From positions 12,843-76,842 of the forward strand of contig CAVSUX010000008.1 in NCBI GenBank assembly GCA_963731145.1: a stretch of DNA of 64,000 bases. The letters are read 5' to 3'. The notes below the pieces were generated by a model. The model was not told where the DNA came from, searched no databases, and saw only the letters and a list, made by a program, of their open reading frames with translations. Below, piece by piece: positions 1 to 64,000 of this stretch. Each line of letters begins with the position of its first letter. Position 1 is the first letter of the stretch. Both the position numbers and the translations under genes were made by a program. Source of the DNA: an uncultured Alphaproteobacteria bacterium (GTDB lineage: Bacteria; Pseudomonadota; Alphaproteobacteria; ATCC43930; CGMCC-115725).

Positions 1-73
1 GCGATGAGCGGTTTGCCGCGCTTGCTCTTGGGCTCGGCCTTTCTGTCATCGCCTTTTTTCTTCGTCCTGCTTC

Positions 74-1397
74 GTGCTGGTCATGACCGAGGCGCTCGAT
101 GCGACCTCGGCCTGGCTCGCCGCCATCCTCGGCTATGCCGGCGTCGTCCTGCTCTTCCGGCCGCTGCTGAGCGGGTTGCAGGCGATCCAGACCGCCGTGC
201 AGCGCATGACCGACGACGAGACGGCAATGCCGGAGGTCGAGACCCTCAGCCCAACCGCGCGCGAGCTCTGGCTGACCTTGGCGCGCTGGGCGCGCGACAC
301 GCGCGCGACTTTGAAGCAACGTGCGTCGGAACTTGCGGCGGCGCGCGCAGTCGAGACGGCACTGCCCGAGCCGATGCTGCTGCTCGGCGCCAACCGCCGC
401 GTCGTCCGCGCCAACGAAGCGGCGGTGCAATTGCTCGGCGACCGGCTCGTCGATCGCGATCTCGCCGGCGCGCTGCGCCACCCCGCGGTTCTGAACGCGA
501 CCGACGCAGTGCTGCGCGGCGAAGGGCTGCGCGTCGTCGAGTTCGAGATCGCCAGCCCGATCGAGCGCACGCTCTCGGCGCGGCTCGCGCCCTTGTCGCC
601 GCCGACGGCGGAAGGCGCCGCCGCGGTGCTGGTGCTGCACGATCTCACCGATATGAAGCGCAGCGAGCGACTGCGCGCCGATTTCGTCGCCAATGCCAGC
701 CACGAGCTGCGCACGCCGCTCGCCTCGCTGATCGGCTTCATCGAGACGTTGCGCGGCCCGGCGCGCGAGGACACGGCGGCGCGCGAGCGTTTCCTCGACC
801 ATCATGGCCGAGCAGGCCGGACGCATGGCGCGGCTGGTCGACGATCTGCTGTCGTTGTCGCGCATCGAGATGAACGAGCACCGCGCGCCGACCGACGCGG
901 TCGATATCGGCAACGTTCTTCACGCCGTCGCCGATACGCTGGAGCAGCGCGCCGCGGCGCGGCAGATGCGTTTCGATTTCAAGCTGCCGGCGGATCTCGC
1001 GCCGGTGCTGGGCGATGCCGACGAGCTGAGCCAGGTGTTCCAGAATCTGTTCGACAACGCGATCAAATACGGCGCCGCCGGCACGGCGATCGAAGTGTCG
1101 AGCTTCGCCTCCGGCAAGCTGCTGCCGGCGAGCCGACCCGGCCTTCGCAATGCCGCCGTCGCCATCACGGTGCGCGATCATGGGCCGGGCATTCCACGCG
1201 ATTTCTTGCCGCGCCTCACCGAGCGCTTCTATCGCGTCGATCCGGCGCGCTCGCGCGAGCTCGGCGGCACCGGTCTCGGCCTCGCCATCGTCAAGCACAT
1301 CGTCAGCCACCACCGCGGCGCACTCGATATGGACAGCGAGCTCGGCCAGGGCTCGGTTTTCACCGTCCATCTGCCGGTTGCAACCACGGTTGGTTGA
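74..1397 (+). pseudogene. phoR: phosphate regulon sensor histidine kinase PhoR, frame switch near 795-805
   Basis: ORF 74-1462 carries the H-box SHELRTPLASLIGF. The ATPase part (DNAIKY, GGTGLGLAIVKH) continues in ORF 804-1397 in another frame. It lies directly upstream of pstCAB-phoU-phoB. Confidence 0.85.
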
Positions 1398-1432
1398 CCG
1401 GAATTTTCCGGCATCACAGACCGCCCCGGTTC

Positions 1433-1460
1433 ATGACAGAGGCAGCAACCAAACTGTCAT
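1433..1460 (+). promoter_or_regulatory. possible Pho-box half-site pair in the phoR-pstC spacer
   Basis: CTGTCAT at 1454-1460 and its inverted copy ATGACAG at 1433-1439. The expected second direct repeat at 11-bp spacing is poor. Confidence 0.3.
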
Positions 1461-1564
1461 AAAAGCGCAACGGAGGCCGGGTACTTCTTGCCTAAAATGG
1501 CGTTACACAGCCTGGCGCAAAACAAGGTGGGGCATCATATGCCGACGGAGCTTGCCGGGCTGGA

Positions 1565-2548
1565 TTGCCAGCCATGGTAGATGCTGCATTAATGAACACT
1601 ACTGCTGGGGCAAATTCGCGGCGTCAGCGTCTGGCTGATATCCTGTTCCGCGGCACCACGCAGGTCTTTGCCATCGGCGTCCTGGTCCTTTTGGGCGCGG
1701 TCATGCTGTCGCTGCTGATCGGCGGTCTGCCGGCTTTCCAAGCCTTCGGCGTCGCCTTTCTCTGGGGCGATGTCTGGAACCCGGTGAAGCAGATTTTCGG
1801 CGGCTGCGCCGGCGATCTACGGCACCTTCGTCACGCTCGCTGATCGCCATGGTCATCGGCGTACCGCTCGCCCTCGGCGTCGCCATGTTCCTGACCGAGC
1901 TTTGCCCGCCCTTCCTGCGCCGACCGATCGGCATCCTGATCGAGCTTCTCGCCGCCATTCCCAGCATCATCTACGGCATCTGGGGCCTTTTCGTCCTCGC
2001 GCCCTTCCTGCAGATGACGGTGCAGCCCTTCCTCAAGGAGACGCTCGGCAATATCCCGATCATCGATTTCCTCTTCCGCGGGCCGCCGCTCGGCATCGGC
2101 ATGTTGACCGCCGGCTTCATCCTCGCGGTCATGGTGCTGCCCTTCATCGCCGCGGTGACGCGCGACGTGTTCCTGACGGTGCCGCCGATCCTGCGCGAAA
2201 GCGCCTATGGCATCGGCCTGTACCACCGCGGAGGTCGTGCGCGATATCGTCCTGCCCTACACGCGTGTCGGCGTCGTCGGCGGCGTCATGCTCGGCCTCG
2301 GCCGCGCGCTTGGCGAGACCATGGCCGTGACCTTCGTGATCGGCAATGCGCATCGCGTCAGCAGCTCGCTGCTTGCGCCCGGCACTACGATTTCGGCGAC
2401 ACTCGCCAATGAATTCAGCGAGGCAGTCGGCCCGCTCTACATCCCGTCGCTGATCCTTTTGGGCTTCATCCTGTTCATCATCACCTTCTGCGTATTGGCC
2501 GCGGCGAAGCTGCTGCTGCTGCGCCTCGACCAGCAGGCCGCGAAATGA
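1565..2548 (+). pseudogene. pstC: phosphate ABC transporter permease PstC, at least 2 frame switches
   Basis: ORF pieces 1565-1843, 1849-2412 and 2207-2548 lie in three frames and join into one PstC-like permease ([20 protein letters not shown]). The stop overlaps the pstA start. Confidence 0.9.
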
Positions 2549-3393
2549 CGATCTACAACCGCCGCCGCGCGACCAACCTCGTCATCCTGACGCTCTCGCT
2601 CTGCGCGACCGGCCTCGGCCTGCTCATCCTGTTCCTGATTCTCGGCGCGCTGCTCTATAACGGCGTTCCGGCGCTGACGCCGAGCACTTTCACTCAGGCG
2701 ACGCCGGCGCCCGGCAATCAGGGCGGGCTCAGCAACGCCATCTTTGGCAGCATCGTCATGACGGCAGTCGCGACACTGGTCGGAACGCCGGTCGGCGTCC
2801 TCACCGGCACCTATCTCGCCGAATATGGCCGCGGCACCTGGCTCGCGCCGGTCGTACGCTTCGTCAACGACATCCTCTTGAGCGCGCCGTCGATCGTGAT
2901 CGGCGTGTTCGTCTACACCCTGGTCGTCGTGCCGATGGGCCATTTCTCGGCCTGGGCGGGATCGATCGCCCTCGCGATCCTGGTCGTGCCGGTGGTCGTG
3001 CGCACCACCGAGGACATGCTGAATTTGGTGCCGTCGGGGCTGCGCGAAGCCGCCTTCGCCCTTGGCACGCCGGGCTGGAAGGTCGTCGTCATGGTGACCT
3101 ACCGCGCCGCGCTGCAGGGCATGATGACCGGCGTGATGCTGGCCGTAGCGCGCATCGCCGGCGAGACCGCGCCGCTGCTCTTCACGGCCCTCAATAATCA
3201 GTTCTCCAGTGCCAATATGAATGGACCGATGGCCAACCTTCCGGTCGTGATCTTTCAATTCGCCATGAGCCCCTATGCCGATTGGCAGCGCCTCGCCTGG
3301 GGCGGCGCGCTGCTTATCACCTTCGCGATCCTTTTCCTCAACATCGTCGCGCGGTTCCTGGCAAACTGGAGTGGAGGCTCAACCAGCCGATGA
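2545..3393 (+). CDS. pstA: phosphate ABC transporter permease PstA
   Basis: Intact 282-aa ORF with multiple hydrophobic segments and the permease loop [14 protein letters not shown]. It is overlap-coupled to pstC and to pstB (ATGA). Confidence 0.93.
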
Positions 3394-4253
3394 CAATCGA
3401 TGTGAAGCCCGTGGAAACCCCAACCCAAAGCCCCGCTCGCCCGCCGCTCGGCTCCGCGCCGATGGTGTCTGTCAATCACACCGCCGAGCGCGGCGTGCCG
3501 CAGACCAAGGTCGTGATCAAGGATTTGCGCTTCTATTACAGGAATTACGAAGCGCTCAAAGGCATCAACATCGAGCTCTACGACCGCCGCGTCACCGCGT
3601 TCATCGGCCCGTCGGGCTGCGGAAAGTCGACGCTGCTGCGCATCCTCAACCGCATCTACGATCTCTATCCCGGCCAGCGCGCCACCGGCCAGGTGCTGGT
3701 CGATGGCCACGACATCCTCGACGCGCGCCAGGATCTCAACCTGCTGCGCGCGCGCATCGGCATGGTGTTCCAGAAGCCGACGCCGTTCCCGATGTCGATC
3801 TACGACAACATCGCGTTCGGCATTCGCCTCTATGAGAAGCTCTCGGCGCAAGAGCTCGACAATCGCGTCGAGCAGGCGCTGCGCCGCGCCGCGCTCTGGG
3901 ACGAGGTGAAGGACAAGCTGAAGCAAAGCGGCCTCTCGCTCTCGGGCGGTCAGCAGCAGCGTCTTTGCATTGCCCGCGCCGTCGCGGTGAAGCCCGAGAT
4001 CCTGCTGCTCGACGAGCCGTGCTCGGCGCTCGATCCGCTGTCGACGCAGCGCGTCGAGGAGCTGATCGCCGAGTTGAAGTCGGACTACACGATCGCGATC
4101 GTCACGCACAACATGCAGCAGGCGGCGCGCAGCTCGGACTACACCGCCTTCATGTATCTCGGCCAGCTCATCGAATTCGACGAGACCGAGGCCATCTTTA
4201 CGCATCCGAAGGAACGCCAGACGGAAGACTACATCACCGGCCGCTTCGGCTGA
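3390..4253 (+). CDS. pstB: phosphate ABC transporter ATP-binding protein PstB
   Basis: Walker [10 protein letters not shown], signature LSGGQQQRL, Walker B LLLDEP. I chose the ATG at 3390, which overlaps the pstA stop, over the upstream ORF start at 3282. Confidence 0.95.
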
Positions 4254-4286
4254 GTGGGGCGGTCGGTCGGAAGGAGCGAAGGATCA

Positions 4287-4996
4287 ATGGTCGCCGAACA
4301 CATCATCAAGAGCTACGACCAGGAGCTGCAGCGGCTCGACAATTCGATCGCCGAGATGGGCGGCATGGCGGAAAGCCAGCTCGCCGCCGCGATCGACGCG
4401 GTGTCGAAGCGCGATGGCGATCTCGCCACCAGCGTCATCGAGGCCGACGGCAAGGTCGACGAGCTGGAGCATGAGGTCGAAGCGCAAGTCGTGCGGCTTC
4501 TGGCGCTGCGCCAGCCGATGGCGCGCGATCTTCGCCAGATCGTCGCCGCGCTCAAGACCTCGACCGATCTGGAGCGCATCTGCGATTACGCCGCGAATGT
4601 CGCCAAGCGCTCGCTGGTGCTCAATCAATCGGCGCCGGTGAAGCCGGTCTACGCGCTGCCGCGCATGGGCGCGGTGTGCCAAGCGCATGATCAAGGACAT
4701 GCTCGATGCCTATGTCGAGCGCGACGCCGACAAGGCCTTCGCGGTCTGGCTGCGCGACGAAGAGCTCGACGAGATGTATACGAGCCTCTTCCGCGAGCTT
4801 CTCACCTACATGATCGAGGATGCGCGCAACATCACGGCCTGCACGCATCTCCTCTTCATGGCCAAGAATCTGGAGCGCATCGGCGACCACACGACGAACA
4901 TCGCCGAGACGCTCTACTTCCTCGTCCACGGCAAGCCGCTGGCGCAGATCCGACCGAAACGCGACCGCACCGGTCGAGACGTCCGCCGCCGGATGA
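4287..4996 (+). pseudogene. phoU: phosphate signalling regulator PhoU, frame switch near 4680 and probably a second near 4970
   Basis: The N-terminal half is in ORF 4254-5024 (start at the internal ATG 4287 after GGAAGGAG). The second PhoU repeat (MIKDMLDAYVERD...NLERIGDHTTNIAE) is in ORF 4687-5313. The 3' end is uncertain (4996 or 5024). Confidence 0.85.
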
Positions 4997-5023
4997 TAAC
5001 GGCCACCAGGAGGACGTCGCCTG

Positions 5024-5893
5024 ATGCAGCCCCGCGTTCTCGTGGTCGAAGACGAAGCCGCACTGTTCACGCTCCTCCGCTACAATCTCGAGAAAGAAGG
5101 TTTTGCGGTCGCCGAGGCGCGCGACGGCGAGGAGGCGTTGCTCCATCTCAAGGAGGAAACGCCCGACGCCGTCCTGCTCGATTGGATGTTGCCGCGCGTG
5201 TCGGGGCTCGAGCTCTGCCGCCAGATCCGCCGCAGCTCGGCCTGGCGCGAAGTGCCGATCATCATGCTGACGGCGCGCGGCGAAGAGACCGACCGCGTGC
5301 GCGGCCTCGATAGCGGCGCCGACGATTACGTGGTGAAGCCCTTCAGCACCAGCGAGCTGGTGGCGCGGCTGCGCGCCGTGATCCGCCGCGCCCGCCCGGC
5401 CACCAATGCCGAAGTCTTGCGCTTCGGCGATCTCGCGCTCGATCTGTCGGCGCATCGCGTCAGCCGCGCCGGCCAGCCGATCCATCTCGGCCCGACCGAG
5501 TTCCGGCTGCTGCGCTTCTTCCTCGAGCGGCCGGGCCGCGTCTTCTCGCGCGAGCAATTGCTCGATGCGGTCTGGGGCCGTGACGCCGAGGTCGAACTGC
5601 GCACCGTCGACGTCCACATCCGCCGGTTGCGCAAGGCGCTCAACGAAGGCGGCCATAAGGACCTCGTCCGCACCGTCCGCGCCGCGGGCTACGCCCTCGA
5701 TCAAGGCGTCACGCGCGGTTCTGAGCGGCGTCGATTCTCGAGCGCCGTTACTGTCTCACGCCGCGCCGATCCGCTAGCTTTGCGCCGCACCATCGACAAG
5801 CGGAGAAGGCCGTGGCCGTTGCCGGCACACGCATCAAAGTGCCGGTCGCCGAGGTCATGGTCGAAGCCTATCGCGGGGTGTTCGGGCAGTTGA
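5024..5893 (+). CDS. phoB: phosphate regulon response regulator PhoB (OmpR family); the ORF runs about 60 aa past the conserved end
   Basis: Receiver domain (VVEDE, DWMLP, KPF) plus winged-helix output (TVDVHIRRLRKAL...VRTVRAAGYAL). The conserved part ends near 5705. The tail overlaps the next gene, so the true stop is uncertain. Confidence 0.9.
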   Translation: MQPRVLVVEDEAALFTLLRYNLEKEGFAVAEARDGEEALLHLKEETPDAVLLDWMLPRVSGLELCRQIRRSSAWREVPIIMLTARGEETDRVRGLDSGADDYVVKPFSTSELVARLRAVIRRARPATNAEVLRFGDLALDLSAHRVSRAGQPIHLGPTEFRLLRFFLERPGRVFSREQLLDAVWGRDAEVELRTVDVHIRRLRKALNEGGHKDLVRTVRAAGYALDQGVTRGSERRRFSSAVTVSRRADPLALRRTIDKRRRPWPLPAHASKCRSPRSWSKPIAGCSGS

Positions 5894-6637
5894 GCCTGTT
5901 GCTCGACATCGCCTGGCTGCCGCTGCTGCTTCTGCTCGCGGCCGCGATCCTTCCCGGCTATCTCCACCTCTATCGCGGTCTCGCCGCCTGCCGGTCTGGA
6001 GCGGCGATCGGCTCGGCCTCAAGCCTCGAGAATGTGATCGAGGCGCTCATCGGTCTGCTCTGCCTCACGGCTTTTGCCGTGCGCTGGTATCAGGTCACGC
6101 TCTTCACCGGTGCGCGCGCCGCGCCGACCGGGCATCTTCCCCGGCGCCTGGCTGCGCTTTCTGCTCTACACGCTGCTGCTCTATCTCATCGCCGGGCTGC
6201 TGATCGTCGCGATGCTGCTCGTCCGATCGCGATGGCGTGCCCGATTACATCGGGCTTCTCGACCGGCGCTGCGATCGATGGCGGCGTGGCTCGCGCCGGT
6301 GCGCTGCATGCTGCTCTTCCCCGCGGCCGCGTCCGGCAAGCCGCTATCGATCGCCGCGGCATGGCGCGGCCTCGGCGGCAATACCTGGCGACTGTTCGTG
6401 ACCGTGCTGCTCGTCAGCATTCCGGTGGTGTTCGTCACCGCCATGATCGTCAGCGCTTTCTTCGCCGGTTTCCATATCGAAGCGTTCGGCGATCAAGGTG
6501 CCGCCGCTCGGCTTCTTCCTGTTGCGCTCCGTGCTCAGCACCTGCGGCAATGTTCTGGTTGTCGCGCTCTGCGCCTCGGTGATCGCCGGCTTCTATCGCC
6601 GGCTCGAGGACACACGCCGCAATCAGCTCGGCGGTAA
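5812..6637 (+). pseudogene. hypothetical multi-pass membrane protein, at least 2 frame switches
   Basis: Hydrophobic ORF pieces 5812-6582, 6074-6637 and 6498-6686 lie in different frames. I recognised no family. Confidence 0.35.
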
Positions 6638-8731
6638 GGGCCGGAACCGGCGCGAGCCTTGCGGCATCGCGCCCGGCACCGAATAGGGCGCGGCGCGCGC
6701 CGGCGGATCGACCGAAGCACCGCCGAAGATACGATCGAGCAGATTGCGCAAACCCGAGAGCCGGCGGCCGGGCAGCCGCGCATTGGGCGCGCGGCGGCGG
6801 CACCGGCGCCGTAGCTGACCAGCGCCGGGGCACCCTCGCCCGGCAGCGGCTTGATCGGCATGCCGCGCGTCGCGACGGTCATGAAATCGTGCCAGGCATG
6901 CGCCGGTATCGTGCCGCCGGTGACTTTCTTCATCGGCGAATTGTCGTCATTGCCGAACCACACGCCGCAAACCAGATCGGCGGTGTAGCCGATGAAGAGC
7001 GCGTCGCGCGAATCCTGCGTCGTGCCGGTCTTGCCTGCCGCCGGGCGATCGAGCTTCGCGGCCTTGCCGGTGCCGTAGGCGATCAACGCCGGACAGAAGC
7101 TGGTTCATCGATCGCGACATTCGCGGGATCGATGACGCGGCCCGGCCCTGAGCCGTCGCGGCGATAGATCACCCCGCCATGCGCATCGCGAATCTCGACG
7201 ATGCCATAGGGCCAGGCGCCGATACCGCCCGAGGCAAAGGGCGCGTAAGCGGCGGTCAGCTCGATCAGCGAGACTTCGCTGGTGCCGAGGGCGAGGCTCG
7301 CATCATGCGCGAGATCGGCGGTGATGCCGAGCTTGCGCGCGGTCGCGATCACGTTGTTGACGCCGACGCGCTGCACGATCTGGGCCGCGACGCTGTTGAG
7401 CGAGAGTCGCGATCGCTTCCGAGACGGTGACGTCGCCGCGATATTTGTTCTCGAAATTATGCGGCTCCCATTTGCCGATCCGGATCGGCTGATCGATGAA
7501 ATGATCGCTCGGCCTGAGGCCACGCTCGATCGCCGCGAGATAGACCACCGGCTTGAAGGACGAGCCCGGCTGGCGCAGCGCCTGGGTCGCGCGATTGAAC
7601 TGGCTGTCGGCGTAATCGTCGCCGCCGACCATGGCGCGGATCGCGCCGTCGGGCGTCATCGCCACCAGCGCGCCCTGGCCGACCTCGTATTTGTCGCCGT
7701 TGCGATCGAGCGAATCGGAAATCACTTTCTCGCCCGCCGCCTGCATCTTCGGATCGAGCGTGGTGGTGACGACGAGATCGCGGTCTTGCGTGCCGCTGAA
7801 GCCGTCGATCTGATCGACGATCCAATCGGCGAAATAGCGGCTGCCGCGGCTGAGGCTCGGCGTCTTGGCGAGCTGCGTCTTCTGCTGCGCCGCGGCCTGC
7901 GCCTGCGCCGTGGTGATGAAGCCGGCATCGACCATATTGGCGAGCACCTGCTCGGCGCGCTGCGCCGCGCGCTCCTTGTCGTTCGCCGGCGAGAAGCGCG
8001 ACGGCGCCTTCAAGCAGGCCGGCGATCACGGCCGCCTCGTAGAGCGAGACGTCGCGCGCCGATTTGTCGAAATAGCGATGCGCCGCGGCATCGACGCCGT
8101 AGGTGCCGGCGCCGAGATAGACGCGGTTGAGATAGATTTCGAGAATCTGCTGCTTGGAAAATTTATGCTCGAGCCACAGCGCGAGCAGCGTTTCCTGGAT
8201 CTTGCGCGTGAAGGTGCGGTCGGGCGTGAGGAACAGATTCTTCGCGAGCTGCTGCGTGATCGTGCTGCCGCCCTGGACGACGTGACCGGCGCGCAGATTG
8301 GCGAAGGTGGCGCGCAAGAGGCCGATCGGATCGACGCCGAAATGGCTGTAGAAGCGGCGGTCCTCGGTCGCGATCACCGCCGCCGGCAGGTATTTCGGCA
8401 TCTCCTTGAGCCGCAAGCGGCTCGCCGAAGAGATCGCCATAGGTCGCGATCATGGTGCCGTCGCTGGCGAGAAGCGTGATGCTGGGCTTGCGCTGCGCCA
8501 GGGTGAGATCGCCGGTATCGGGCAAAGTGAGGGCGAAGAAGCCGATCACGCCCATGCCGGCGATGAAGCACCAAAGCCCGGCGAGCAGCGGAAGCGCAAG
8601 AGGCCGCCGCGACGCGCCGCGCTGCCGGCGCTGGCCGTTGCCGCCCCTACCGTCGGCCTGGCTGGGCGCTTGGAAGCACCACCGCGCGCGGTAGCGCGCG
8701 TATCGCGATCGCCGGTGGACCGCCGCGTCAT
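6623..8731 (-). pseudogene. class A penicillin-binding protein (PBP1A-type transglycosylase/transpeptidase), at least 6 frame switches
   Basis: Glycosyltransferase-51 motifs (EDRRFYSHFGVDP, GGSTITQQLAKN) are in ORF 7457-8440. The transpeptidase part (RQPGSSFKP, KTGTTQD) is in ORFs 7303-8013 and 6535-7086. The N-terminal membrane anchor is in ORFs 8546-8845 and 8163-8555. Confidence 0.85.
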
Positions 8732-8883
8732 GAACCGGAAAACCCTGCTGTCGGAAATGCCGCGGCGCGCCTCTCGCCCGGCCTTGAGGATTACTTGTAA
8801 CATATCCGTATCGAACCGCACAAGCCGCAGGATCGTCGCGGCCACCTTGTGCTAATGCTCGTGTTAATGTTTGACGCCCGAAC

Positions 8884-10167
8884 GTGGCGAAAGCGATGCC
8901 GCAACCTAAGCGAGCGGATTTGCTGACCGCCGCGTTAATCTTCGCCGCGACCTATCTCATCGTCGCGCTCGGCCGGCTGCCGTTCCTGCGGCTGGACCGC
9001 GCCGGCGCCGCTCTGCTCGGCGCGGCACTGATGGTGGCGAGCGGGACCCTGTCGCTCGACGAGGCCTATCGCGCGATCGATTTCGGCACGATCACCTTGC
9101 TGCTCGGCATGATGCTGATCGTCGCTCATCTGCGGCTCTCGGGCTTTTTCACCTCGGTGACCGCCTTCGTCGCCCGCCGCGCGCGAGGCGCCGCTGTTCC
9201 TGCTCGGCGCGATCATCGTCTTCACCGGCGTGCTGTCGGCCTTCCTCGTCAACGACGCGGTGTGCCTGATGCTGACGCCGCTGGTGATCGAGACGACGAA
9301 GCGGCTCGGTCGCCGCCCGCTGCCCTATCTGCTGGCGCTCGCCATGGCCTCGAATATCGGCAGCGTCGCGACGATCACCGGCAATCCGCAGAACATGATG
9401 ATCGGCAGCTTCTCGCACCTGCCTTACGCCAGCTTTCGCCGCCGCGCTGACGCCGATCGCGGCGCATGGGCCTTATCGTGCTGTTCGCGGCGATCGCCGC
9501 CTTTCATCCGCGCGACTTCTTTCGCGCCGACGATCCCGGCAGCGCCACACTGCAGCCGCGCGTCCACCCGGCGCTGCTCGCGGCCGCGCTCGGCGCGACG
9601 GTGCTGGCGATCATCGGATTTTTCGCCGGCATCGCACCGGCGAAGGTCGCGATCGTGCTCGGCGCGCTGCTGTTGCTTACTCCGATCAAGCCGCAGCGCG
9701 TTTATCGCGAGATCGACTGGTCGCTGCTGTTGCTCTTCGTCGGCTTGTTCATCGTGCTGGCCGGCGCCGAGAAAGCGCTGCTGACGCCGGCGGTACGCGA
9801 TGCGGTCGCGAATGCGCGGGCTTGGCGCGCGTGACCGGTGCTGACGGTCATCGCCGCGGTGCTGTCCAATCTCGTCAGCAACGTGCCGGCGGTGCTGGTG
9901 CTGGCGCCGTTCCTGCGCGGCATCGCCGATCCCGACCGCGCCTGGCTGGTGCTGGCGATGGCATCGACCTTCGCCGGCAATTTCACGATTTTGGGCTCGG
10001 TCGCCAATCTGATCGTGGTCGAGCAAGCACGCCGGCAGGCGGTCGATATCGGTTTCTGGGCCTATTTCCGCATCGGCGCGCCACTGACCTTGGCGACACT
10101 GGCGCTCGGCGCCTGGTGGCTGCGCCAAATAAAAAGGCCGCGCAAGCATCGCGTGCGCGGCCCGTGA
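8884..10167 (+). pseudogene. ArsB/NhaD-superfamily anion permease (YbiR-like), at least 3 frame switches
   Basis: Four hydrophobic ORF pieces (8884-9450, 9230-9784, 9466-9834, 9838-10167) carry motifs such as SNIGSVATITGNPQN and FTILGSVANLIV. Confidence 0.7.
10127..10162 (-). terminator. intrinsic terminator downstream of rpoH
   Basis: Minus strand reads GGCCGCGCA-loop-TGCGCGGCC followed by TTTTTATTT. It lies in the convergent junction with the permease gene and overlaps that ORF's last codons. Confidence 0.65.
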
Positions 10168-10183
10168 GAGACGAAGCTTTGGA

Positions 10184-11055
10184 TCACGCCGCGATGCGCT
10201 CCGGCGGCCGCGTCGATGTGTTGGCGGCGACCGCTTTCTGCAGCTTCTCGACCGCGCGCACCTCGATCTGGCGGATGCGCTCGCGCGACACCGCGTATTT
10301 GTGCGAGAGCTCTTCGAGCGTTGCCGGCTCGTCCTTCAGGCGCCGCTCGACCACGATCTCGCGCTCGCGCGGATTGAGCTTCTTCAGCGCGGCACCGAGC
10401 AGGCTGCGCCGACGGCGGCCTTCCTCGATATCGCCGATCACGTTTCCTGCGACGGCCGCTCATCGGGCAGAAGCTCGAGCCATTCGCTGTCGGCGTCGCC
10501 GCCGAGCATCGCGTTGAGCGAGTTGTCGACGCCGCCGAGGCGACGGTTCATCTCGATCACTTCGCTTTCCGGCACGGCGAGATCCTTGGCGATCGTCGCG
10601 ACGGTCTCGGGCGAGAGATCGCCTTGCTCGAATTGCTCGAGCTTGGCCTTGAGGCGGCGCAGATTGAAGAACAGCTTCTTCTGCGCGGCGGTCGTGCCGA
10701 TCTTCACCAGCGACCACGAGTGGAGGATGTATTCTTGAATCGCGGCGCGGATCCACCACATCGCGTAGGTCGCGAAGCGGAAGCCGCGCTCCGGCTCGAA
10801 TTTCTCGGCCGCCTGCATCAGGCCGATATTGCCTTCGGCGACGAGATCGGCGAGCGGCAAGCCATAGCCGACGAAGCCGCGCGCGATCTTCACGACGAGA
10901 CGCAGATGGCTGCCGACGAGCTCGTCGAGCGCCGCGCGGTCGCGCCGCTCACGCCACGCGGTTGCGATCTCGCGCTCGCGCTCCGGCGTCAGCATCGGAT
11001 AGCGCTTGGCCTCTTCGACGAAGCGGGTGAGTGTTGAATCAAGCTTGACGTTCAT
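10184..11055 (-). pseudogene. rpoH: RNA polymerase sigma-32 heat-shock factor RpoH, frame switch near 10440
   Basis: ORF 10438-11190 (start at the internal ATG 11055) contains the RpoH box AQKKLFFNLRRLK. Region 4 (LEELSHKYAVSRERIRQIE) continues in ORF 10184-10441. Confidence 0.9.
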
Positions 11056-11309
11056 CGCCTTTACCCATTCCTTTCGCCAACCCAGGGCCGCCTGATTCGT
11101 TCCGCCGGCGAGATGCCGTTGGACGAAAGCGGATCGTTGGCTTTTGCGGACTTCCCTCCGAGCCGCTCGGCCGTAGGCCTTCGGGCTCAACCAAAGAGAT
11201 GTGTCCGGAGGCGTTTTTATTCAAGGACCAAACCGGTACTATTTCGCAGCGCAAAAAGCGCGTCCCAGCTTTGCGCCGGACGCGAGGGATGGCGGCGAGC
11301 AGCGGTGAG

Positions 11310-12367
11310 CTAGAGCGACAGGTCGAGCTTGGCCTGGTTCGCCTTTTCGGCGTTATCTTGTTGTTCTTCCTGCTTTTTTAGCTGCTTCGTACTTGTTGAG
11401 TGCGTCGATCATCTTCTGCGCGATCGCCTTCTGATCGGGCATCGCAGCCCGGGCCGGTTCCGCGGCCTGAGCTGGCTGGAAGGAGCAGCGCCTGGCGTGT
11501 TGCGTTGGGCCGGCCTGGTCAGAGGTGTGTCGGGCCGAGCGAGAGATGGCCGCCTGCCGGCATGACCGGCAGGAGGTTGCTGCTCAGCTCGAGCGGCACG
11601 GGTGGTTGTTGAGTACCGCCCCGTTGGTGCCGCGGCCTTGACTGATTTGGTGCTGGAACTGCGAAGCCTGCGCCGTGAAGGCCTGTTCGGGCGTGGCCGG
11701 TGGTACTGGCGGCGCCGAGCGGTAGAGCTGGTTCATCGGCGACAGGCTGCGGCGGCATCGGGGTCAGCGCCTGCGGCACGGATGGCTGGACCGCAGCGGC
11801 GGCCGGGGTGGAGTTCGTTGGCGCCGAAGCCGAGGCGACGCTGCGCGCCGGCGGGGCCGTGACCGACCGCGCTGGCGGCACATAGCTTAGCGGCTTGGCC
11901 GGGCAGGGTCCGCGGCCGACTCTGGCTCGCGACCGCCGGCTGATTCCGGCATTGCGGGGTTGCGGGTTGGCCATCCGCGGTCGCGACTTGTGGCGTGCCG
12001 ACGGTCGGGCTTCGCTGTCGTGGTCGCGCGAGCCGAACACATCGGCGAGCAGACGCTCACCGAGATCATGGCCGCCGCGGAATCGGTCAGCAAGAGCGGT
12101 CGAGACGACGCTGACGCCGAAGCCGATCGGGCCGCCATAAAGCGCATCGCCGATGACGCGCGTGCCGGCCGCGGGTTCGTCGCCGGTCAGATAGCGATAG
12201 ATCGAGCCGACGACCGGCAGATGCTGGAGCGGGTTGACGATGTCGAGCAGGTCCTTGAACGAGAAACTGCCATGCGACCACATCGAGCGGCCGAGCGGCG
12301 CCGACGATGGGGACGCCGGCGGCGCGCTGAGGGCGGTTGGGGCCGCGGTGGCGGCGACGTCGGACAC
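11310..12367 (-). pseudogene. hypothetical Ala/Pro-rich protein, frame-disrupted at the 3' end
   Basis: ORF 11519-12367 has a conserved-looking N-terminus (FSFKDLLDIVNPLQHLPVVGSIYRY). A C-terminal piece (PDQKAIAQKMIDALNKYEAAKK / QEEQQDNAEKANQAKLDLSL) is split at an A6 run (11374-11379). Confidence 0.45.
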
Positions 12368-12540
12368 GGCAATTTCCTCTTAACCACGTTGCTCCGCCGT
12401 GAACGTGTGCAAGCGTGGTGCCAGTCCCCACGCCTTGGAGAACGATGCGGCAGAAATCTATCGTCTGACGCGTTGTGGCGATGCTGCATCGGGTCAGAAA
12501 TCTTGCCGCGGGCAACGTGAGAACCGCGCGCTGACAGCTT

Positions 12541-13656
12541 CTAGAGCAGATGGCCGCCGCGGATCGCCTTGGTGCGCAGATAGCGCTCGTTATGCTCGTT
12601 CGCCGGAAAGGCGTGCGGCACGCGCTCGACCACATCGATGCCGCATTGCGCGAGCGCCGCGACCTTCTCGGGATTGTTGGTCAGGAGCCGCACCTTGTTG
12701 AAGCCCAATTGCTTGAGCATCGCCGCCGCCGGGAGATAGACGCGCTCATCGGCATCGAAGCCCAAGAGCTCGTTGGCGTCGATCGTATCGAAGCCGGCAT
12801 CCTGCAGCTCGTAGGCGCGCAGCTTGTTGGCGAGGCCGATGCCGCGGCCTTCTTGCGAGAGATAGAGCACCGCGCCGCCGCCGCTCTTCGCGATCTCGGC
12901 GATCGCGCCGCGCAGCTGGTCGCCGCAATCGCAGCGCAGGCTGCCGAGCAGATCGCCGGTGAAGCATTCGGAATGGAGCCGCACCAGCACCGGCTGCGCC
13001 GGATCGGGATCGCCGATGACGATCGCGATATGACCGACACCGCCGTCGCGCGGCCGGAAATGCACGAGCCGCGTATTCTCCGCATCCGCCAGCGGCACGC
13101 GCGCCTCGCTGACGATCTCCATGCTGTGCGAGGCTTCGGCTTCGTAAGCGAAGATATCGTCGGCCGCGACGGCAAGCACATCTTCGCTCTTGGCGATGCG
13201 CTTCGCCGCGGCCGGTGTCAGCGAGACGATGACCGCCGCCGGCAAAAGCCGCGTCAGCTTCACCAGCTCGATCGCCGCATCGACGAGGCGATCGCCATCG
13301 GGTGCCGCGACGCCGAGACCCGCGACGGCCGCGCCGGGATCGGCGAGCGTATGGACGAAATGCGGTTGCGTATCGCGCGGCAGCGCCAGCACGCTCGAGC
13401 CGCGCGGCTCGCTCGGCATCGCGGTAAGGCCGAGCGCGGCGGCACGGCGGCGGGTAAGAGCGAGCGATAGCTTGCCGCGGCCCAACGCCGCGAGTTGCGC
13501 AAGGCTCGCGGTGGTCGCGGTCTCGGCCGCTTGCAACGCCAGCGCCGCGCTATCGCCTTCGACGATCGCGATCAGGCCGCGGCGCAGATCGCCGATCACG
13601 CGATCAACTCGACGCAGCAAATGCGTGTCCTTGGGTTCGGGCTCGGAAATACTCAA
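12541..13656 (-). CDS. GTP cyclohydrolase II (RibA-type) with a roughly 170-aa N-terminal extension
   Basis: The C-terminal half has RibA motifs (RLHSECFTGDLLGSLRCDCGDQL, SQEGRGIGLANKLRAYELQDAGFDTIDAN). I took the TTG at 13656, which overlaps the upstream stop. An ATG at 13701 is an alternative. The 552-aa ORF extension beyond that is read-through. Confidence 0.85.
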   Translation of the reverse strand: MSISEPEPKDTHLLRRVDRVIGDLRRGLIAIVEGDSAALALQAAETATTASLAQLAALGRGKLSLALTRRRAAALGLTAMPSEPRGSSVLALPRDTQPHFVHTLADPGAAVAGLGVAAPDGDRLVDAAIELVKLTRLLPAAVIVSLTPAAAKRIAKSEDVLAVAADDIFAYEAEASHSMEIVSEARVPLADAENTRLVHFRPRDGGVGHIAIVIGDPDPAQPVLVRLHSECFTGDLLGSLRCDCGDQLRGAIAEIAKSGGGAVLYLSQEGRGIGLANKLRAYELQDAGFDTIDANELLGFDADERVYLPAAAMLKQLGFNKVRLLTNNPEKVAALAQCGIDVVERVPHAFPANEHNERYLRTKAIRGGHLL

Positions 13657-14255
13657 ACCACCGCCTCTTTTTTCTCGCCGGCACGGCGCGCCAACAGCCA
13701 TGCCGCGTCGACCGCAAAGGAATAGACCAGCACCGCGAATGCGGCGAGGCAAAGCGGGCTCGCCAATTCGGACGGCACGCTCGGCACCACGGCCAGGATC
13801 AGCGCCGCTATTTGTGCAACGCAGATGGCCTGGCGGCGCTTTCTCGGCGGCAAGGGCGCCGCCAAAGCCGGCCAAACCCAGCTTCCTCCGACAAAGATAT
13901 AGCGCATCAGGCCGATTGCCAGTACCCAGGGCCCCGCCTGATCGCAGAGCCAGACGAGAAGACTGAGCCCAAGCACCGTCGCAGCATCGGTTTCCATATC
14001 GAAACGCGCACCGAAAGCACTTTCCTGTCGCAGCCGCCGCGCCAGACAGCCATCGACGCCATCGAGCGCCAGCGCGCCCAGCGCGCCCACGACCCAGAAC
14101 CAGCGCAATGTCGGACCCGGCAAGTACCCCGCCGTCAGCGCCCACACTCCGTAGCCAAGGAGACACGCGGCATAAACGGCGCGGGCGGCGGTTACCCAAT
14201 TCCCGGCGCCGAAGGGCTGCGGGATCGTTGCTCGCGAAAAATTGTTTCTACTCAA
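13653..14255 (-). CDS. CDP-alcohol phosphatidyltransferase family protein
   Basis: Intact 200-aa hydrophobic ORF with the family motif DGVDGCLARRLRQESAFGARFDMETDA (DG..AR..G...D...D). Its stop overlaps the start of the GTP cyclohydrolase II gene. Confidence 0.8.
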   Translation of the reverse strand: MSRNNFSRATIPQPFGAGNWVTAARAVYAACLLGYGVWALTAGYLPGPTLRWFWVVGALGALALDGVDGCLARRLRQESAFGARFDMETDAATVLGLSLLVWLCDQAGPWVLAIGLMRYIFVGGSWVWPALAAPLPPRKRRQAICVAQIAALILAVVPSVPSELASPLCLAAFAVLVYSFAVDAAWLLARRAGEKKEAVV

Positions 14256-14433
14256 TGACCAATCCCTGCCTCATTATGCGTTGTTCGGGGAAGCCTTAGC
14301 ATGGCCGCGGAAGGAGACATAAGAGGGCGCAGCGAAGCGCAGTGGCGAGCAGTGCTCGCCAACCGGCGCGGCGCACCGCTCGGCAGTATCGGCGCGGGCG
14401 AGACTCGAGGCGCTCTATGGCCCGCTTTGCGCC

Positions 14434-15078
14434 GTGGCGCCGGGGCAGAGCTTCGCCGTGGCGCATCTGGCACAAAGCCTCGACGGCAAGATCGCGGCGA
14501 CGAACGGTGCGTCGCGCTGGATTTCGGGCGAGGACGATCTTTGCCATACCCATCGCATGCGCGCCCTGGCGGACGCCGTTGTCGTCGGTGCCGATACGGT
14601 GTTGCATGACGATCCTATGCTGACGGTGCGGCGCTGCAGCGGCACGCATCCAGTACGTGTCGTCATTGATCCCGAACGGAAGCTCGAGGCACATCACAAG
14701 CTGTTTACCGACCGCAGCGCGCGCACGATCGTGATCGCGTCCGCCGACCGGCATAACGGCGACGCCGCGCCGGATGTCGAGACGATCCTGCTGCCGCGGA
14801 CGGATTCGGTAATTGCACCGAAGGCGATCCGCGCCGCGCTCGCCGCGCGCGGGCTCTATTGGCTCTTCATCGAAGGCGGCGGCGTCACGATCTCGAACTT
14901 CCTGCGCGAAGGGTGCCTCGACCGGCTGCAGATCACGGTCGCGCCCGTCATTCTCGGCTCGGGCCGGCCGAGCATCACCTTGCCGCCGATCAGCGAGCCG
15001 GGTCTTGGCCTGCGCCCGCCGATCCGCCGCCTGTCGCTCGGCGCCGACATGCTCTTCGAGTGCATCTTCGGCCTTTGA
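14434..15078 (+). CDS. RibD C-terminal-domain (pyrimidine reductase / DHFR-like) family protein
   Basis: HLAQSLDGKIA, RMRALADAVVVGADTVLHDDPMLTVR and FIEGGGVTISNFL are typical of the RibD reductase domain. No deaminase domain is present. It may extend to 14301 through a frame switch near 14400. Confidence 0.75.
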   Translation: MAPGQSFAVAHLAQSLDGKIAATNGASRWISGEDDLCHTHRMRALADAVVVGADTVLHDDPMLTVRRCSGTHPVRVVIDPERKLEAHHKLFTDRSARTIVIASADRHNGDAAPDVETILLPRTDSVIAPKAIRAALAARGLYWLFIEGGGVTISNFLREGCLDRLQITVAPVILGSGRPSITLPPISEPGLGLRPPIRRLSLGADMLFECIFGL

Positions 15079-15093
15079 GATGAGCGATGCCCG

Positions 15094-16077
15094 ATGAGCG
15101 ATGAAGTGGGGCGCGCTTTCTGGCTCGTCGCGCCCGGCCATGGCGAGATTCGCACCGCAGCACCTCCCTGCGCCCGGCGCGAACGACGTTCTGGTGCGCG
15201 CCGGCGCCAGCGCGATCAGCCGCGGCACCGAGAGCCTCGTCTTCCTGGGCCGCGTGCCGCCGAGCGAATATCAGACGATGCGCTGCCCGTTCCAGGAGGG
15301 CGAATTTCCCGGCGCCGGTGAAATACGGCTATGCCTCGGTCGGCATCGTCGAAGCGGGACAAGCGGCGCTGCGCGGCCGGCGCGTCTTCTGCCTTTATCC
15401 GCATCAGGATCTCTACGTCGTGCCGGCCGACGCCGTCGTGCCGGTGCCGGACGACGTGCCCGATGAGCGCGCGGCACTCGCCGCGAATATGGAGACCGCG
15501 CTCAACGCGATGTGGGATGCGGGACCGCGTCTCGGCGATCGCATCGCCGTTGTCGGCGCGCGGCGTCGTCGGCTGCTTCATCGCGTCGCTCGCCGCGAAA
15601 ATCCCGGGCACGCGAGTCGAGCTGATCGATATCGATCCGCGGCGCGAGCGCCTCGCCGCCGCGTTCGGCTGCCGCTTCGCCCTCGCCCGATGCGGCGACG
15701 CGGCGATTGCGATATCGTTTTCCATAGCAGCGCGCAGCGAGGCAGGTCTTGCGACGGCGCTGCGCCTCGCCGGTTTCGAGGCCAGGCTCATCGAGGTGAG
15801 CTGGTACGGCGACAAGCCCGTCGCCGTGCCGCTCGGCGAAGGCTTTCATCAGCGCCGCTTGCAATTGATCTCGTCGCAGGTCGGCGCCGTGGCGCAAGCA
15901 CGCCGCGCCCGCCGGACACACCGCGAGCGGCTGGGCTTGGCGCTGGCATTGCTCGCCGATCCGGTCTACGACCGGCTCATCACCGGGCACTGCACGCTCG
16001 ACGCGCTGCCGCAGCGCATGGCACAGCTCGCCGCCGCGCCGGATGGCGCGCTCGCCGAGATCGTCCTTTATCGCTGA
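15094..16077 (+). pseudogene. zinc-type / medium-chain dehydrogenase-reductase family protein, at least 3 frame switches
   Basis: Pieces in ORFs 15094-15321, 15101-15466, 15318-16700 and 15331-16077 ([28 protein letters not shown], a GVVG nucleotide-binding region). Confidence 0.7.
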
Positions 16078-16088
16078 GGTCTCGAGAT

Positions 16089-16494
16089 ATGTACACGCTT
16101 ACCGTCAGCGATCACGTGATGATCGCGCATAGCTTCGTCGGCGAGATTTTCGGTCCGGCGCAGCGCCTGCACGGCGCGACTTATGCGGTCGAGATGGAAG
16201 TGCGCCGCGACCGAGCTCGATGCCGACGGTCTCGTCTGCGATATCGGCAAGGCGCTCGACACGCTGAAAGTCGTGCTCGGCGAGATCAATTACCGCAATC
16301 TCGACGATCTGCCGGCATTCAAGGGCCGCAACACCACGACCGAATTCCTGGCCGGCGAGATTTTCCGCCGCCTCAAGACACGCGTCGCGGCGGGCGCGCT
16401 GGGCGACGGCACCGCGGGAGCGCTCACGGCGATGCGCATCACTCTGCGCGAATCGCCGGTCGCCTGGGCGGCGTTCGAGGGATCGTTGGTGTGA
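16089..16494 (+). pseudogene. 6-pyruvoyl-tetrahydropterin synthase / QueD-fold family protein, frame switch near 16205
   Basis: [16 protein letters not shown]...[13 protein letters not shown] is followed in another frame by [35 protein letters not shown]. The usual HGH motif reads HGA here. Confidence 0.75.
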
Positions 16495-17550
16495 AGCTCG
16501 CGCTGATCGTTCCCGGGCCGATCGATCAGGTCACCGGCGGCTATCTCTTCGCGCGCCGCATCGTCGATGGGCTGCGCGCGGGCGGCGACGATGTCACGGT
16601 GCGTCGAGCTCGCCGGCCAATTTCCCGAGGCGGATGCGACAGCGCGTCGAAGCAGCGGCACGCGCGCTCGCCGAATTGCCCGACGGCGCGATCGCGGTGA
16701 TCGACGGACTGGCCTGCTCAGGCTTCAGCGATTGTCTCGCCGAGGAAACGCCGCGGCTGCAAGCTCGATCGGCTTCGTCCATCACGCGCTCGCCGACGAG
16801 ACCGGATTGACGGTCGACGAGATCGCACGTTTTCGGGCAGCCGAGCGGCGTCTGCTGCCGTTGCTGCGCGGCGTCGTCTGCCCGAGCCCGAACACCGCCG
16901 ATGTGCTCATCGACTACGGCGTCGCGCCCGAACGCATCGCGGTCACGCCGCCCGGCACGACAAGAGCCGTATCCGCGCGCAAGCGCGAGAAATTCAGCCG
17001 CCCGCTCCGTCTGCTCTCCGTCGCCACCATCACGCCGCGCAAGGGCCATCGCTTGCTGATCGAGGCGCTCGCCGAGCATCGACCGCGAGACTTGGCGGCT
17101 TCGATTGCATCGGCAGCCTGACGCGCGATCCGATTGCGTCGCCGCGCTGCGCGCGCTGATCGCGCGCCATCGCCTCGAGACGAATGTCCGTCTGCTCGGC
17201 GAGCGTCAGCCGCGAGCAATTGCCGCTCGCCTATGACGAAGCCGATCTCTTCGTGCTGCCGTCGTTTCACGAAGGCTACGGCATGGCCTATCGCCGAGGC
17301 GCTTGCTTACGGTCTGCCGATCGTCGCGACCACCGCCGGCGCCATTCCCGACACCGTGCCGGAGAGCGCCGGGCTCCTCGTGCCGCCGGGCGATGTCGCC
17401 GCGCTGCGCGGCGCGCTCAGCCGCGCGATCACCGATCGCGAGCTGCTCGCGACACTGAACGAAGGCGCACGCCGCGCCGGCGCCGCGCTGCCCGATTGGC
17501 CGCAAGCCGTCGGGCAATGGCGCGACGCGGTGATGCGGCTCGCCGCATGA
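16491..17550 (+). pseudogene. group-1 (GT4-like) glycosyltransferase, many frame switches
   Basis: GTG start overlaps the preceding stop (GTGA). The C-terminal part has the typical EADLFVLPSFHEGYGMAY..EALAYGLPIVATTAGAIPD. Confidence 0.75.
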
Positions 17551-18451
17551 GCGAGCGCTTCGCGCTCGACTGGCTGACGGCTGCGCGAAAGCGCCGATCT
17601 CGCCGCGCGTAGCCCGACACTCGCACGTAGCTTCGCCGCCGCGCTGCCGGCGACACGGCCGCTGCGGCTCATCGATCTCGCCGCCGGCAGCGGCGCCAAT
17701 ACGCGCGCGCTGCTGCCGCGCATTTCCGGCGATCAGCATTGGCGCTTGATCGATCACGATCGCGATCTTCTCGCCGCGCAAGGCGAGGAATTCACGCTCT
17801 GGGCGCGGCGGCAGGGTTATCCGATCACCGCCGGCGGCGGCCGCGTGTCGATCGAGGCACGGCCGGCACATTGGCAGATCGAAGCGATGCCGCTCGATCT
17901 CGATCGCGATTTCGCGACGCTCGCGGAATTGGAATTCGACGGCATCACCGCCGCATCCTTCTTCGATCTCGTCTCGCAGGAATGGATCGAGCGCTTCGTC
18001 GCGCTGCTCGCCGATCGCGGCCCGTGCCGTTCCTCGCCGCGCTGACCGTCGATGGCCGGCGCGAATGGCGGCCGCGTCTCGATGACGATGCGCTGATCGC
18101 CGATGCCTTCGCCGCGCATCAGCGTCGCATCAAGGATTTCGGCCCGGCGCTCGGCGGCGCCGCGCCCGACACGATGGAAGCGTCGCTGCGGCGGAGCCGG
18201 ATTCCGCGTCGAGCGCGTCGCGAGCGATTGGCGGCTAGGTACTGGGCGATGAGGGACCGCGCGACGACATGCTGCTCGCCGCGCTGATCGCGGGCGAGGC
18301 CGGCGCCGCGCGCGAAGCGGCGCCCGACGCCGCCGACCGGATCGACGGCCTGGGAAAGGCGCGCCGCGCCCTTCTCGCCGAAGGGATTCTGAGCCTCACC
18401 GTCGGCCATTGCGACCTCTGGCCTTGCCTGCTTAAATACCGGCCGGCATGA
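17547..18451 (+). pseudogene. class I SAM-dependent methyltransferase, several frame switches
   Basis: ATG overlaps the glycosyltransferase stop (ATGA). Motif I-like LRLIDLAAGSGAN, with the remainder spread over at least 4 frames. Confidence 0.6.
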
Positions 18452-18480
18452 TCGCAAAAGACAAGCCGAGGAGGCATGAG

Positions 18481-18765
18481 ATGGCAAAAGCGATGTGGCA
18501 CGGCAAGGTGCTCGCCGAGAGCCCGAGCTTCGAGATCGTCGAAGGCAATGTCTATTTCCCGCCCGAGACGATCGACAAACGCTTTTTCAAGGACAGCGCG
18601 ACCACGACTCAGTGTCATTGGAAAGGCACGGCACACTATTTCACCGTCGCGATCGATGGCGCCGAGAATAAGGACGCGGCGTGGTATTATCCCGAGCCGC
18701 TGCCCGCTGCTGCGCAGATCAAGAACTACGTCGCCTTTTGGAAGGGCGTCGAGGTCGAGCGCTAG
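18481..18765 (+). CDS. DUF427 domain protein
   Basis: Intact small ORF with GGAGG 7 nt upstream. The sequence WHGKVLAESPSFEIVEGNVYFP...CHWKGTAHYF...AAWYYPEP resembles DUF427 as I recall it. Confidence 0.8.
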   Translation: MAKAMWHGKVLAESPSFEIVEGNVYFPPETIDKRFFKDSATTTQCHWKGTAHYFTVAIDGAENKDAAWYYPEPLPAAAQIKNYVAFWKGVEVER

Positions 18766-18841
18766 TGTGGCGGATTTGAAGTTCCTGCGGTGTCTGCGGC
18801 GGCGATTTTAGGAACTTCAGATCTATGTGCCACAACACTAG
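18762..18841. repeat. imperfect 80-bp palindromic element (terminator or REP-like)
   Basis: Perfect 10-bp arms TGAAGTTCCT (18777-18786) and AGGAACTTCA (18810-18819), nested in the outer arms CTAGTGTGGC and GCCACAACACTAG. Confidence 0.5.
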
Positions 18842-18902
18842 CCGGGGATAGGCGGCCGGACCGTGCCCTTATAAAGGGGCTGGCAGCAGAACAGGGAAGC
18901 AT

Positions 18903-19592
18903 ATGAGCTCAGGCCGCAAGATATTGATCATCGATGACGACGAAGCGCTGCGCCATTCGCTCGCCGAGCAGTTGCAACTGCATGAGGAATTCGCGGCCGC
19001 CGAAGCCGGCACCGGCGGCGAGGCGTTGGAATCGACCAAGGCGCAATATTTCGACGCGATCCTCTTGGATGTCGGGCTGCCCGATATGGATGGGCGCGAG
19101 CTCTGCCGCGTCATGCGGCGCAACGGCGTGCGCGCGCCGATCCTGATGCTGACCGGCGCCGATGGCGAGGCCGATACGATCCTCGGCCTCGATAGCGGCG
19201 CCAATGACTACATCACCAAGCCTTTCCGGCTGAACGTGCTGCTGGCGCGGCTGCGCGCGCAGCTCCGCCAGCACGAGGCATCGGAAGACGCCGTCTTCGC
19301 GATCGGCCCCTACACTTTCCGGCCGAGCGCCAAGACGCTGATCGACGACGCCAAGCGCCGCAAGGTGCGCCTCACCGAGAAAGAGACCGCGATCCTCAAA
19401 TATCTCTATCGCGCCGGCGAGAAGACGATCGGCCGCGCGATCCTTTTGAACGAGGTATGGGGCTATAATTCGGGCGTGACCACGCATACGCTCGAGACGC
19501 ATGTCTATCGCCTGCGCCAGAAGATCGAGCGCGATCCGGCGAAGGCCGAGATCCTCGTCACCGAGCCGGGCGGCTACCGCCTCGTGCCCTAG
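18903..19592 (+). CDS. OmpR-family response regulator, CenR-like
   Basis: Intact 229-aa ORF with receiver (IIDDDE, LDVGLPDMDG, KPF) and winged helix (THTLETHVYRLRQKIE...GGYRL). The CenR assignment is from memory of alphaproteobacterial orthologues. Confidence 0.8.
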   Translation: MSSGRKILIIDDDEALRHSLAEQLQLHEEFAAAEAGTGGEALESTKAQYFDAILLDVGLPDMDGRELCRVMRRNGVRAPILMLTGADGEADTILGLDSGANDYITKPFRLNVLLARLRAQLRQHEASEDAVFAIGPYTFRPSAKTLIDDAKRRKVRLTEKETAILKYLYRAGEKTIGRAILLNEVWGYNSGVTTHTLETHVYRLRQKIERDPAKAEILVTEPGGYRLVP

Positions 19593-19612
19593 GATCAGCC
19601 GAAGCCCCCCGT

Positions 19613-20095
19613 GTGAGCGCGCTCGACCTTCTCATCCGCCGTTTGATGTCGCAGCGCGCCAGCCTCGAGCGCGCCGCTTCGCTGATCACGCCGCTTCCCG
19701 GTCCGGCATTGCAGATCGGCTGGGGCGATGGCGTCGCCTATGATCATCTGCGCGAGATCCTGCGCCGCCGCGATCTCTTCGTTTTCGATACGGCGATCAC
19801 CGCGCCCGAAACCGCGGCGCCAAAGCCCGAGCACCGCATCATCGGCGATCCATCCGAGACCTTGCCGCAAGCCTGGGAGCGCTGGCGTCGCGAAGCGGCT
19901 TTCGCCTATTTGAATTTTCCGGCGACGGCCCGCGCCGCCGCGGAATGGCGCCGCTGCTCGCGCCCTTGCTACGGCCCGGCGCGATCGTCAGCGCCGAAGC
20001 AACAATCGAATTGCCCGGCTGGGAAGCGCTGCCCGCGCCCGAAGGCGCGCGCGATATGCGCGCGAGCATCTCTACCGCGTCGCGGGCTAAGCTAA
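19613..20095 (+). pseudogene. conserved hypothetical protein, at least 1 frame switch
   Basis: ORF 19613-20095 continues in ORF 19945-20373 (APLLAPLLRPGAIVSAEATIELPGWEALP). Family not recognised. Confidence 0.35.
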
Positions 20096-20126
20096 GGATC
20101 TGGTTGGAGCCAGAGACTCTTTCTAT

Positions 20127-20215
20127 CCTCATCCTGAGCTTGTCGAAGGACGCAAGATGGCTGCGTGCAACGTTGCATTCCCAGCACGAAGTCCTTCGAC
20201 AAGCTTGGGATGAGG
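20127..20215. repeat. REP/MITE-like inverted repeat
   Basis: Arms CCTCATCCTGAGCTTGTCGAAGGAC (20127-20151) and GTCCTTCGACAAGCTTGGGATGAGG (20191-20215), 2 mismatches over 25 bp, about 39-bp spacer. This is a sequence type common in Rhizobiales intergenic regions. Confidence 0.7.
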
Positions 20216-20251
20216 GTGAAAGCGGCGTCCTGGCCCCGAGTGGCCACCGCG

Positions 20252-21050
20252 CTATTCGTAAAGCCGGACCAGCACCGGCACGTGATCGGAGCAGAGCTGC
20301 CCAGTTGCGCGTGTCCTTATGGACCGCGGCGCCGGCGAGCCGATCCTTCAGTACCGGCGTGACCCAGATATGATCGAGGCGGCGGCCGCGATCCGAAGCG
20401 GCCCAATCGCGCGCGCGATAGCTCCACCAGGTGTAAAGCTTCTGCTCCGGCGGGATGAAATGGCGCACCGCGTCGACGAAGCTCGCCGATTCCTGCATGC
20501 GGTCGAATTTCTCGACCTCGACCGGCGTGTGGCTGACGACCTTCAATAATTGTTTGTGCGACCAGACATCGGTCTCCAGCGGCGCGACGTTGAGATCGCC
20601 GACCAGGATCATCGGCTTGTCGCTGGCGCGCTGGCCTTTAAACCAGCCCGCGATCTCGTCGAGGAAGCGCAGCTTATGCGCGAATTTCGGATTCTCTTCC
20701 GGATCGGGAATGTCGCCGCCCGCCGGCACATAGACATTGTGCAACTCGATACCGCCCGGCAGCTCGGCGATGATGTGACGGCAATCCTCCTTGCCGCACC
20801 AGCCTTCGTTCCGCGGCTTGTCGAGCGGCAGCTTCGAGAGGATGGCGACGCCGTTATAGCCCTTCATGCCATGAACGAGCATGTACGGAAAGCCCATCGC
20901 CTCGGCGGCTTCGCGCGGAAAGAATTCGTCCGGCGTCTTTGTTTCCTGCAGGCAGAAGACGTCGGGCTTCAGCTCGTCGACGACGCGCTTGACGAGATCG
21001 ATGCGCAGCCGCACCGAGTTGATGTTCCAGGTGACGAGGTTGAGAGCCAT
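20252..21050 (-). pseudogene. xthA: exodeoxyribonuclease III, frame switch near 20300
   Basis: N-terminus LVTWNINSVRLR...CLQETK. The expected C-terminus SDHVPVLVRLYE* is present in another frame and ends at 20252. The annotated 403-aa ORF is read-through across the REP. Confidence 0.9.
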
Positions 21051-21157
21051 GATGCGTCGGAAGAGATAGCAATTCCCGCCGGCGATTGCGACGCACCAGC
21101 GGTGATGGTCCTATTCCTCCATCGGGACGGCGGATCGGTGAACGAGCGGGACCGTGT

Positions 21158-22331
21158 TCAGGCGTTGAACCCCATCGCGTCGAGCTCCTCCTGGCGCAGC
21201 GCCTGAGGATCCGGCGTCCCGAACGGGGTCACGGGTTGTCCGGCAGCAAGCAATTCCAGCTCGCGTCGCCACATTCTGCGCAGCATCACCAGCGCAGCAT
21301 CCGATCGACCCAATTGTTCCCGCGAGCGGTCTTCGATCTTTCCTTGCCCGCAGATCGATACGCCGTCCTGAATACGGATGATGTTCGGGTGTTTCGCGAT
21401 GTCTTCCCACGTTTTTCGACCGGAAAGGATCGCCTCGATTTCCTCGTGGATCGGCGTGGCTTCGGGGCGCTCCCGCCGCTTCGTATGATAGACCATGATG
21501 AGAAAGTGCAGATGACTCTCGTCATCGATCGGCACGTACCAGAAGAGCGCCTTGAACCAGAACGGCTTGTCGTCTCGCGCCGAGCGCAGTTGGTGGGCGA
21601 GGAAGCACTGGTTCGGCATGGTGAAGTGAATTTTATCGGCGTGCTCGCCACGCTCTTGGAATTGCGTGAGCCCGAACGGCGTTTCCTCTGCCCAGGTTTT
21701 GGTCGGCACGAACGGCCGCGCCGCCGTGTTCACGAGGTGATCGCGATGCGCGAAGTTCACATGGACGTCGTCCATGATATTCTCCGCGCTCTGAAAATAG
21801 TTGCACGGGATCATTTCGGCTGACGCGGAGACCGTCCAGCCTTCGTGCGCGCCATCTTCCAGACCCGGCAGGGGACGAAAGGCGGGCGGCTCGCCTTCGC
21901 CGAAATAAGCGAAGATGAGGCCGTGCGCTTCGTGCGTGGGATAGGAGGCGAGTTTTTTGACGCGGTCGCAGAAAGGTTTCGGCTCGGCCGGTTGCTCGAC
22001 ACATTGTCCGGATCTCGTCGAAACGCCAGCCGTGATACCGGCAGCGAACGGTTTCCCCTTCGATCCAGCCGATGTGCAACCGGGTCAGTCGGTGCGGGCA
22101 CTCGTTGCTAATGACATGCGCCTTTCCGCTTTCGCCACGGTAGAGCGCCAGATCTTCGCTGAGGATCCGGATCGGCACGATCCTTCCCTGTGGGAGCTTC
22201 TCGGCAACGTAAACGGGTTGCCAGAAGCGGCGAAGGTATCGCCCGGCCAGCGTGCCCGGACCGGTGTGGACGAAGTCGAACTGTTCGACGCTCGGGGAAA
22301 GCTGGGCGCTCGAATCGCTGGTCGTCGTCAT
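21158..22331 (-). pseudogene. Rieske [2Fe-2S] oxygenase, alpha-subunit-like, at least 2 frame switches
   Basis: Rieske motif CPHRLTRLHIGWIEGETVRCRYHGWRF in ORF 21633-22424 (internal ATG 22331). The catalytic-domain part (DDVHVNFAHRDH) is in ORF 21158-21814. Confidence 0.8.
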
Positions 22332-22398
22332 TCTCCGCCTCCGGCACCGGTGACGAGCGCAACGCGTCCTGTGCGAACGGCCACGGCGCGGCACCGAG

Positions 22399-22419
22399 AT
22401 TGTTTGGTACCCCAACAAT
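22399..22419. promoter_or_regulatory. candidate operator palindrome upstream of the Rieske oxygenase gene
   Basis: ATTGTTGGGGTACCAAACAAT on the minus strand, with 8 of 10 arm positions pairing. It lies about 70-90 nt upstream of the ATG at 22331. Confidence 0.3.
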
Positions 22420-22440
22420 CGCACTCATAGACGCGGATGT

Positions 22441-22475
22441 CAAAAGCGCCGCTCGACGCGGTTGCGCGAGCGGCC
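22441..22475 (-). terminator. second terminator-like hairpin in the oxygenase leader
   Basis: Minus strand GCCGCTCG-loop-CGAGCGGC followed by GCTTTTG. Confidence 0.45.
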
Positions 22476-22494
22476 TTTCATAAAATTCAGGCAA

Positions 22495-22610
22495 GAAAAA
22501 GCGCCCGGCTAGGGGGGTAACCGGGCGCTCGAAGCCCCTTTGCGGGGGGACCCGTTGGGCTCGGGGGAACACCTACGGGCCGGCGACGAGTAAACTCGCC
22601 GCGCTTCTGG
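22495..22610 (-). ncRNA. candidate structured small RNA or leader with C-rich motifs and an intrinsic terminator
   Basis: Minus strand contains an 8-bp stem with UUUA loop (22583-22602), two further hairpins, and a terminator AGCGCCCGG-UUACCCCCCUAG-CCGGGCGCU + UUUUU (22495-22529). It has three C runs (UUCCCCCGA, GUCCCCCCGC, UUACCCCCCUAG). The 5' end is not defined. Confidence 0.35.
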
Positions 22611-22782
22611 ATTTTAAGATGGGTAGCGGCCGCGCGCTTTCAATCTGTCTTCACGCAAGAATCACGCGCTCGTGCATCGCCGATCCAGATACTTGGAATC
22701 ACTCGCAAAAAAACGGCATCGCCGCGAGTTTGCCTTATTCGCGATCCTGGCATGCGATGGATGCAGGCTCTATTTTCGCGCG

Positions 22783-23243
22783 ATGGCGAAAATGAAAATG
22801 AAGACGGCAACGGCCGAGACACCAGGCGGATTTCAGCTTGCTGCCGGATCTCCTCGGCTATCATTTGCGGCGCGCGCAATCGGCGGTGTTTCAGGATTTC
22901 GCCACCAGCATGAACGGCGCGAAGGTGACACCGGGACAATTCGGCGTGCTGGCACTGATCGAGGCGAATGCCGGATTGAGCCAGACGCGGCTTGCGGAAA
23001 TACTCGGCATCGATCGCTCGACCTTGGTCGCGGTGATCGACAAGCTCGAGCACCAGGGCCTGGTCGAGCGCGCAGCGCGGCCGAACGACCGCCGCAGCCA
23101 TGCGTTGAAACTCTCACGCCAAGGGCAGAGCCGCTTCGAGACGCTCGCGCGGCTGGTGAAGAAGCACGAAACGCGCATCGCGCGACGAGCTCTCCGCGCG
23201 CGAGCGGCAAACCTTGATCGATTTGTTACAGCGGATCGGCTAA
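22783..23243 (+). pseudogene. MarR-family transcriptional regulator, frame switches near 22830 and 23180
   Basis: Core LSQTRLAEILGIDRSTLVAVIDKLEHQGLVERAARPNDRRSHAL is in ORF 22838-23656. The plausible C-terminus DELSARERQTLIDLLQRIG* is in another frame, and the N-terminus MAKMKMK is in a third. Confidence 0.8.
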
Positions 23244-24146
23244 GGCTGCGGCGCGGACGCGTCTGGCCGCGCGTAGTTGCGGCAGGCGGCACCAAAAGCG
23301 GCGAAGAGCTTGGTCGAGAACGGATCCTCGGCGAAGCGGAATTCCGGATGCCATTGCACGCCGATGATGAAGCGCGCGCCCGGCAAAGACACCGCTTCGA
23401 TCTGTCCGTCGGGCGCGATCGCCTCGACAAAAAGCGGCGCGGCCAGCCGGTCGATGCCCTGGCTGTGCAGCGAATTCACCTTGAGCTCGTGCGCGCCGGC
23501 CAGTTTCTCGAACGTGCCGCCGGTGGTCAGCGCGACGCCATGCGCGCGATGCGCATAGCGTTCATCGACCGAGTCGCGAGTTCGGCGCGCGATGATCGAG
23601 CCGGCCCGGCAGGAGATGGACGTTCTGATGTAGCGTGCCGCCGAGCGCGACATTGAGCTCTTGAATGCCGCGGCAGATCGCCAGCACCGGCAGATCGGCC
23701 TTCACCGCCGCGCGCAGCAGCGGCAGGGCGATCGCATCGCGTGCCGGATCGTGCAGCGTGTCGGGCAGGCTGGGCGTGCCGTCATAGTGATGCGGCTCGA
23801 CATTCGACGGCGAGCCGGGCATCAGCAGCCCGTCGATCCGGGCGATGAAGGCATCGGCCCAATCGGCATCGCCTTCGGCCGGGATCAGGAACGGCATGCC
23901 GCCGGCGCCGTCGAGCACGGCGTCGACGTATTTCTTCACCACGGCATGGGCGGGATGATTGCCGGTCGGCGTCGCGATCTCGCGCCGGCAGCAGGGAATA
24001 CCGATGACCGCAAGCGATTTGGCCGGCTTTAGCGGCCGGGCGCACGGCTCCTTCGACAAAGAGTCGAGAGACGCATCGACAAAAGACATGATCGGAACGA
24101 TGACCGAGAGCGGGGAGGGTTTCAAGGAAAGAACGTGCTGCTCCAT
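23240..24146 (-). pseudogene. gamma-glutamyl-GABA hydrolase (PuuD) / class I glutamine amidotransferase family, frame switch near 23600
   Basis: Nucleophile elbow LAICRGIQELNVALGGTL is in ORF 23562-24146. GVQWHPEF is in ORF 23240-23653. Confidence 0.8.
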
Positions 24147-24179
24147 AAGGCTATTCCCGCTCTCGGCCGCCGTTTGCCG

Positions 24180-24806
24180 CTACCAGCTGGCCTCCCTGAA
24201 CATGCTGCGATAATCCGGATGGTCGATGGCTTTCGCCTGATAGGTCTGGACCCGTGGCTGCGCCGGTTGCGTCGCCGGCGACTGGTCGGGCGTAGCGATC
24301 GTCGGCGTCGCGACGCCGCCAGCGGCCGTGCCGCAATTGCCGGAGCGATGCGTGATCACCTGCGGCTTTTGCGCCGGACCTTTGGCGATGATCTCGGTGC
24401 TTTGGCTGCAGACGCCGCTGGGCGACAGGGTCGAGACGAAGCTGTAACTCTGTGTGCCCGGCGGCAGCTTGGTCATGTCGACCTGGATCGGCTGGCCGGG
24501 GCCCGGCCAGCGGTTGGGCCGCGATCGCCTGCATCTGGCGCATCATCGCGTCGGCTTCGCGATCCATCTGCGCCGAGATCTGCTGCATCAGGGCGAACGG
24601 CGATTGCGGGCCAAAGGCCCGATGCGACGGGTGCGGCTGCGGCGGCGTAAAGGAAACCTGCGGCGCGACATCGCCGGCATAAGTCGATCTGCTCGGTCGT
24701 GCCATCGGGAAGTTGGAGGGTCAAGGTGCGCGCCGCGACCGTGCCGGCCAGCGCCACGCAGGCGACCCCGGCAAGAAGCGGTGAAAGTTCGGGAAGAGAT
24801 TTGCAT
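24180..24806 (-). pseudogene. hypothetical exported protein, at least 3 frame switches
   Basis: A signal-like N-terminus and pieces from ORFs 24588-24806, 24473-24757, 24151-24705 and 24180-24476 join into one reading. Family not recognised. Confidence 0.35.
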
Positions 24807-24923
24807 GAGCTGTCTCCAGCGTTACCAAATTGAAGACGCCCAAAAGCATACCGCCGGTCCAGGGCCGGCGGTACTTAAACCTATGAAAGGGAACGGATTA
24901 ACGCGTTTTAAGAAACTCCGCGC

Positions 24924-25578
24924 TCAGCCGCCGTCGCGCAGATTGGGCGGCCGCGGATCGGTCCAATAGAAGAGTTGCGGGTTGAGCGGCGCGCCGTAAT
25001 GCGGATCGTCGAGCGTGACGGTCACTTCCTTGCGTTGCGCGTCGACGATCTGCCACTTCCGCAATTGCAGCGGCTTGTCGCTCAGCACCAGCGTCGCCTG
25101 GCCGAGGCTCGGATTCTTCGCCTCGTTGACGGTGACGCGCAGTACGCCGGGATCGCGCTCGAGATCGCTGACTGTGATGTCGCCGCCGAAGCGGACATTG
25201 TCCTGCAACAGGAACCAGGCCGGCGTGTCCTGCAGAGCGAAGAAGCTCACCTGCTGCAGCTTCTTGTCGTAGTACCAGATGCGGTTGTCGGTCGCGACCA
25301 GCAGGATCGGCACCGGCGGATCGTATTCGACGCGCATCTTGCCCGGGCGCGAGAGATAGATCGTGCCGGTGGCGACGCCGCCATCATTCGACACCTGCTC
25401 GAACCGCGATTGCAGCGTGTGAATGTTGTTCATGTATTCCTGCACGCGGTTGAGATCGGCGGTATCCGCCGGCGTGACGGCAGCGCGCGCCAGATGCGGC
25501 GCCAGCGCGCCCGGCACCAAAGAGAGGGCGCCAAGGCCAGAGAATCGCGGCGAAAAGATCGCGGCGCGTCAACGACAT
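24924..25578 (-). pseudogene. lolA: outer-membrane lipoprotein carrier protein LolA, frame switch near 25515
   Basis: Mature part is in ORF 24924-25520 (TLQSRFEQV...GTIYLSRPGKMRVEY). The signal peptide is in ORF 25384-25578. It sits immediately downstream of ftsK, as is typical. Confidence 0.75.
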
Positions 25579-25697
25579 GGAATGAGCTCCTTGTTCCGGG
25601 GATCGCCCATCATAGAACGGGCGAAGATAGGTCGAAGAAGCAACCCGCGCCGCTTAAAAAAGTTTCACCGCGCGACAGGATGCCCTGCGGCGATGCA

Positions 25698-28144
25698 CTA
25701 TTCGCGTTCGTCGATATTGCGGCCCAGAACCTCGCGCTTGCCGACATGATTGGCGGCGCTGACCACGCCTTCCGTCTCCATCCGCTCGATGATGCGGGCG
25801 GCGCGGTTATAGCCAATCTGGAGGTGGCGCTGGACGAAGCTGGTCGACGCCTTGCGCTCGCGGCAAACCAGCGCGACCGCGCGATCGTAGAGATCGTCGC
25901 CCGAGCCGCCGCCTTCGCCATCGCCGCCGAAGCCGCCCATGCCGGGTCGTCCTCTTCTTCCTCGGTGACTTCCTCGATATAGGTCGGCGGGCCGCCATTG
26001 TCCTTGAGGAAGCGCACGACGCGCTCGACCTCTTCGTCGGCGACGAACGGCCCGTGGACGCGCTGGATGCGCCCGCCGCCCGCCATGTAGAGCATGTCGC
26101 CGCGGCCCAAGAGCTGCTCGGCGCCGCTCTCGCCGAGGATGGTGCGGCTGTCGATCTTCGACGTCACCTGGAAGGAGATGCGCGTCGGGAAATTCGCCTT
26201 GATCGTGCCGGTGATGACATCGACCGACGGACGCTGCGTCGCCATGATGATATGGATGCCGGCGGCGCGCGCCATCTGCGCCAGACGCTGCACCGCGGCT
26301 TCGATATCCTTGCCGGCGACCAGCATCAGATCGGCCATCTCGTCGACGACGACGACGATCAGCGGCAGCGGCGTCGAGGCAAGCGGCTGCTCCTCGAAGA
26401 TCGGCTTGCCGGTCTCTTCATCGAAGCCGGTCTGCACCTTGCGCTTCAGGATTTCGCCGCGCGCTTTCGCTTCAGCGAGGCGCTGATTGTAGCCCTCGAT
26501 ATTGCGCACGCCGAGCTTCGACATCGCGCGATAGCGGTTCTCCATCTCGCGCACGGTCCATTTGAGCGCGACCACCGCCTTGCGCGCCTCGGTCACGACC
26601 GGCGCCAAGAGATGCGGGATGCCGTCATAGACCGAGAGCTCGAGCATCTTCGGATCGATCATGATGAATTTGCATTGATCGGGCGACATCCGATAGAGGA
26701 TCGAGAGGATCATCGTGTTGATGCCGACGGATTTGCCCGAGCCGGTCGTGCCGGCGATCAGCAGATGCGGCATGCGCGCGAGATCGGCGATGACCGGCGT
26801 GCCGCCGATATCCTTGCCCAGCACCAGCATCAGCTTCGCGGCGCTGCGTTCGTAATCTTCCGACGCCAACAGCTCGCGCAGATAGATCGTCTCGGCGCGG
26901 GCCGAGGGCAGCTCGATGCCGATGACATTGCGTCCGGGCACGACGGCGACACGCGCCGAGATCGCGCTCATCGAGCGCGCGATATCGTCGGCGAGGCCGA
27001 TGATGCGCGACGCTTTGATGCCGGGCGCGGGCTCGAGCTCGTAGAGCGCGACGACCGGGACCCGGGCGCACCTTCACGATCTGGCCCTGGATGCCGTAAT
27101 CGGCGAGCACGGATTCGAGCAGCCGCGCATTCTGCTGCAGCGCCTCTTCGCTGATCTGCGCGAAGCGCGACGGCACCACCTCGTCGAGCAATTCGAGCGA
27201 TGGCAATAGATGCTCGCCGCCGAAGGACCGAGATCGAGAAGCGCCTGGCGCTGCGCCTCGCGCTTCTTCGCCTTCTTGGGCATGTCGACCGGTACCGCCG
27301 AGCGGCGCACCGGCGGCAGCTTGATGTCCTCGACGACTTCGTCCTCGTCATCGCCGCCGGCGATGCCGCCGAGCGAGGGCTCGCGCCGCTGCCGGGCGGG
27401 CGCGACATCATCTCCGTCGTCGCGCTTCCACGGCATTGGCAGGGCCGGCAGCAGGCCGCGCGCGCGCGCGATCAGGCTGGGCTTCGCCGGCGCGTCCTCG
27501 TCGAGCTCATCCTCGTCATCGTCTTCGCCGGCAAGCGCGCGGCGGTTCTGCGGCCGGACATAGCGCTTCTTGCCCTCGGTGGCGTGCGGCACGAAGCTCA
27601 ACGCCGACAAGCCCACGAGATAAAGGAGCATCAGCGCGACGACGATCGCCGCTGCCATCGCCGCGAGCGGCGGCGCGACGCTGATATGCGCAAAGCCGTC
27701 GCGACCGAGCTTTCCGATGACGCCGCCGAGGCCGACTTTCAGCGCCCAGCTTGCCGGCGGCGGCACGATCGAGATCGCGAGCGGCGCCGCGAGCAGCAGC
27801 GGCGGCACGACCGCGAGCTTCAGCCAGAAGCGCTTCAAGCCGCGGCCACCGATGCAGCGCACCGCCCAATCGATCAACACCAGTGGCAACAACCACGCCG
27901 CGAAGCCGAGCCATTGCAGCAAGAGATCGGAGATGCGCGCGCCGGCCAAGCCCATCAGATTCTTGGCTGTGCGGTTGATCGACTGGTTCCAGGACGGATC
28001 GCCCGGATCGTGGCTGATCAATGCGCCGATCAGGAACACGCCGAGCGCAAGGCAGACGAGGCCGACGGTCAGGACCGCGAAACGTCCCCAGCTGCGTTGG
28101 TCGCGCGCCGAATATTTGCGCCCGGAATCGGTGATGCTCGCCAT
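25698..28144 (-). pseudogene. ftsK: DNA translocase FtsK, at least 3 frame switches
   Basis: N-terminal membrane domain is in ORF 27074-28144. The motor domain with Walker [10 protein letters not shown] is in ORF 25610-26971. The gamma domain ([23 protein letters not shown]) is in ORF 25698-25940. Confidence 0.92.
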
Positions 28145-28153
28145 ACTGTCCCC

Positions 28154-29365
28154 TCAGGTCAAAACGCGCCGCAAACGTTTCATCCCGTCTTCGATCGTCG
28201 CATCATCATGCACGACCGCGACGCGGATGTAGCGTTGCCCCGGATTCTCGGCGCCTGGGTTGGTGATAGCGGTGTAACCGCCCGGCAGCGTGCGGATGCC
28301 CGCCTCGCGCCAGAGCGTCAGTGCCGCGCGCGCGCCGTCTTCGACATCGAGCCAAAGAAAGAAGCCGCCCTCGGGCCGGTAGAAGCCCAAGCGTCCGGCG
28401 AGATAATGCTCGGCGATATCGAATTTGCGGCGATAGAGCGCACGCACGCCTTCGACATGACTCTCTTCGTTCCACAGCGCGATGGCCGCTTCCTGGATCG
28501 GCAACGGCACTTGCGCCGCCGCGTAAGAGCGCAGATGCGCGAAACGCTCGATCAGATGCGGATCTCCGGCGACGAAGCCGCAGCGCAGCCCGGCCGCGTT
28601 CGAGCGCTTCGAGAGCGAGTGGAAGACGAGCACGTTTTCGAAGCCGCGGCCGAGAGCGGCGCAGGCTTCGAGCGCGCCGGGCGGCGGCGCGCGATCGTAG
28701 AGCTCGCAATAACATTCATCGGCGGCGAGCACGAAATCATAAGCGCGCGCCAGCGTGATCGCCTTCTTCAGATAATCGAGGCTCGCGACCGCGCCCTGCG
28801 GATTGGCCGGGCTGCAGAGATAGAAAAGCGCACAGCGCGCGAGAACGCTTTCGGGGATCGCATCGAGATCGGGAAGGAAGCCGGTCGCTTTCGTGCAATC
28901 GAGATAGATCGTCTCGCCGCCCGCGAGCGTACCGCCGCCGTTATAGACGTTGTAATAGGGATTCGGCATCAGCACCGTCGGCTGGCGCCCGGCTTTCTCC
29001 GGCGGCACGGTGAGTTGCGCGACGAGGAAAAGCGCTTCCTTGCTGCCATTGGCGATCAGCACATGACGATCGCCCTGGACCATCCCGGGCGGCAGGCGAT
29101 AGCGCCGGGTCAGCCAAGCGGCGCAGGCGGCGCGATATTCCGGCGTGCCCACCGGTGGCGGGTAGCGGTTCCAAAGATGGGCATTTTTCGCGAGGGTTTC
29201 GGCCAGCAACGGCGGCGGATCGTGCTGCGGCTCGCCCACCGCCCAGGGTAAGACCGGCTCGTTGGTGCGCGGCTGAACGCTATCGAGCAACACCCGCAGC
29301 TTGGTGAAGGGGTTGTCGACGAGAGCATTGAGGCGTGGGTTGACAGTCAAGTCTAAGACCACCAT
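28154..29365 (-). CDS. class I/II PLP-dependent aminotransferase
   Basis: Intact 403-aa ORF with PLP-lysine context FHSLSKRSNAAGLRCG and PANPQG. Substrate not assignable from sequence alone. Confidence 0.88.
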   Translation of the reverse strand: MVVLDLTVNPRLNALVDNPFTKLRVLLDSVQPRTNEPVLPWAVGEPQHDPPPLLAETLAKNAHLWNRYPPPVGTPEYRAACAAWLTRRYRLPPGMVQGDRHVLIANGSKEALFLVAQLTVPPEKAGRQPTVLMPNPYYNVYNGGGTLAGGETIYLDCTKATGFLPDLDAIPESVLARCALFYLCSPANPQGAVASLDYLKKAITLARAYDFVLAADECYCELYDRAPPPGALEACAALGRGFENVLVFHSLSKRSNAAGLRCGFVAGDPHLIERFAHLRSYAAAQVPLPIQEAAIALWNEESHVEGVRALYRRKFDIAEHYLAGRLGFYRPEGGFFLWLDVEDGARAALTLWREAGIRTLPGGYTAITNPGAENPGQRYIRVAVVHDDATIEDGMKRLRRVLT

Positions 29366-29423
29366 CTAAGTGACGGGAAAGTCATAGCATAAAGGCACCC
29401 AACCGTCGCGTGCCGAAAGCGCC

Positions 29424-29448
29424 GCGGCGGGCCGGAGAGGCCCGCCGC
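29424..29448. terminator. GC-rich hairpin downstream of the cupredoxin gene
   Basis: GCGGCGGGCC-GGAGA-GGCCCGCCGC is a perfect 10-bp stem. Only a weak U tract follows on the minus strand. Confidence 0.4.
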
Positions 29449-29473
29449 GACACCGGTCCGGCAGCCGGGCTGG

Positions 29474-29857
29474 CTATTTGACGACGATCGTTCCGGTCAT
29501 ATGCGGATGGATCGAGCAGAAATAGCGGTAGGTGCCGGACTTATCGAAGGTGAAGCTGAAATTGTCGTCGGTATCGAGCGCTCCCGATTTGAAGAGCTTC
29601 GGGTCGTCGGCGCTGACGACGGTATGCGGCTCGTCGTCGCGATTGGTCCAGGTCACCTTGGTGCCGGGGGCGACCGTGATCGTCGCCGGGCCGAAGGCGA
29701 AATTGTCGATGGTCACGGTATTGGGCGCGACCGCGGCGGCGATCTGGGCCGGCGCCGTGGCCGGCATGGCCACCTCAGCCATGTCATGCGCCAAAGCGGC
29801 ACCGATAAAGCCGATAAACACGCCGGAAACCGCGATTGCGAAGAGCTTGTGCAGCAT
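29474..29857 (-). CDS. secreted type-1 copper (cupredoxin / plastocyanin-amicyanin-like) protein
   Basis: Internal ATG at 29857 gives 127 aa with a signal-like N-terminus and copper ligands (EPHTVV ... YFCSIHPHMTG). Confidence 0.85.
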   Translation of the reverse strand: MLHKLFAIAVSGVFIGFIGAALAHDMAEVAMPATAPAQIAAAVAPNTVTIDNFAFGPATITVAPGTKVTWTNRDDEPHTVVSADDPKLFKSGALDTDDNFSFTFDKSGTYRYFCSIHPHMTGTIVVK

Positions 29858-29865
29858 TCCGGACC

Positions 29866-30801
29866 TCACGAGGCGAGCGCGGTATCGGCGAGCGCCGGCT
29901 TCATGCCGGCGAAGTCGATATTGCGGATGCCGAGGAAGCTGCGCAGCTTGTCGGCCGGCACCGGCATTGGGTTGGGGCCAGCACCCTGACCCGGCGCGGG
30001 CTGCGGGAAGGCGGTCGAGCGCGCCGTCTGGAAGCTGACGTTGCCTTCGACCTTCTGCTGTACCTGATGGATATGGCCATTGAGCACGGTAACCGAGCCG
30101 AAGCGCTTCAGGGTCGCGAGCGCCTGCGCCGAGCCGTCGGTGCCCCAGCCCCATTCGGGATAAAGCGACCACAGCGGCATATGCGCGAAGACGACGATCG
30201 GCGTCGAAGCGCTGAGGCCCTTGGTGTCGGCGTCGAGCCAGGCCAGTTGGTCGGCATCGAGATTGCCGAGCCCGCCGGGCTTGAGATTGACGACGTTGAT
30301 CAGGCCGATGAAATGGATGCCGTTCTGATCGAAACTGTACCAGCCGCCCGGCTGCGCGCCCTTGGGCGAGAAGCGGCTGAAGAATTCCTTGCCGTCGTCG
30401 CCGATGGTGTCGTGCTCGCCCGGCACGTAAAACGTCTCGAGCCCGGCGGTCTTCATGATGCCGCTGGCCGCTTCGAATTCGCTGGGCTTGGAGAGATGCG
30501 AAACATCGCCGGTATGCAGCAGGAAAGCCGGGCGTTTGGGCATCGCCGCGATCTTTTGCAGCGCCTCGCGCAAGGTGGCGTCGGGCGTCGGATTCGGATC
30601 CTTGGTGAAGCCGATATGCGAATCGCTGATCTGGACGAAGGAGAAATCCGCCGCCGCGAGCTGTTCAGGACCAGCCGCGTCGAGCGCCTGCGCCCGCGGC
30701 ACACCGCCGCTCACCGTCCAGAGAATGCCCGCCGTGCCCCAACCCATGCATTGGAGAACGCGGCGGCGTGTCGCACCGTTTGGGTCTTTCGTGGTCATCA
30801 T
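29866..30801 (-). CDS. Tat-exported metallophosphoesterase (calcineurin-like)
   Basis: Intact 311 aa with twin-arginine motif TRRRVL. Phosphoesterase motifs ISDSHIG, HTGDVS, GEHD, GHIH. RBS GGGAGAGAG. Confidence 0.85.
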   Translation of the reverse strand: MMTTKDPNGATRRRVLQCMGWGTAGILWTVSGGVPRAQALDAAGPEQLAAADFSFVQISDSHIGFTKDPNPTPDATLREALQKIAAMPKRPAFLLHTGDVSHLSKPSEFEAASGIMKTAGLETFYVPGEHDTIGDDGKEFFSRFSPKGAQPGGWYSFDQNGIHFIGLINVVNLKPGGLGNLDADQLAWLDADTKGLSASTPIVVFAHMPLWSLYPEWGWGTDGSAQALATLKRFGSVTVLNGHIHQVQQKVEGNVSFQTARSTAFPQPAPGQGAGPNPMPVPADKLRSFLGIRNIDFAGMKPALADTALAS

Positions 30802-30827
30802 GCTCTCTCCCGATTGTCGATACGGGA

Positions 30828-30854
30828 AAGATCGGCCGGGACGCCGGTTTATTC
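30828..30854 (-). promoter_or_regulatory. candidate ECF-type promoter of the metallophosphoesterase-cupredoxin operon
   Basis: Minus strand GAATAAAC-N15-TCTT, with the same motif and spacing as the promoter candidate in front of the ECF sigma gene. It lies about 27 nt upstream of the ATG. Confidence 0.4.
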
Positions 30855-30880
30855 GCCGCGCATGGCTCGGCGGCGGCCGG

Positions 30881-30908
30881 GAATAAACTGGACCTATTTC
30901 GGGTCTTA
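30881..30908 (+). promoter_or_regulatory. candidate autoregulated ECF-type promoter
   Basis: GAATAAAC (30881-30888)-N15-TCTT (30904-30907), about 50 nt upstream of the sigma start. Confidence 0.4.
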
Positions 30909-30956
30909 CCCGGATCGGCAGCGTTGCGGACGGTTACAGCCCATGGGCAAACGAGG

Positions 30957-31478
30957 ATGAGCGCGGAATTCGAGGCAGCGGTGCTGCCGCATCTCAACGC
31001 CGCCTACAATCTGGCGCGGTACCTCACACGCAACGCGGCCGATGCCGAGGATGTGGTGCAGGAAGCGGTGCTGCGCGCCGCCACCTATTTCAGCGGCTTC
31101 CGCGGCGCCAATGCGCGCGCCTGGCTACTGCAGATCGTGCGCAATACGGCCTATGCCTCGCGCGCGCTGGTGCGCGGCGCGGTCACTGTCGCCTTGCCCG
31201 GCGAGGAAACCGGCGCGCCGACCGCGCCGGAGCTGATCGATCACGGCGACGATCCCGAAATGGCGCTGCGCAAGCGCGAGGACCACGCGCGGCTGGCGCG
31301 GCTGCTCGCGGCGCTGCCGGTCGAGCTGCGTGAGACGCTGATCCTCCGGGAGATCGAGGAGCTTCCTTACAAAGAAATCGCCGAGATCACGCAGGCACCG
31401 ATCGGCACCGTGATGTCGCGGCTGTGGCGCGCGCGGCGGATGCTGGCGGCCGCCGTGCAAACCGAGGAAGGACAGTAG
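30957..31478 (+). CDS. ECF (sigma-70 family group 4) RNA polymerase sigma factor
   Basis: The internal ATG at 30957 gives about 173 aa. Region 2 (DAEDVVQEAVLRA) and region 4 (LPYKEIAEITQAPIGTVMSRLWRAR) are present. Confidence 0.9.
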   Translation: MSAEFEAAVLPHLNAAYNLARYLTRNAADAEDVVQEAVLRAATYFSGFRGANARAWLLQIVRNTAYASRALVRGAVTVALPGEETGAPTAPELIDHGDDPEMALRKREDHARLARLLAALPVELRETLILREIEELPYKEIAEITQAPIGTVMSRLWRARRMLAAAVQTEEGQ

Positions 31479-31483
31479 TAGTC

Positions 31484-32250
31484 ATGGAATGCGAGAATGT
31501 CCTGCTGGTACAGGCCGAATTCGACGGCGAGCTCGACACCGCGGAGGCCTTGCGCGCCGCCCAGCATCGCCAGACCTGCGCCGCCTGCCGCGATGCTTAC
31601 GCGCAGCTCTCGGCAACGCATGCGCTGCTGCGCGAAAGCGCGCCGCGCTATCGGGCGCCCGAAAGCCTCCGCCGTGCGATCCGCGCCGGCCTCAACGTGA
31701 CGCGCGACACGGCGACGGCGGCGGCGCCATCGCGGACCACGCGTCGTGGTGGCGCGACGGTGCGAGTTTTGGGCTCGGCGCGGCATTGGCCGCCGGCATC
31801 GCGCTGTTGATCATCAATCCGGCGCAGCAGAGCTTGCTCGATCAGGTGGTCGCAAGCCATGTGCGGGCGCTGCAGCCCGGCCATTTGGAAGATGTGATCT
31901 CGACCGATCAGCACACGGTGAAGCCGTGGTTCGATGGCCGCATCGATTTCGCGCCGCCGGTCAAAGATCTCGCTGCCCAGCAATTCCCGCTGCTCGGTGG
32001 GCGGCTCGACTATCTGAATGACCGGCCGGTCGCGGCGCTGATCTATGGCAGCGACAAGCATGTGATCAATCTTTACGTATGGCCCATCGGCAAAGAAGGG
32101 GGCGGCGGCGAGCCGCTGCCGAAGACGGAAACGCGCAACGGCTACAACACCGTGCATTGGAGCGAGAACGGCATGGATTTCTGGACCGTGTCCGATCTCG
32201 AGGCGCGGAAGCTCAACGACTTCGTGCGCGATTGGCGCGCGGCGGGCTGA
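31484..32250 (+). pseudogene. zinc-binding (ZAS, H-x3-C-x2-C) transmembrane anti-sigma factor, frame switch near 31735
   Basis: N-terminus MECENVLL...HRQTCAACR is in ORF 31424-31810. The TM segment and periplasmic domain (HTVKPWFDGRIDFAPPV...HVINLYVWP) are in ORF 31489-32250. Confidence 0.75.
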
Positions 32251-32253
32251 GGA

Positions 32254-33537
32254 TCAGGCGGCGGCAGGAACCGGCGCGCTCGCGCGTCTGAGCGCGAGCG
32301 CCGCGACGAGGCCGCAGAGCGCGGCGAAGCTCAGCCACACGCCCGGCATCGCGCGATTGTCGGTGATGTGGATGAGATATTCGCTCATCGCCGGCGTGAA
32401 GCCGCCGAAGGTCGCGGTCGCGAGACTATAGGCCAGCGCGAAGCCGGACGTGCGGATCGACTCCGGCATGATCTCGGTCAGGAACACGACCATCGCGCCG
32501 TTGTAGCTGCCATAGAGAAACGAGAGCCACAGCTCGACGGTGAGCAGCCGCGCGAAGGACGGCGCATCGACCAGCCACGCGAGCGCGGGATAGGCGGTCG
32601 CGAGCGTCAGCAACGTGAAGAGGATGAGCAGCGGCCGGCGGCCGATGCGATCGGAGACCGCGCCCATCACCGGCAGCCAGACGAGATTGGAGGCGCCGAC
32701 GCAGAGCGTGACGACGAGGCTCGACGTCGACGAGAGATGCAGCTGCTGCGTGCCGAAGGTCGGCGTGTAGGCCGTGATGAAGTAGAACGACACGGTCGTC
32801 ATCGTCGTCATCATCATGCCGGCGAGCACCAACCGCCAATTCGCCGCGACGCCGCGGAGGATCTCGCCCGCGGTCGCGCGATGGCGGCGTTTCGCGAAAG
32901 CCTCGGTCTCCGTCAGGTTGCGGCGCAGGAGGAAGATCATCGGCACGATGAGGCAGCCGACGAAGAACGGCATGCGCCAGCCCCAGGCGCCGATCGACTC
33001 CGGCGGCAGAGCGAAGCTCAGCCCGACGCCGAGCAGCGCCACCACCATCACCGCGACTTGCTGACTGCCCGATTGCCAGCTGACGTAAAAGCCTTTGTGG
33101 CCTGGCGTCGCCATCTCGCTGAGATAGACCGAGACGCCGCCGAGCTCGACACCGGCGGAGAAGCCCTGCACCAGCCGCCCGACCACGACGAGGATCGGCG
33201 CGAGGATTCCGATCGTCGCATAACCCGGCACGAAAGCGATCAGCGCGACGCCGACCGCCATCAAGCTCAGCGTCAGCAGCAACCCGGCGCGGCGGCCGTG
33301 CTGATCGATATAGGCGCCGAGCACGATCGCGCCCAAGGGCCGCATCAGAAAGCCGACGCCGAAGGTGATCAGCGCCGACATCAGCGAGAGGAATTCGTCG
33401 CCCTTCGGAAAGAAGGTGTCGCCGATGATCTTCGCGTAATAACCGAAGACGAAGAAGTCATACATCTCCAGGAAATTGCCGCTGGAGACGCGAATGACGG
33501 TGCGGATTTTTTCCGCGCGTGCGGACAGCCCGGCCAT
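32254..33537 (-). CDS. MFS transporter, metabolite:H+ symporter (MHS) family
   Basis: Intact 427-aa 12-TM-like ORF. N-terminal motifs ([32 protein letters not shown]) are typical of citrate/tricarballylate/ProP-type symporters. Confidence 0.88.
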
Positions 33538-33786
33538 GCGGTCGAGCTTAGCGCGAAATGGCGGTGCAGGTTAGGCGCGGCCGTACGACGGCGACGGAGG
33601 AAGGAGAGGCGGGCCCGGAGACTGTAGCCGCCGGCGAAGCCGGCAACGAAAGTCAGGCCGAGAAACAGGAATGGGTCCATGATCGAACTCGCGCGGTTCC
33701 GGCTCAGACACGAGCAACTGAGCGCGCCGATTTTATGACGATGGCCGGCGGCGTGATTGCGCTTTATTGCCCCAACTATTTTTGGG

Positions 33787-33822
33787 AACAAAAGAAAATG
33801 GGGATGCCGTTGCAGGCACCCC
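33787..33822 (-). terminator. intrinsic terminator downstream of amtB
   Basis: Minus strand GGGGTGCC-TGCAAC-GGCATCCCC followed by ATTTTCTTTTGTT. Confidence 0.7.
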
Positions 33823-33884
33823 CAAGGCTTCTGGAGAAACGATCGGTACTCAGTACTACGCGTTACAACACAACAAACGTCGCC

Positions 33885-35341
33885 TTACTGGACTGTCTCG
33901 CCGTGAAGCGCGAGATCGAGACCGTCTTGCTCGATCTCGGCATCGACCCGCAGACCGACCACGACATCGATGATCTTCAAGAGGATCAGCGACACGATCA
34001 CGTCGTAGACGATGACGATCAGCACGCCTTCGATCTGGTTCAGCACCTGACCGGCATTGCCTTCGATCAGGCCCGAGGTGCCGCCGTATTCGCTGATCGC
34101 GAACACACCGGTGAGGATCGCGCCGGTGGCGCCGCCGATCGCATGCACGCCGAACGCATCGAGCGCGTCGTCGTAGCCGAAGATGTTTTTGACGAAGACC
34201 GCGCCGCAGTAGCAGACCACGCCGGCGGCGACGCCGATGGCGAGCGCACCCGCCGGGCCGACGAAGCCCGAAGCCGGGGTGATCGCGACGAGACCCGCCA
34301 CCGCACCGGAGCAGATGCCGATGACGGTCGGCTTGCGGCGATGGATCCACTCGACGAACATCCAGGTGAGGCCTGCGGTGCGCGGTCGCGATCTGCGTCA
34401 CCGTCATCGCCATGCCGGCCTGCAGACCGGCGGTCACCGCCGAGCCGGCGTTGAAGCCGAACCAGCCGACCCAGAGCAGGCCCGCGCCGATGAAGGTGAG
34501 CACGACGTTATGCGCGGGACCGGTGTCCTTACGCTTGCCCAGCATCAACGCGCACATCAAGCCGGCGACGCCGGAATTGACGTGCACGACGGTGCCGCCG
34601 GCGAAGTCGAGCACCTTCACATAGGCGTCGCTGTTGGCGCTGTTGAGGAAGCCATCCGGTCCCCACACCCAATGCGCGACCGGCGCGTAGACGCAGATCG
34701 CCCACAGGCCGATGAACCACAGCATCGCCGAGAACTTCATGCGTTCGGCGAAGGAGCCGGCGATGAGCGCGGGCGTGATGATCGCGAAGGTGAGCTGGAA
34801 CATCGAATAGACGGTCTCGGGGATCGTCGGCGCCAGCGGATTGGGATTGCCGATGCCGTTGGAGATGTCGCTCAAGATGCCCTGCAGGAAGGCGCGACTG
34901 AGCCCGCCGATGAACGGCGTGCCCGGCGTGAACGACATGCTGTAGGTGCAGACCACGTAGATCACGGTGACGAGGCAGGTGATGGCGAAGCTCGTCATCA
35001 CCGTGTCGCCGACGTTCTTCTTGCGGACCATGCCGCCATAGAAGAGGCCGAGGCCCGGCACGGTCATCATCAGGACGAGTGCCACCGAGGTCAGCATCCA
35101 GGCCGTGTCGCCGGAATTCGGCTGACATTTCTCGAGCACCGCCAGCTTCGGATCGGCGTTACCGTCGCAAGCCGGCGGCGAAGCCGCCGCGGCCGGAGCC
35201 GCCGCTTGATCGGCAGGCGCGGCAGCGGCGGGCGCTGCCGATTGAGCCTGCGCATAAGCCGACGCTGGTGCCGATAACGGCACCGGTGAAGAGCAGCGGC
35301 ACGATCAGCGCTGCAATCGACCAAAACCTGCGGAATCTCAT
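33885..35341 (-). pseudogene. amtB: ammonium transporter, frame switches near 34365 and 35250
   Basis: Signal peptide is in ORF 35159-35410 (ATG 35341). The core is in ORF 33856-35283 (DTAWMLTSVALVLMMTVPGLGLFYGG, FAGGTVVHVNSG). The C-terminal third is in ORF 33885-34361 (DDALDAFGVHAIGGATG). Confidence 0.9.
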
Positions 35342-35405
35342 GACCCACGGACCTCCCGTTTCGAAGAAAATCTGCCGGGCCCCCACCGGACCCCGGGAAT
35401 CTAAG

Positions 35406-35421
35406 AACAAGATTCGTGCCA
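35406..35421 (-). promoter_or_regulatory. weak sigma-54-like element upstream of amtB
   Basis: Minus strand TGGCACGAATCTTGTT: good -24 element, but -12 reads GT rather than GC. It lies 65-80 nt upstream of the start. Confidence 0.25.
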
Positions 35422-35473
35422 GTTGCCCTGCCCCGGGAAATCGCCGGATTCTGCCTTATTTTGTGTGCATTGC

Positions 35474-35489
35474 AGCATCAGTTTGGCCA
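35474..35489 (-). promoter_or_regulatory. alternative sigma-54-like element upstream of amtB
   Basis: Minus strand TGGCCAAACTGATGCT: GG-N10-GC spacing is correct and flanking positions are imperfect. About 135-150 nt upstream of the start. Confidence 0.25.
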
Positions 35490-35989
35490 AAATTAGGCAA
35501 CAGCGTCCCCTCTGCTCAATTTCTGCGCAAAGTTGCTCGCCTATTACGATTCGTCTCGTAGAACGCTCAACCCAATCGGGCGCGACATTTCGACCGCCGA
35601 CGCATCCCAGGATCGGGGCAGGTGTTAAGTCGTTTATGGTCGCTGTCAGCAATGACTATCGCTTCGATCCCGCTGCCACCGCGCGACCGCCGAGTCGGTG
35701 GAGACCTTCCCCTGTGCGATCTGCGGCGCGCCGGCGGTCATCCTCGCCGCGGATGGCGAGACCGGAAAGCCGATCCGCATCTGTGCCGATCATCTGCCGG
35801 CGGAAGCGCGGGCGGTGTATGACCGTTTGCGGGCGCGCGGTTGGCGCGCTCCGGCGCCGCGGGCGCGCGCCCTATTCGATGCGCATCCGCACGGCCAGCG
35901 CGTCGGCCAGCGCATCCAGATGGAGTTCGATTAATACCGTTCTCGATCGTCAGCTTGTTTTCGGCGCCGGCACGTTTCACTCTCGGGCC

Positions 35990-37234
35990 ATGCCGAAGCG
36001 CCCCGAATGTTCAGCAAAATATCCGTACCGAAATAGCCGTGGTCGGCGGCGGGCTGTCCGGCCTGTCGCTGGCGATCGCCTGCGCCGCCGCCGGGATCGA
36101 GATCGCCGTCATCGATCGCGAGGACCCGGCGAAATTCCGCGACGCCGCCTATGACGGCCGCACCACCGCGATCGCCTACGGCTCGCAGCAAGTGCTGAAA
36201 GGCATCGGCGTGTGGGACGCGCTGGCGCCCATGCGCAGCCGATCCGCGAGATCCGCGTCGCCGACGGCGATTCGCCGCTCTTCCTTCATTACGACCGCGC
36301 CGAGATCGACGCCGAGGCGCTCGGCTATATCGTCGAGAACCGCTTGCTGCGCAGCGCGCTGCAGGCCCGCGCCGAGGCGCTGCCGAGCCTCACGCTCCAC
36401 GCGCCGCGCGCGGTCGAGCAGGTCGAGTTCGACACCGCGCAGGCGCGGCTGACGCTTGAGCGATGGCCGTCGCGTCGCCGCGTCGCTCGTGGTCGGCGCC
36501 GATGGCCGCAACTCGCCGATGCGCGAAGCCGCCGGCATCAAGACCTGGCGCAAATCCTATCGCCAGATCGCGATCGTCTGCGTCGTGCGGCACGAGAAGC
36601 CGCATAACGGCGTCGCGGTCGAGCATTTCCGCGCTGCCGGGCCGTTCGCGATTCTGCCGATGCACCGAAGATGGCAATCGCTCCTCGATCGTCTGGACCG
36701 AGGAAGAGCACGATGCACCGTCCTTGCTCGCGCTCGACGACAAGGATTTCGCGCGCCAGCTCGCCAGCCGCTTCGGCGATTTTCTGGGGCGTGTCGAGCC
36801 CGAGCCCGGCCGCTGGTCCTATCCGCTGTCGCTGATCCAGGCCGAGCGCTATGCCGCGCCGCGCCTCGCGCTGATCGGCGATGCCGCGCATGTCATCCAT
36901 CCGATCGCCGGGCAGGGCTGGAATCTCGGCGTGCGCGATATCGCGGCGCTGGCCGAGCTCTTCGTCGATGCGCATCGCCTCGGCCTCGATCTCGGCAGCA
37001 GCGAATTGCTGCGCCGCTACGAGCGCTGGCGGCGTTTCGACAGTCTGACGCTGACGACGGTGACCGACGGGCTCAACCGGTTGTTTTCGAACGAGGCTCC
37101 GCCTCTGAAATTGGCCCGCGACATCGGCCTCGCCGCGGTCAATAACGCGCCGGGCCTCAAACGCTTCTTCATGCGCCACGCGATGGGCGTGACCGGCGAC
37201 CTGCCGCGTCTGGTGAAGGGCGAGACGTCTTTAG
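35990..37234 (+). pseudogene. UbiH/UbiF/VisC/COQ6-family FAD-dependent ubiquinone hydroxylase, at least 4 frame switches
   Basis: FAD fingerprint IAVVGGGLSGLSLA (ORF 35841-36452), LVVGADGRNSPMRE (ORF 36456-37145), LIGDAAHVIHPIAGQGWNLGVRD (ORF 36463-37317). Start and stop are approximate. Confidence 0.85.
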
Positions 37235-37257
37235 CGAACCGCCATCCAATTATCGCC

Positions 37258-37314
37258 ATGCCCGCGAAAGCGGGCATCCCGATGTGCAGTCCTGGACTCC
37301 CGCTTTCGCGGGAG
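37258..37314. repeat. REP-like double hairpin
   Basis: ATGCCCGC-GAAA-GCGGGCAT (37258-37277) and CTCCCGC-TTTC-GCGGGAG (37297-37314). This is the GCGAAAGC-type palindromic unit common in Rhizobiales intergenic DNA. Confidence 0.7.
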
Positions 37315-37343
37315 TGACGAGAGGGAGTCAGGGCCAAGGACGC

Positions 37344-38344
37344 TCAATAAAACGCCATCGTCTCCGGCCCGATATGGGTCTTGCACGGCGCGATCGAGCT
37401 TCATCGCGCCGAGATCGATCGCCGAGATCGTGCCTTCGTCGTGATTGGTGACGAAGGCGTGTTTCATGTCGGCGCCGAAGGCGATGCCCATCGGGCCTTT
37501 CTCGAGCTTGAAGAGATGCTGGCGCGCCGGATCCTCGGTGTCGATCACCGCCGCGACGCGCGATTGATTGAACGAGACGACGAGATAGCGATTGTCGGGG
37601 CTGACGCGCAGCCGATTGAGCTGCGGCGGGAAATCGTCGCCGCAGCCCTTCGATCTTGAACTTGCCGGCGACCGTGTCGCTGACCGGATCGATGATGCTG
37701 ATCTCGGGCCGCGCCGATGAGGCCTGATAGACGCGGTTGCCGTCGGGCGCGGTGCAGACGCCCTGGCATTCGTAGCGGAAATCGGGAATGCGCTTCGTCA
37801 CCTGCTTCGTCGCCGTGTCGATCACCGACATGAAGGAAAGCTGGCGATGCGGCACATAGATCTTCGAGCCGTCGGCATTCGCCGCCATGAAATGCGAGCG
37901 GTTGGTGCCGGTCTCGACATGGCCCAGAACGACGCCGCGCGCCGGATCGATATAGACGAGCGCGTGGCTCGATTCCGCCGTCGCCCAGAGCAGCCCGGCC
38001 TTGTCGAACATCATCGCATGCGGCGCGAGGAAGGGCGCGACCTCGATGAAGCCGTCGAGCTTCTTGCCCGCGATATCGAGCACCGCGATGCGCGTGCCCG
38101 GCTCGGTATTGGTGCCGACCTGGCCGTTGCCGTAGATCGAGACATAGGCCTTCTTGCGATCGGGCGAGAGCACGACCTCATGCGGGAAGTCGGGCAGCTT
38201 GATCTCTTCCTGCAGCGCGAAAGTCTTGCCGTCATGGAATTCGACGAAGCCGTCGCGCTTGCAGACGACGATAAGGCCGGTGGTGCCGAGCGAATGATTG
38301 ATGTCGCTGCCGGGCTGGGTGCGGGTGGCGGGCGGGAAAGTCAT
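37344..38344 (-). pseudogene. beta-propeller repeat protein (YVTN/YncE-like), at least 2 frame switches
   Basis: Repeated ...YV....G.V.VID-type blades are in ORF 37328-38344, continuing in ORF 37231-37548. The likely end GPETMAFY* is in a third frame. No signal peptide is evident. Confidence 0.55.
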
Positions 38345-38448
38345 GCATTCTCCTTATTGATAAGCGCAGCACAGGCGAGGACCGAATCTTTAGGTCCGAG
38401 CCGGCGTGCGAAGCCACTTTTAAATTTGCTTCGCAAGACGGAGGCGTC

Positions 38449-39476
38449 CTAAGACCCGGACGCCTCCTTTGCTACGATCGCAGCACCGGCGGCCAACGCA
38501 GCCAGCTTGCCGACCGCGACATTATGGTCGAGCGGCGCCATGCCGCAATTGGTCGACGCCTCGAGCCGATCGAGCGGCACATAAGCGAGCGCGCGGCGCA
38601 ACGCCGCGGCGACCTCTTCCGGCGTCTCGATGCGGTCGGTCGCGACATCGATCGCGCCGAGCGCGACCTGCTTATCGCCGAGCAGTTTCAAAAGCTCCAG
38701 CGGCACGCGCGAATTGATGCATTCGAGCGAGACCTGATCGATCTTGCTCTTGGCGAGCGCAGGGAAGATCGCCTCATATTGCCGCCATTCGCTGCCGAGC
38801 GAATTCTTCCAATCGATATTCGCTTTGATGCCATAGCCGTAGCAGATATGGACCGAGGTCCGGCATTGCAGGTCCTGCGCCGCGCGCTCCAGCGCTTTGA
38901 CGCCCCATTCCTTCGCCGCGTCGCCATAGACGTTGAAGGCGGGCTCGTCGAACTGGATGCACATCGACGCCGATCGCATCGAGCTCGCGCGCTTCTTCGT
39001 TGAGAAGTTCGGCGAAACGCATCGCCATCGCGGCGCGATCGGGATAGTGCTCATTGGCGATCGTATCGATGATCGTCATCGGCCCGGGCAGGGTGAATTT
39101 CAGCTTGCGTTTGGTATGCGCGCGGGCAAGCGTCGCTTCGGTGCGATGAACCGCTCGCGTGACGCGACAGCGGCCCGGTCACCGTCGGGCATTCGGCGAT
39201 ATAGCGATCGGCGCGGATGCCCATGCTTGACGCGCTTGCCGAAATCGATGCCGTCGATCTGCGCGAGGAAGCCATGGACGAAATGCTGCCGCGACTGCTC
39301 GCCATCGGTGACGATGTCGATGCCGGCGTCTTCCTGTTCTTTCAAGGCAAGCAACGTCGCGTCGCGCTTCGCTTCGGCGAGCGCGTCGCCTTGTTGCGCC
39401 CAAGGCGCCCAAAGCATTTCGGCTTCGCCAGCCAGAACGGCTTCGGCAGGCTGCCCGCGGTCGATGTCTCGAGCAT
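38449..39476 (-). pseudogene. cobalamin-independent methionine synthase II (MetE C-terminal-like) family protein, at least 3 frame switches
   Basis: MLETSTAGSLPKP..., IDIVTDGEQSRQHF, IQFDEPAF, SVHICYGY and a C-terminal NCGMAP are spread over ORFs 39100-39417, 38774-39079 and 38449-39054. Confidence 0.8.
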
Positions 39477-39504
39477 CGCTCCGATCCTCCCTTTTCCGGG
39501 GAGG

Positions 39505-39570
39505 CTAGACCATGATCGGGTGAGACGGAATCGAAAAATCGATTCCGTCTCGCCCGTAAATCATGGTCTA
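39505..39570. repeat. long palindromic repeat element, copy A
   Basis: CTAGACCATGATCGGGTGAGACGGAATCGA-AAAA-TCGATTCCGTCTCGCCCGTAAATCATGGTCTA. Confidence 0.65.
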
Positions 39571-39582
39571 AATTTTTGAATC

Positions 39583-39647
39583 GAGAAGCACGATTCACGT
39601 TTCGAAAAGAAGCGAGGCCGCTTCTTTTCGAAACGATCGTGCTCTAG
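39583..39647. repeat. second long palindromic element, adjacent to copy A
   Basis: GAGAAGCACGATTCACGTTTCGAAAAGAAGCG-AGGC-CGCTTCTTTTCGAAACGATCGTGCTCTAG. It overlaps the stop codon of the DUF971 gene. Confidence 0.6.
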
Positions 39648-40014
39648 CGCGTCAGTCCCGCTTTCGCGAGGTCTTCGAGGTAGCGCGCCCAGCGGCTTTC
39701 GTGCTCGCGGCCGAGTTGATGGAGATAGGTCCAGGAATAGATGCCGGTATCGTGCCCATCGTCGAAGATGAGGCGCACGGCGTAATGTCCCACCGGCTCG
39801 ATCCGTGGCGATCCCGACACCGGCCTTGCCGCCGACTGTCTGCTTCTGGCCCGGCCCATGGCCCTGGACCTCGGCCGACGGGCTTTCGACGCGCAGATAT
39901 TCCGCCGGCAGTACGAAGCTGATGCCGTCGTCGAAGGTGATCGTCGAGACGTCTCTCGGCGCGTTTCAGCCGCAGCTCGGTCGGCCAACGCGTTGTGCCG
40001 GCGCGATCGGTCAC
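39644..40014 (-). pseudogene. DUF971 (gamma-butyrobetaine hydroxylase-like N-terminal domain) protein, at least 2 frame switches
   Basis: RWPTELRL is in ORF 39652-40101. IEPVGHYAVRLIFDDGHDTGIYSWTYL is in ORF 39644-39988. The GTG start at 40014 is tentative. Confidence 0.65.
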
Positions 40015-40025
40015 GGTTTCCCGCG

Positions 40026-40080
40026 CTAGACCATGATCGAACCGACCGGATCGCTTTGAAGCAATCCGCTCAGTTTTTTC
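40026..40080. repeat. repeat sharing the CTAGACCATGATCG head with copy A
   Basis: CTAGACCATGATCGAACCGACCGGATCGCTTTGAAGCAATCCGCTCAG. The first 14 nt are identical to 39505-39518. Confidence 0.55.
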
Positions 40081-40351
40081 TGATGGGGGGCAAGAGTTCA
40101 CGCACGGGATCGAAACCTACTATTTCAGATCCCGTGCGATCTTGCCCCAGTGCCGCTTTTTCCTCATCGTCGAGGCTGCGCGCTTCTTCGACCAGCATGA
40201 TCGGGATGCCGTCGCGGATCGGATAGGCGAGCCCGGCTTGCGCGCTCACGAGTTCTTGCCGCGCGCGATCATAGGTGAGCGGGCTTTTGGTCAGCGGACA
40301 GACCAAAATCTCGAGCAGCTTGCGGTCGATTTCGCCCGCCGGATCGGCCAT
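40070..40351 (-). CDS. Trm112 / UPF0434 family protein
   Basis: [14 protein letters not shown]...[19 protein letters not shown] is typical. The C-terminal tail is longer than usual and may be read-through into the repeat. Confidence 0.75.
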
Positions 40352-40363
40352 TTGTCTTGCTCC

Positions 40364-41018
40364 TTAATTCCTGGCGCCGCCGGTCGGCGTGACGCTCGAG
40401 GCGACCGACATTTCGACGAGGGCCGTGAGGATGCCGGCGCGATCGCGCGTCGTCACCGCTTCGAGCAGCGCCTGGCGCTCGCGCGGCGTGAACGGGCACG
40501 CCATCGCCAGCGAATTGACGAGATGCTCGATCGGCGCCGAGGTGAGGATTTCGGAATCGGCGTTGATGCCGTGGCGATCGAAGAACGGCTTCAGCGCCGC
40601 GACCATGCGGTCGCGATCGACGTCTTTGTCGTCTTCGAGAAGATCGCCACGCCAACGCTGCCAATCCGGCGTCACGAGGCGGAAGAGATTGGTGCGCGGC
40701 GGCTCCGTCGGCGATGTCGAAGCGCGCGACGCCTTTCAGCGTGACCAGAAAGCGGCCGTCTTCCGTCTCGCCGAATTCGACGATGCGGCCGGCGCAGCCG
40801 GTCTTGTAGACCGCCGGATCGCCGGCATCGCCCGCTCCTTCCTGCGGCTGGATCATGCCGATCATGCGATCATGCGCCAGCGCATAGAGTGTCATCGCGA
40901 GGTAGCGCGGCTCGAAAATATTGAGCGGCAGCCGGCCGCGCGGCAGCAGCAGCACGCCCGTCAGCGGAAAGATCGGCAGGAGCCGCGGCAGCTCGTCGAA
41001 GCGCGGCTCGAAGCTCAT
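40364..41018 (-). pseudogene. LON peptidase N-terminal substrate-binding domain protein, frame switch near 40700
   Basis: LPIFPLTGVLLLPRGRLPLNIFEPRY is in ORF 40269-41363 (internal ATG 41018). The C-terminal half is in ORF 40364-40675. Confidence 0.75.
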
Positions 41019-41031
41019 GCGAAACGGCCTC

Positions 41032-41950
41032 TCATGAGAACAGAATCGTGGAGAGGCGCTTGCGCGCCTGCACGGTGAGCGGATCGGCGAGCCCGATCGC
41101 CTCGAAGAATTTGACGAGCTGCTTGCGCGCCGCCTGCTCGTTCCATTCGCGGTCGCGGCGCACGAGATCGAGAAGCTGATCGATCGCCTGCTCGCGATCG
41201 CCCGAGGCAAAGAGCGCCGAGGCGAGATCGAGCCGCGCCTGATGATCCTTCGGATCTTTCTCGAGCCGCGCCTGCAGCTCGTCGATCGCACCGGCGGCCT
41301 TGGCGCCTTCCTGCGCCAGCTCGAGGCCGGTGCGCGCGGCGGCGACATCGGCGTGATTGGCATGCTCGGCCGGGATCTTGGCGAGAATCTCGGCGGCCTG
41401 TTTCAGGTCCTTCTTGTTGATGCGCGATCTTGGCGAGGCCCGCCATCGCGTCGACATTGCCGGGATCGTGCTCGACGACCTGCGCGAAAATATCGGCGGC
41501 GCGCGGCTCGTCGCCGGCGGCAAGGGCTTCCTTGGCGAGCGCCACGGCTTCGGCGATCGGCGAGGCGCCCGGCGCCGCGGTCGCCGCGAGCTTGGCGACG
41601 AATTGCTTCACCTGGCTTTCGGGAATGGCGCCTTGGAAAGCGTCGACCGGCCGGCCGTCGCGGAAGGCATAGACCGTCGGAATCGACTGGATGCGCATCT
41701 GCGCCGCCAGCTCTTTATTCTGGTCGACGTCGATCTTGACCATGCGCACGGCGCCTTTGGCCTCGCGCACGGCCTTTTCCAGCGCCGGGCCGAGCTGCTT
41801 GCAGGGACCGCACCATTCCGCCCAGAAATCGACGATGACCGCGACGTCATGCGACGCGTCGATCACGTCGGCCATGAAGGTCTCGGTCGAGCTGTTCTTA
41901 ATGAGGTTGGGGTCGGCCCCGGGAGCCGCGCCGCCGATGATCGCTTCCAT
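41032..41950 (-). pseudogene. thioredoxin-domain plus TPR co-chaperone (YbbN-like), frame switch near 41430
   Basis: Thioredoxin motif FWAEWCGPCK is in ORF 41015-41950. The TPR-like C-terminal half (…ARLDLASALFASGDREQAIDQLL…) is in ORF 41032-41523. Confidence 0.85.
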
Positions 41951-42108
41951 GTGGTGTGCTTGGTTTCCTTGGAGACCCCCTAAAAATGGCGGCGCCGGGA
42001 GGTTTAGGCAAGGGCGGCCGCCCCGTTATTGTCGCCCGATCCGCCAACCTGCGGTGCTCCGGTAATTGAAAACGAATGCTCAGGCCCCTAATATCCGCCC
42101 CCTTGGAT

Positions 42109-42183
42109 GCGGGCGTAGCTCAGGGGTAGAGCACAACCTTGCCAAGGTTGGGGTCGAGGGTTCGAATCCCTTCGCCCGCTCCA
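42109..42183 (+). tRNA. tRNA-Gly (anticodon GCC)
   Basis: GCGGGCG acceptor pairs with CGCCCGC. D arm GCTC/GAGC. Anticodon stem CAACC/GGTTG with loop TTGCCAA (GCC at 42141-42143). T arm GAGGG-TTCGAAT-CCCTT. Encoded CCA. Confidence 0.95.
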
Positions 42184-42206
42184 GATTTTCCTCCCCAAAA
42201 CTTTCG

Positions 42207-43480
42207 TCAGGCGGCTTCGTCCGGGCCGTGGCCGGCATCGGCCGGTGGCGCCGGCTCCCAGCCGAAGACGCTGCGGCCGCCGTAGTCATGCGAGCGCTGA
42301 AACTCTTCCGCGATATGCGCCGGCAGCGACGGGCCGGTCGCGACGCGCTCGAGCCGGCGCGCTTGCGCATCGAGCCGCTTCAGAGCGCGCCGAGCCGCTC
42401 GTCATTGCCGAGCTTTGCCTGGTTCACCGCGGCTTTCAGCACCGCGATGGTCTGGTCATAGACCTTGGTCGGCACCGGATAGGGATGGCGGTCCTTGCCG
42501 CCATGCGCCAGCGAGAAGCGCGCCGGATCGGCGAAGCGGCAGGGCGCGCCATGCACGACCTCCGCCACCATCGCGAGCGAGCGCACCGTGCGCGCGCCGA
42601 CGCCCGGCACCAGCAGCAGCTCGGCGAAATCCTCGGGACCGCGATCGGCCGCGGCGGCGAGCGCGCCGTGCAGGCGGCGCATGATCACATCGCCCGGCCG
42701 CACATCGTGATGCGCCGGCATGACGAGATGCGGCAGCAGCGGCAATTCGGGCGGCGCGGCTTCGATCGCTCTGCCTTCGATACGCGCGATTTCGTCGACG
42801 ACGCGATCGGGACCGAGATCGCGCAGCAGATCGAGCTGCTTCGCGCGCGAATTCGCGGCGCGATGATCGGTGAGGTTGACGATCGTGCCCTGATTCTCGC
42901 CATCGATCGCGGCGTGCGGCGCATCGACGAAGCTGGCGAGGCCTTCCGATTGCCAGTGATAGCGGCGCGCCGTGCGCGTGTCGCCATTCATGCCCTGCTG
43001 CACCACGACCCATTTCGCGTCGTCGGCGACGATGAAGCCGTGGAGATAAAGATCGAAGCCGTCCTGCACCGCGGCGCTGTCGACCTTGGCGACGAGACGG
43101 CTGGCTTTGGCGAGCGCATCGCCGTCGAAGCCGATGCGCTGGCCGATGGCGACCAGCTCATGCGGCGTCTGCCGCGAATGCGCGCCGCGGCCGCCGCAGA
43201 CATGCAGCCCGAGCTCGCCCGAGAGCGGCGCGAGGCCGCGCTTCAGCGCGCCGATGACGCTGGTGGTGATGCCGGAGGAATGCCAGTCCATCCCCATCAC
43301 CGCGCCGAAGGACTGGAACCAGAAGGGATGGGCAAGGCGCGCGAGGAACTCGTCGCGGCCGTAATGGAGGATGATCGCCTCGGCGATGACCGCGCCGAGC
43401 TTCGCCATGCGCTGCGCCAGCCAGGCCGGCACGCGGCCGTTGTGAAGAGGCAGATCGGCGCTTCCGGCGCGACGGGCCAC
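42207..43480 (-). pseudogene. DUF763 domain protein, frame switch near 42380
   Basis: The 366-aa ORF 42380-43480 (FWFQSFGAVMGMDWHSSGITT...) continues in another frame to a stop at 42207. The DUF763 assignment is from memory. Confidence 0.65.
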
Positions 43481-43509
43481 GGCTTCTCCTAGAACGAAGG
43501 AGGAACATT

Positions 43510-43875
43510 CTATCGCCGGCGGCGCGATTTGGATAGGGGCGGCGGAGCCGGCGCGGCGCCATGTTTGGCCTTCACCGCGGCGATCTGGCCCATCATTTCC
43601 TCGAGCGCCCCGAAAGCCTGCTTTTCGTCCGCGCTAAGCGCGCCGGATTTTTCGGTACGACCGATCAGCAACAGCAGCGCGTCCTCGATCCGGCCGAGCT
43701 GTTTGCCGTAGCTCGCGACATCGGTCAGCACCTCTTCCTCGACCGCGGGATTGGAGGACTGGCCGAGCGCGATATTGATGAGTTCGAACTGGCCGCCACT
43801 CGGGTTGAACACCCAATTCCACGGATTGATACTCTGGGTGACGTTCCCCGACAGGGGCAGGCGAAAAACCGGCAT
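43510..43875 (-). CDS. hypothetical protein
   Basis: The internal ATG at 43875 gives 121 aa (MPVFRLPLSGNVTQSINPWNW...). No family recognised. It is divergent from the mini rod-like gene. Confidence 0.4.
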   Translation of the reverse strand: MPVFRLPLSGNVTQSINPWNWVFNPSGGQFELINIALGQSSNPAVEEEVLTDVASYGKQLGRIEDALLLLIGRTEKSGALSADEKQAFGALEEMMGQIAAVKAKHGAAPAPPPLSKSRRRR

Positions 43876-44027
43876 GAAGGCCTCCTTCTTCCAAAGCAAA
43901 ATCCCGCGACAAAACGATGCAAGCCCGATGCCGCGACGAGGCAAGCTGCGGCGAATGTCTAAAGTTTGACGCAAGATCGTTGCATTCCTACGCGCGCCGG
44001 CGCGGTTTTCGTGTTTCACTGATCCGC

Positions 44028-44322
44028 ATGACGGATGCGTTCAGCATCGCCGGCTCGGCCCTCGCCGCTCAGACCATCAGCCTCGCGGTGACGGCCGACA
44101 ATGTCGCCAATGCGACAACACCCGGCTACACGGCAAAGCAGGCGCAGTTCGTGCCGATGAATCCCGGCGTCGGGGTCGGCGCGATCGTCGATACCGGGCA
44201 GGAGCGTCGATCTCGCCAATCAGATGGTCAATCTCATTCTCGCCAAGACGGCCTATCAGGCGGCGGCGAGCGTCTTCCGCACCGCCGATCAGATGACCAA
44301 TACGCTGATCGCCGCCATCTAA
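44028..44322 (+). pseudogene. miniature flagellar basal-body rod-like protein (about 97 aa), frame switch near 44205
   Basis: N-terminal rod motif LAVTADNVANATTPGYTAK. The C-terminal rod motif VDLANQMVNLILAKTAYQAAASVFRTADQMTNTLIAAI* is in another frame. Confidence 0.55.
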
Positions 44323-44420
44323 GCCGCCACCTTCCCGCGCGATTGCTCCCCGCCCTTGCTTGATGCTAGGAGAAGGCCAAGCCGAAAGGCATCAAGGCTC
44401 AAAGCCAGCGGGAGGGCAGC

Positions 44421-45153
44421 ATGATCAAAAGCCAGATCGACGACTATCGCGACGGCGACCACGTCTGCGAAGGCTATTTGGGCCTATGACGAGGGCGAAA
44501 GCCGGCAAGCGGCCGGGCATTCTCGTCGCCCATGAGTGGAATGGCTGCGGCGATTACGTGCTAAAAGCGCTGCGAGATGCTGGCCGAGATGGGCTACGTC
44601 GCCTTCGCCGCCGATATCTTCGGCAAAGGCATCCGCGCCAAGTCCTTTCCCGAATGCGAGCAGATCTCGAAGGCCTATTACGAGGACCGGCAACTGACGC
44701 GCGGCCGCGCCCAGGCCGGCGCTCGACTGTCTGCAAGAAGCAGCCGACTGGTCGATGCCACGCAAGATCGCGTCGATCGGTTATTGCTTCGGCGGCATCG
44801 TGGTGCTGGAGCTGGCGCGCAGCGGCGCCGACGTCAAAGGCACGGTCGCGTTCCACGGCCAGTTGTCGACGCCCAACCCGGCCGACGCCAAGAACATCAA
44901 GGGCAAGGTGCTGATCTGCCACGGCGCGATCGATCCGGTGGTGCCGCCGGCCGAAGTCGCCGCCTTCGAGAAAGAGATGGAGGACGCCAAGATCGATTGG
45001 CAGTTCATTTCTTATGGCGGCGCGATGCACACCTTCACCAATTGGAACCTGCCGACGAGCCCGCCGCCCGGCGTACCCGCCGCCTATAACGAGAAAGCCG
45101 ACAAGCGCTCGTGGATGGCGATGCAGGATTTCTTCGCCGAGACGATCGGCTAA
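44421..45153 (+). pseudogene. dienelactone hydrolase family protein, at least 3 frame switches
   Basis: GILVAHEWNG, nucleophile context IASIGYCFGG, and HGAIDPVVP...GGAMHTF in ORF 44755-45153. Earlier parts are in two other frames. Confidence 0.82.
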
Positions 45154-45183
45154 GGACCCAACACAAAAAGAGGAGCGACGGCG

Positions 45184-46161
45184 ATGAAGCTCGCGACATT
45201 GCGCAGCCAACATCCCGATGGCGAGCTCGTCGTCGTCTCGCGCGATCTGAAGAAGATGGTCAGCGCGGCGGATATCGCACCGTCGCTGCGGGTCGCCTTC
45301 GACGATTGGGCGCGCAACAAGCCGAAGCTCGAAGAGCGTTATCGCCAGCTGATGAGCGGCAGCGCTCAACAACGCGCAAGCCTTCGACGAGGCGCGCTGC
45401 CATTCGCCGCTGCCGCGCTCGTTCCAGTGGCTCGACGGCACGGCTTATGAATCGCATCGCTATCGCATGACGCGCGGTCGGCCGGCGCCGGAATGGTTCC
45501 TGAAGGAGCCGGCCGTCTATCAAGGCCGCTCCGACGGCTTTCTCGCGCCGACGCAAGACGTGCCGCTCGGCAGCGAGGATTGGGACATCGATTTCGAGGG
45601 CGAGGTCGCGGTCGTCACCGATTACCGTGCCTTATGGCGCATCGCCGTCGGTCGCCGCGTCGAAGATCGAGCTCGTCATGCTGGTCAACGACGTGTCGCT
45701 GCGCGCGGTGCAGGCGGTCGAGCTCGGCAAGCAATTCGGCTTCACCCGCTCGAAGCCGGCATCGGTCTTCACGCCGGTTTGCGTGACGCCCGACGAGCTC
45801 GGCTCCGCTTGGCGCGACAATCGCCTGCATCTGCCGATCCGCTGCTCGATCAACGGCAAGCTGTTCGGCGATCCCGATGCCGGCGAGGCCGTGCATGGCT
45901 TCGACGCGATGATCTCTTACTGCGCGATGACGCAGGCTCTGAGCCGCCGGCACCATCGTCGGCGGCGGCACGGTGTCGAACCAGGATCTGAAGCGCGGCT
46001 TTGCCACCATCGCCGAGGCGCGCTCGGTCGAGGAGACCTCGGACGGCGCGGCGAAGACGCCATTCCTCAAATGGGGCGACCGCGTGCGCATCGAGATGCT
46101 GGACGCGCAGGGCCAGTCGATCTTCGGCGCGATCGACCACAAGATGGCGAAGCCGTCCTAA
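45184..46161 (+). pseudogene. fumarylacetoacetate hydrolase (FAH) family protein, at least 3 frame switches
   Basis: Pieces in ORFs 45184-45450, 45467-45991, 45627-46238 and 45973-46161 (DIDFEGEVAVV, MLVNDVS.R, ...GDRVRIEM). Confidence 0.82.
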
Positions 46162-46301
46162 ACCCGAACCGGCCCGGCGGCGAAATCGGCCCGGCAAAAT
46201 CTGCCGCCGGTTCTGCCACACCCTCTCTAAGGCATTGATTTAGGCCGCAGCTTTTTCTGGCACGCGGCTTGCCAATGGCTTCGTCGTTCTGTCGGAGCCA
46301 T

Positions 46302-48089
46302 GCCATGATCGATCTTGTCGAAAGTTTCAACAACGCCTTCCGCCTGCAGCAGGAGGGCCGGCTCGTCGAAGCCGAGACGCTCTATCGCGCCGTGCTCGAT
46401 GTCGCGCCCGAGCATCCCGGCTCGCATCATCTGCTCGGCCTCGTCGAGCATCAGCTCGGCCGCCACGACGCGGCACTGCAGATCGATCAAGCGCGCGATC
46501 GAGCTCAACGACAGCGAGCCGAACTATCACAACAATCTCGGCACGGTCTATCGCACCGCTCGGCAAGCTCGACGAAGCGATCGCCTGCTATCGCCACGCG
46601 GTCGGGCTGAAGCCCCGATTTCGCCGCGGCCTTCAACAATCTCGGCATCGCGCTGACCGCAGAAGGGCGAGTTCGCCCAGGCGCAGCGCGCGCTGGAGCG
46701 CGCGCTCGAAGCCAAGCCCGATTACGCCGGCGCCTGGTTCAATCTCGGCAATGTGCTGGCCGCGCGCGACGAGTACGCGAAAGCGGTCGAGCATTATCGC
46801 CACGCGCTCGCGCTCGATCCCGAATTACGTCGACGCGCTCAACAATCTCGGCGCCGCGCTGAACGAGCTGGGCGCTGGAGACGAAGCCGCATCGTGCTAT
46901 CAGCGCGTCCTGGCACTGCAGCCGGCGAACGCCGCCGCGCATAACAATTTCGGCCGCGTCCTCGCGCAGCGCGACGAGCTCGACGCGGCGATCGGGCATT
47001 TCCGCGAGGCGATCGCGCTGCAGCCGCATGCGATCGATGCGCATATCAATCTCGGCAATGTGCTGCTCGAGGAGGGCGACGCGCCCGCCGCGCATCAAAG
47101 CTATGAGCGCGCGCTGCGCCATCGATCCGGCACATGAAAGCGCGCATTGGAATGACGGGCTCGCGCTGCTGGTGCAGGGCGATCTCGCCGAAGGCTTCCG
47201 CCGCTGGCGCTGGAACGTCGCGGCATCGAAGCGCTTCAGCGCGCCGGAATGGCGCGGCGAGGCATTGAACGGCGCGACGATCCTCATCCATGCCGAGCAA
47301 GGCTTCGGCGATGCAATCCACTTCGCGCGCTATGTCCCGATGGTCGCGGCGCGCGGCGGCCGCGTGATCTTCGAGGCGCCGGTCGAGCTGCATCGTCGTC
47401 TTCGCGACGATCGAAGGCGTCGACGAGGTCGTCGCGTTCGGCGATCGCCTGCCGGATTTCACCTGGCAGTGCCCGCTGCTTGAGCCTGCCGCTCGCTTTC
47501 GAGACGACACTGCGCAACGTCCCGGACAGCGTGCCCTATCTCAGCGCCGATCCCGAAGCGGTCGAGGATTGGCGCCGCCGCATGGCAGGGCCGGAGCTCA
47601 AAGTCGGTTTGGTCTGGGCCGGACGGCCGGAGCATAAGCGCGACCGTCATCGCTCGATGGCGCTGGCCGAGCTCGCGCCGCTCGCCTCGATTCCGAACGT
47701 CGCTTTCTACGCGCTGCAGAAAGGCGCGGCGGTCGGCGAGGCCGAGCATGCGCCCGAAGGCATGCGGCTCGAAATCCTCTCGCCGTTGCTTGGCGATTTC
47801 GCCGATACGGCCGCGGCGATCATGGCGCTCGATCTCGTCATCACCGTCGATACATCGGTCGCGCATCTCGCCGGCGCGCTCGGCAAGCCGGTGCTGGATC
47901 CTCAACGCCTACGCGCCCGATTGGCGCTGGCTGGAAAAGCGCAGCGACAGCCCGTGGTATCCGACGGCGGAGCTTTTCCGCCAGGATGCGTCGCGTCGCT
48001 GGGCGCCGGTCGGTGAACGACGTCGACGGCGGAGCTGCGTCGCGCGCGCGAACGCCGGCGATCAGGCGAAGATCAGCCGCATCGCGTGA
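46302..48089 (+). pseudogene. TPR-repeat protein with C-terminal glycosyltransferase-family-9-like domain, at least 6 frame switches
   Basis: Several TPR units (AE.LYRAVL...P.H..AHNNLG.). C-terminal part ILIHAEQGFGDAIHFARYVP...DLVITVDTSVAHLAGALGKPV resembles heptosyltransferase-type folds. Both ends are approximate. Confidence 0.65.
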
Positions 48090-48443
48090 AGCCCGGCATA
48101 AAGCGCGAGCAGACCCAGCGCGACCGAGGCCACGATATAAGCGCCAGCGGCGAGCGCTTCGCCGCGATTGATCAGCGTCACGATATCGAGCGAGAAGGTC
48201 GAGAAGGTCGTATAGCCGCCGCAAATACCGACGACGAGAAAGACGCGCGTCGATTGGCTCGCATCCCAGCGCAGCGCGAAGGATTCGGCGAAAGACGCCG
48301 ATCAGGAACGAGCCGACGATGTTGATCAGCAGCGTGCCCCACGGAAACGCAGTGCCGAGCCAGCGTCCGACATAGACGCCGGTCGCGTAGCGCGCCATCG
48401 AGCCGAGCGCGCCGCCAAGAGCGATCGAAAGATAGGTGTACAT
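48062..48443 (-). pseudogene. crcB: fluoride ion channel CrcB (FluC), frame switch near 48290
   Basis: MYTYLSIALGGALGSMARY...FPWGTLLINIVGSFLIG is in ORF 47841-48443. The second half (GICGGYTTFSTFSLD...) is in another frame and ends at 48062. Confidence 0.88.
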
Positions 48444-48508
48444 TCAGACCTCCTCGATGAACGGCGGACAACCAGCAGCCCGCCCGGCAGCTCACGCCGC
48501 CGTGCACC

Positions 48509-48572
48509 GTAGGAGTTATCAGCCCGCCAAGATCGGAAGATCGGCGGGCGGTTTTGGGGGAACCCCATCCCC
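48509..48572 (-). promoter_or_regulatory. fluoride riboswitch (crcB RNA motif)
   Basis: Minus strand GGGGAUGGGGUUCCCCCAAAACCGCCCGCC-14 nt-GGCGGGCUGAUAACUCCUAC. This matches the conserved GG.GAUG..GUUC..CC...AAC.GCC...GGCUGAU...CCUAC pattern, including pseudoknot partners GGGGUU and AACUCC. It lies about 65 nt upstream of the crcB ATG, with GAGGAGG between them. Confidence 0.85.
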
Positions 48573-48624
48573 ATCGACGCCTGATCAAGCCAGGCGCCGC
48601 GGCAATTCAATTGCTTTGGTTACT

Positions 48625-49470
48625 TTAGCCCATTCCCGGGAAAAGGTGAATCGTGACTTCGAGGACGACGCTCGGCCCCGGGAATTCGCTTTGCGGCAGC
48701 GGCGGGAAAGGTGCGGCCTGCTTGATCATCGTGAGCGCGGTTTGATCGAGAATGGCGGCGCCCGACGAGCGCTCGAGCGCGAAATCGGTCAGCGCGCCAT
48801 CGGCGCGAATCTTGATCAGATAAACCGCCGTGCCTTCGAGCGGCAGGCCGAGCGAACCGATCGCATTCGGCGGATAGAAGCGATGCGATTGGATCAACGC
48901 AAAGAGCGCGTTGAGATAGGGATCGCCTTCGGTCGCGCGCTCGCCCGGCGCACGATTGACCGAGCCGCGCGATGGCTTCGGCGTCGTCTCGCGCTTGGCG
49001 AGCTTTCGGCTTCTCTTGCTTGGCTTTTTCCTCCTGCGGCGGCGTGGGCTTCGGCTCCGACGTCGGCGGCTTTCGCCTGCGTCTCCGACCGGCGGCGGAG
49101 GTGTCGGCTTCGGCGCGGCCTCTTCGCCTTTATCGACCGCTTGCGGCGGCGCCGTGGTTTTCGTGTCGGCGCCGGAGACGCGCTCTTGCTGCTGTTGCTG
49201 CGGCGCCGGTGCGGGTGGCGGCGGCGCGGGCTTCGCTTGCGGCGGAGGCGGCGGCGGCTCGAGTGACCAAGGTCACCGGGATCGGCGGGCGCTCGAGCGG
49301 CCTGACCGGGAAAGAGATTCGGCCAATGGACGATCATCGCGGTGATCACCGCGACATGCGCCAGCGCCGCCGCGACGATCGCGCCGCGGCGCAGATGGTT
49401 GCGGCGCGCCTCGCGATCGCGGCTTTCGCGGAAACTCCGGATCGGCCGGGAAGCAAAATGGCCGGCGGCA
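48625..49470 (-). pseudogene. TonB-family energy transducer, at least 3 frame switches
   Basis: TonB C-terminal domain is in ORF 48625-48897 (YPPNAIGSLGLPLEGTAVYLIKIRADG...). A Pro/Lys/Glu-rich spacer and an N-terminal TM segment (VAAALAHVAVITAMIV) lie in other frames. Start is approximate. Confidence 0.7.
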
Positions 49471-49556
49471 TGCCATCGGCGATGCTCATGCCCGCATTAT
49501 ACGACGCGCGCATCGCGGATTGGCTTTCACCCCGCCAGCCGAGGCAAAATGTCGTC

Positions 49557-50059
49557 ATGGACCTCTTGGTCGATAGCAGCGGCTTTGCCGCCTGGGGCTC
49601 GTGGCGAATGCGCTGCGCCCTGGGCCGCAGCGGCATCAGCACACAAAAGCGCGAGGGCGACGGCGCGACACCGGTCGGGGCCTTTGCCGATGCGCCAGCT
49701 GCTCTATCGGCCCGGATCGCGAGGCCCGGCCGCGCACCGCCCTGCCCAGCGCGGCCGATCGCGCCGGCGGACGGCTGGTGCGATGCGCCGGCCGATCGCG
49801 CCTATAACCGGCGGGTTCGTTGCCCTATCCGGCCAGCGCCGAGCAACCTCTGGCGGGACGATCATCTTTACGATCTGATCGTGGTGCTCGGCTACAACGA
49901 CGACCCGGTCGTGCCGGGGCAGGGAAGCGCGATCTTTCTCCATCTCGCCGTCGCCGGATTTCGCGCCGACGGCGGGCTGCGTCGCGCTGGGTCGCGATGA
50001 TCTTCTGACCGTCCTCGCCGCTGCAGACCGGGCTTCGCGTGGTCATTATTGCCGGTTAG
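49557..50059 (+). pseudogene. L,D-transpeptidase (YkuD) family protein, at least 3 frame switches
   Basis: MDLLVDSSG...MRCALGRSGISTQKREGDGATPVG, GWCDAPADRAYN, LGYNDDPVVPGQGSAIFLHLA, then TAGCVAL in another frame. Confidence 0.7.
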
Positions 50060-50065
50060 AGTGCT

Positions 50066-50750
50066 CTAAATCGGATTTCGTGCCCCGAAAATCGCAGTTC
50101 CGACCCTTACATGGCTGGCACCGCAGGCAATTGCGGCCTCAAAATCGGCACTCATGCCCATGCTGAGGCTTTCTGAGGCCGTTTTTGCGAGCGATTTCGG
50201 CCAATTTCATGAAAAACGGCGCAGGATCCTGGCCTTCGGGCGGAATACACATCAGCCCCTCGAACGCGTAGCTTCCAACGGCGCTGGCATTCGGCGATGA
50301 AATCGGCCGCTTCGCCCGGCGCAATTCCGGCTTTTTGCGGCCTCGCCGCCGATATTGACCTCGATGAAGCAGTCGAGCGGCCGGTTCTGCCGCGCCATCT
50401 CCTTGGCCAGGGCCTCGGCGAGCCGCGGCCGGTCGACGGTTTCGATCACATCGAACAGCGCCACCGCCTCCTTGACCTTGTTGGTCTGCAGCGGCCCGAT
50501 GAGATGAAGCCGCAGATCGGGATGGCGCGCCCTGAGCGCCGGGTATTTCGCCTGTGCCTCCTGCACCCGATTCTCGCCGAAAACGCGGTGGCCGGCGACG
50601 AGCGCCGCGGCGACGGCTTCGGCCGGGATGGGTTTTCGAGACCGCGACCAAAGTCACGCTTTCGAGATCGCGCATCGCCGCACTGCACGCCGCCGCGATC
50701 CGCGAGCGGATGGCGGCGAGATTGTCGGCGATGGCGGCGCTGTCGGTCAT
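50066..50750 (-). pseudogene. yggS: YggS-family pyridoxal-phosphate homeostasis protein, at least 3 frame switches
   Basis: VTLVAVSKTHP is in ORF 50139-50804 (ATG 50750). LHLIGPLQTNKVK is in ORF 50252-50566. LSMGMSADFEAAIACGASHVRVGTAIFG is in a third frame and ends at 50066. Confidence 0.85.
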
Positions 50751-50950
50751 GATCGCGAACCCTGGCAAACACCGCGGCACCGGGTCAAGTTGCCGACCGC
50801 ACAATTAGGACGCTATGAATTTCCAAAGTCTTCTGGCGCCTCAAAGATTTAAAATCGTTTCGAGGCAGCGGCAGTGTAGGATGCCCGCGGGGCTTGGCGA
50901 TGGTGTGTCGATCTTCTCGCCGAAGGATCGGCCAATTGAAGGAGCGTTCG

Positions 50951-51562
50951 ATGGCGATGCGTTTCTCGGGAATGGGCAGCAAAGTCGCGCTGGTGTTCAT
51001 GGGCGCCGTCTTGCTGAGCGGTTGCTCCAGCTGGTTCGATCCCGACCGCTGGCACGGCCAAGATCCTGATGCCGCGCGCCGCGCCGCCGATCCCTATGGC
51101 AATGATCCGCGCTGGAGCAATCCGGACACGTATTCGGATTATCGCAACCGGCCGAATGGCGGCGCGCCGAACAGCATGCTCGATACGATCTTCTCGCCCG
51201 GCAAGCCCGATGCATCCGGTGGCGGCGGTGGCAGCGGGATCGCCGTCAACAGCTTCCTCTGGCATGCCTCGCTCGACACCGTGTCGTTCATGCCGCTCGC
51301 TTCGGCCGATCCTTTCGGCGGCACCATCATCACCGATTGGTACAGCCCGTCCGACAGCCCGAATGAGCGCTTCAAGCTCAATATCTTCATCCTCGGCCGC
51401 GATCTCCGCGCCGATGGCGTGCGTGCGCGTGTCTTCCGCCAGAACAAGGCGCCGGACGGGCAATGGGTCGACGCGCCGGTCGATCAAGCGACCGGCACCG
51501 ATCTCGAAAACGCGATCCTCACCCGCGCGCGTCAGATTCGCATGAGCACGGTCGCGAAGTAA
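50951..51562 (+). CDS. DUF3576-like lipoprotein
   Basis: Internal ATG at 50951. Lipobox LLSGC, then a conserved body (FLWHASLDTVSFMPLASADPFGGTIITDWY). It sits just upstream of leuS, a pairing I recall in Rhizobiales. Confidence 0.8.
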   Translation: MAMRFSGMGSKVALVFMGAVLLSGCSSWFDPDRWHGQDPDAARRAADPYGNDPRWSNPDTYSDYRNRPNGGAPNSMLDTIFSPGKPDASGGGGGSGIAVNSFLWHASLDTVSFMPLASADPFGGTIITDWYSPSDSPNERFKLNIFILGRDLRADGVRARVFRQNKAPDGQWVDAPVDQATGTDLENAILTRARQIRMSTVAK

Positions 51563-51614
51563 GCGACCGCCGTACACAACCCGATAAGTAAGAGGGGCCG
51601 AGCGGGCTCGCGCG

Positions 51615-54177
<2,563 letters not shown>

Positions 54178-54181
<4 letters not shown>

Positions 54182-54716
54182 CGCGATACACCCGGCCGAG
54201 CCGGCGCGCGTTTTGCCTCGCGTCGCTCGCCGTGACGCTCGCCGGCTGCGGCTTCCATCCGCTTTACGCGCCGACGCGGCCCACGCGACTGGGATCCCGA
54301 TCTCGCCGCTATCAACGTCCTGCGAATCAATGATCGGCCCGGACAGATCCTCGCCCTGGCGTTGCGCGAGAATCTCAATCCCGCAGGCGTCTCGCGTGAC
54401 CAAGCGCTGGGATCTGCAGACCGGGCTGCGCGTGACGCGGGCCGATCTCGGCATTCAACGCAACGCCACCGCGACGACCAGCGAGATCACCGTCTATGCG
54501 ACTTTCCAGGTCGTCGACCTGAGCGGCAAGATCGTCTATTCGAGCTCCAGCAATGCCGTCGGCGATTTCGATCAGGTGAACGACGCTTATGCGACGCAAG
54601 TCGCCGCGGATGGCGCGCGCGATCGCGCCATCCGCGAGGTCGCCGATGACATGACATTGCGCCTCGCGATTTTCGTCCGCGATCAACGCGCGAAAGCGGC
54701 AGCGGCAAAGAAATGA
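54178..54716 (+). pseudogene. lptE: LPS-assembly lipoprotein LptE, at least 2 frame switches; start codon not identifiable
   Basis: Signal and lipobox SLAVTLAGCGFHPLY are read in frame with the LeuS tail (ORF 53998-54333). The body is in ORF 53826-54716. Position between leuS and holA is typical. Confidence 0.65.
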
Positions 54717-55748
54717 AGCTGCCGGCAGCGCGAACCGCTGCTTTCATCAAGGCGCCCGATGCCGGTATGCGCGCCGCGTTGACTTACGGACCCGATGCCG
54801 GCCTTGTCAAAGAGCGCGCCGAGAAAATCGCGCGTGCGATCTGCCCCGATCTGACCGATGCGTTTCGCGTCGTCGAGCTCGATGCCGACGGGCTGGCGAA
54901 GGATCCGGCGCGGCTGCATGACGAGGCGGCGAGCCTTAGCCTGATCGGCGGGCGACGGCTCGTACGCGTGCAAGAGGCCGGCGACAGCGTCGGCGCGCTC
55001 TTCGATCGCTTCTTCAAGGACCTGCCGCCGGGCGATGCCTTCATCGTCGTCTCGGCCGGCGATCTGCCGCCGCGCTCGACGCTGCGCCGGGCATTCGAAA
55101 GCGCGAAGAATGCCGCCGCGATTCGCTTGTTATCTCGACGGGCCGCGCGAGCTCGGCGAATTGGCGCGCGAGATTTTCGCCGCGCATAAGATCACGGCGC
55201 GGCCGGAAGCGATGCAGTATCTCATCGCGCATCTCGGCGGCGACCGCGGCGTCAGCCGACAGGAGCTCGAAAAGCTCGCGCTCTATGTCGGCGATGGCGG
55301 CACGGTCGATGAGAGCGCCGCGTTTGATGCCGTCGGCGACAGCGCCGAGCTGACGATGGATGAAGCGGTCTTCGCGGCCGCCGAAGGCGACGCGGCGCAG
55401 CTCGAGCGCGCGCTCAACCGTGCTTTCGGCGAAGGCGCACAGGCGGTGAGCCTCATCCGCGCCGAGCTGCGGCATTTCCAACGGCTCCATCTCGCCGGCG
55501 CGCGCCAAGCGGCGGGCAAAAACGAGGAAGAAGCGTTGAAATTCCGGCCGCCGCTCTTCTTTAAATTGGTCGATCGCTTCAAGCGGCAGATGCGGCTCTG
55601 GCCGCCCAGCCGCGCCGAAGCGGCAATGACCGCGCTCTACGAGGCCGAAGCGCGGATGAAGACAACGGGTCTGCCGGCGGAGACGATCTGCCGCGAGGCC
55701 TTGCTGCGCATCGCGCGCGGCGCGGCGGCCGCGGCGCGAACACGCTAA
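54713..55748 (+). pseudogene. holA: DNA polymerase III delta subunit HolA, frame switch near 55120
   Basis: N-terminal half is in ORF 54713-55189 and C-terminal half in ORF 55035-55748. The start overlaps the lptE stop. The call rests on size, position and general similarity. Confidence 0.8.
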
Positions 55749-56642
55749 TTTCCAGCGCGGAGCTTTTTTCAGAATCTCGTCGAGCTGATCGAGGGTGCGG
55801 TAGCGGATCGTGAGCGATCCGCCATCGCCATCGGCTGCGATCGTCACTTTGAGGCCGAAGAGCTGGGCCAGTTCTTTTTCGAGCGCCGCGATATTCGCGT
55901 CCTTGGTTTTGACCTTGGCCGCTTTCACCGCGCCTGATTCGCCAACTTGCTTCTCCATCCGCAGCGCGGCCTCGATCTGGCGCACGCTGAGACCATCGCT
56001 GACAACCAGGCGCGCGAGTGAGAGCGGATCGCGCGACACCACGAGGGCGCGCGCATGGCCGGCGCTGAGCCGGCCGTCGACGACCATCGTTCTTACTTCA
56101 TCGGGCAAATTCAAAAGCCGCATCGTGTTCGCGATATGGCTGCGGCTCTTGCCGAGCGCGCGGCCGAGCTCTTCCTGGGTGTGGCCGAATTCCTCGATCA
56201 GGCGGCGATAGCCCTCGCCTTCCTCGACCGCGTTGAGATCCTGGCGCTGGATATTCTCGATCAGCGCGATCTCCGACGCGGCGCGATCGTCCATCTCGCG
56301 GATGATTACCGGAATCTCGTGGAGCTGCGCTCCTTGCGCCGCGCGCCAGCGCCGCTCGCCGGCGAGAATCTCGTAGCGATTGGGCTCCGATGGATCGCGG
56401 CGCACGAGGATCGGCTGCAGAATGCCTTTCTCACGCACCGAGTTGGTTAGCGATTCGAGATTCTCGGCGTCGAAATGGCGCCGCGGTTGAAACCGGCTCG
56501 GTTTCAACTGCTCGATCGGCAGCGTACGCAGATTCTCCTGTTTCTGCGGCGCCGGCGTTTCATCGTCGCCGAACAGCGCAGAAAGACCGCGCCCGAGGCC
56601 GCGACCGGGCGTGCCGCGCGCACGCGGTGTCTCGTCGCTCAT
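55745..56642 (-). pseudogene. parB: chromosome partitioning protein ParB, single frame switch at an A6 run (55764-55769) near the 3' end
   Basis: GRGLSALFG, ParB box ILAGERRWRAA, HTH region. After ...LDEILKK the expected short tail LRAGN* is in the +1 frame. The 533-aa ORF is read-through antisense to holA. Confidence 0.92.
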
Positions 56643-57469
56643 GGCATCACCGGCGTTGCCGCCTGAACGAGACCGCGCTCGCGTTTCAAAACTTCGCTCG
56701 CGAGATGAACATAGGCTTGCGCGCCCGGACAGCGGAAATCGTAGAGCAGCACCGGTTTGCCATGCGACGGCGCTTCGGAGATGCGCACATTGCGCGGAAT
56801 GACGGTGTCGTAGAGCTTGTCGCCGAAATGGCCGCGAACATCGGCGGCGACGAGATCGGAGAGATTGTTCCGCTTGTCGAACATGGTGAGCACGATCCCC
56901 TGGATCTCGAGCGCGGGATTCAAATGTCGCTTCACGCGCTCGATGGTCTTCACCAGATGCGAGAGACCTTCAAGCGCATAGAACTCGCATTGCAGCGGCA
57001 CGAGCACCGCATGCGAGGCGCAGAGCGCGTTGAGCGTCAGCAGACCGAGCGATGGCGGGCAATCGATCAGCACGTGATCGAAAGGCAGCGCGACATTTTT
57101 CAGCGCATCCGCCAGACGATATTCGCGGCGATCGAGCGCGACGAGCTCAAGCTCCGCGCCGGCGAGCTCGACGGAAGCCGGCACGACCGAAAGACGCGGC
57201 ACCGCCGTCGGCACGATCGCCGCGCCGAGCGGCTGCTCGCCGGCAAGCACTTGATAAGAGGTGATATTACGCGCCTGGCGCGGAATGCCGAGACCGGTCG
57301 AAGCATTGCCCTGCGGATCGAGATCGACCAGCAGCACATGCTCGCCGGCCGCAGCGAGCGCCGTCGCGAGATTGACCGCCGTCGTGGTCTTGCCAACCCC
57401 GCCTTTCTGATTGGCGATGGCAATGATCCGGACGGCACGCGGCCGCGGCGCGTTTTCGACCTCGCTCAT
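56639..57469 (-). CDS. parA: chromosome partitioning ATPase ParA
   Basis: Internal ATG at 57469 overlaps the rsmG stop. Deviant Walker A IANQKGGVGKTTT. Intact. Confidence 0.95.
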   Translation of the reverse strand: MSEVENAPRPRAVRIIAIANQKGGVGKTTTAVNLATALAAAGEHVLLVDLDPQGNASTGLGIPRQARNITSYQVLAGEQPLGAAIVPTAVPRLSVVPASVELAGAELELVALDRREYRLADALKNVALPFDHVLIDCPPSLGLLTLNALCASHAVLVPLQCEFYALEGLSHLVKTIERVKRHLNPALEIQGIVLTMFDKRNNLSDLVAADVRGHFGDKLYDTVIPRNVRISEAPSHGKPVLLYDFRCPGAQAYVHLASEVLKRERGLVQAATPVMP

Positions 57470-58122
57470 GACGCAGCCCGGCTGATGGCGGAGAGTTTCA
57501 AAATCGTGCCCGAGGGATCGGACAGGCTCGGAATCGTCTCGGCGGTCAGGTCCCAAGACTCCCGCGCCGCCTCGAGTTCCTCGCCCGCGCTTTCGCCTTT
57601 AAGGAACAGGCAGACACTCTTTAGAGATAGAAATTTCTCTGAATAATCAATGAGTTGATTGAGTGGCGCACAGGCTCGCGCGACCACAGCATCGGCCGGA
57701 AAAGCCACCGTCTTCTCGATCCGTTCGGGATGCAGCGCCACCGGCACATCCATGACCCGCGCCGCTTCGCGCAGAAAGGCCGATTTGCGCAAATCGGATT
57801 CGACGAGATGCATTTCCGGTATGCCCATCGCCGCGAGAACGAGGCCGGGGAGCCCCGCCCCTGCGCCGAGGTCGATCACGACCCGCGTCTGGCGCGGCAG
57901 ATATTTGGTAAGCTGCGCGCAATCGAGAATATGCCGGCGCCAGACATCGCCCATGGTGTTGGCGCTGACAAGATTGATGCGCCGGTTCCACTGGCCCAGC
58001 AGCTCGACATAGGCGGTGAGCTTCTCCAATGTTTCACGTGAAACGCCGCTGACCCGCGCGAAGCCGGTCGGACCCAGCGGCAGGCGTACCGGTCTGACAT
58101 TCGCGGCCATCGGCGCCGTCAC
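57466..58122 (-). CDS. rsmG: 16S rRNA (guanine527-N7)-methyltransferase RsmG
   Basis: Intact 218 aa with SAM motif [16 protein letters not shown]. It is overlap-coupled between mnmG and parA. Confidence 0.92.
58030..58045. other. parS-like site (15/16 match) inside rsmG
   Basis: TGTTTCACGTGAAACG versus the consensus TGTTNCACGTGAAACA. Confidence 0.75.
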
Positions 58123-59978
58123 GCGGCTACCTCTCCGCGTTTGACATGACGGAGCAGCGCGACAAGCGCCGCGGGCGTCACGCCGGATATGCGCGACGCC
58201 GCGCCCAAATTAGCCGGGCGCGCGGTGCTGAGCTTCTGCCGGATCTCGGTCGAGAGGCTGCCGACCGCGCCGTAATCGAGATCGGGCGGCAGCATGAGCT
58301 CTTCGTCGCGGCGGAAAGCGTGAATCTCGGCTTCCTGACGGTCGAGATAGCCGGCATAACGGCCGTCGATCTCGAGCTGCTCGGCGATCACCGGGGAAAT
58401 CGCCCCGAGCTCTGGCCAGACCGCCGCGATCTGCGTCCAAGAAATATCCGGATGACGCAACAAATCGGCCGCCGAGCGGGAGACGCCATCGGCATTGACC
58501 ATGAGTCCGTGATTCCGGCGCTGCTGCGGCGTCAGCCGCAATGCCCGAATCTGCGCCCGCGCCTCGGACAAATCGTTGGATTTCTTGGCGAAAGCCGCCT
58601 GCCGGGCGTCGCTGATACAGCCCAGGGCCACGCCGCGTGGGGTCAGTCGCTGATCGGCATTATCGGCGCGCAACACCAGCCGGTATTCCGCCCGCGAGGT
58701 GAACATGCGGTACGGTTCTTCTGTTCCACGTGAAACAAGATCGTCGATCAGCACCCCGATATAGGAGCTGGCGCGGTCGAGCACGAATTCGCCGCCTTGG
58801 CCGGCACGCAGCGCGGCGTTAAGCCCGGCGATCAACCCCTGCGCCGCCGCCTCCTCATAGCCGGTCGTGCCATTGATCTGGCCGGCGAAAAACAGGCCCG
58901 GCACCCGTTTGGTCTCGAGGCTCGGCCGCAGTTCGCGCGGATCGACGAAATCATATTCGATCGCGTAGCCCGGCCGCTTGATCGCGGCATGTTCGAGACC
59001 CGGTATCGTCGCGATGAGCGCTGCCTGAGCATCGCGCGGCAGCGAGGTCGAAATTCCGTTCGGGTAAATCGTGTCGTCGTCGAGACCTTCCGGCTCGAGG
59101 AAGATCTGATGCCGCTCGCGGGCGGCAAACCGCACGACCTTGTCTTCGATCGAGGGGCAATAGCGTGGGCCGGTGCCCTCGATCTGGCCCGAATACATCG
59201 GCGCCCGATGCAGATTGGCGCGAATGATGGCGTGCGTCTCGGGCCGGGTCTCGGTGATGTGGCAGACCGTTTGCGGTGTCGTGATTGCCTTGGTTAGAAA
59301 AGAAAACGCCACCGGCGGGTCGTCGCCGTGTTGGACCCGAAGCCCGGCCCAGTCGATGGTCTTGCCGTCGAGCCGCGGCGGGGTGCCGGTTTTCAGCCGC
59401 CCGAGGCGGAATTGCAGCCGCGCCAATGTCTCGGCGAGGCCGACCGAAGGTGCTTCGCCGACGCGGCCGGCGGCGATCTTCTCCTCGCCGATGTGAATGA
59501 GACCGCGCAGAAAGGTCCCGGCGGTCAGGACGACCGCGCCGGCCAGCAACTCTTCGCCCGAGGCCAGGACAACGCCCCTCACCCGGCCGCTATCGTCGAG
59601 GCGCAAATCTTCGGCCGAGCCCTCGCAAATTTCGAGATTCGGCTGGTCGGCAAGCAGCGCCTGCATCGCCTGGCGATAGAGTTTGCGATCGGCCTGCGCT
59701 CGCGGCCCGCGAACCGCTGGGCCTTTGCTGCGGTTGAGCAGCCGAAACTGGATGCCGGCACGATCGGCGGCGCGGCCGATCACGCCGTCGAGCGCGTCGA
59801 TTTCGCGGACCAGGTGACCCTTCGCGAGCCCGCCAATCGCGGGATTGCAGGACATTTCGCCGATCGTTGCGCGGTTCTGGGTCAGCAACAGCGTCTTGGC
59901 GCCGAGCCGCGCGGAAGCGGCCGCCGCCTCGCAGCCGGCATGGCCGCCGCCGATCACGATCACGTCCCAAGGAAGCAT
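58119..59978 (-). CDS. mnmG: tRNA uridine 5-carboxymethylaminomethyl modification enzyme MnmG (GidA)
   Basis: Intact 619 aa with FAD fingerprint [15 protein letters not shown] and conserved GidA body. Confidence 0.97.
58722..58737. other. parS site inside mnmG
   Basis: TGTTCCACGTGAAACA matches TGTTNCACGTGAAACA at all specified positions. Confidence 0.8.
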
Positions 59979-60024
59979 GTGTTCACTCTATTGACGGCCC
60001 GCGAGGGTGTAAAGCGAGCCGCCA

Positions 60025-60040
60025 TGTTTCACGTGAAACA
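60025..60040. other. perfect palindromic parS site in the mnmG-mnmE spacer
   Basis: TGTTTCACGTGAAACA, a full 16-bp palindrome, 47 nt upstream of the mnmG start. Confidence 0.85.
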
Positions 60041-60351
60041 GCACCACACGCGATACGCGCAGACGCACCCGCCAGGGGGGAATTTCTTGGTGGTTATTCG
60101 GCCTTAAGTATTTCTTAAGAATAGGCCCCAGTAATTCCTCACAAATTTTCCCTGCTTCTTCTCCGATTCAGCCACAAGATGTAGCGCGGCACGACCGATT
60201 CGTGCCCGGGACGTTCCCGGAACGGCCACTAAATGAAGTGGTGAAGGAGAGGTCTGTTCCCGATTTACCCCTTATGCCCCAACTCGGCCACAATTAGGCC
60301 TCCGATCGGCCGTGATTCGCGCCGTGGCGATGCCAAATCGAGCCGCCCTGC

Positions 60352-61686
60352 TCATTTGCCGATACAGAACTCGCGGAAGAGCGCGTCCAGCATGTCTTCG
60401 ACATCGACGCGGCCTGTGATGCGGCCGAGTGCGCGTGCTGCCGCCCGCAAATCCTCGGCGGCGAGTTCGGGTAGCCCTGCCCCCGCGAATCGGTCGAGCG
60501 CGGCAACGCAATTCTCGAGCGCTTCGCGATGGCGCGTGCGCGTCACCAGCGGCGCCGTCTCTGCATTGAGCGCTTCCTCGACCGCAGCACCGAGTCGCGC
60601 GATGAGCACCGCGATGCCCGCACCGCTGATTGCCGAGCAATACAGCGCGATCCCGGCACCGAGCGAATCGGCCCATGCCATAGGGGTTTCTTGCATTAGG
60701 TCGATCTTGTTCACGACGACGATCGTGCGTGCATCGATGAGATCGCGTAATGCCGCTGACCCTTCCGGCTTTGTCGCATCGAGTACGACGATCTTCAGAT
60801 CGGCGCTTGCGGCGCGGGCGCGGGCGCGGCGGATGCCCTCTTCCTCAATGCTATCGGTGCTGTCGTGCAGCCCCGCCGTATCGGCGAGCACGACGGGATA
60901 GCCGCCGAGATCGAGCGCGACCTCGATCACATCGCGCGTCGTGCCGGCGATATGCGAGGTGATCGCTACTTCGCGCCGCGCCAAGGCATTCATCAGACTC
61001 GATTTGCCGGCATTCGGCGGGCCCAAAATCGCGACCGCCACGCCTTCGCGCAACCGCTCGCCGCGGTGGTTATCGGCCAGCTCGGCCGCGATCTCAGCGC
61101 GCAACGCCGCCAATTCTCGACGCACGGCAGCCCATTGCTCGGCGGGCAGACCTTCTTCGGGAAAGTCGATCTCGGCTTCGAGGCGCGCCTGGGCCGCGAT
61201 CAACCGCGTGCGCCAACCTTCGCAGCGCCGGCCGAACTCGCCTTGAAGCTGACGCATCGCCTGGCGCCGCTGCGCCGAAGTCTCGGCCTCGACCAGATCG
61301 GCAATCGCCTCGGCCGCGGTGAGATCGAGCTTACCGTTGAGAAAAGCGCGTTTTGTGAACTCGCCTGGCTCCGCCAGGCGAAACCCCGCGCGTTGGGCGA
61401 GCGCCGAGAACACCGCCGCGAGCACAGCGCGGCTGCCATGAAGCTGCAGCTCAACGACATCCTCGCCGGTCATGCTGGCTGGTGCCGCAAAGTAGAGCGC
61501 GATGCCGCGATCAAGAAGCTCGCCGCTTTGCGGGTCGCGGAACCGCGCATGTTGTGCATGGCGTGGCGGCGGCAGGCTGCCGGCAAGATCGCGCAGCGCC
61601 GCTGCGGCGCCGGGGCCGGACAGCCGCACCATCGCGACGCCGGCACGGCCCGGCGCGGTCGCGAGTGCATAGATCGTATCGGTCAT
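60352..61686 (-). CDS. mnmE: tRNA modification GTPase MnmE (TrmE)
   Basis: Internal ATG at 61686. N-terminus DTIYALATAPGRAGVAMVRLSG, G1 motif GPPNAGKSS, C-terminal CIGK*. Confidence 0.95.
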   Translation of the reverse strand: MTDTIYALATAPGRAGVAMVRLSGPGAAAALRDLAGSLPPPRHAQHARFRDPQSGELLDRGIALYFAAPASMTGEDVVELQLHGSRAVLAAVFSALAQRAGFRLAEPGEFTKRAFLNGKLDLTAAEAIADLVEAETSAQRRQAMRQLQGEFGRRCEGWRTRLIAAQARLEAEIDFPEEGLPAEQWAAVRRELAALRAEIAAELADNHRGERLREGVAVAILGPPNAGKSSLMNALARREVAITSHIAGTTRDVIEVALDLGGYPVVLADTAGLHDSTDSIEEEGIRRARARAASADLKIVVLDATKPEGSAALRDLIDARTIVVVNKIDLMQETPMAWADSLGAGIALYCSAISGAGIAVLIARLGAAVEEALNAETAPLVTRTRHREALENCVAALDRFAGAGLPELAAEDLRAAARALGRITGRVDVEDMLDALFREFCIGK

Positions 61687-62108
61687 CGCAGCGAAAATAG
61701 CGAAGCCCGGGCGCGGCGCCACCGCCCTTGAGCGTGATTCGGAATTCCGCACGTTCGAAGGAAGATGGACCCGACGGATCGCACGTCGACGCGTTGTCGA
61801 AGAAGCCGGCAGTAGGGTGATACCGCGCCTTTGGCGAAGGTCCGCTGCGCTCCAAGGAAATCAACGCACAGCGGCAATGACGATGCGTCCTTCCGCAACG
61901 CAACAACGGCCGTATTGCGCACCGTCCGGCGCTGCGCCGTATCGTTTCACCCGCGGCACGCTTGGCTTTTCGTGCGATCGCGGAAGAACCCGCGACAGTA
62001 TCCTCGAAGCGCGTGGAAATACCGTTAAGACACGAAAAATACTCGGAACCGGTGGTTGCTTGATTTAGATCAAGGCAATTTGACTCCAACCGCGGCATAG
62101 CCTCATGG

Positions 62109-62312
62109 ATGGACGAGCAACACCTTCAGCAAATGATGGAGGTCATGCTGGCGTGTCACGGCGCAGAGGCAGAAAGCGCCGCACGTAAGCGTGCCAATCG
62201 CTGCCTTCGCCGCAAGGAGCCCGAATGGGCGGCTCTGTGGCGCGAGGTTGCCGATCGCATTGCTCGTGGCCAGCGCCGCTCTCCGACGCGCAATCCCAGC
62301 GCCGAAGACTAA
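62109..62312 (+). CDS. hypothetical small protein (67 aa)
   Basis: ATG-initiated ORF with helical-looking, non-repetitive composition in an otherwise empty 700-bp interval. No family recognised. Confidence 0.3.
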   Translation: MDEQHLQQMMEVMLACHGAEAESAARKRANRCLRRKEPEWAALWREVADRIARGQRRSPTRNPSAED

Positions 62313-62400
62313 GCCTTATCGTGCTTTCCCTCGGGTAGATCGCTTCGAGCGGCCGGCGTAAGATCGCGAGCCGTACGCCGGGGCTTGGCGTTGGCTGCGC

Positions 62401-63438
62401 ATGAAAAAGATAAAACGCGCTCGGGAGGGTTCGATGAACGGCACGGCTTTCAAACTCGCCATGTATGCGGGCAATCCAGGGGGTCATTTCGCTGCGATTG
62501 TCCTCGGCGACACGGCCTTTGATATCGCGACGGTCTATCCGGCCTATCGCCAATCGCCGCGCGGCAAGACCGGCCCGCTCACCGCCATCGACAGCCTTCA
62601 GGCCATGCTCGAAGGCTGGGATCACAATTTCCCGGTGCTGCAGGAAATGGTCGCTTTCATCGAGCAGGAAAGCACGGACAGCGCGCGCTTCACCCACGAC
62701 CGCGCCAAGCTCAATTCGCTCCGCGTCCTGCCGCCGATCGCCCGTCCCGGCAAGATTTTCAACGCGGCGCAGAATTTCCAAGAGCATGTCGATGAGATGT
62801 TGCGCGCCGGGATGACGCCCGCCGGCGGCCCGCAATTCACCGGCGCCAAAACGACCTCGCATCCCTATCTCTTTTTCAAGGCGCCGAGCGCGCTCTGCGG
62901 CGCTTACGACGACATCGCGATCCCGCGCGGCATGGCGAAGATCGACTGGGAGGCGGAGATCGCCTGCGCGATCTGGAAACCGGCCAAGCGCGTCAAAGCG
63001 GAAAGGGCGCTCGAGCATATCGCCGGCTTCATGACGACGAACGACGTCTCCTGCCGCGATATCCAGATCCGGCCTGACCGGCCGGGGCTGCGCTCCGACT
63101 GGTTCGGCGGCAAGAGCCACGACAATTTCGCGCCGACCGGGCCGTTCTTCACGCCGGCCGCCTTCGTCCGCGACCATATGAAGCTCTTCATCCGCCTGAC
63201 GGTGAACGGCGCGGTGAAGCAGAACGGCAATACCTCGCAATTCATCTACACGCCGGAAGAGCAGATCGCATACGCCTCGAACATCATCGCGCTCGAGCCG
63301 GGCGATATGTTCGTTTGCGGCACCTGCGGCGGCGTCGGGCAGGGCACGAACACGTTCCTGAAAGTCGGCGATGTGATGGAGACCGAGGTCGAGGGCCTCG
63401 GCAAGATGCGCAATCGCTTCATCGAGGATCGCGCTTAG
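62401..63438 (+). CDS. fumarylacetoacetate hydrolase (FAH) family protein
   Basis: Intact 345-aa ORF (alternative start 62434). FAH-fold motifs (KIDWEAEIACAI, TTNDVSCRD, PGDMFVCGT). Confidence 0.88.
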   Translation: MKKIKRAREGSMNGTAFKLAMYAGNPGGHFAAIVLGDTAFDIATVYPAYRQSPRGKTGPLTAIDSLQAMLEGWDHNFPVLQEMVAFIEQESTDSARFTHDRAKLNSLRVLPPIARPGKIFNAAQNFQEHVDEMLRAGMTPAGGPQFTGAKTTSHPYLFFKAPSALCGAYDDIAIPRGMAKIDWEAEIACAIWKPAKRVKAERALEHIAGFMTTNDVSCRDIQIRPDRPGLRSDWFGGKSHDNFAPTGPFFTPAAFVRDHMKLFIRLTVNGAVKQNGNTSQFIYTPEEQIAYASNIIALEPGDMFVCGTCGGVGQGTNTFLKVGDVMETEVEGLGKMRNRFIEDRA

Positions 63439-63447
63439 CCGACCCAA

Positions 63448-64000
63448 ATGGCCACAGGAGTCAGCATGCTCTCGGCGCAGGACAATGATCTGATTTGCCA
63501 AGTCGGGCCTGGCACGCCGATGGGCGAGCTGATGCGGCGCTATTGGATGCCGGCGCTGTTGTCGCGCGAGCTCCATGCCGACGGCGATCCGTTGCGTCTT
63601 ATGCTGTTGGGCGAGGCGCTGGTTGCCTTTCGCGACAGCAGCGGCGCGGTCGGCATCATCGATCATGAATGCCCGCATCGCTGCGCCTCGCTGTTCTACG
63701 GCCGCAACGAAGAGGGTGGGCTGCGCTGCCTCTATCACGGCTGGAAATTCGCCGCTGACGGCCGGTGCCTCGACATGCCGAACGTGCCGTCGCATCTCGA
63801 CTTCAGGGACAAGATCCGCATCACGGCCTATCCCGTCGCAGAGCGCGGCGGCGTGATCTGGACCTATATGGGCCCTCTCAATGGGAAGATGGGCGATGCC
63901 AAGACCGGCGCGGTGCCGCCGCTGCCCGATATCCTCGCCAATCTTCTGCCCGACGCTCAGGTCGATTTCACGCTGTTCCAGCGCGAATGCAATTGGCTGC
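63448..64000 (+). CDS. Rieske [2Fe-2S] aromatic-ring-hydroxylating oxygenase alpha subunit, 5' part (runs off the window)
   Basis: Open frame from ATG 63448 to the window end. It is absent from the ORF track because it has no stop. Rieske motif CPHRCASLFYGRNEEGGLRCLYHGWKF. Confidence 0.85.
   Translation, partial: MATGVSMLSAQDNDLICQVGPGTPMGELMRRYWMPALLSRELHADGDPLRLMLLGEALVAFRDSSGAVGIIDHECPHRCASLFYGRNEEGGLRCLYHGWKFAADGRCLDMPNVPSHLDFRDKIRITAYPVAERGGVIWTYMGPLNGKMGDAKTGAVPPLPDILANLLPDAQVDFTLFQRECNWL

Follow-up and report, generated by a model that had tools for sequence, protein, structure and literature searches.

A seven-gene cluster in the window (the whole 64,000-nucleotide stretch of DNA that was analysed) is genuine and has been conserved in at least five phyla of bacteria (Table 1). 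The cluster probably makes a GTP-derived, sugar-decorated, methylated and possibly lipid-linked molecule. Such a product, with a lipid anchor as a possibility, had been proposed in an earlier note on this DNA and still appears to be the most economical reading of the sequence. Our specific reading, to which we assign a probability of about one half, is that the window contains a functional copy of an orphan PTPS-IV module that is widely conserved and whose product would be a GTP-derived diaminopyrimidine- or pterin-like polyol phosphate that is glycosylated, methylated and phosphodiester-joined, probably to a phosphatidyl group.

Table 1. Genes of the cluster and the spacer between its two units (window coordinates).
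Feature	Position	Strand	Length and state
GTP cyclohydrolase II (GCH II)	12541-13656	-	371 aa, TTG start at 13656; no indels
CDP-alcohol phosphatidyltransferase family membrane protein	13653-14255	-	200 aa; intact
Divergent intergenic spacer	14256-14300		45 bp
RibD_C-type reductase	14301-15078	+	~258 aa; one extra base near 14403
Dehydrogenase	15094-16077	+	~325 aa; 5 single-base indels
PTPS-IV T-fold protein, SCO6650 type	16089-16494	+	134 aa; one extra base near 16209
GT4 glycosyltransferase	16491-17550	+	~350 aa; 8 single-base indels
Class I SAM-dependent methyltransferase-fold protein	17547-~18435	+	~290 aa; 5 single-base indels

The genes form two divergent units, as had been proposed, with the reductase start placed at 14301. 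The positions, domains and overlaps given in the earlier note stand overall. The dehydrogenase starts at 15094, not 15101. The described GTGA overlap between the PTPS-IV and GT4 genes and ATGA overlap between the GT4 and methyltransferase genes are both present, and the TTG start of the GCH II gene (13656-13654) overlaps the TGA stop of the transferase gene (13655-13653), again as described. The spacer contains a conserved CTCATTAT element, and mean column identity was 85% over an 85-nt aligned stretch that includes the spacer (window versus loci L001 and L002). No match to a promoter consensus was found within the spacer.

At least 597 species genomes contain a PTPS-IV gene. Co-occurrence was counted in the 80 loci that best matched the query, which are not a random sample of these, and synteny in the 55 of the 80 that had full flanks. 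The 80 loci span Alpha-, Beta- and Gammaproteobacteria, Acidobacteriota, Gemmatimonadota, Myxococcota and Actinomycetota. Among the full-flank loci the gene order dehydrogenase-PTPS-IV-GT4-methyltransferase was near-invariant: the dehydrogenase lay directly upstream of PTPS-IV in 54 of 55, the GT4 directly downstream in all 55, and the methyltransferase was present in 51. RibD_C was present in 45, the transferase was near PTPS-IV in 43, RibD_C or GCH II occurred in 50, and all seven genes occurred in 18. GCH II lay within 10 kb in only 26, and the link to GTP therefore rests partly on RibD_C and housekeeping supply. In most loci, and across phyla, the transferase gene lay beside the operon in divergent orientation, and in a distant locus of 46% GC the GCH II, RibD_C, dehydrogenase and PTPS-IV genes were co-directional in a single run. 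The recurrence of these genes across five phyla is co-clustering far beyond chance. Because the genes are found together widely, the suggestion that they might not co-occur outside this genome fails.

Frame disruptions had been noted in five of the seven genes, and these are present in the sequence as 20 single-base indels. One explanation is that the cluster is here a decaying pseudogene array, with genuine frameshifts and no product made; besides the number of genes affected, the indel density is in its favor (about 4.8 per kb in the plus-strand operon, compared with about 2.1 per kb in flanking sequence). However, the disruptions are not cluster-specific, so that the possibility of a dead cluster raised in the earlier note also fails. 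Flanking housekeeping genes are also hit (PBP1A, 7 indels; CitMHS, 5; PhoU, 2; sigma-32, 1; ExoIII, 1). Single-base correction restored every gene to full length with no in-frame stops and no large deletions, and damage consisting of indels only is characteristic of errors in long-read assembly. The corrected genes were about 50-85% identical to intact orthologues (local matches), and Stellaceae relatives contain syntenic copies with intact reading frames. We conclude that the indels look like assembly error rather than gene decay, and a pseudogene array is very improbable.

GCH II matched PF00925 at 2.4e-58 and E. coli RibA (2BZ0) at 1.3e-55, and was 84% identical over its full length to the intact L002 copy. 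Its RibA motifs are intact, as reported before: the HSECxTGD...CDCG zinc motif is retained with its cysteines, and so is the equivalent of Tyr105 (RAYELQ). The N-terminal extension of about 170 aa is also present, and its nature can now be given. This segment scored 24.5 bits against Pfam DHBP_synthase, under the cut-off of 26.4, matched RibB structures with a Foldseek TM-score of about 0.6, and lacks the acidic DRENEGD loop; it is a degenerate, dead DHBP-synthase (RibB-like) domain. Given its family and catalytic residues, GCH II would carry out the first step, opening GTP to yield 2,5-diamino-6-ribosylamino-4(3H)-pyrimidinone 5'-phosphate.

The reductase matched RibD_C (PF01872) at 1.3e-40 and has no deaminase domain, in agreement with its earlier description. 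The archaeal DARP reductases 6P8C and 2AZN are among its closest solved relatives, the closest being the archaeal-type 2,5-diamino-6-ribosylamino-pyrimidinone 5'-phosphate reductase 6P8C (4.5e-27), and bacterial RibD matched at about 1e-18; yet it fell under the NCBIfam cut-offs (112 versus 186 bits), and one position is His or Gln where bacterial RibD has Lys and the archaeal enzymes have Asn. Its closest solved relatives suggest that it may produce the ribityl form in the archaeal/fungal manner.

As GCH II and a RibD_C reductase constitute the first two archaeal/fungal riboflavin/FO steps, an auxiliary or alternative riboflavin or deazaflavin (FO/F420) route was considered, in which a missing reaction, for example diaminopyrimidine processing, would be carried out by PTPS-IV. 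A 2016 review attributed a role in F420 synthesis to PTPS-IV on the basis of unpublished work (PMC5041015), and the AGeNNT supplement ties PTPS-IV to riboflavin-type genes. However, neither the called genes nor the conserved neighbour families include a RibD deaminase, an active RibB, lumazine synthase, riboflavin synthase or CofG/H/C/D/E, and an FMN riboswitch search found none. Moreover, neither of the invariant partners, a glycosyltransferase and a methyltransferase, takes part in riboflavin/FO synthesis. We consider this route quite unlikely, and the statement that this is not a standard rib operon holds. The gene sets of the queuosine, biopterin, toxoflavin, F420 and methanopterin pathways did not match the cluster either; all but biopterin had been set aside in the earlier note.

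The protein described previously as PTPS/QueD-fold with HGA for HGH has the PTPS fold (PF01242), and it aligned over its full length with PDB 3D7J, "uncharacterized protein SCO6650", the crystal structure of the S. coelicolor homologue (E 8.3e-41). An FGPAQ-x-LHGA motif was invariant across 30 diverse homologues. Ala occupies the positions of both the catalytic Cys and the third zinc His in CxxxHGH, and the invariant residues E121, E85, D51 and H28 are retained. FGPAQ is the published signature of the PTPS-IV subfamily (PMC5445326), to which the window protein is assigned by its sequence. A PTPS-IV neighbourhood with PF00925 and PF01872 (GCH II and RibD_C) was already published in 2017 (PMC5445326), so the cluster, a candidate for an undescribed system in the earlier note, is not undescribed. 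Its parts were noticed in earlier papers; no report of its product was found in the searchable literature.

The designation "Zn/MDR-type" for the dehydrogenase was half right, because the canonical zinc ligands of the MDR family are absent; a distant relation to that family stands. No Pfam family scored above cut-off. Weak matches were obtained to bchC (1.4e-12) and to polyol or threonine dehydrogenases, and the best PDB matches, to L-iditol 2-dehydrogenase, idonate 5-dehydrogenase and ketose reductase, cover the Rossmann part only. Conserved motifs are SRGTE, PVKYGY, PHQ, GxGxxG and an acidic residue after beta-2. In the PTPS-IV pathway that we favor, this NAD-type zinc-less enzyme would oxidise a secondary alcohol of the side chain, and the metal-free PTPS-IV may bind the 2-amino-4-oxopyrimidine moiety and rearrange or cyclise it, perhaps mimicking the Amadori step to form a dihydropterin-like ring.

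The GT4-like glycosyltransferase reported earlier was confirmed with an intact orthologue, which matched Glycos_transf_1 and Glyco_trans_1_4 at 1e-29. Among solved structures, sucrose-phosphate synthase Tll1590 and MshA, an inositol-phosphate glycosyltransferase, are closest to the GT4, followed by PimB' and BshA; these nearest enzymes act on phosphorylated sugar or polyol acceptors. The methyltransferase, whose last frame as read extends to 18451, gave only sub-threshold Pfam matches at the motif I region, and a PDB sequence search returned no matches. An AlphaFold2 model of an orthologue (pLDDT 94.4) had small-molecule SAM methyltransferases as top Foldseek matches (TM 0.5-0.6), and a DLGAGSGAN motif is conserved. 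The class I assignment made earlier is thus supported by predicted fold only. The MshA-like GT4 would glycosylate the polyol phosphate, and the methyltransferase would methylate it; the families suggest the reactions, with substrates proposed here.

The transferase is a membrane CDP-alcohol phosphatidyltransferase, as stated before: it scored 46.6 bits against CDP-OH_P_transf (PF01066; cut-off 22), and its translation contains the complete motif D-x2-DG-x2-AR-x8-G-x3-D-x3-D (DGVDGCLARR-x6-G-x3-D-x3-D). The best NCBIfam matches (pgsA, PIP synthase, pssA and ClsA) were weak and far under cut-off, and the nearest profiles are of CDP-diacylglycerol-using enzymes. A lipid product is not required, because the CDP-alcohol transferase family also includes enzymes that form soluble phosphodiesters, di-myo-inositol phosphate among them; a model for such enzymes was among the weak NCBIfam matches. 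The same initial steps might then lead to a soluble pterin or diaminopyrimidine that is glycosylated and methylated, comparable to the cyanobacterial or Chlorobium pterin glycosides, with the transferase making a small-molecule phosphodiester or serving a neighbouring function. Pterin glycosides are known to be tailored in this way, by a GT4 together with a methyltransferase, and 12 of the 55 full-flank loci have no CDP-OH transferase within 10 kb. Arguing against a soluble product are the divergent placement of the transferase beside the operon, the absence from the cluster of a cytidylyltransferase that would make a dedicated CDP-alcohol donor, and the flippase-like LPG_synthase_TM genes within the Streptomyces and Chromohalobacter operons. 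We regard a soluble product as possible though doubtful.

The GTP-derived, glycosylated, methylated and possibly lipid-anchored product gains support from flippase-like and membrane genes of other lineages. LPG_synthase_TM genes lie near the cluster in 10 loci, including those just named, and in 33 loci there is a membrane protein, usually adjoining the transferase, whose sulfatase-superfamily match is sub-threshold. Because the cluster has no cytidylyltransferase, CDP-diacylglycerol is the likeliest donor for the phosphodiester, and a new phospholipid head group would result. In other lineages this head group may be flipped by the flippase-like protein or passed on by the second membrane protein.

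Among known systems, the S. coelicolor SCO6650-SCO6655 region is alike in its PTPS-IV (full-length match, E 8e-41), and Streptomyces locus L081 has the same layout, with the CDP-OH transferase divergent from dehydrogenase-PTPS-IV-GT4-methyltransferase and GCH II downstream. The window differs in the dead RibB-like N-domain of its GCH II and in having RibD_C, which actinobacterial versions usually lack, a flippase-like gene being present instead. At the position of the window enzyme's Tyr, the actinobacterial cluster GCH II carries Met or His. The Met form (SCO6655) yields the formylated product rather than the diaminopyrimidine, and the lineages may therefore differ in their early steps. The archaeal/fungal riboflavin/FO steps (GTP cyclohydrolase, then the DARP reductase MjaRED/Rib7, with reduction before deamination) resemble the window in GCH II and a stand-alone RibD_C; the window lacks the downstream riboflavin genes. 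The toxoflavin cluster (toxABCDE) shares a GCH II start, a RibD-type enzyme and a SAM methyltransferase, whereas the window reductase has no deaminase domain, and nothing in tox clusters corresponds to the dehydrogenase, PTPS-IV, GT4 or CDP-alcohol transferase. Pterin glycoside biosynthesis (GCH I, PTPS, reductase and pteridine glycosyltransferase) is alike in combining a T-fold PTPS homologue, a GT-B glycosyltransferase and methylation, but the entry enzyme in the window cluster is GCH II rather than GCH I, its PTPS-IV lacks the third zinc ligand and catalytic Cys, and a CDP-alcohol transferase is associated with it. Finally, phosphatidylinositol-phosphate synthase or PgsA with the GT4 enzymes PimA and MshA (polyol phosphate plus CDP-diacylglycerol, glycosylated) shows the same pairing of CDP-alcohol phosphatidyltransferase with GT4, and the nearest solved relatives of the window GT4 act on inositol phosphate or phosphatidylinositol mannosides. 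The window proteins reach no equivalog cut-off for these systems, and the presumed alcohol would be GTP-derived rather than inositol or glycerol.

The seven genes of the cluster are arranged in two divergent units (see the table of features). The ORF list and profile searches recovered every element that the earlier note had listed and confirmed its picture of the cluster overall, including the GTGA and ATGA overlaps within the plus-strand operon. On the minus strand, the TGA stop of the CDP-alcohol phosphatidyltransferase (CDP-OH transferase) gene overlaps the TTG start of the GTP cyclohydrolase II (GCH II) gene. Within the window each of the seven genes occurs only once. Both promoters must overlap the 45-bp divergent spacer or sit within the adjoining coding sequence. 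The spacer contains no match to the sigma-70 consensus, and a promoter and terminator scan gave nothing exceeding shuffled expectation. Its sequence is well conserved among the three Stellaceae-type loci (the window, L001 and L002) and includes the invariant CTCATTAT.

Features of the window and of PTPS-IV loci fetched for comparison (prefixed L)
Feature	Position	Strand	Remark
GTP cyclohydrolase II, 371 aa	12541-13656	-	PF00925 at 2.4e-58
CDP-alcohol phosphatidyltransferase, 200 aa	13653-14255	-	PF01066, 46.6 bits
Divergent spacer, 45 bp	14256-14300
RibD_C reductase without deaminase domain	14301-15078	+
Dehydrogenase	15094-16077	+	distant MDR-family similarity
PTPS-fold protein	16089-16494	+
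GT4 glycosyltransferase	16491-17550	+
Methyltransferase-fold protein	17547 to ~18435	+
DUF427 gene (PF04248)	18481-18765	+	directly 3' of methyltransferase
Pro/Ala-rich protein, ~280 aa	11313-12367	-	between GCH II and rpoH
pstA-pstB-phoU-phoB operon	2545-5719	+	phosphate regulation, ~7 kb from cluster
PhoU	4287-5000		indel-bearing
PBP1A	6656-8731		indel-bearing
CitMHS	8920-10125		indel-bearing
rpoH	10187-11055		indel-bearing
tRNA gene	42109-42180	+
Fluoride riboswitch (crcB motif)	48503-48581	-	51 bits, E 3e-11
Accessory gene, example	L028:5890-7485	-
Accessory gene, example	L068:12187-13260	+
Accessory gene, example	L081:8350-9990	+
Accessory gene, example	L021:9340-10083	-
GT4 and methyltransferase regions as one ORF	L021:4650-6770	+	706 aa, Gemmatimonadales
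Triple PTPS-IV gene	L088:1674-4241

GCH II has matches of up to 93% identity, the named ones being Stellaceae metagenome-assembled genomes (Alphaproteobacteria, Rhodospirillales). All seven genes are intact, in an order identical to that of the window, on two long contigs of Stellaceae relatives (L001 and L002), and the flanks common to all three comprise sigma-32, CitMHS, PBP1A, pst-phoU-phoB, DUF427 and an OmpR-type regulator. The phosphate-regulation operon likewise accompanies the cluster in the two relatives. The DUF427 gene is probably a lineage-specific neighbour, because its position after the methyltransferase recurs at 5/80 loci, in Stellaceae and Skermanella only. The Pro/Ala-rich protein, conserved in an N-terminal segment (DLLDIVNPLQHLPVVGSIYRYLTGDE), matched no family; it also adjoins the cluster in the Alpha- and Betaproteobacterial loci L001, L002, L004, L009, L012, L055 and L067. 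The only Rfam matches above gathering score in the window were the crcB motif and the tRNA.

The earlier note had allowed that frame disruptions in the cluster might be real and the cluster dead. Frameshift-aware alignment of intact orthologues to the window mapped 20 single-base indels to the five plus-strand genes (RibD_C 1, dehydrogenase 5, PTPS 1, GT4 8 and methyltransferase 5) and none to the two minus-strand genes. The identical method found 28 indels in 13.6 kb of flanking sequence, including PBP1A (7), CitMHS permease (5), PhoU (2), sigma-32 (1) and exonuclease III (1). The rate was 3.4/kb in the cluster versus 2.1/kb in the flanks, and was uneven throughout. Once corrected, genes inside and outside the cluster were full length, with zero in-frame stops or large deletions, and shared ~50-85% identity with the Stellaceae orthologue in local matches, GT4 and methyltransferase being lowest. 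As the damage consists of indels alone and affects housekeeping genes as well, it looks like assembly error rather than pseudogenisation, and the dead-cluster reading is very unlikely. Across window positions 2500-23300 many genes carry single-base indels (~2/kb, mostly one extra base). The window seems to derive from an error-prone assembly, so an ORF-based reading of it needs frameshift correction.

The corrected PTPS-fold protein matched PDB 3D7J, 'Uncharacterized protein SCO6650' from S. coelicolor, over residues 1-133 (E 8.3e-41). Alignment to QueD placed Ala at the catalytic Cys position and HGA in place of HGH, so that the CxxxHGH / Cx5HGH motif is without its catalytic Cys and its third zinc His. 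Invariant residues in 30 diverse homologues were S15, F21-G22-P23-A24, H28, G29, T31, D51, E85 and E121, and A30 was nearly so. The structure paper on SCO6650 reportedly describes a zinc-free protein that lacks PTPS activity and whose pocket would suit a pterin-like ligand; structural and biochemical studies of this protein and a linked GCH II paralogue reportedly date from 2006-2008. The window protein also carries FGPAQ, the published signature of the PTPS-IV subfamily of COG0720/PF01242, and PF00925 and PF01872 genes both lie near it, as in the published PTPS-IV neighbourhood (PMC5445326). From the motif, the missing Cys and His, the SCO6650 match and the neighbourhood we assign it, at the level of sequence, to the PTPS-IV subfamily. 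Six homologues of 373-855 aa (P0245, P0250, P0263, P0278, P0336 and P0355) contain three tandem PTPS-IV domains per chain, an arrangement that might close into a T-fold ring as a pseudo-trimer. In some of these triple proteins there are ~450 extra residues with no Pfam match, and the sole such locus fetched with its context, L088, has almost no recognisable neighbours. Apparent PTPS-IV-GT4 fusion proteins have a truncated PTPS part and look like frameshift artefacts of overlapping genes; they were therefore left out as fusion evidence.

A representative-protein search yielded 1378 PTPS-IV clusters (50% identity) with E below 1e-3, and scanning a single genome for each species gave at least 597 carriers. 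The best 80 of these at least 597 loci came from Alpha-, Beta- and Gammaproteobacteria, Acidobacteriota, Gemmatimonadota, Myxococcota and Actinomycetota, with Variovorax, Hydrogenophaga, Chromohalobacter, Inquilinus, Streptomyces and Amycolatopsis among the cultured carriers. Co-occurrence within 10 kb of PTPS-IV was counted at 55 loci of at least 18 kb, which were those closest to the query and not a random sample: GT4 was present at 55/55, the dehydrogenase at 54/55, the methyltransferase at 51/55, RibD_C at 45/55, the CDP-OH transferase at 43/55 and GCH II at 26/55, with RibD_C or GCH II at 50/55 and all seven genes together at 18/55. The cluster genes thus co-occur outside this genome, with linkage in at least five phyla. 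At these loci closest to the query the order dehydrogenase-PTPS-IV-GT4-methyltransferase is near-invariant, and the CDP-OH transferase is usually divergent and upstream of the operon. Distant PTPS-IV representatives lie mostly on contigs too short to inform; one distant locus with 46% GC has GCH II, RibD_C, dehydrogenase and PTPS-IV in a single co-directional run. In the Gemmatimonadales locus L021, the combined GT4 and methyltransferase ORF may have arisen by natural fusion or through an assembly error.

Three further gene types recur near the cluster in other genomes and are absent from the window. An accessory polytopic membrane protein with a weak, sub-threshold sulfatase/alkaline-phosphatase match was found at 33 loci, usually adjoining the CDP-OH transferase; its profile reached only E 0.11 against the PDB, to the uncharacterised 3LXQ. 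An LPG_synthase_TM flippase-like gene occurred at 10 loci, including those of Streptomyces and Chromohalobacter, and an FkbM-type methyltransferase at 19. Neighbours such as OpgH, YceI, sigma/anti-sigma factors, ABC transporters and amino-acid dehydrogenases were lineage-restricted or unrelated and were therefore left outside our model.

The catalytic domain of GCH II aligned with E. coli RibA (2BZ0) at 1.3e-55 and retains, besides the zinc cysteines, the equivalent of Tyr105 (RAYELQD). By its PF00925 match and catalytic residues the protein is predicted to be an active GTP cyclohydrolase II. The 170-aa extension has a RibB-like fold (AlphaFold2 pLDDT 84.7; Foldseek TM ~0.6 to DHBP synthases). 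It scored 24.5 bits, below the Pfam cut-off of 26.4, and when profile-aligned with M. tuberculosis RibBA it lacked the acidic DRENEGD loop; these two properties mark it as a predicted dead RibB domain. The Tyr105 equivalent is kept in every non-actinobacterial cluster-linked GCH II found. At 4/5 actinobacterial loci it is replaced by Met (L080 and L081, the latter from Streptomyces) or His (L065 and L076); actinobacterial clusters usually lack RibD_C, as do all four of these. The Met variant SCO6655 reportedly makes a formylated ring-opened product and not the diaminopyrimidine. Lineages may differ in the first intermediate of the pathway.

The nearest solved relatives of RibD_C are archaeal-type 2,5-diamino-6-ribosylamino-pyrimidinone 5'-phosphate reductases (6P8C, 4.5e-27; 2AZN, 1.6e-19), with bacterial RibD at ~1e-18. 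In the profile searches its 45-aa N-terminal region had no deaminase match. Of 57 cluster-linked RibD_C proteins, 33 have His and 23 have Gln at a position where bacterial RibD has Lys and the archaeal enzymes have Asn; the RibD Lys is tied to substrate choice. When the seven proteins were searched against NCBIfam release 20.0 (June 2026), none could be given a specific name at equivalog level. Two generic models for GTP cyclohydrolase II, NF001591 (subfamily) and TIGR00505 (equivalog domain), were the only ones whose cut-offs were passed, and RibD_C fell under every cut-off.

The dehydrogenase matched no Pfam family above cut-off and resembled BchC and polyol or threonine dehydrogenases only weakly. 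Its designation in the earlier note as a Zn/MDR-type enzyme held for the distant MDR similarity and not for zinc, as the usual Cys and His ligands are missing. The conserved motifs SRGTE, PVKYGY, PHQ and GxGxxG, together with an acidic residue after beta-2, suggest that it uses NAD. Among solved structures GT4 is nearest to sucrose-phosphate synthase and MshA, with PimB' and BshA next. No PDB sequence match was obtained for the methyltransferase, the CDP-OH transferase or the accessory membrane protein. The methyltransferase gave a confident model (pLDDT 94.4) matching small-molecule class I SAM methyltransferases, and its DLGAGSGAN motif is conserved. The CDP-OH transferase is a polytopic membrane protein of PF01066 whose translation holds DGVDGCLARRLRQESAFGARFDMETD, corresponding to the family motif D-x2-D-G-x2-A-R-x8-G-x3-D-x3-D. 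This motif is complete (DGVDGCLARR-x6-G-x3-D-x3-D) and is kept in 42 homologues. Against the PgsA, PssA, PIP synthase and ClsA equivalogs the best score was 29.8 bits, for pgsA (cut-off 109), and the rest were lower.

On the observed protein families, catalytic motifs and tight cross-phylum gene linkage we build the proposal that the cluster encodes a conserved pathway for tailoring a GTP/diaminopyrimidine-derived compound, to which we give a probability of roughly 0.8. GCH II would convert GTP to the 2,5-diaminopyrimidinone ribosyl phosphate, RibD_C would reduce this to the ribityl form without deamination, and the NAD-type dehydrogenase would re-oxidise a side-chain hydroxyl. C1' reduction followed by C2' oxidation would mimic what GTP cyclohydrolase I does in its Amadori step, making dihydropterin closure possible; we consider pterin ring closure improbable. 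In the next three steps, the order of which is not fixed, the metal-free PTPS-IV protein would grip the 2-amino-4-oxopyrimidine via its invariant Glu and rearrange or cyclise the product, the MshA-like GT4 and the methyltransferase would glycosylate and methylate the polyol phosphate, and the CDP-OH transferase would form a phosphodiester. Since the clusters lack a cytidylyltransferase, CDP-diacylglycerol would be the economical donor, giving a new phosphatidyl head group; this would fit the flippase-like and membrane accessory genes. A lipid end product is somewhat short of an even bet. The fullest version of the proposal is rather unlikely: the cluster would make a novel class of bacterial membrane phospholipid with a glycosylated, methylated, GTP-derived pterin- or diaminopyrimidine-polyol head group. 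Its ring would arise without GTP cyclohydrolase I, through GCH II, reduction, re-oxidation and metal-free T-fold cyclisation, and certain lineages would flip the head group and hand it on to envelope targets.

The interpretation in the earlier note was largely right, and only its term "undescribed" was too strong, as the PTPS-IV subfamily and its neighbourhood with PF00925 and PF01872 are already published (PMC5445326). With a crystal structure of a homologue (3D7J) also existing, we conclude that the window cluster is a further example of an already known orphan cluster type. Minor PTPS classes were still unassigned in 2022 (PMC9894224), and a 2026 riboflavin review says of the third RibA copy of S. 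coelicolor only that its function is new and has nothing to do with flavins (PMC13151069). Our full-text literature search found no functional characterisation, product or pathway for the PTPS-IV cluster. The near-invariant four-gene core, its link to the CDP-OH transferase and membrane accessory genes, its breadth across phyla and the specific pathway hypothesis all appear to be absent from the searchable literature. The analysis ties a four-gene operon to a CDP-OH transferase and to enzymes of early riboflavin type across at least five phyla, cultivable hosts among them; a long-standing orphan now comes with a concrete pathway hypothesis that can be tested directly in tractable organisms. 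Should the product prove to be a lipid or cofactor bearing a pterin or pyrimidine, it would represent a new branch of GTP metabolism, and two families with no above-cut-off Pfam match would gain a function.

As the earlier note had argued, the cluster is not a standard rib operon: RibD_C lacks the N-terminal pyrimidine deaminase and the RibB domain appears dead. No lumazine or riboflavin synthase was found among the called genes of L001, L002 and L084 or the conserved neighbour families, and an Rfam search of window positions 11000-19500 gave no riboswitch of any kind, the FMN type included. A match to anti-phage defence systems was rejected, as six proteins had no PADLOC match and one was marginal (E 5e-4). 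A 2016 review, citing unpublished work, states that PTPS-IV acts in F420 synthesis (PMC5041015). The gene contexts here give this claim no support: CofG/CofH, FbiC and CofC/CofD/CofE were absent from the Pfam-annotated genes of L001, L002 and L084 and from the conserved neighbour families of 82 loci, and judged by its neighbourhood the cluster would not be a visible F420 cluster. Queuosine/archaeosine synthesis was rejected on the missing CxxxHGH and a QueD equivalog score of 39.9 against a cut-off of 89 bits; the Stellaceae relative loci had no radical-SAM (QueE) or QueC neighbours. In tetrahydrobiopterin and pterin glycoside synthesis the entry enzyme is GCH I, whereas here it is GCH II, no GCH I (PF01227) was present in the neighbourhoods, and PTPS-IV lacks Cx5HGH. 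The glycosyltransferase of the pterin glycoside pathway acts on the pterin side chain; the cluster has a GT4, whose proposed acceptor is the polyol phosphate. The toxoflavin pathway, which has ToxC and ToxD besides a bifunctional ToxE-type RibD, differs in the deaminase domain of that RibD, which is lacking here, and the conserved partners in this cluster are instead the dehydrogenase, PTPS-IV and GT4.
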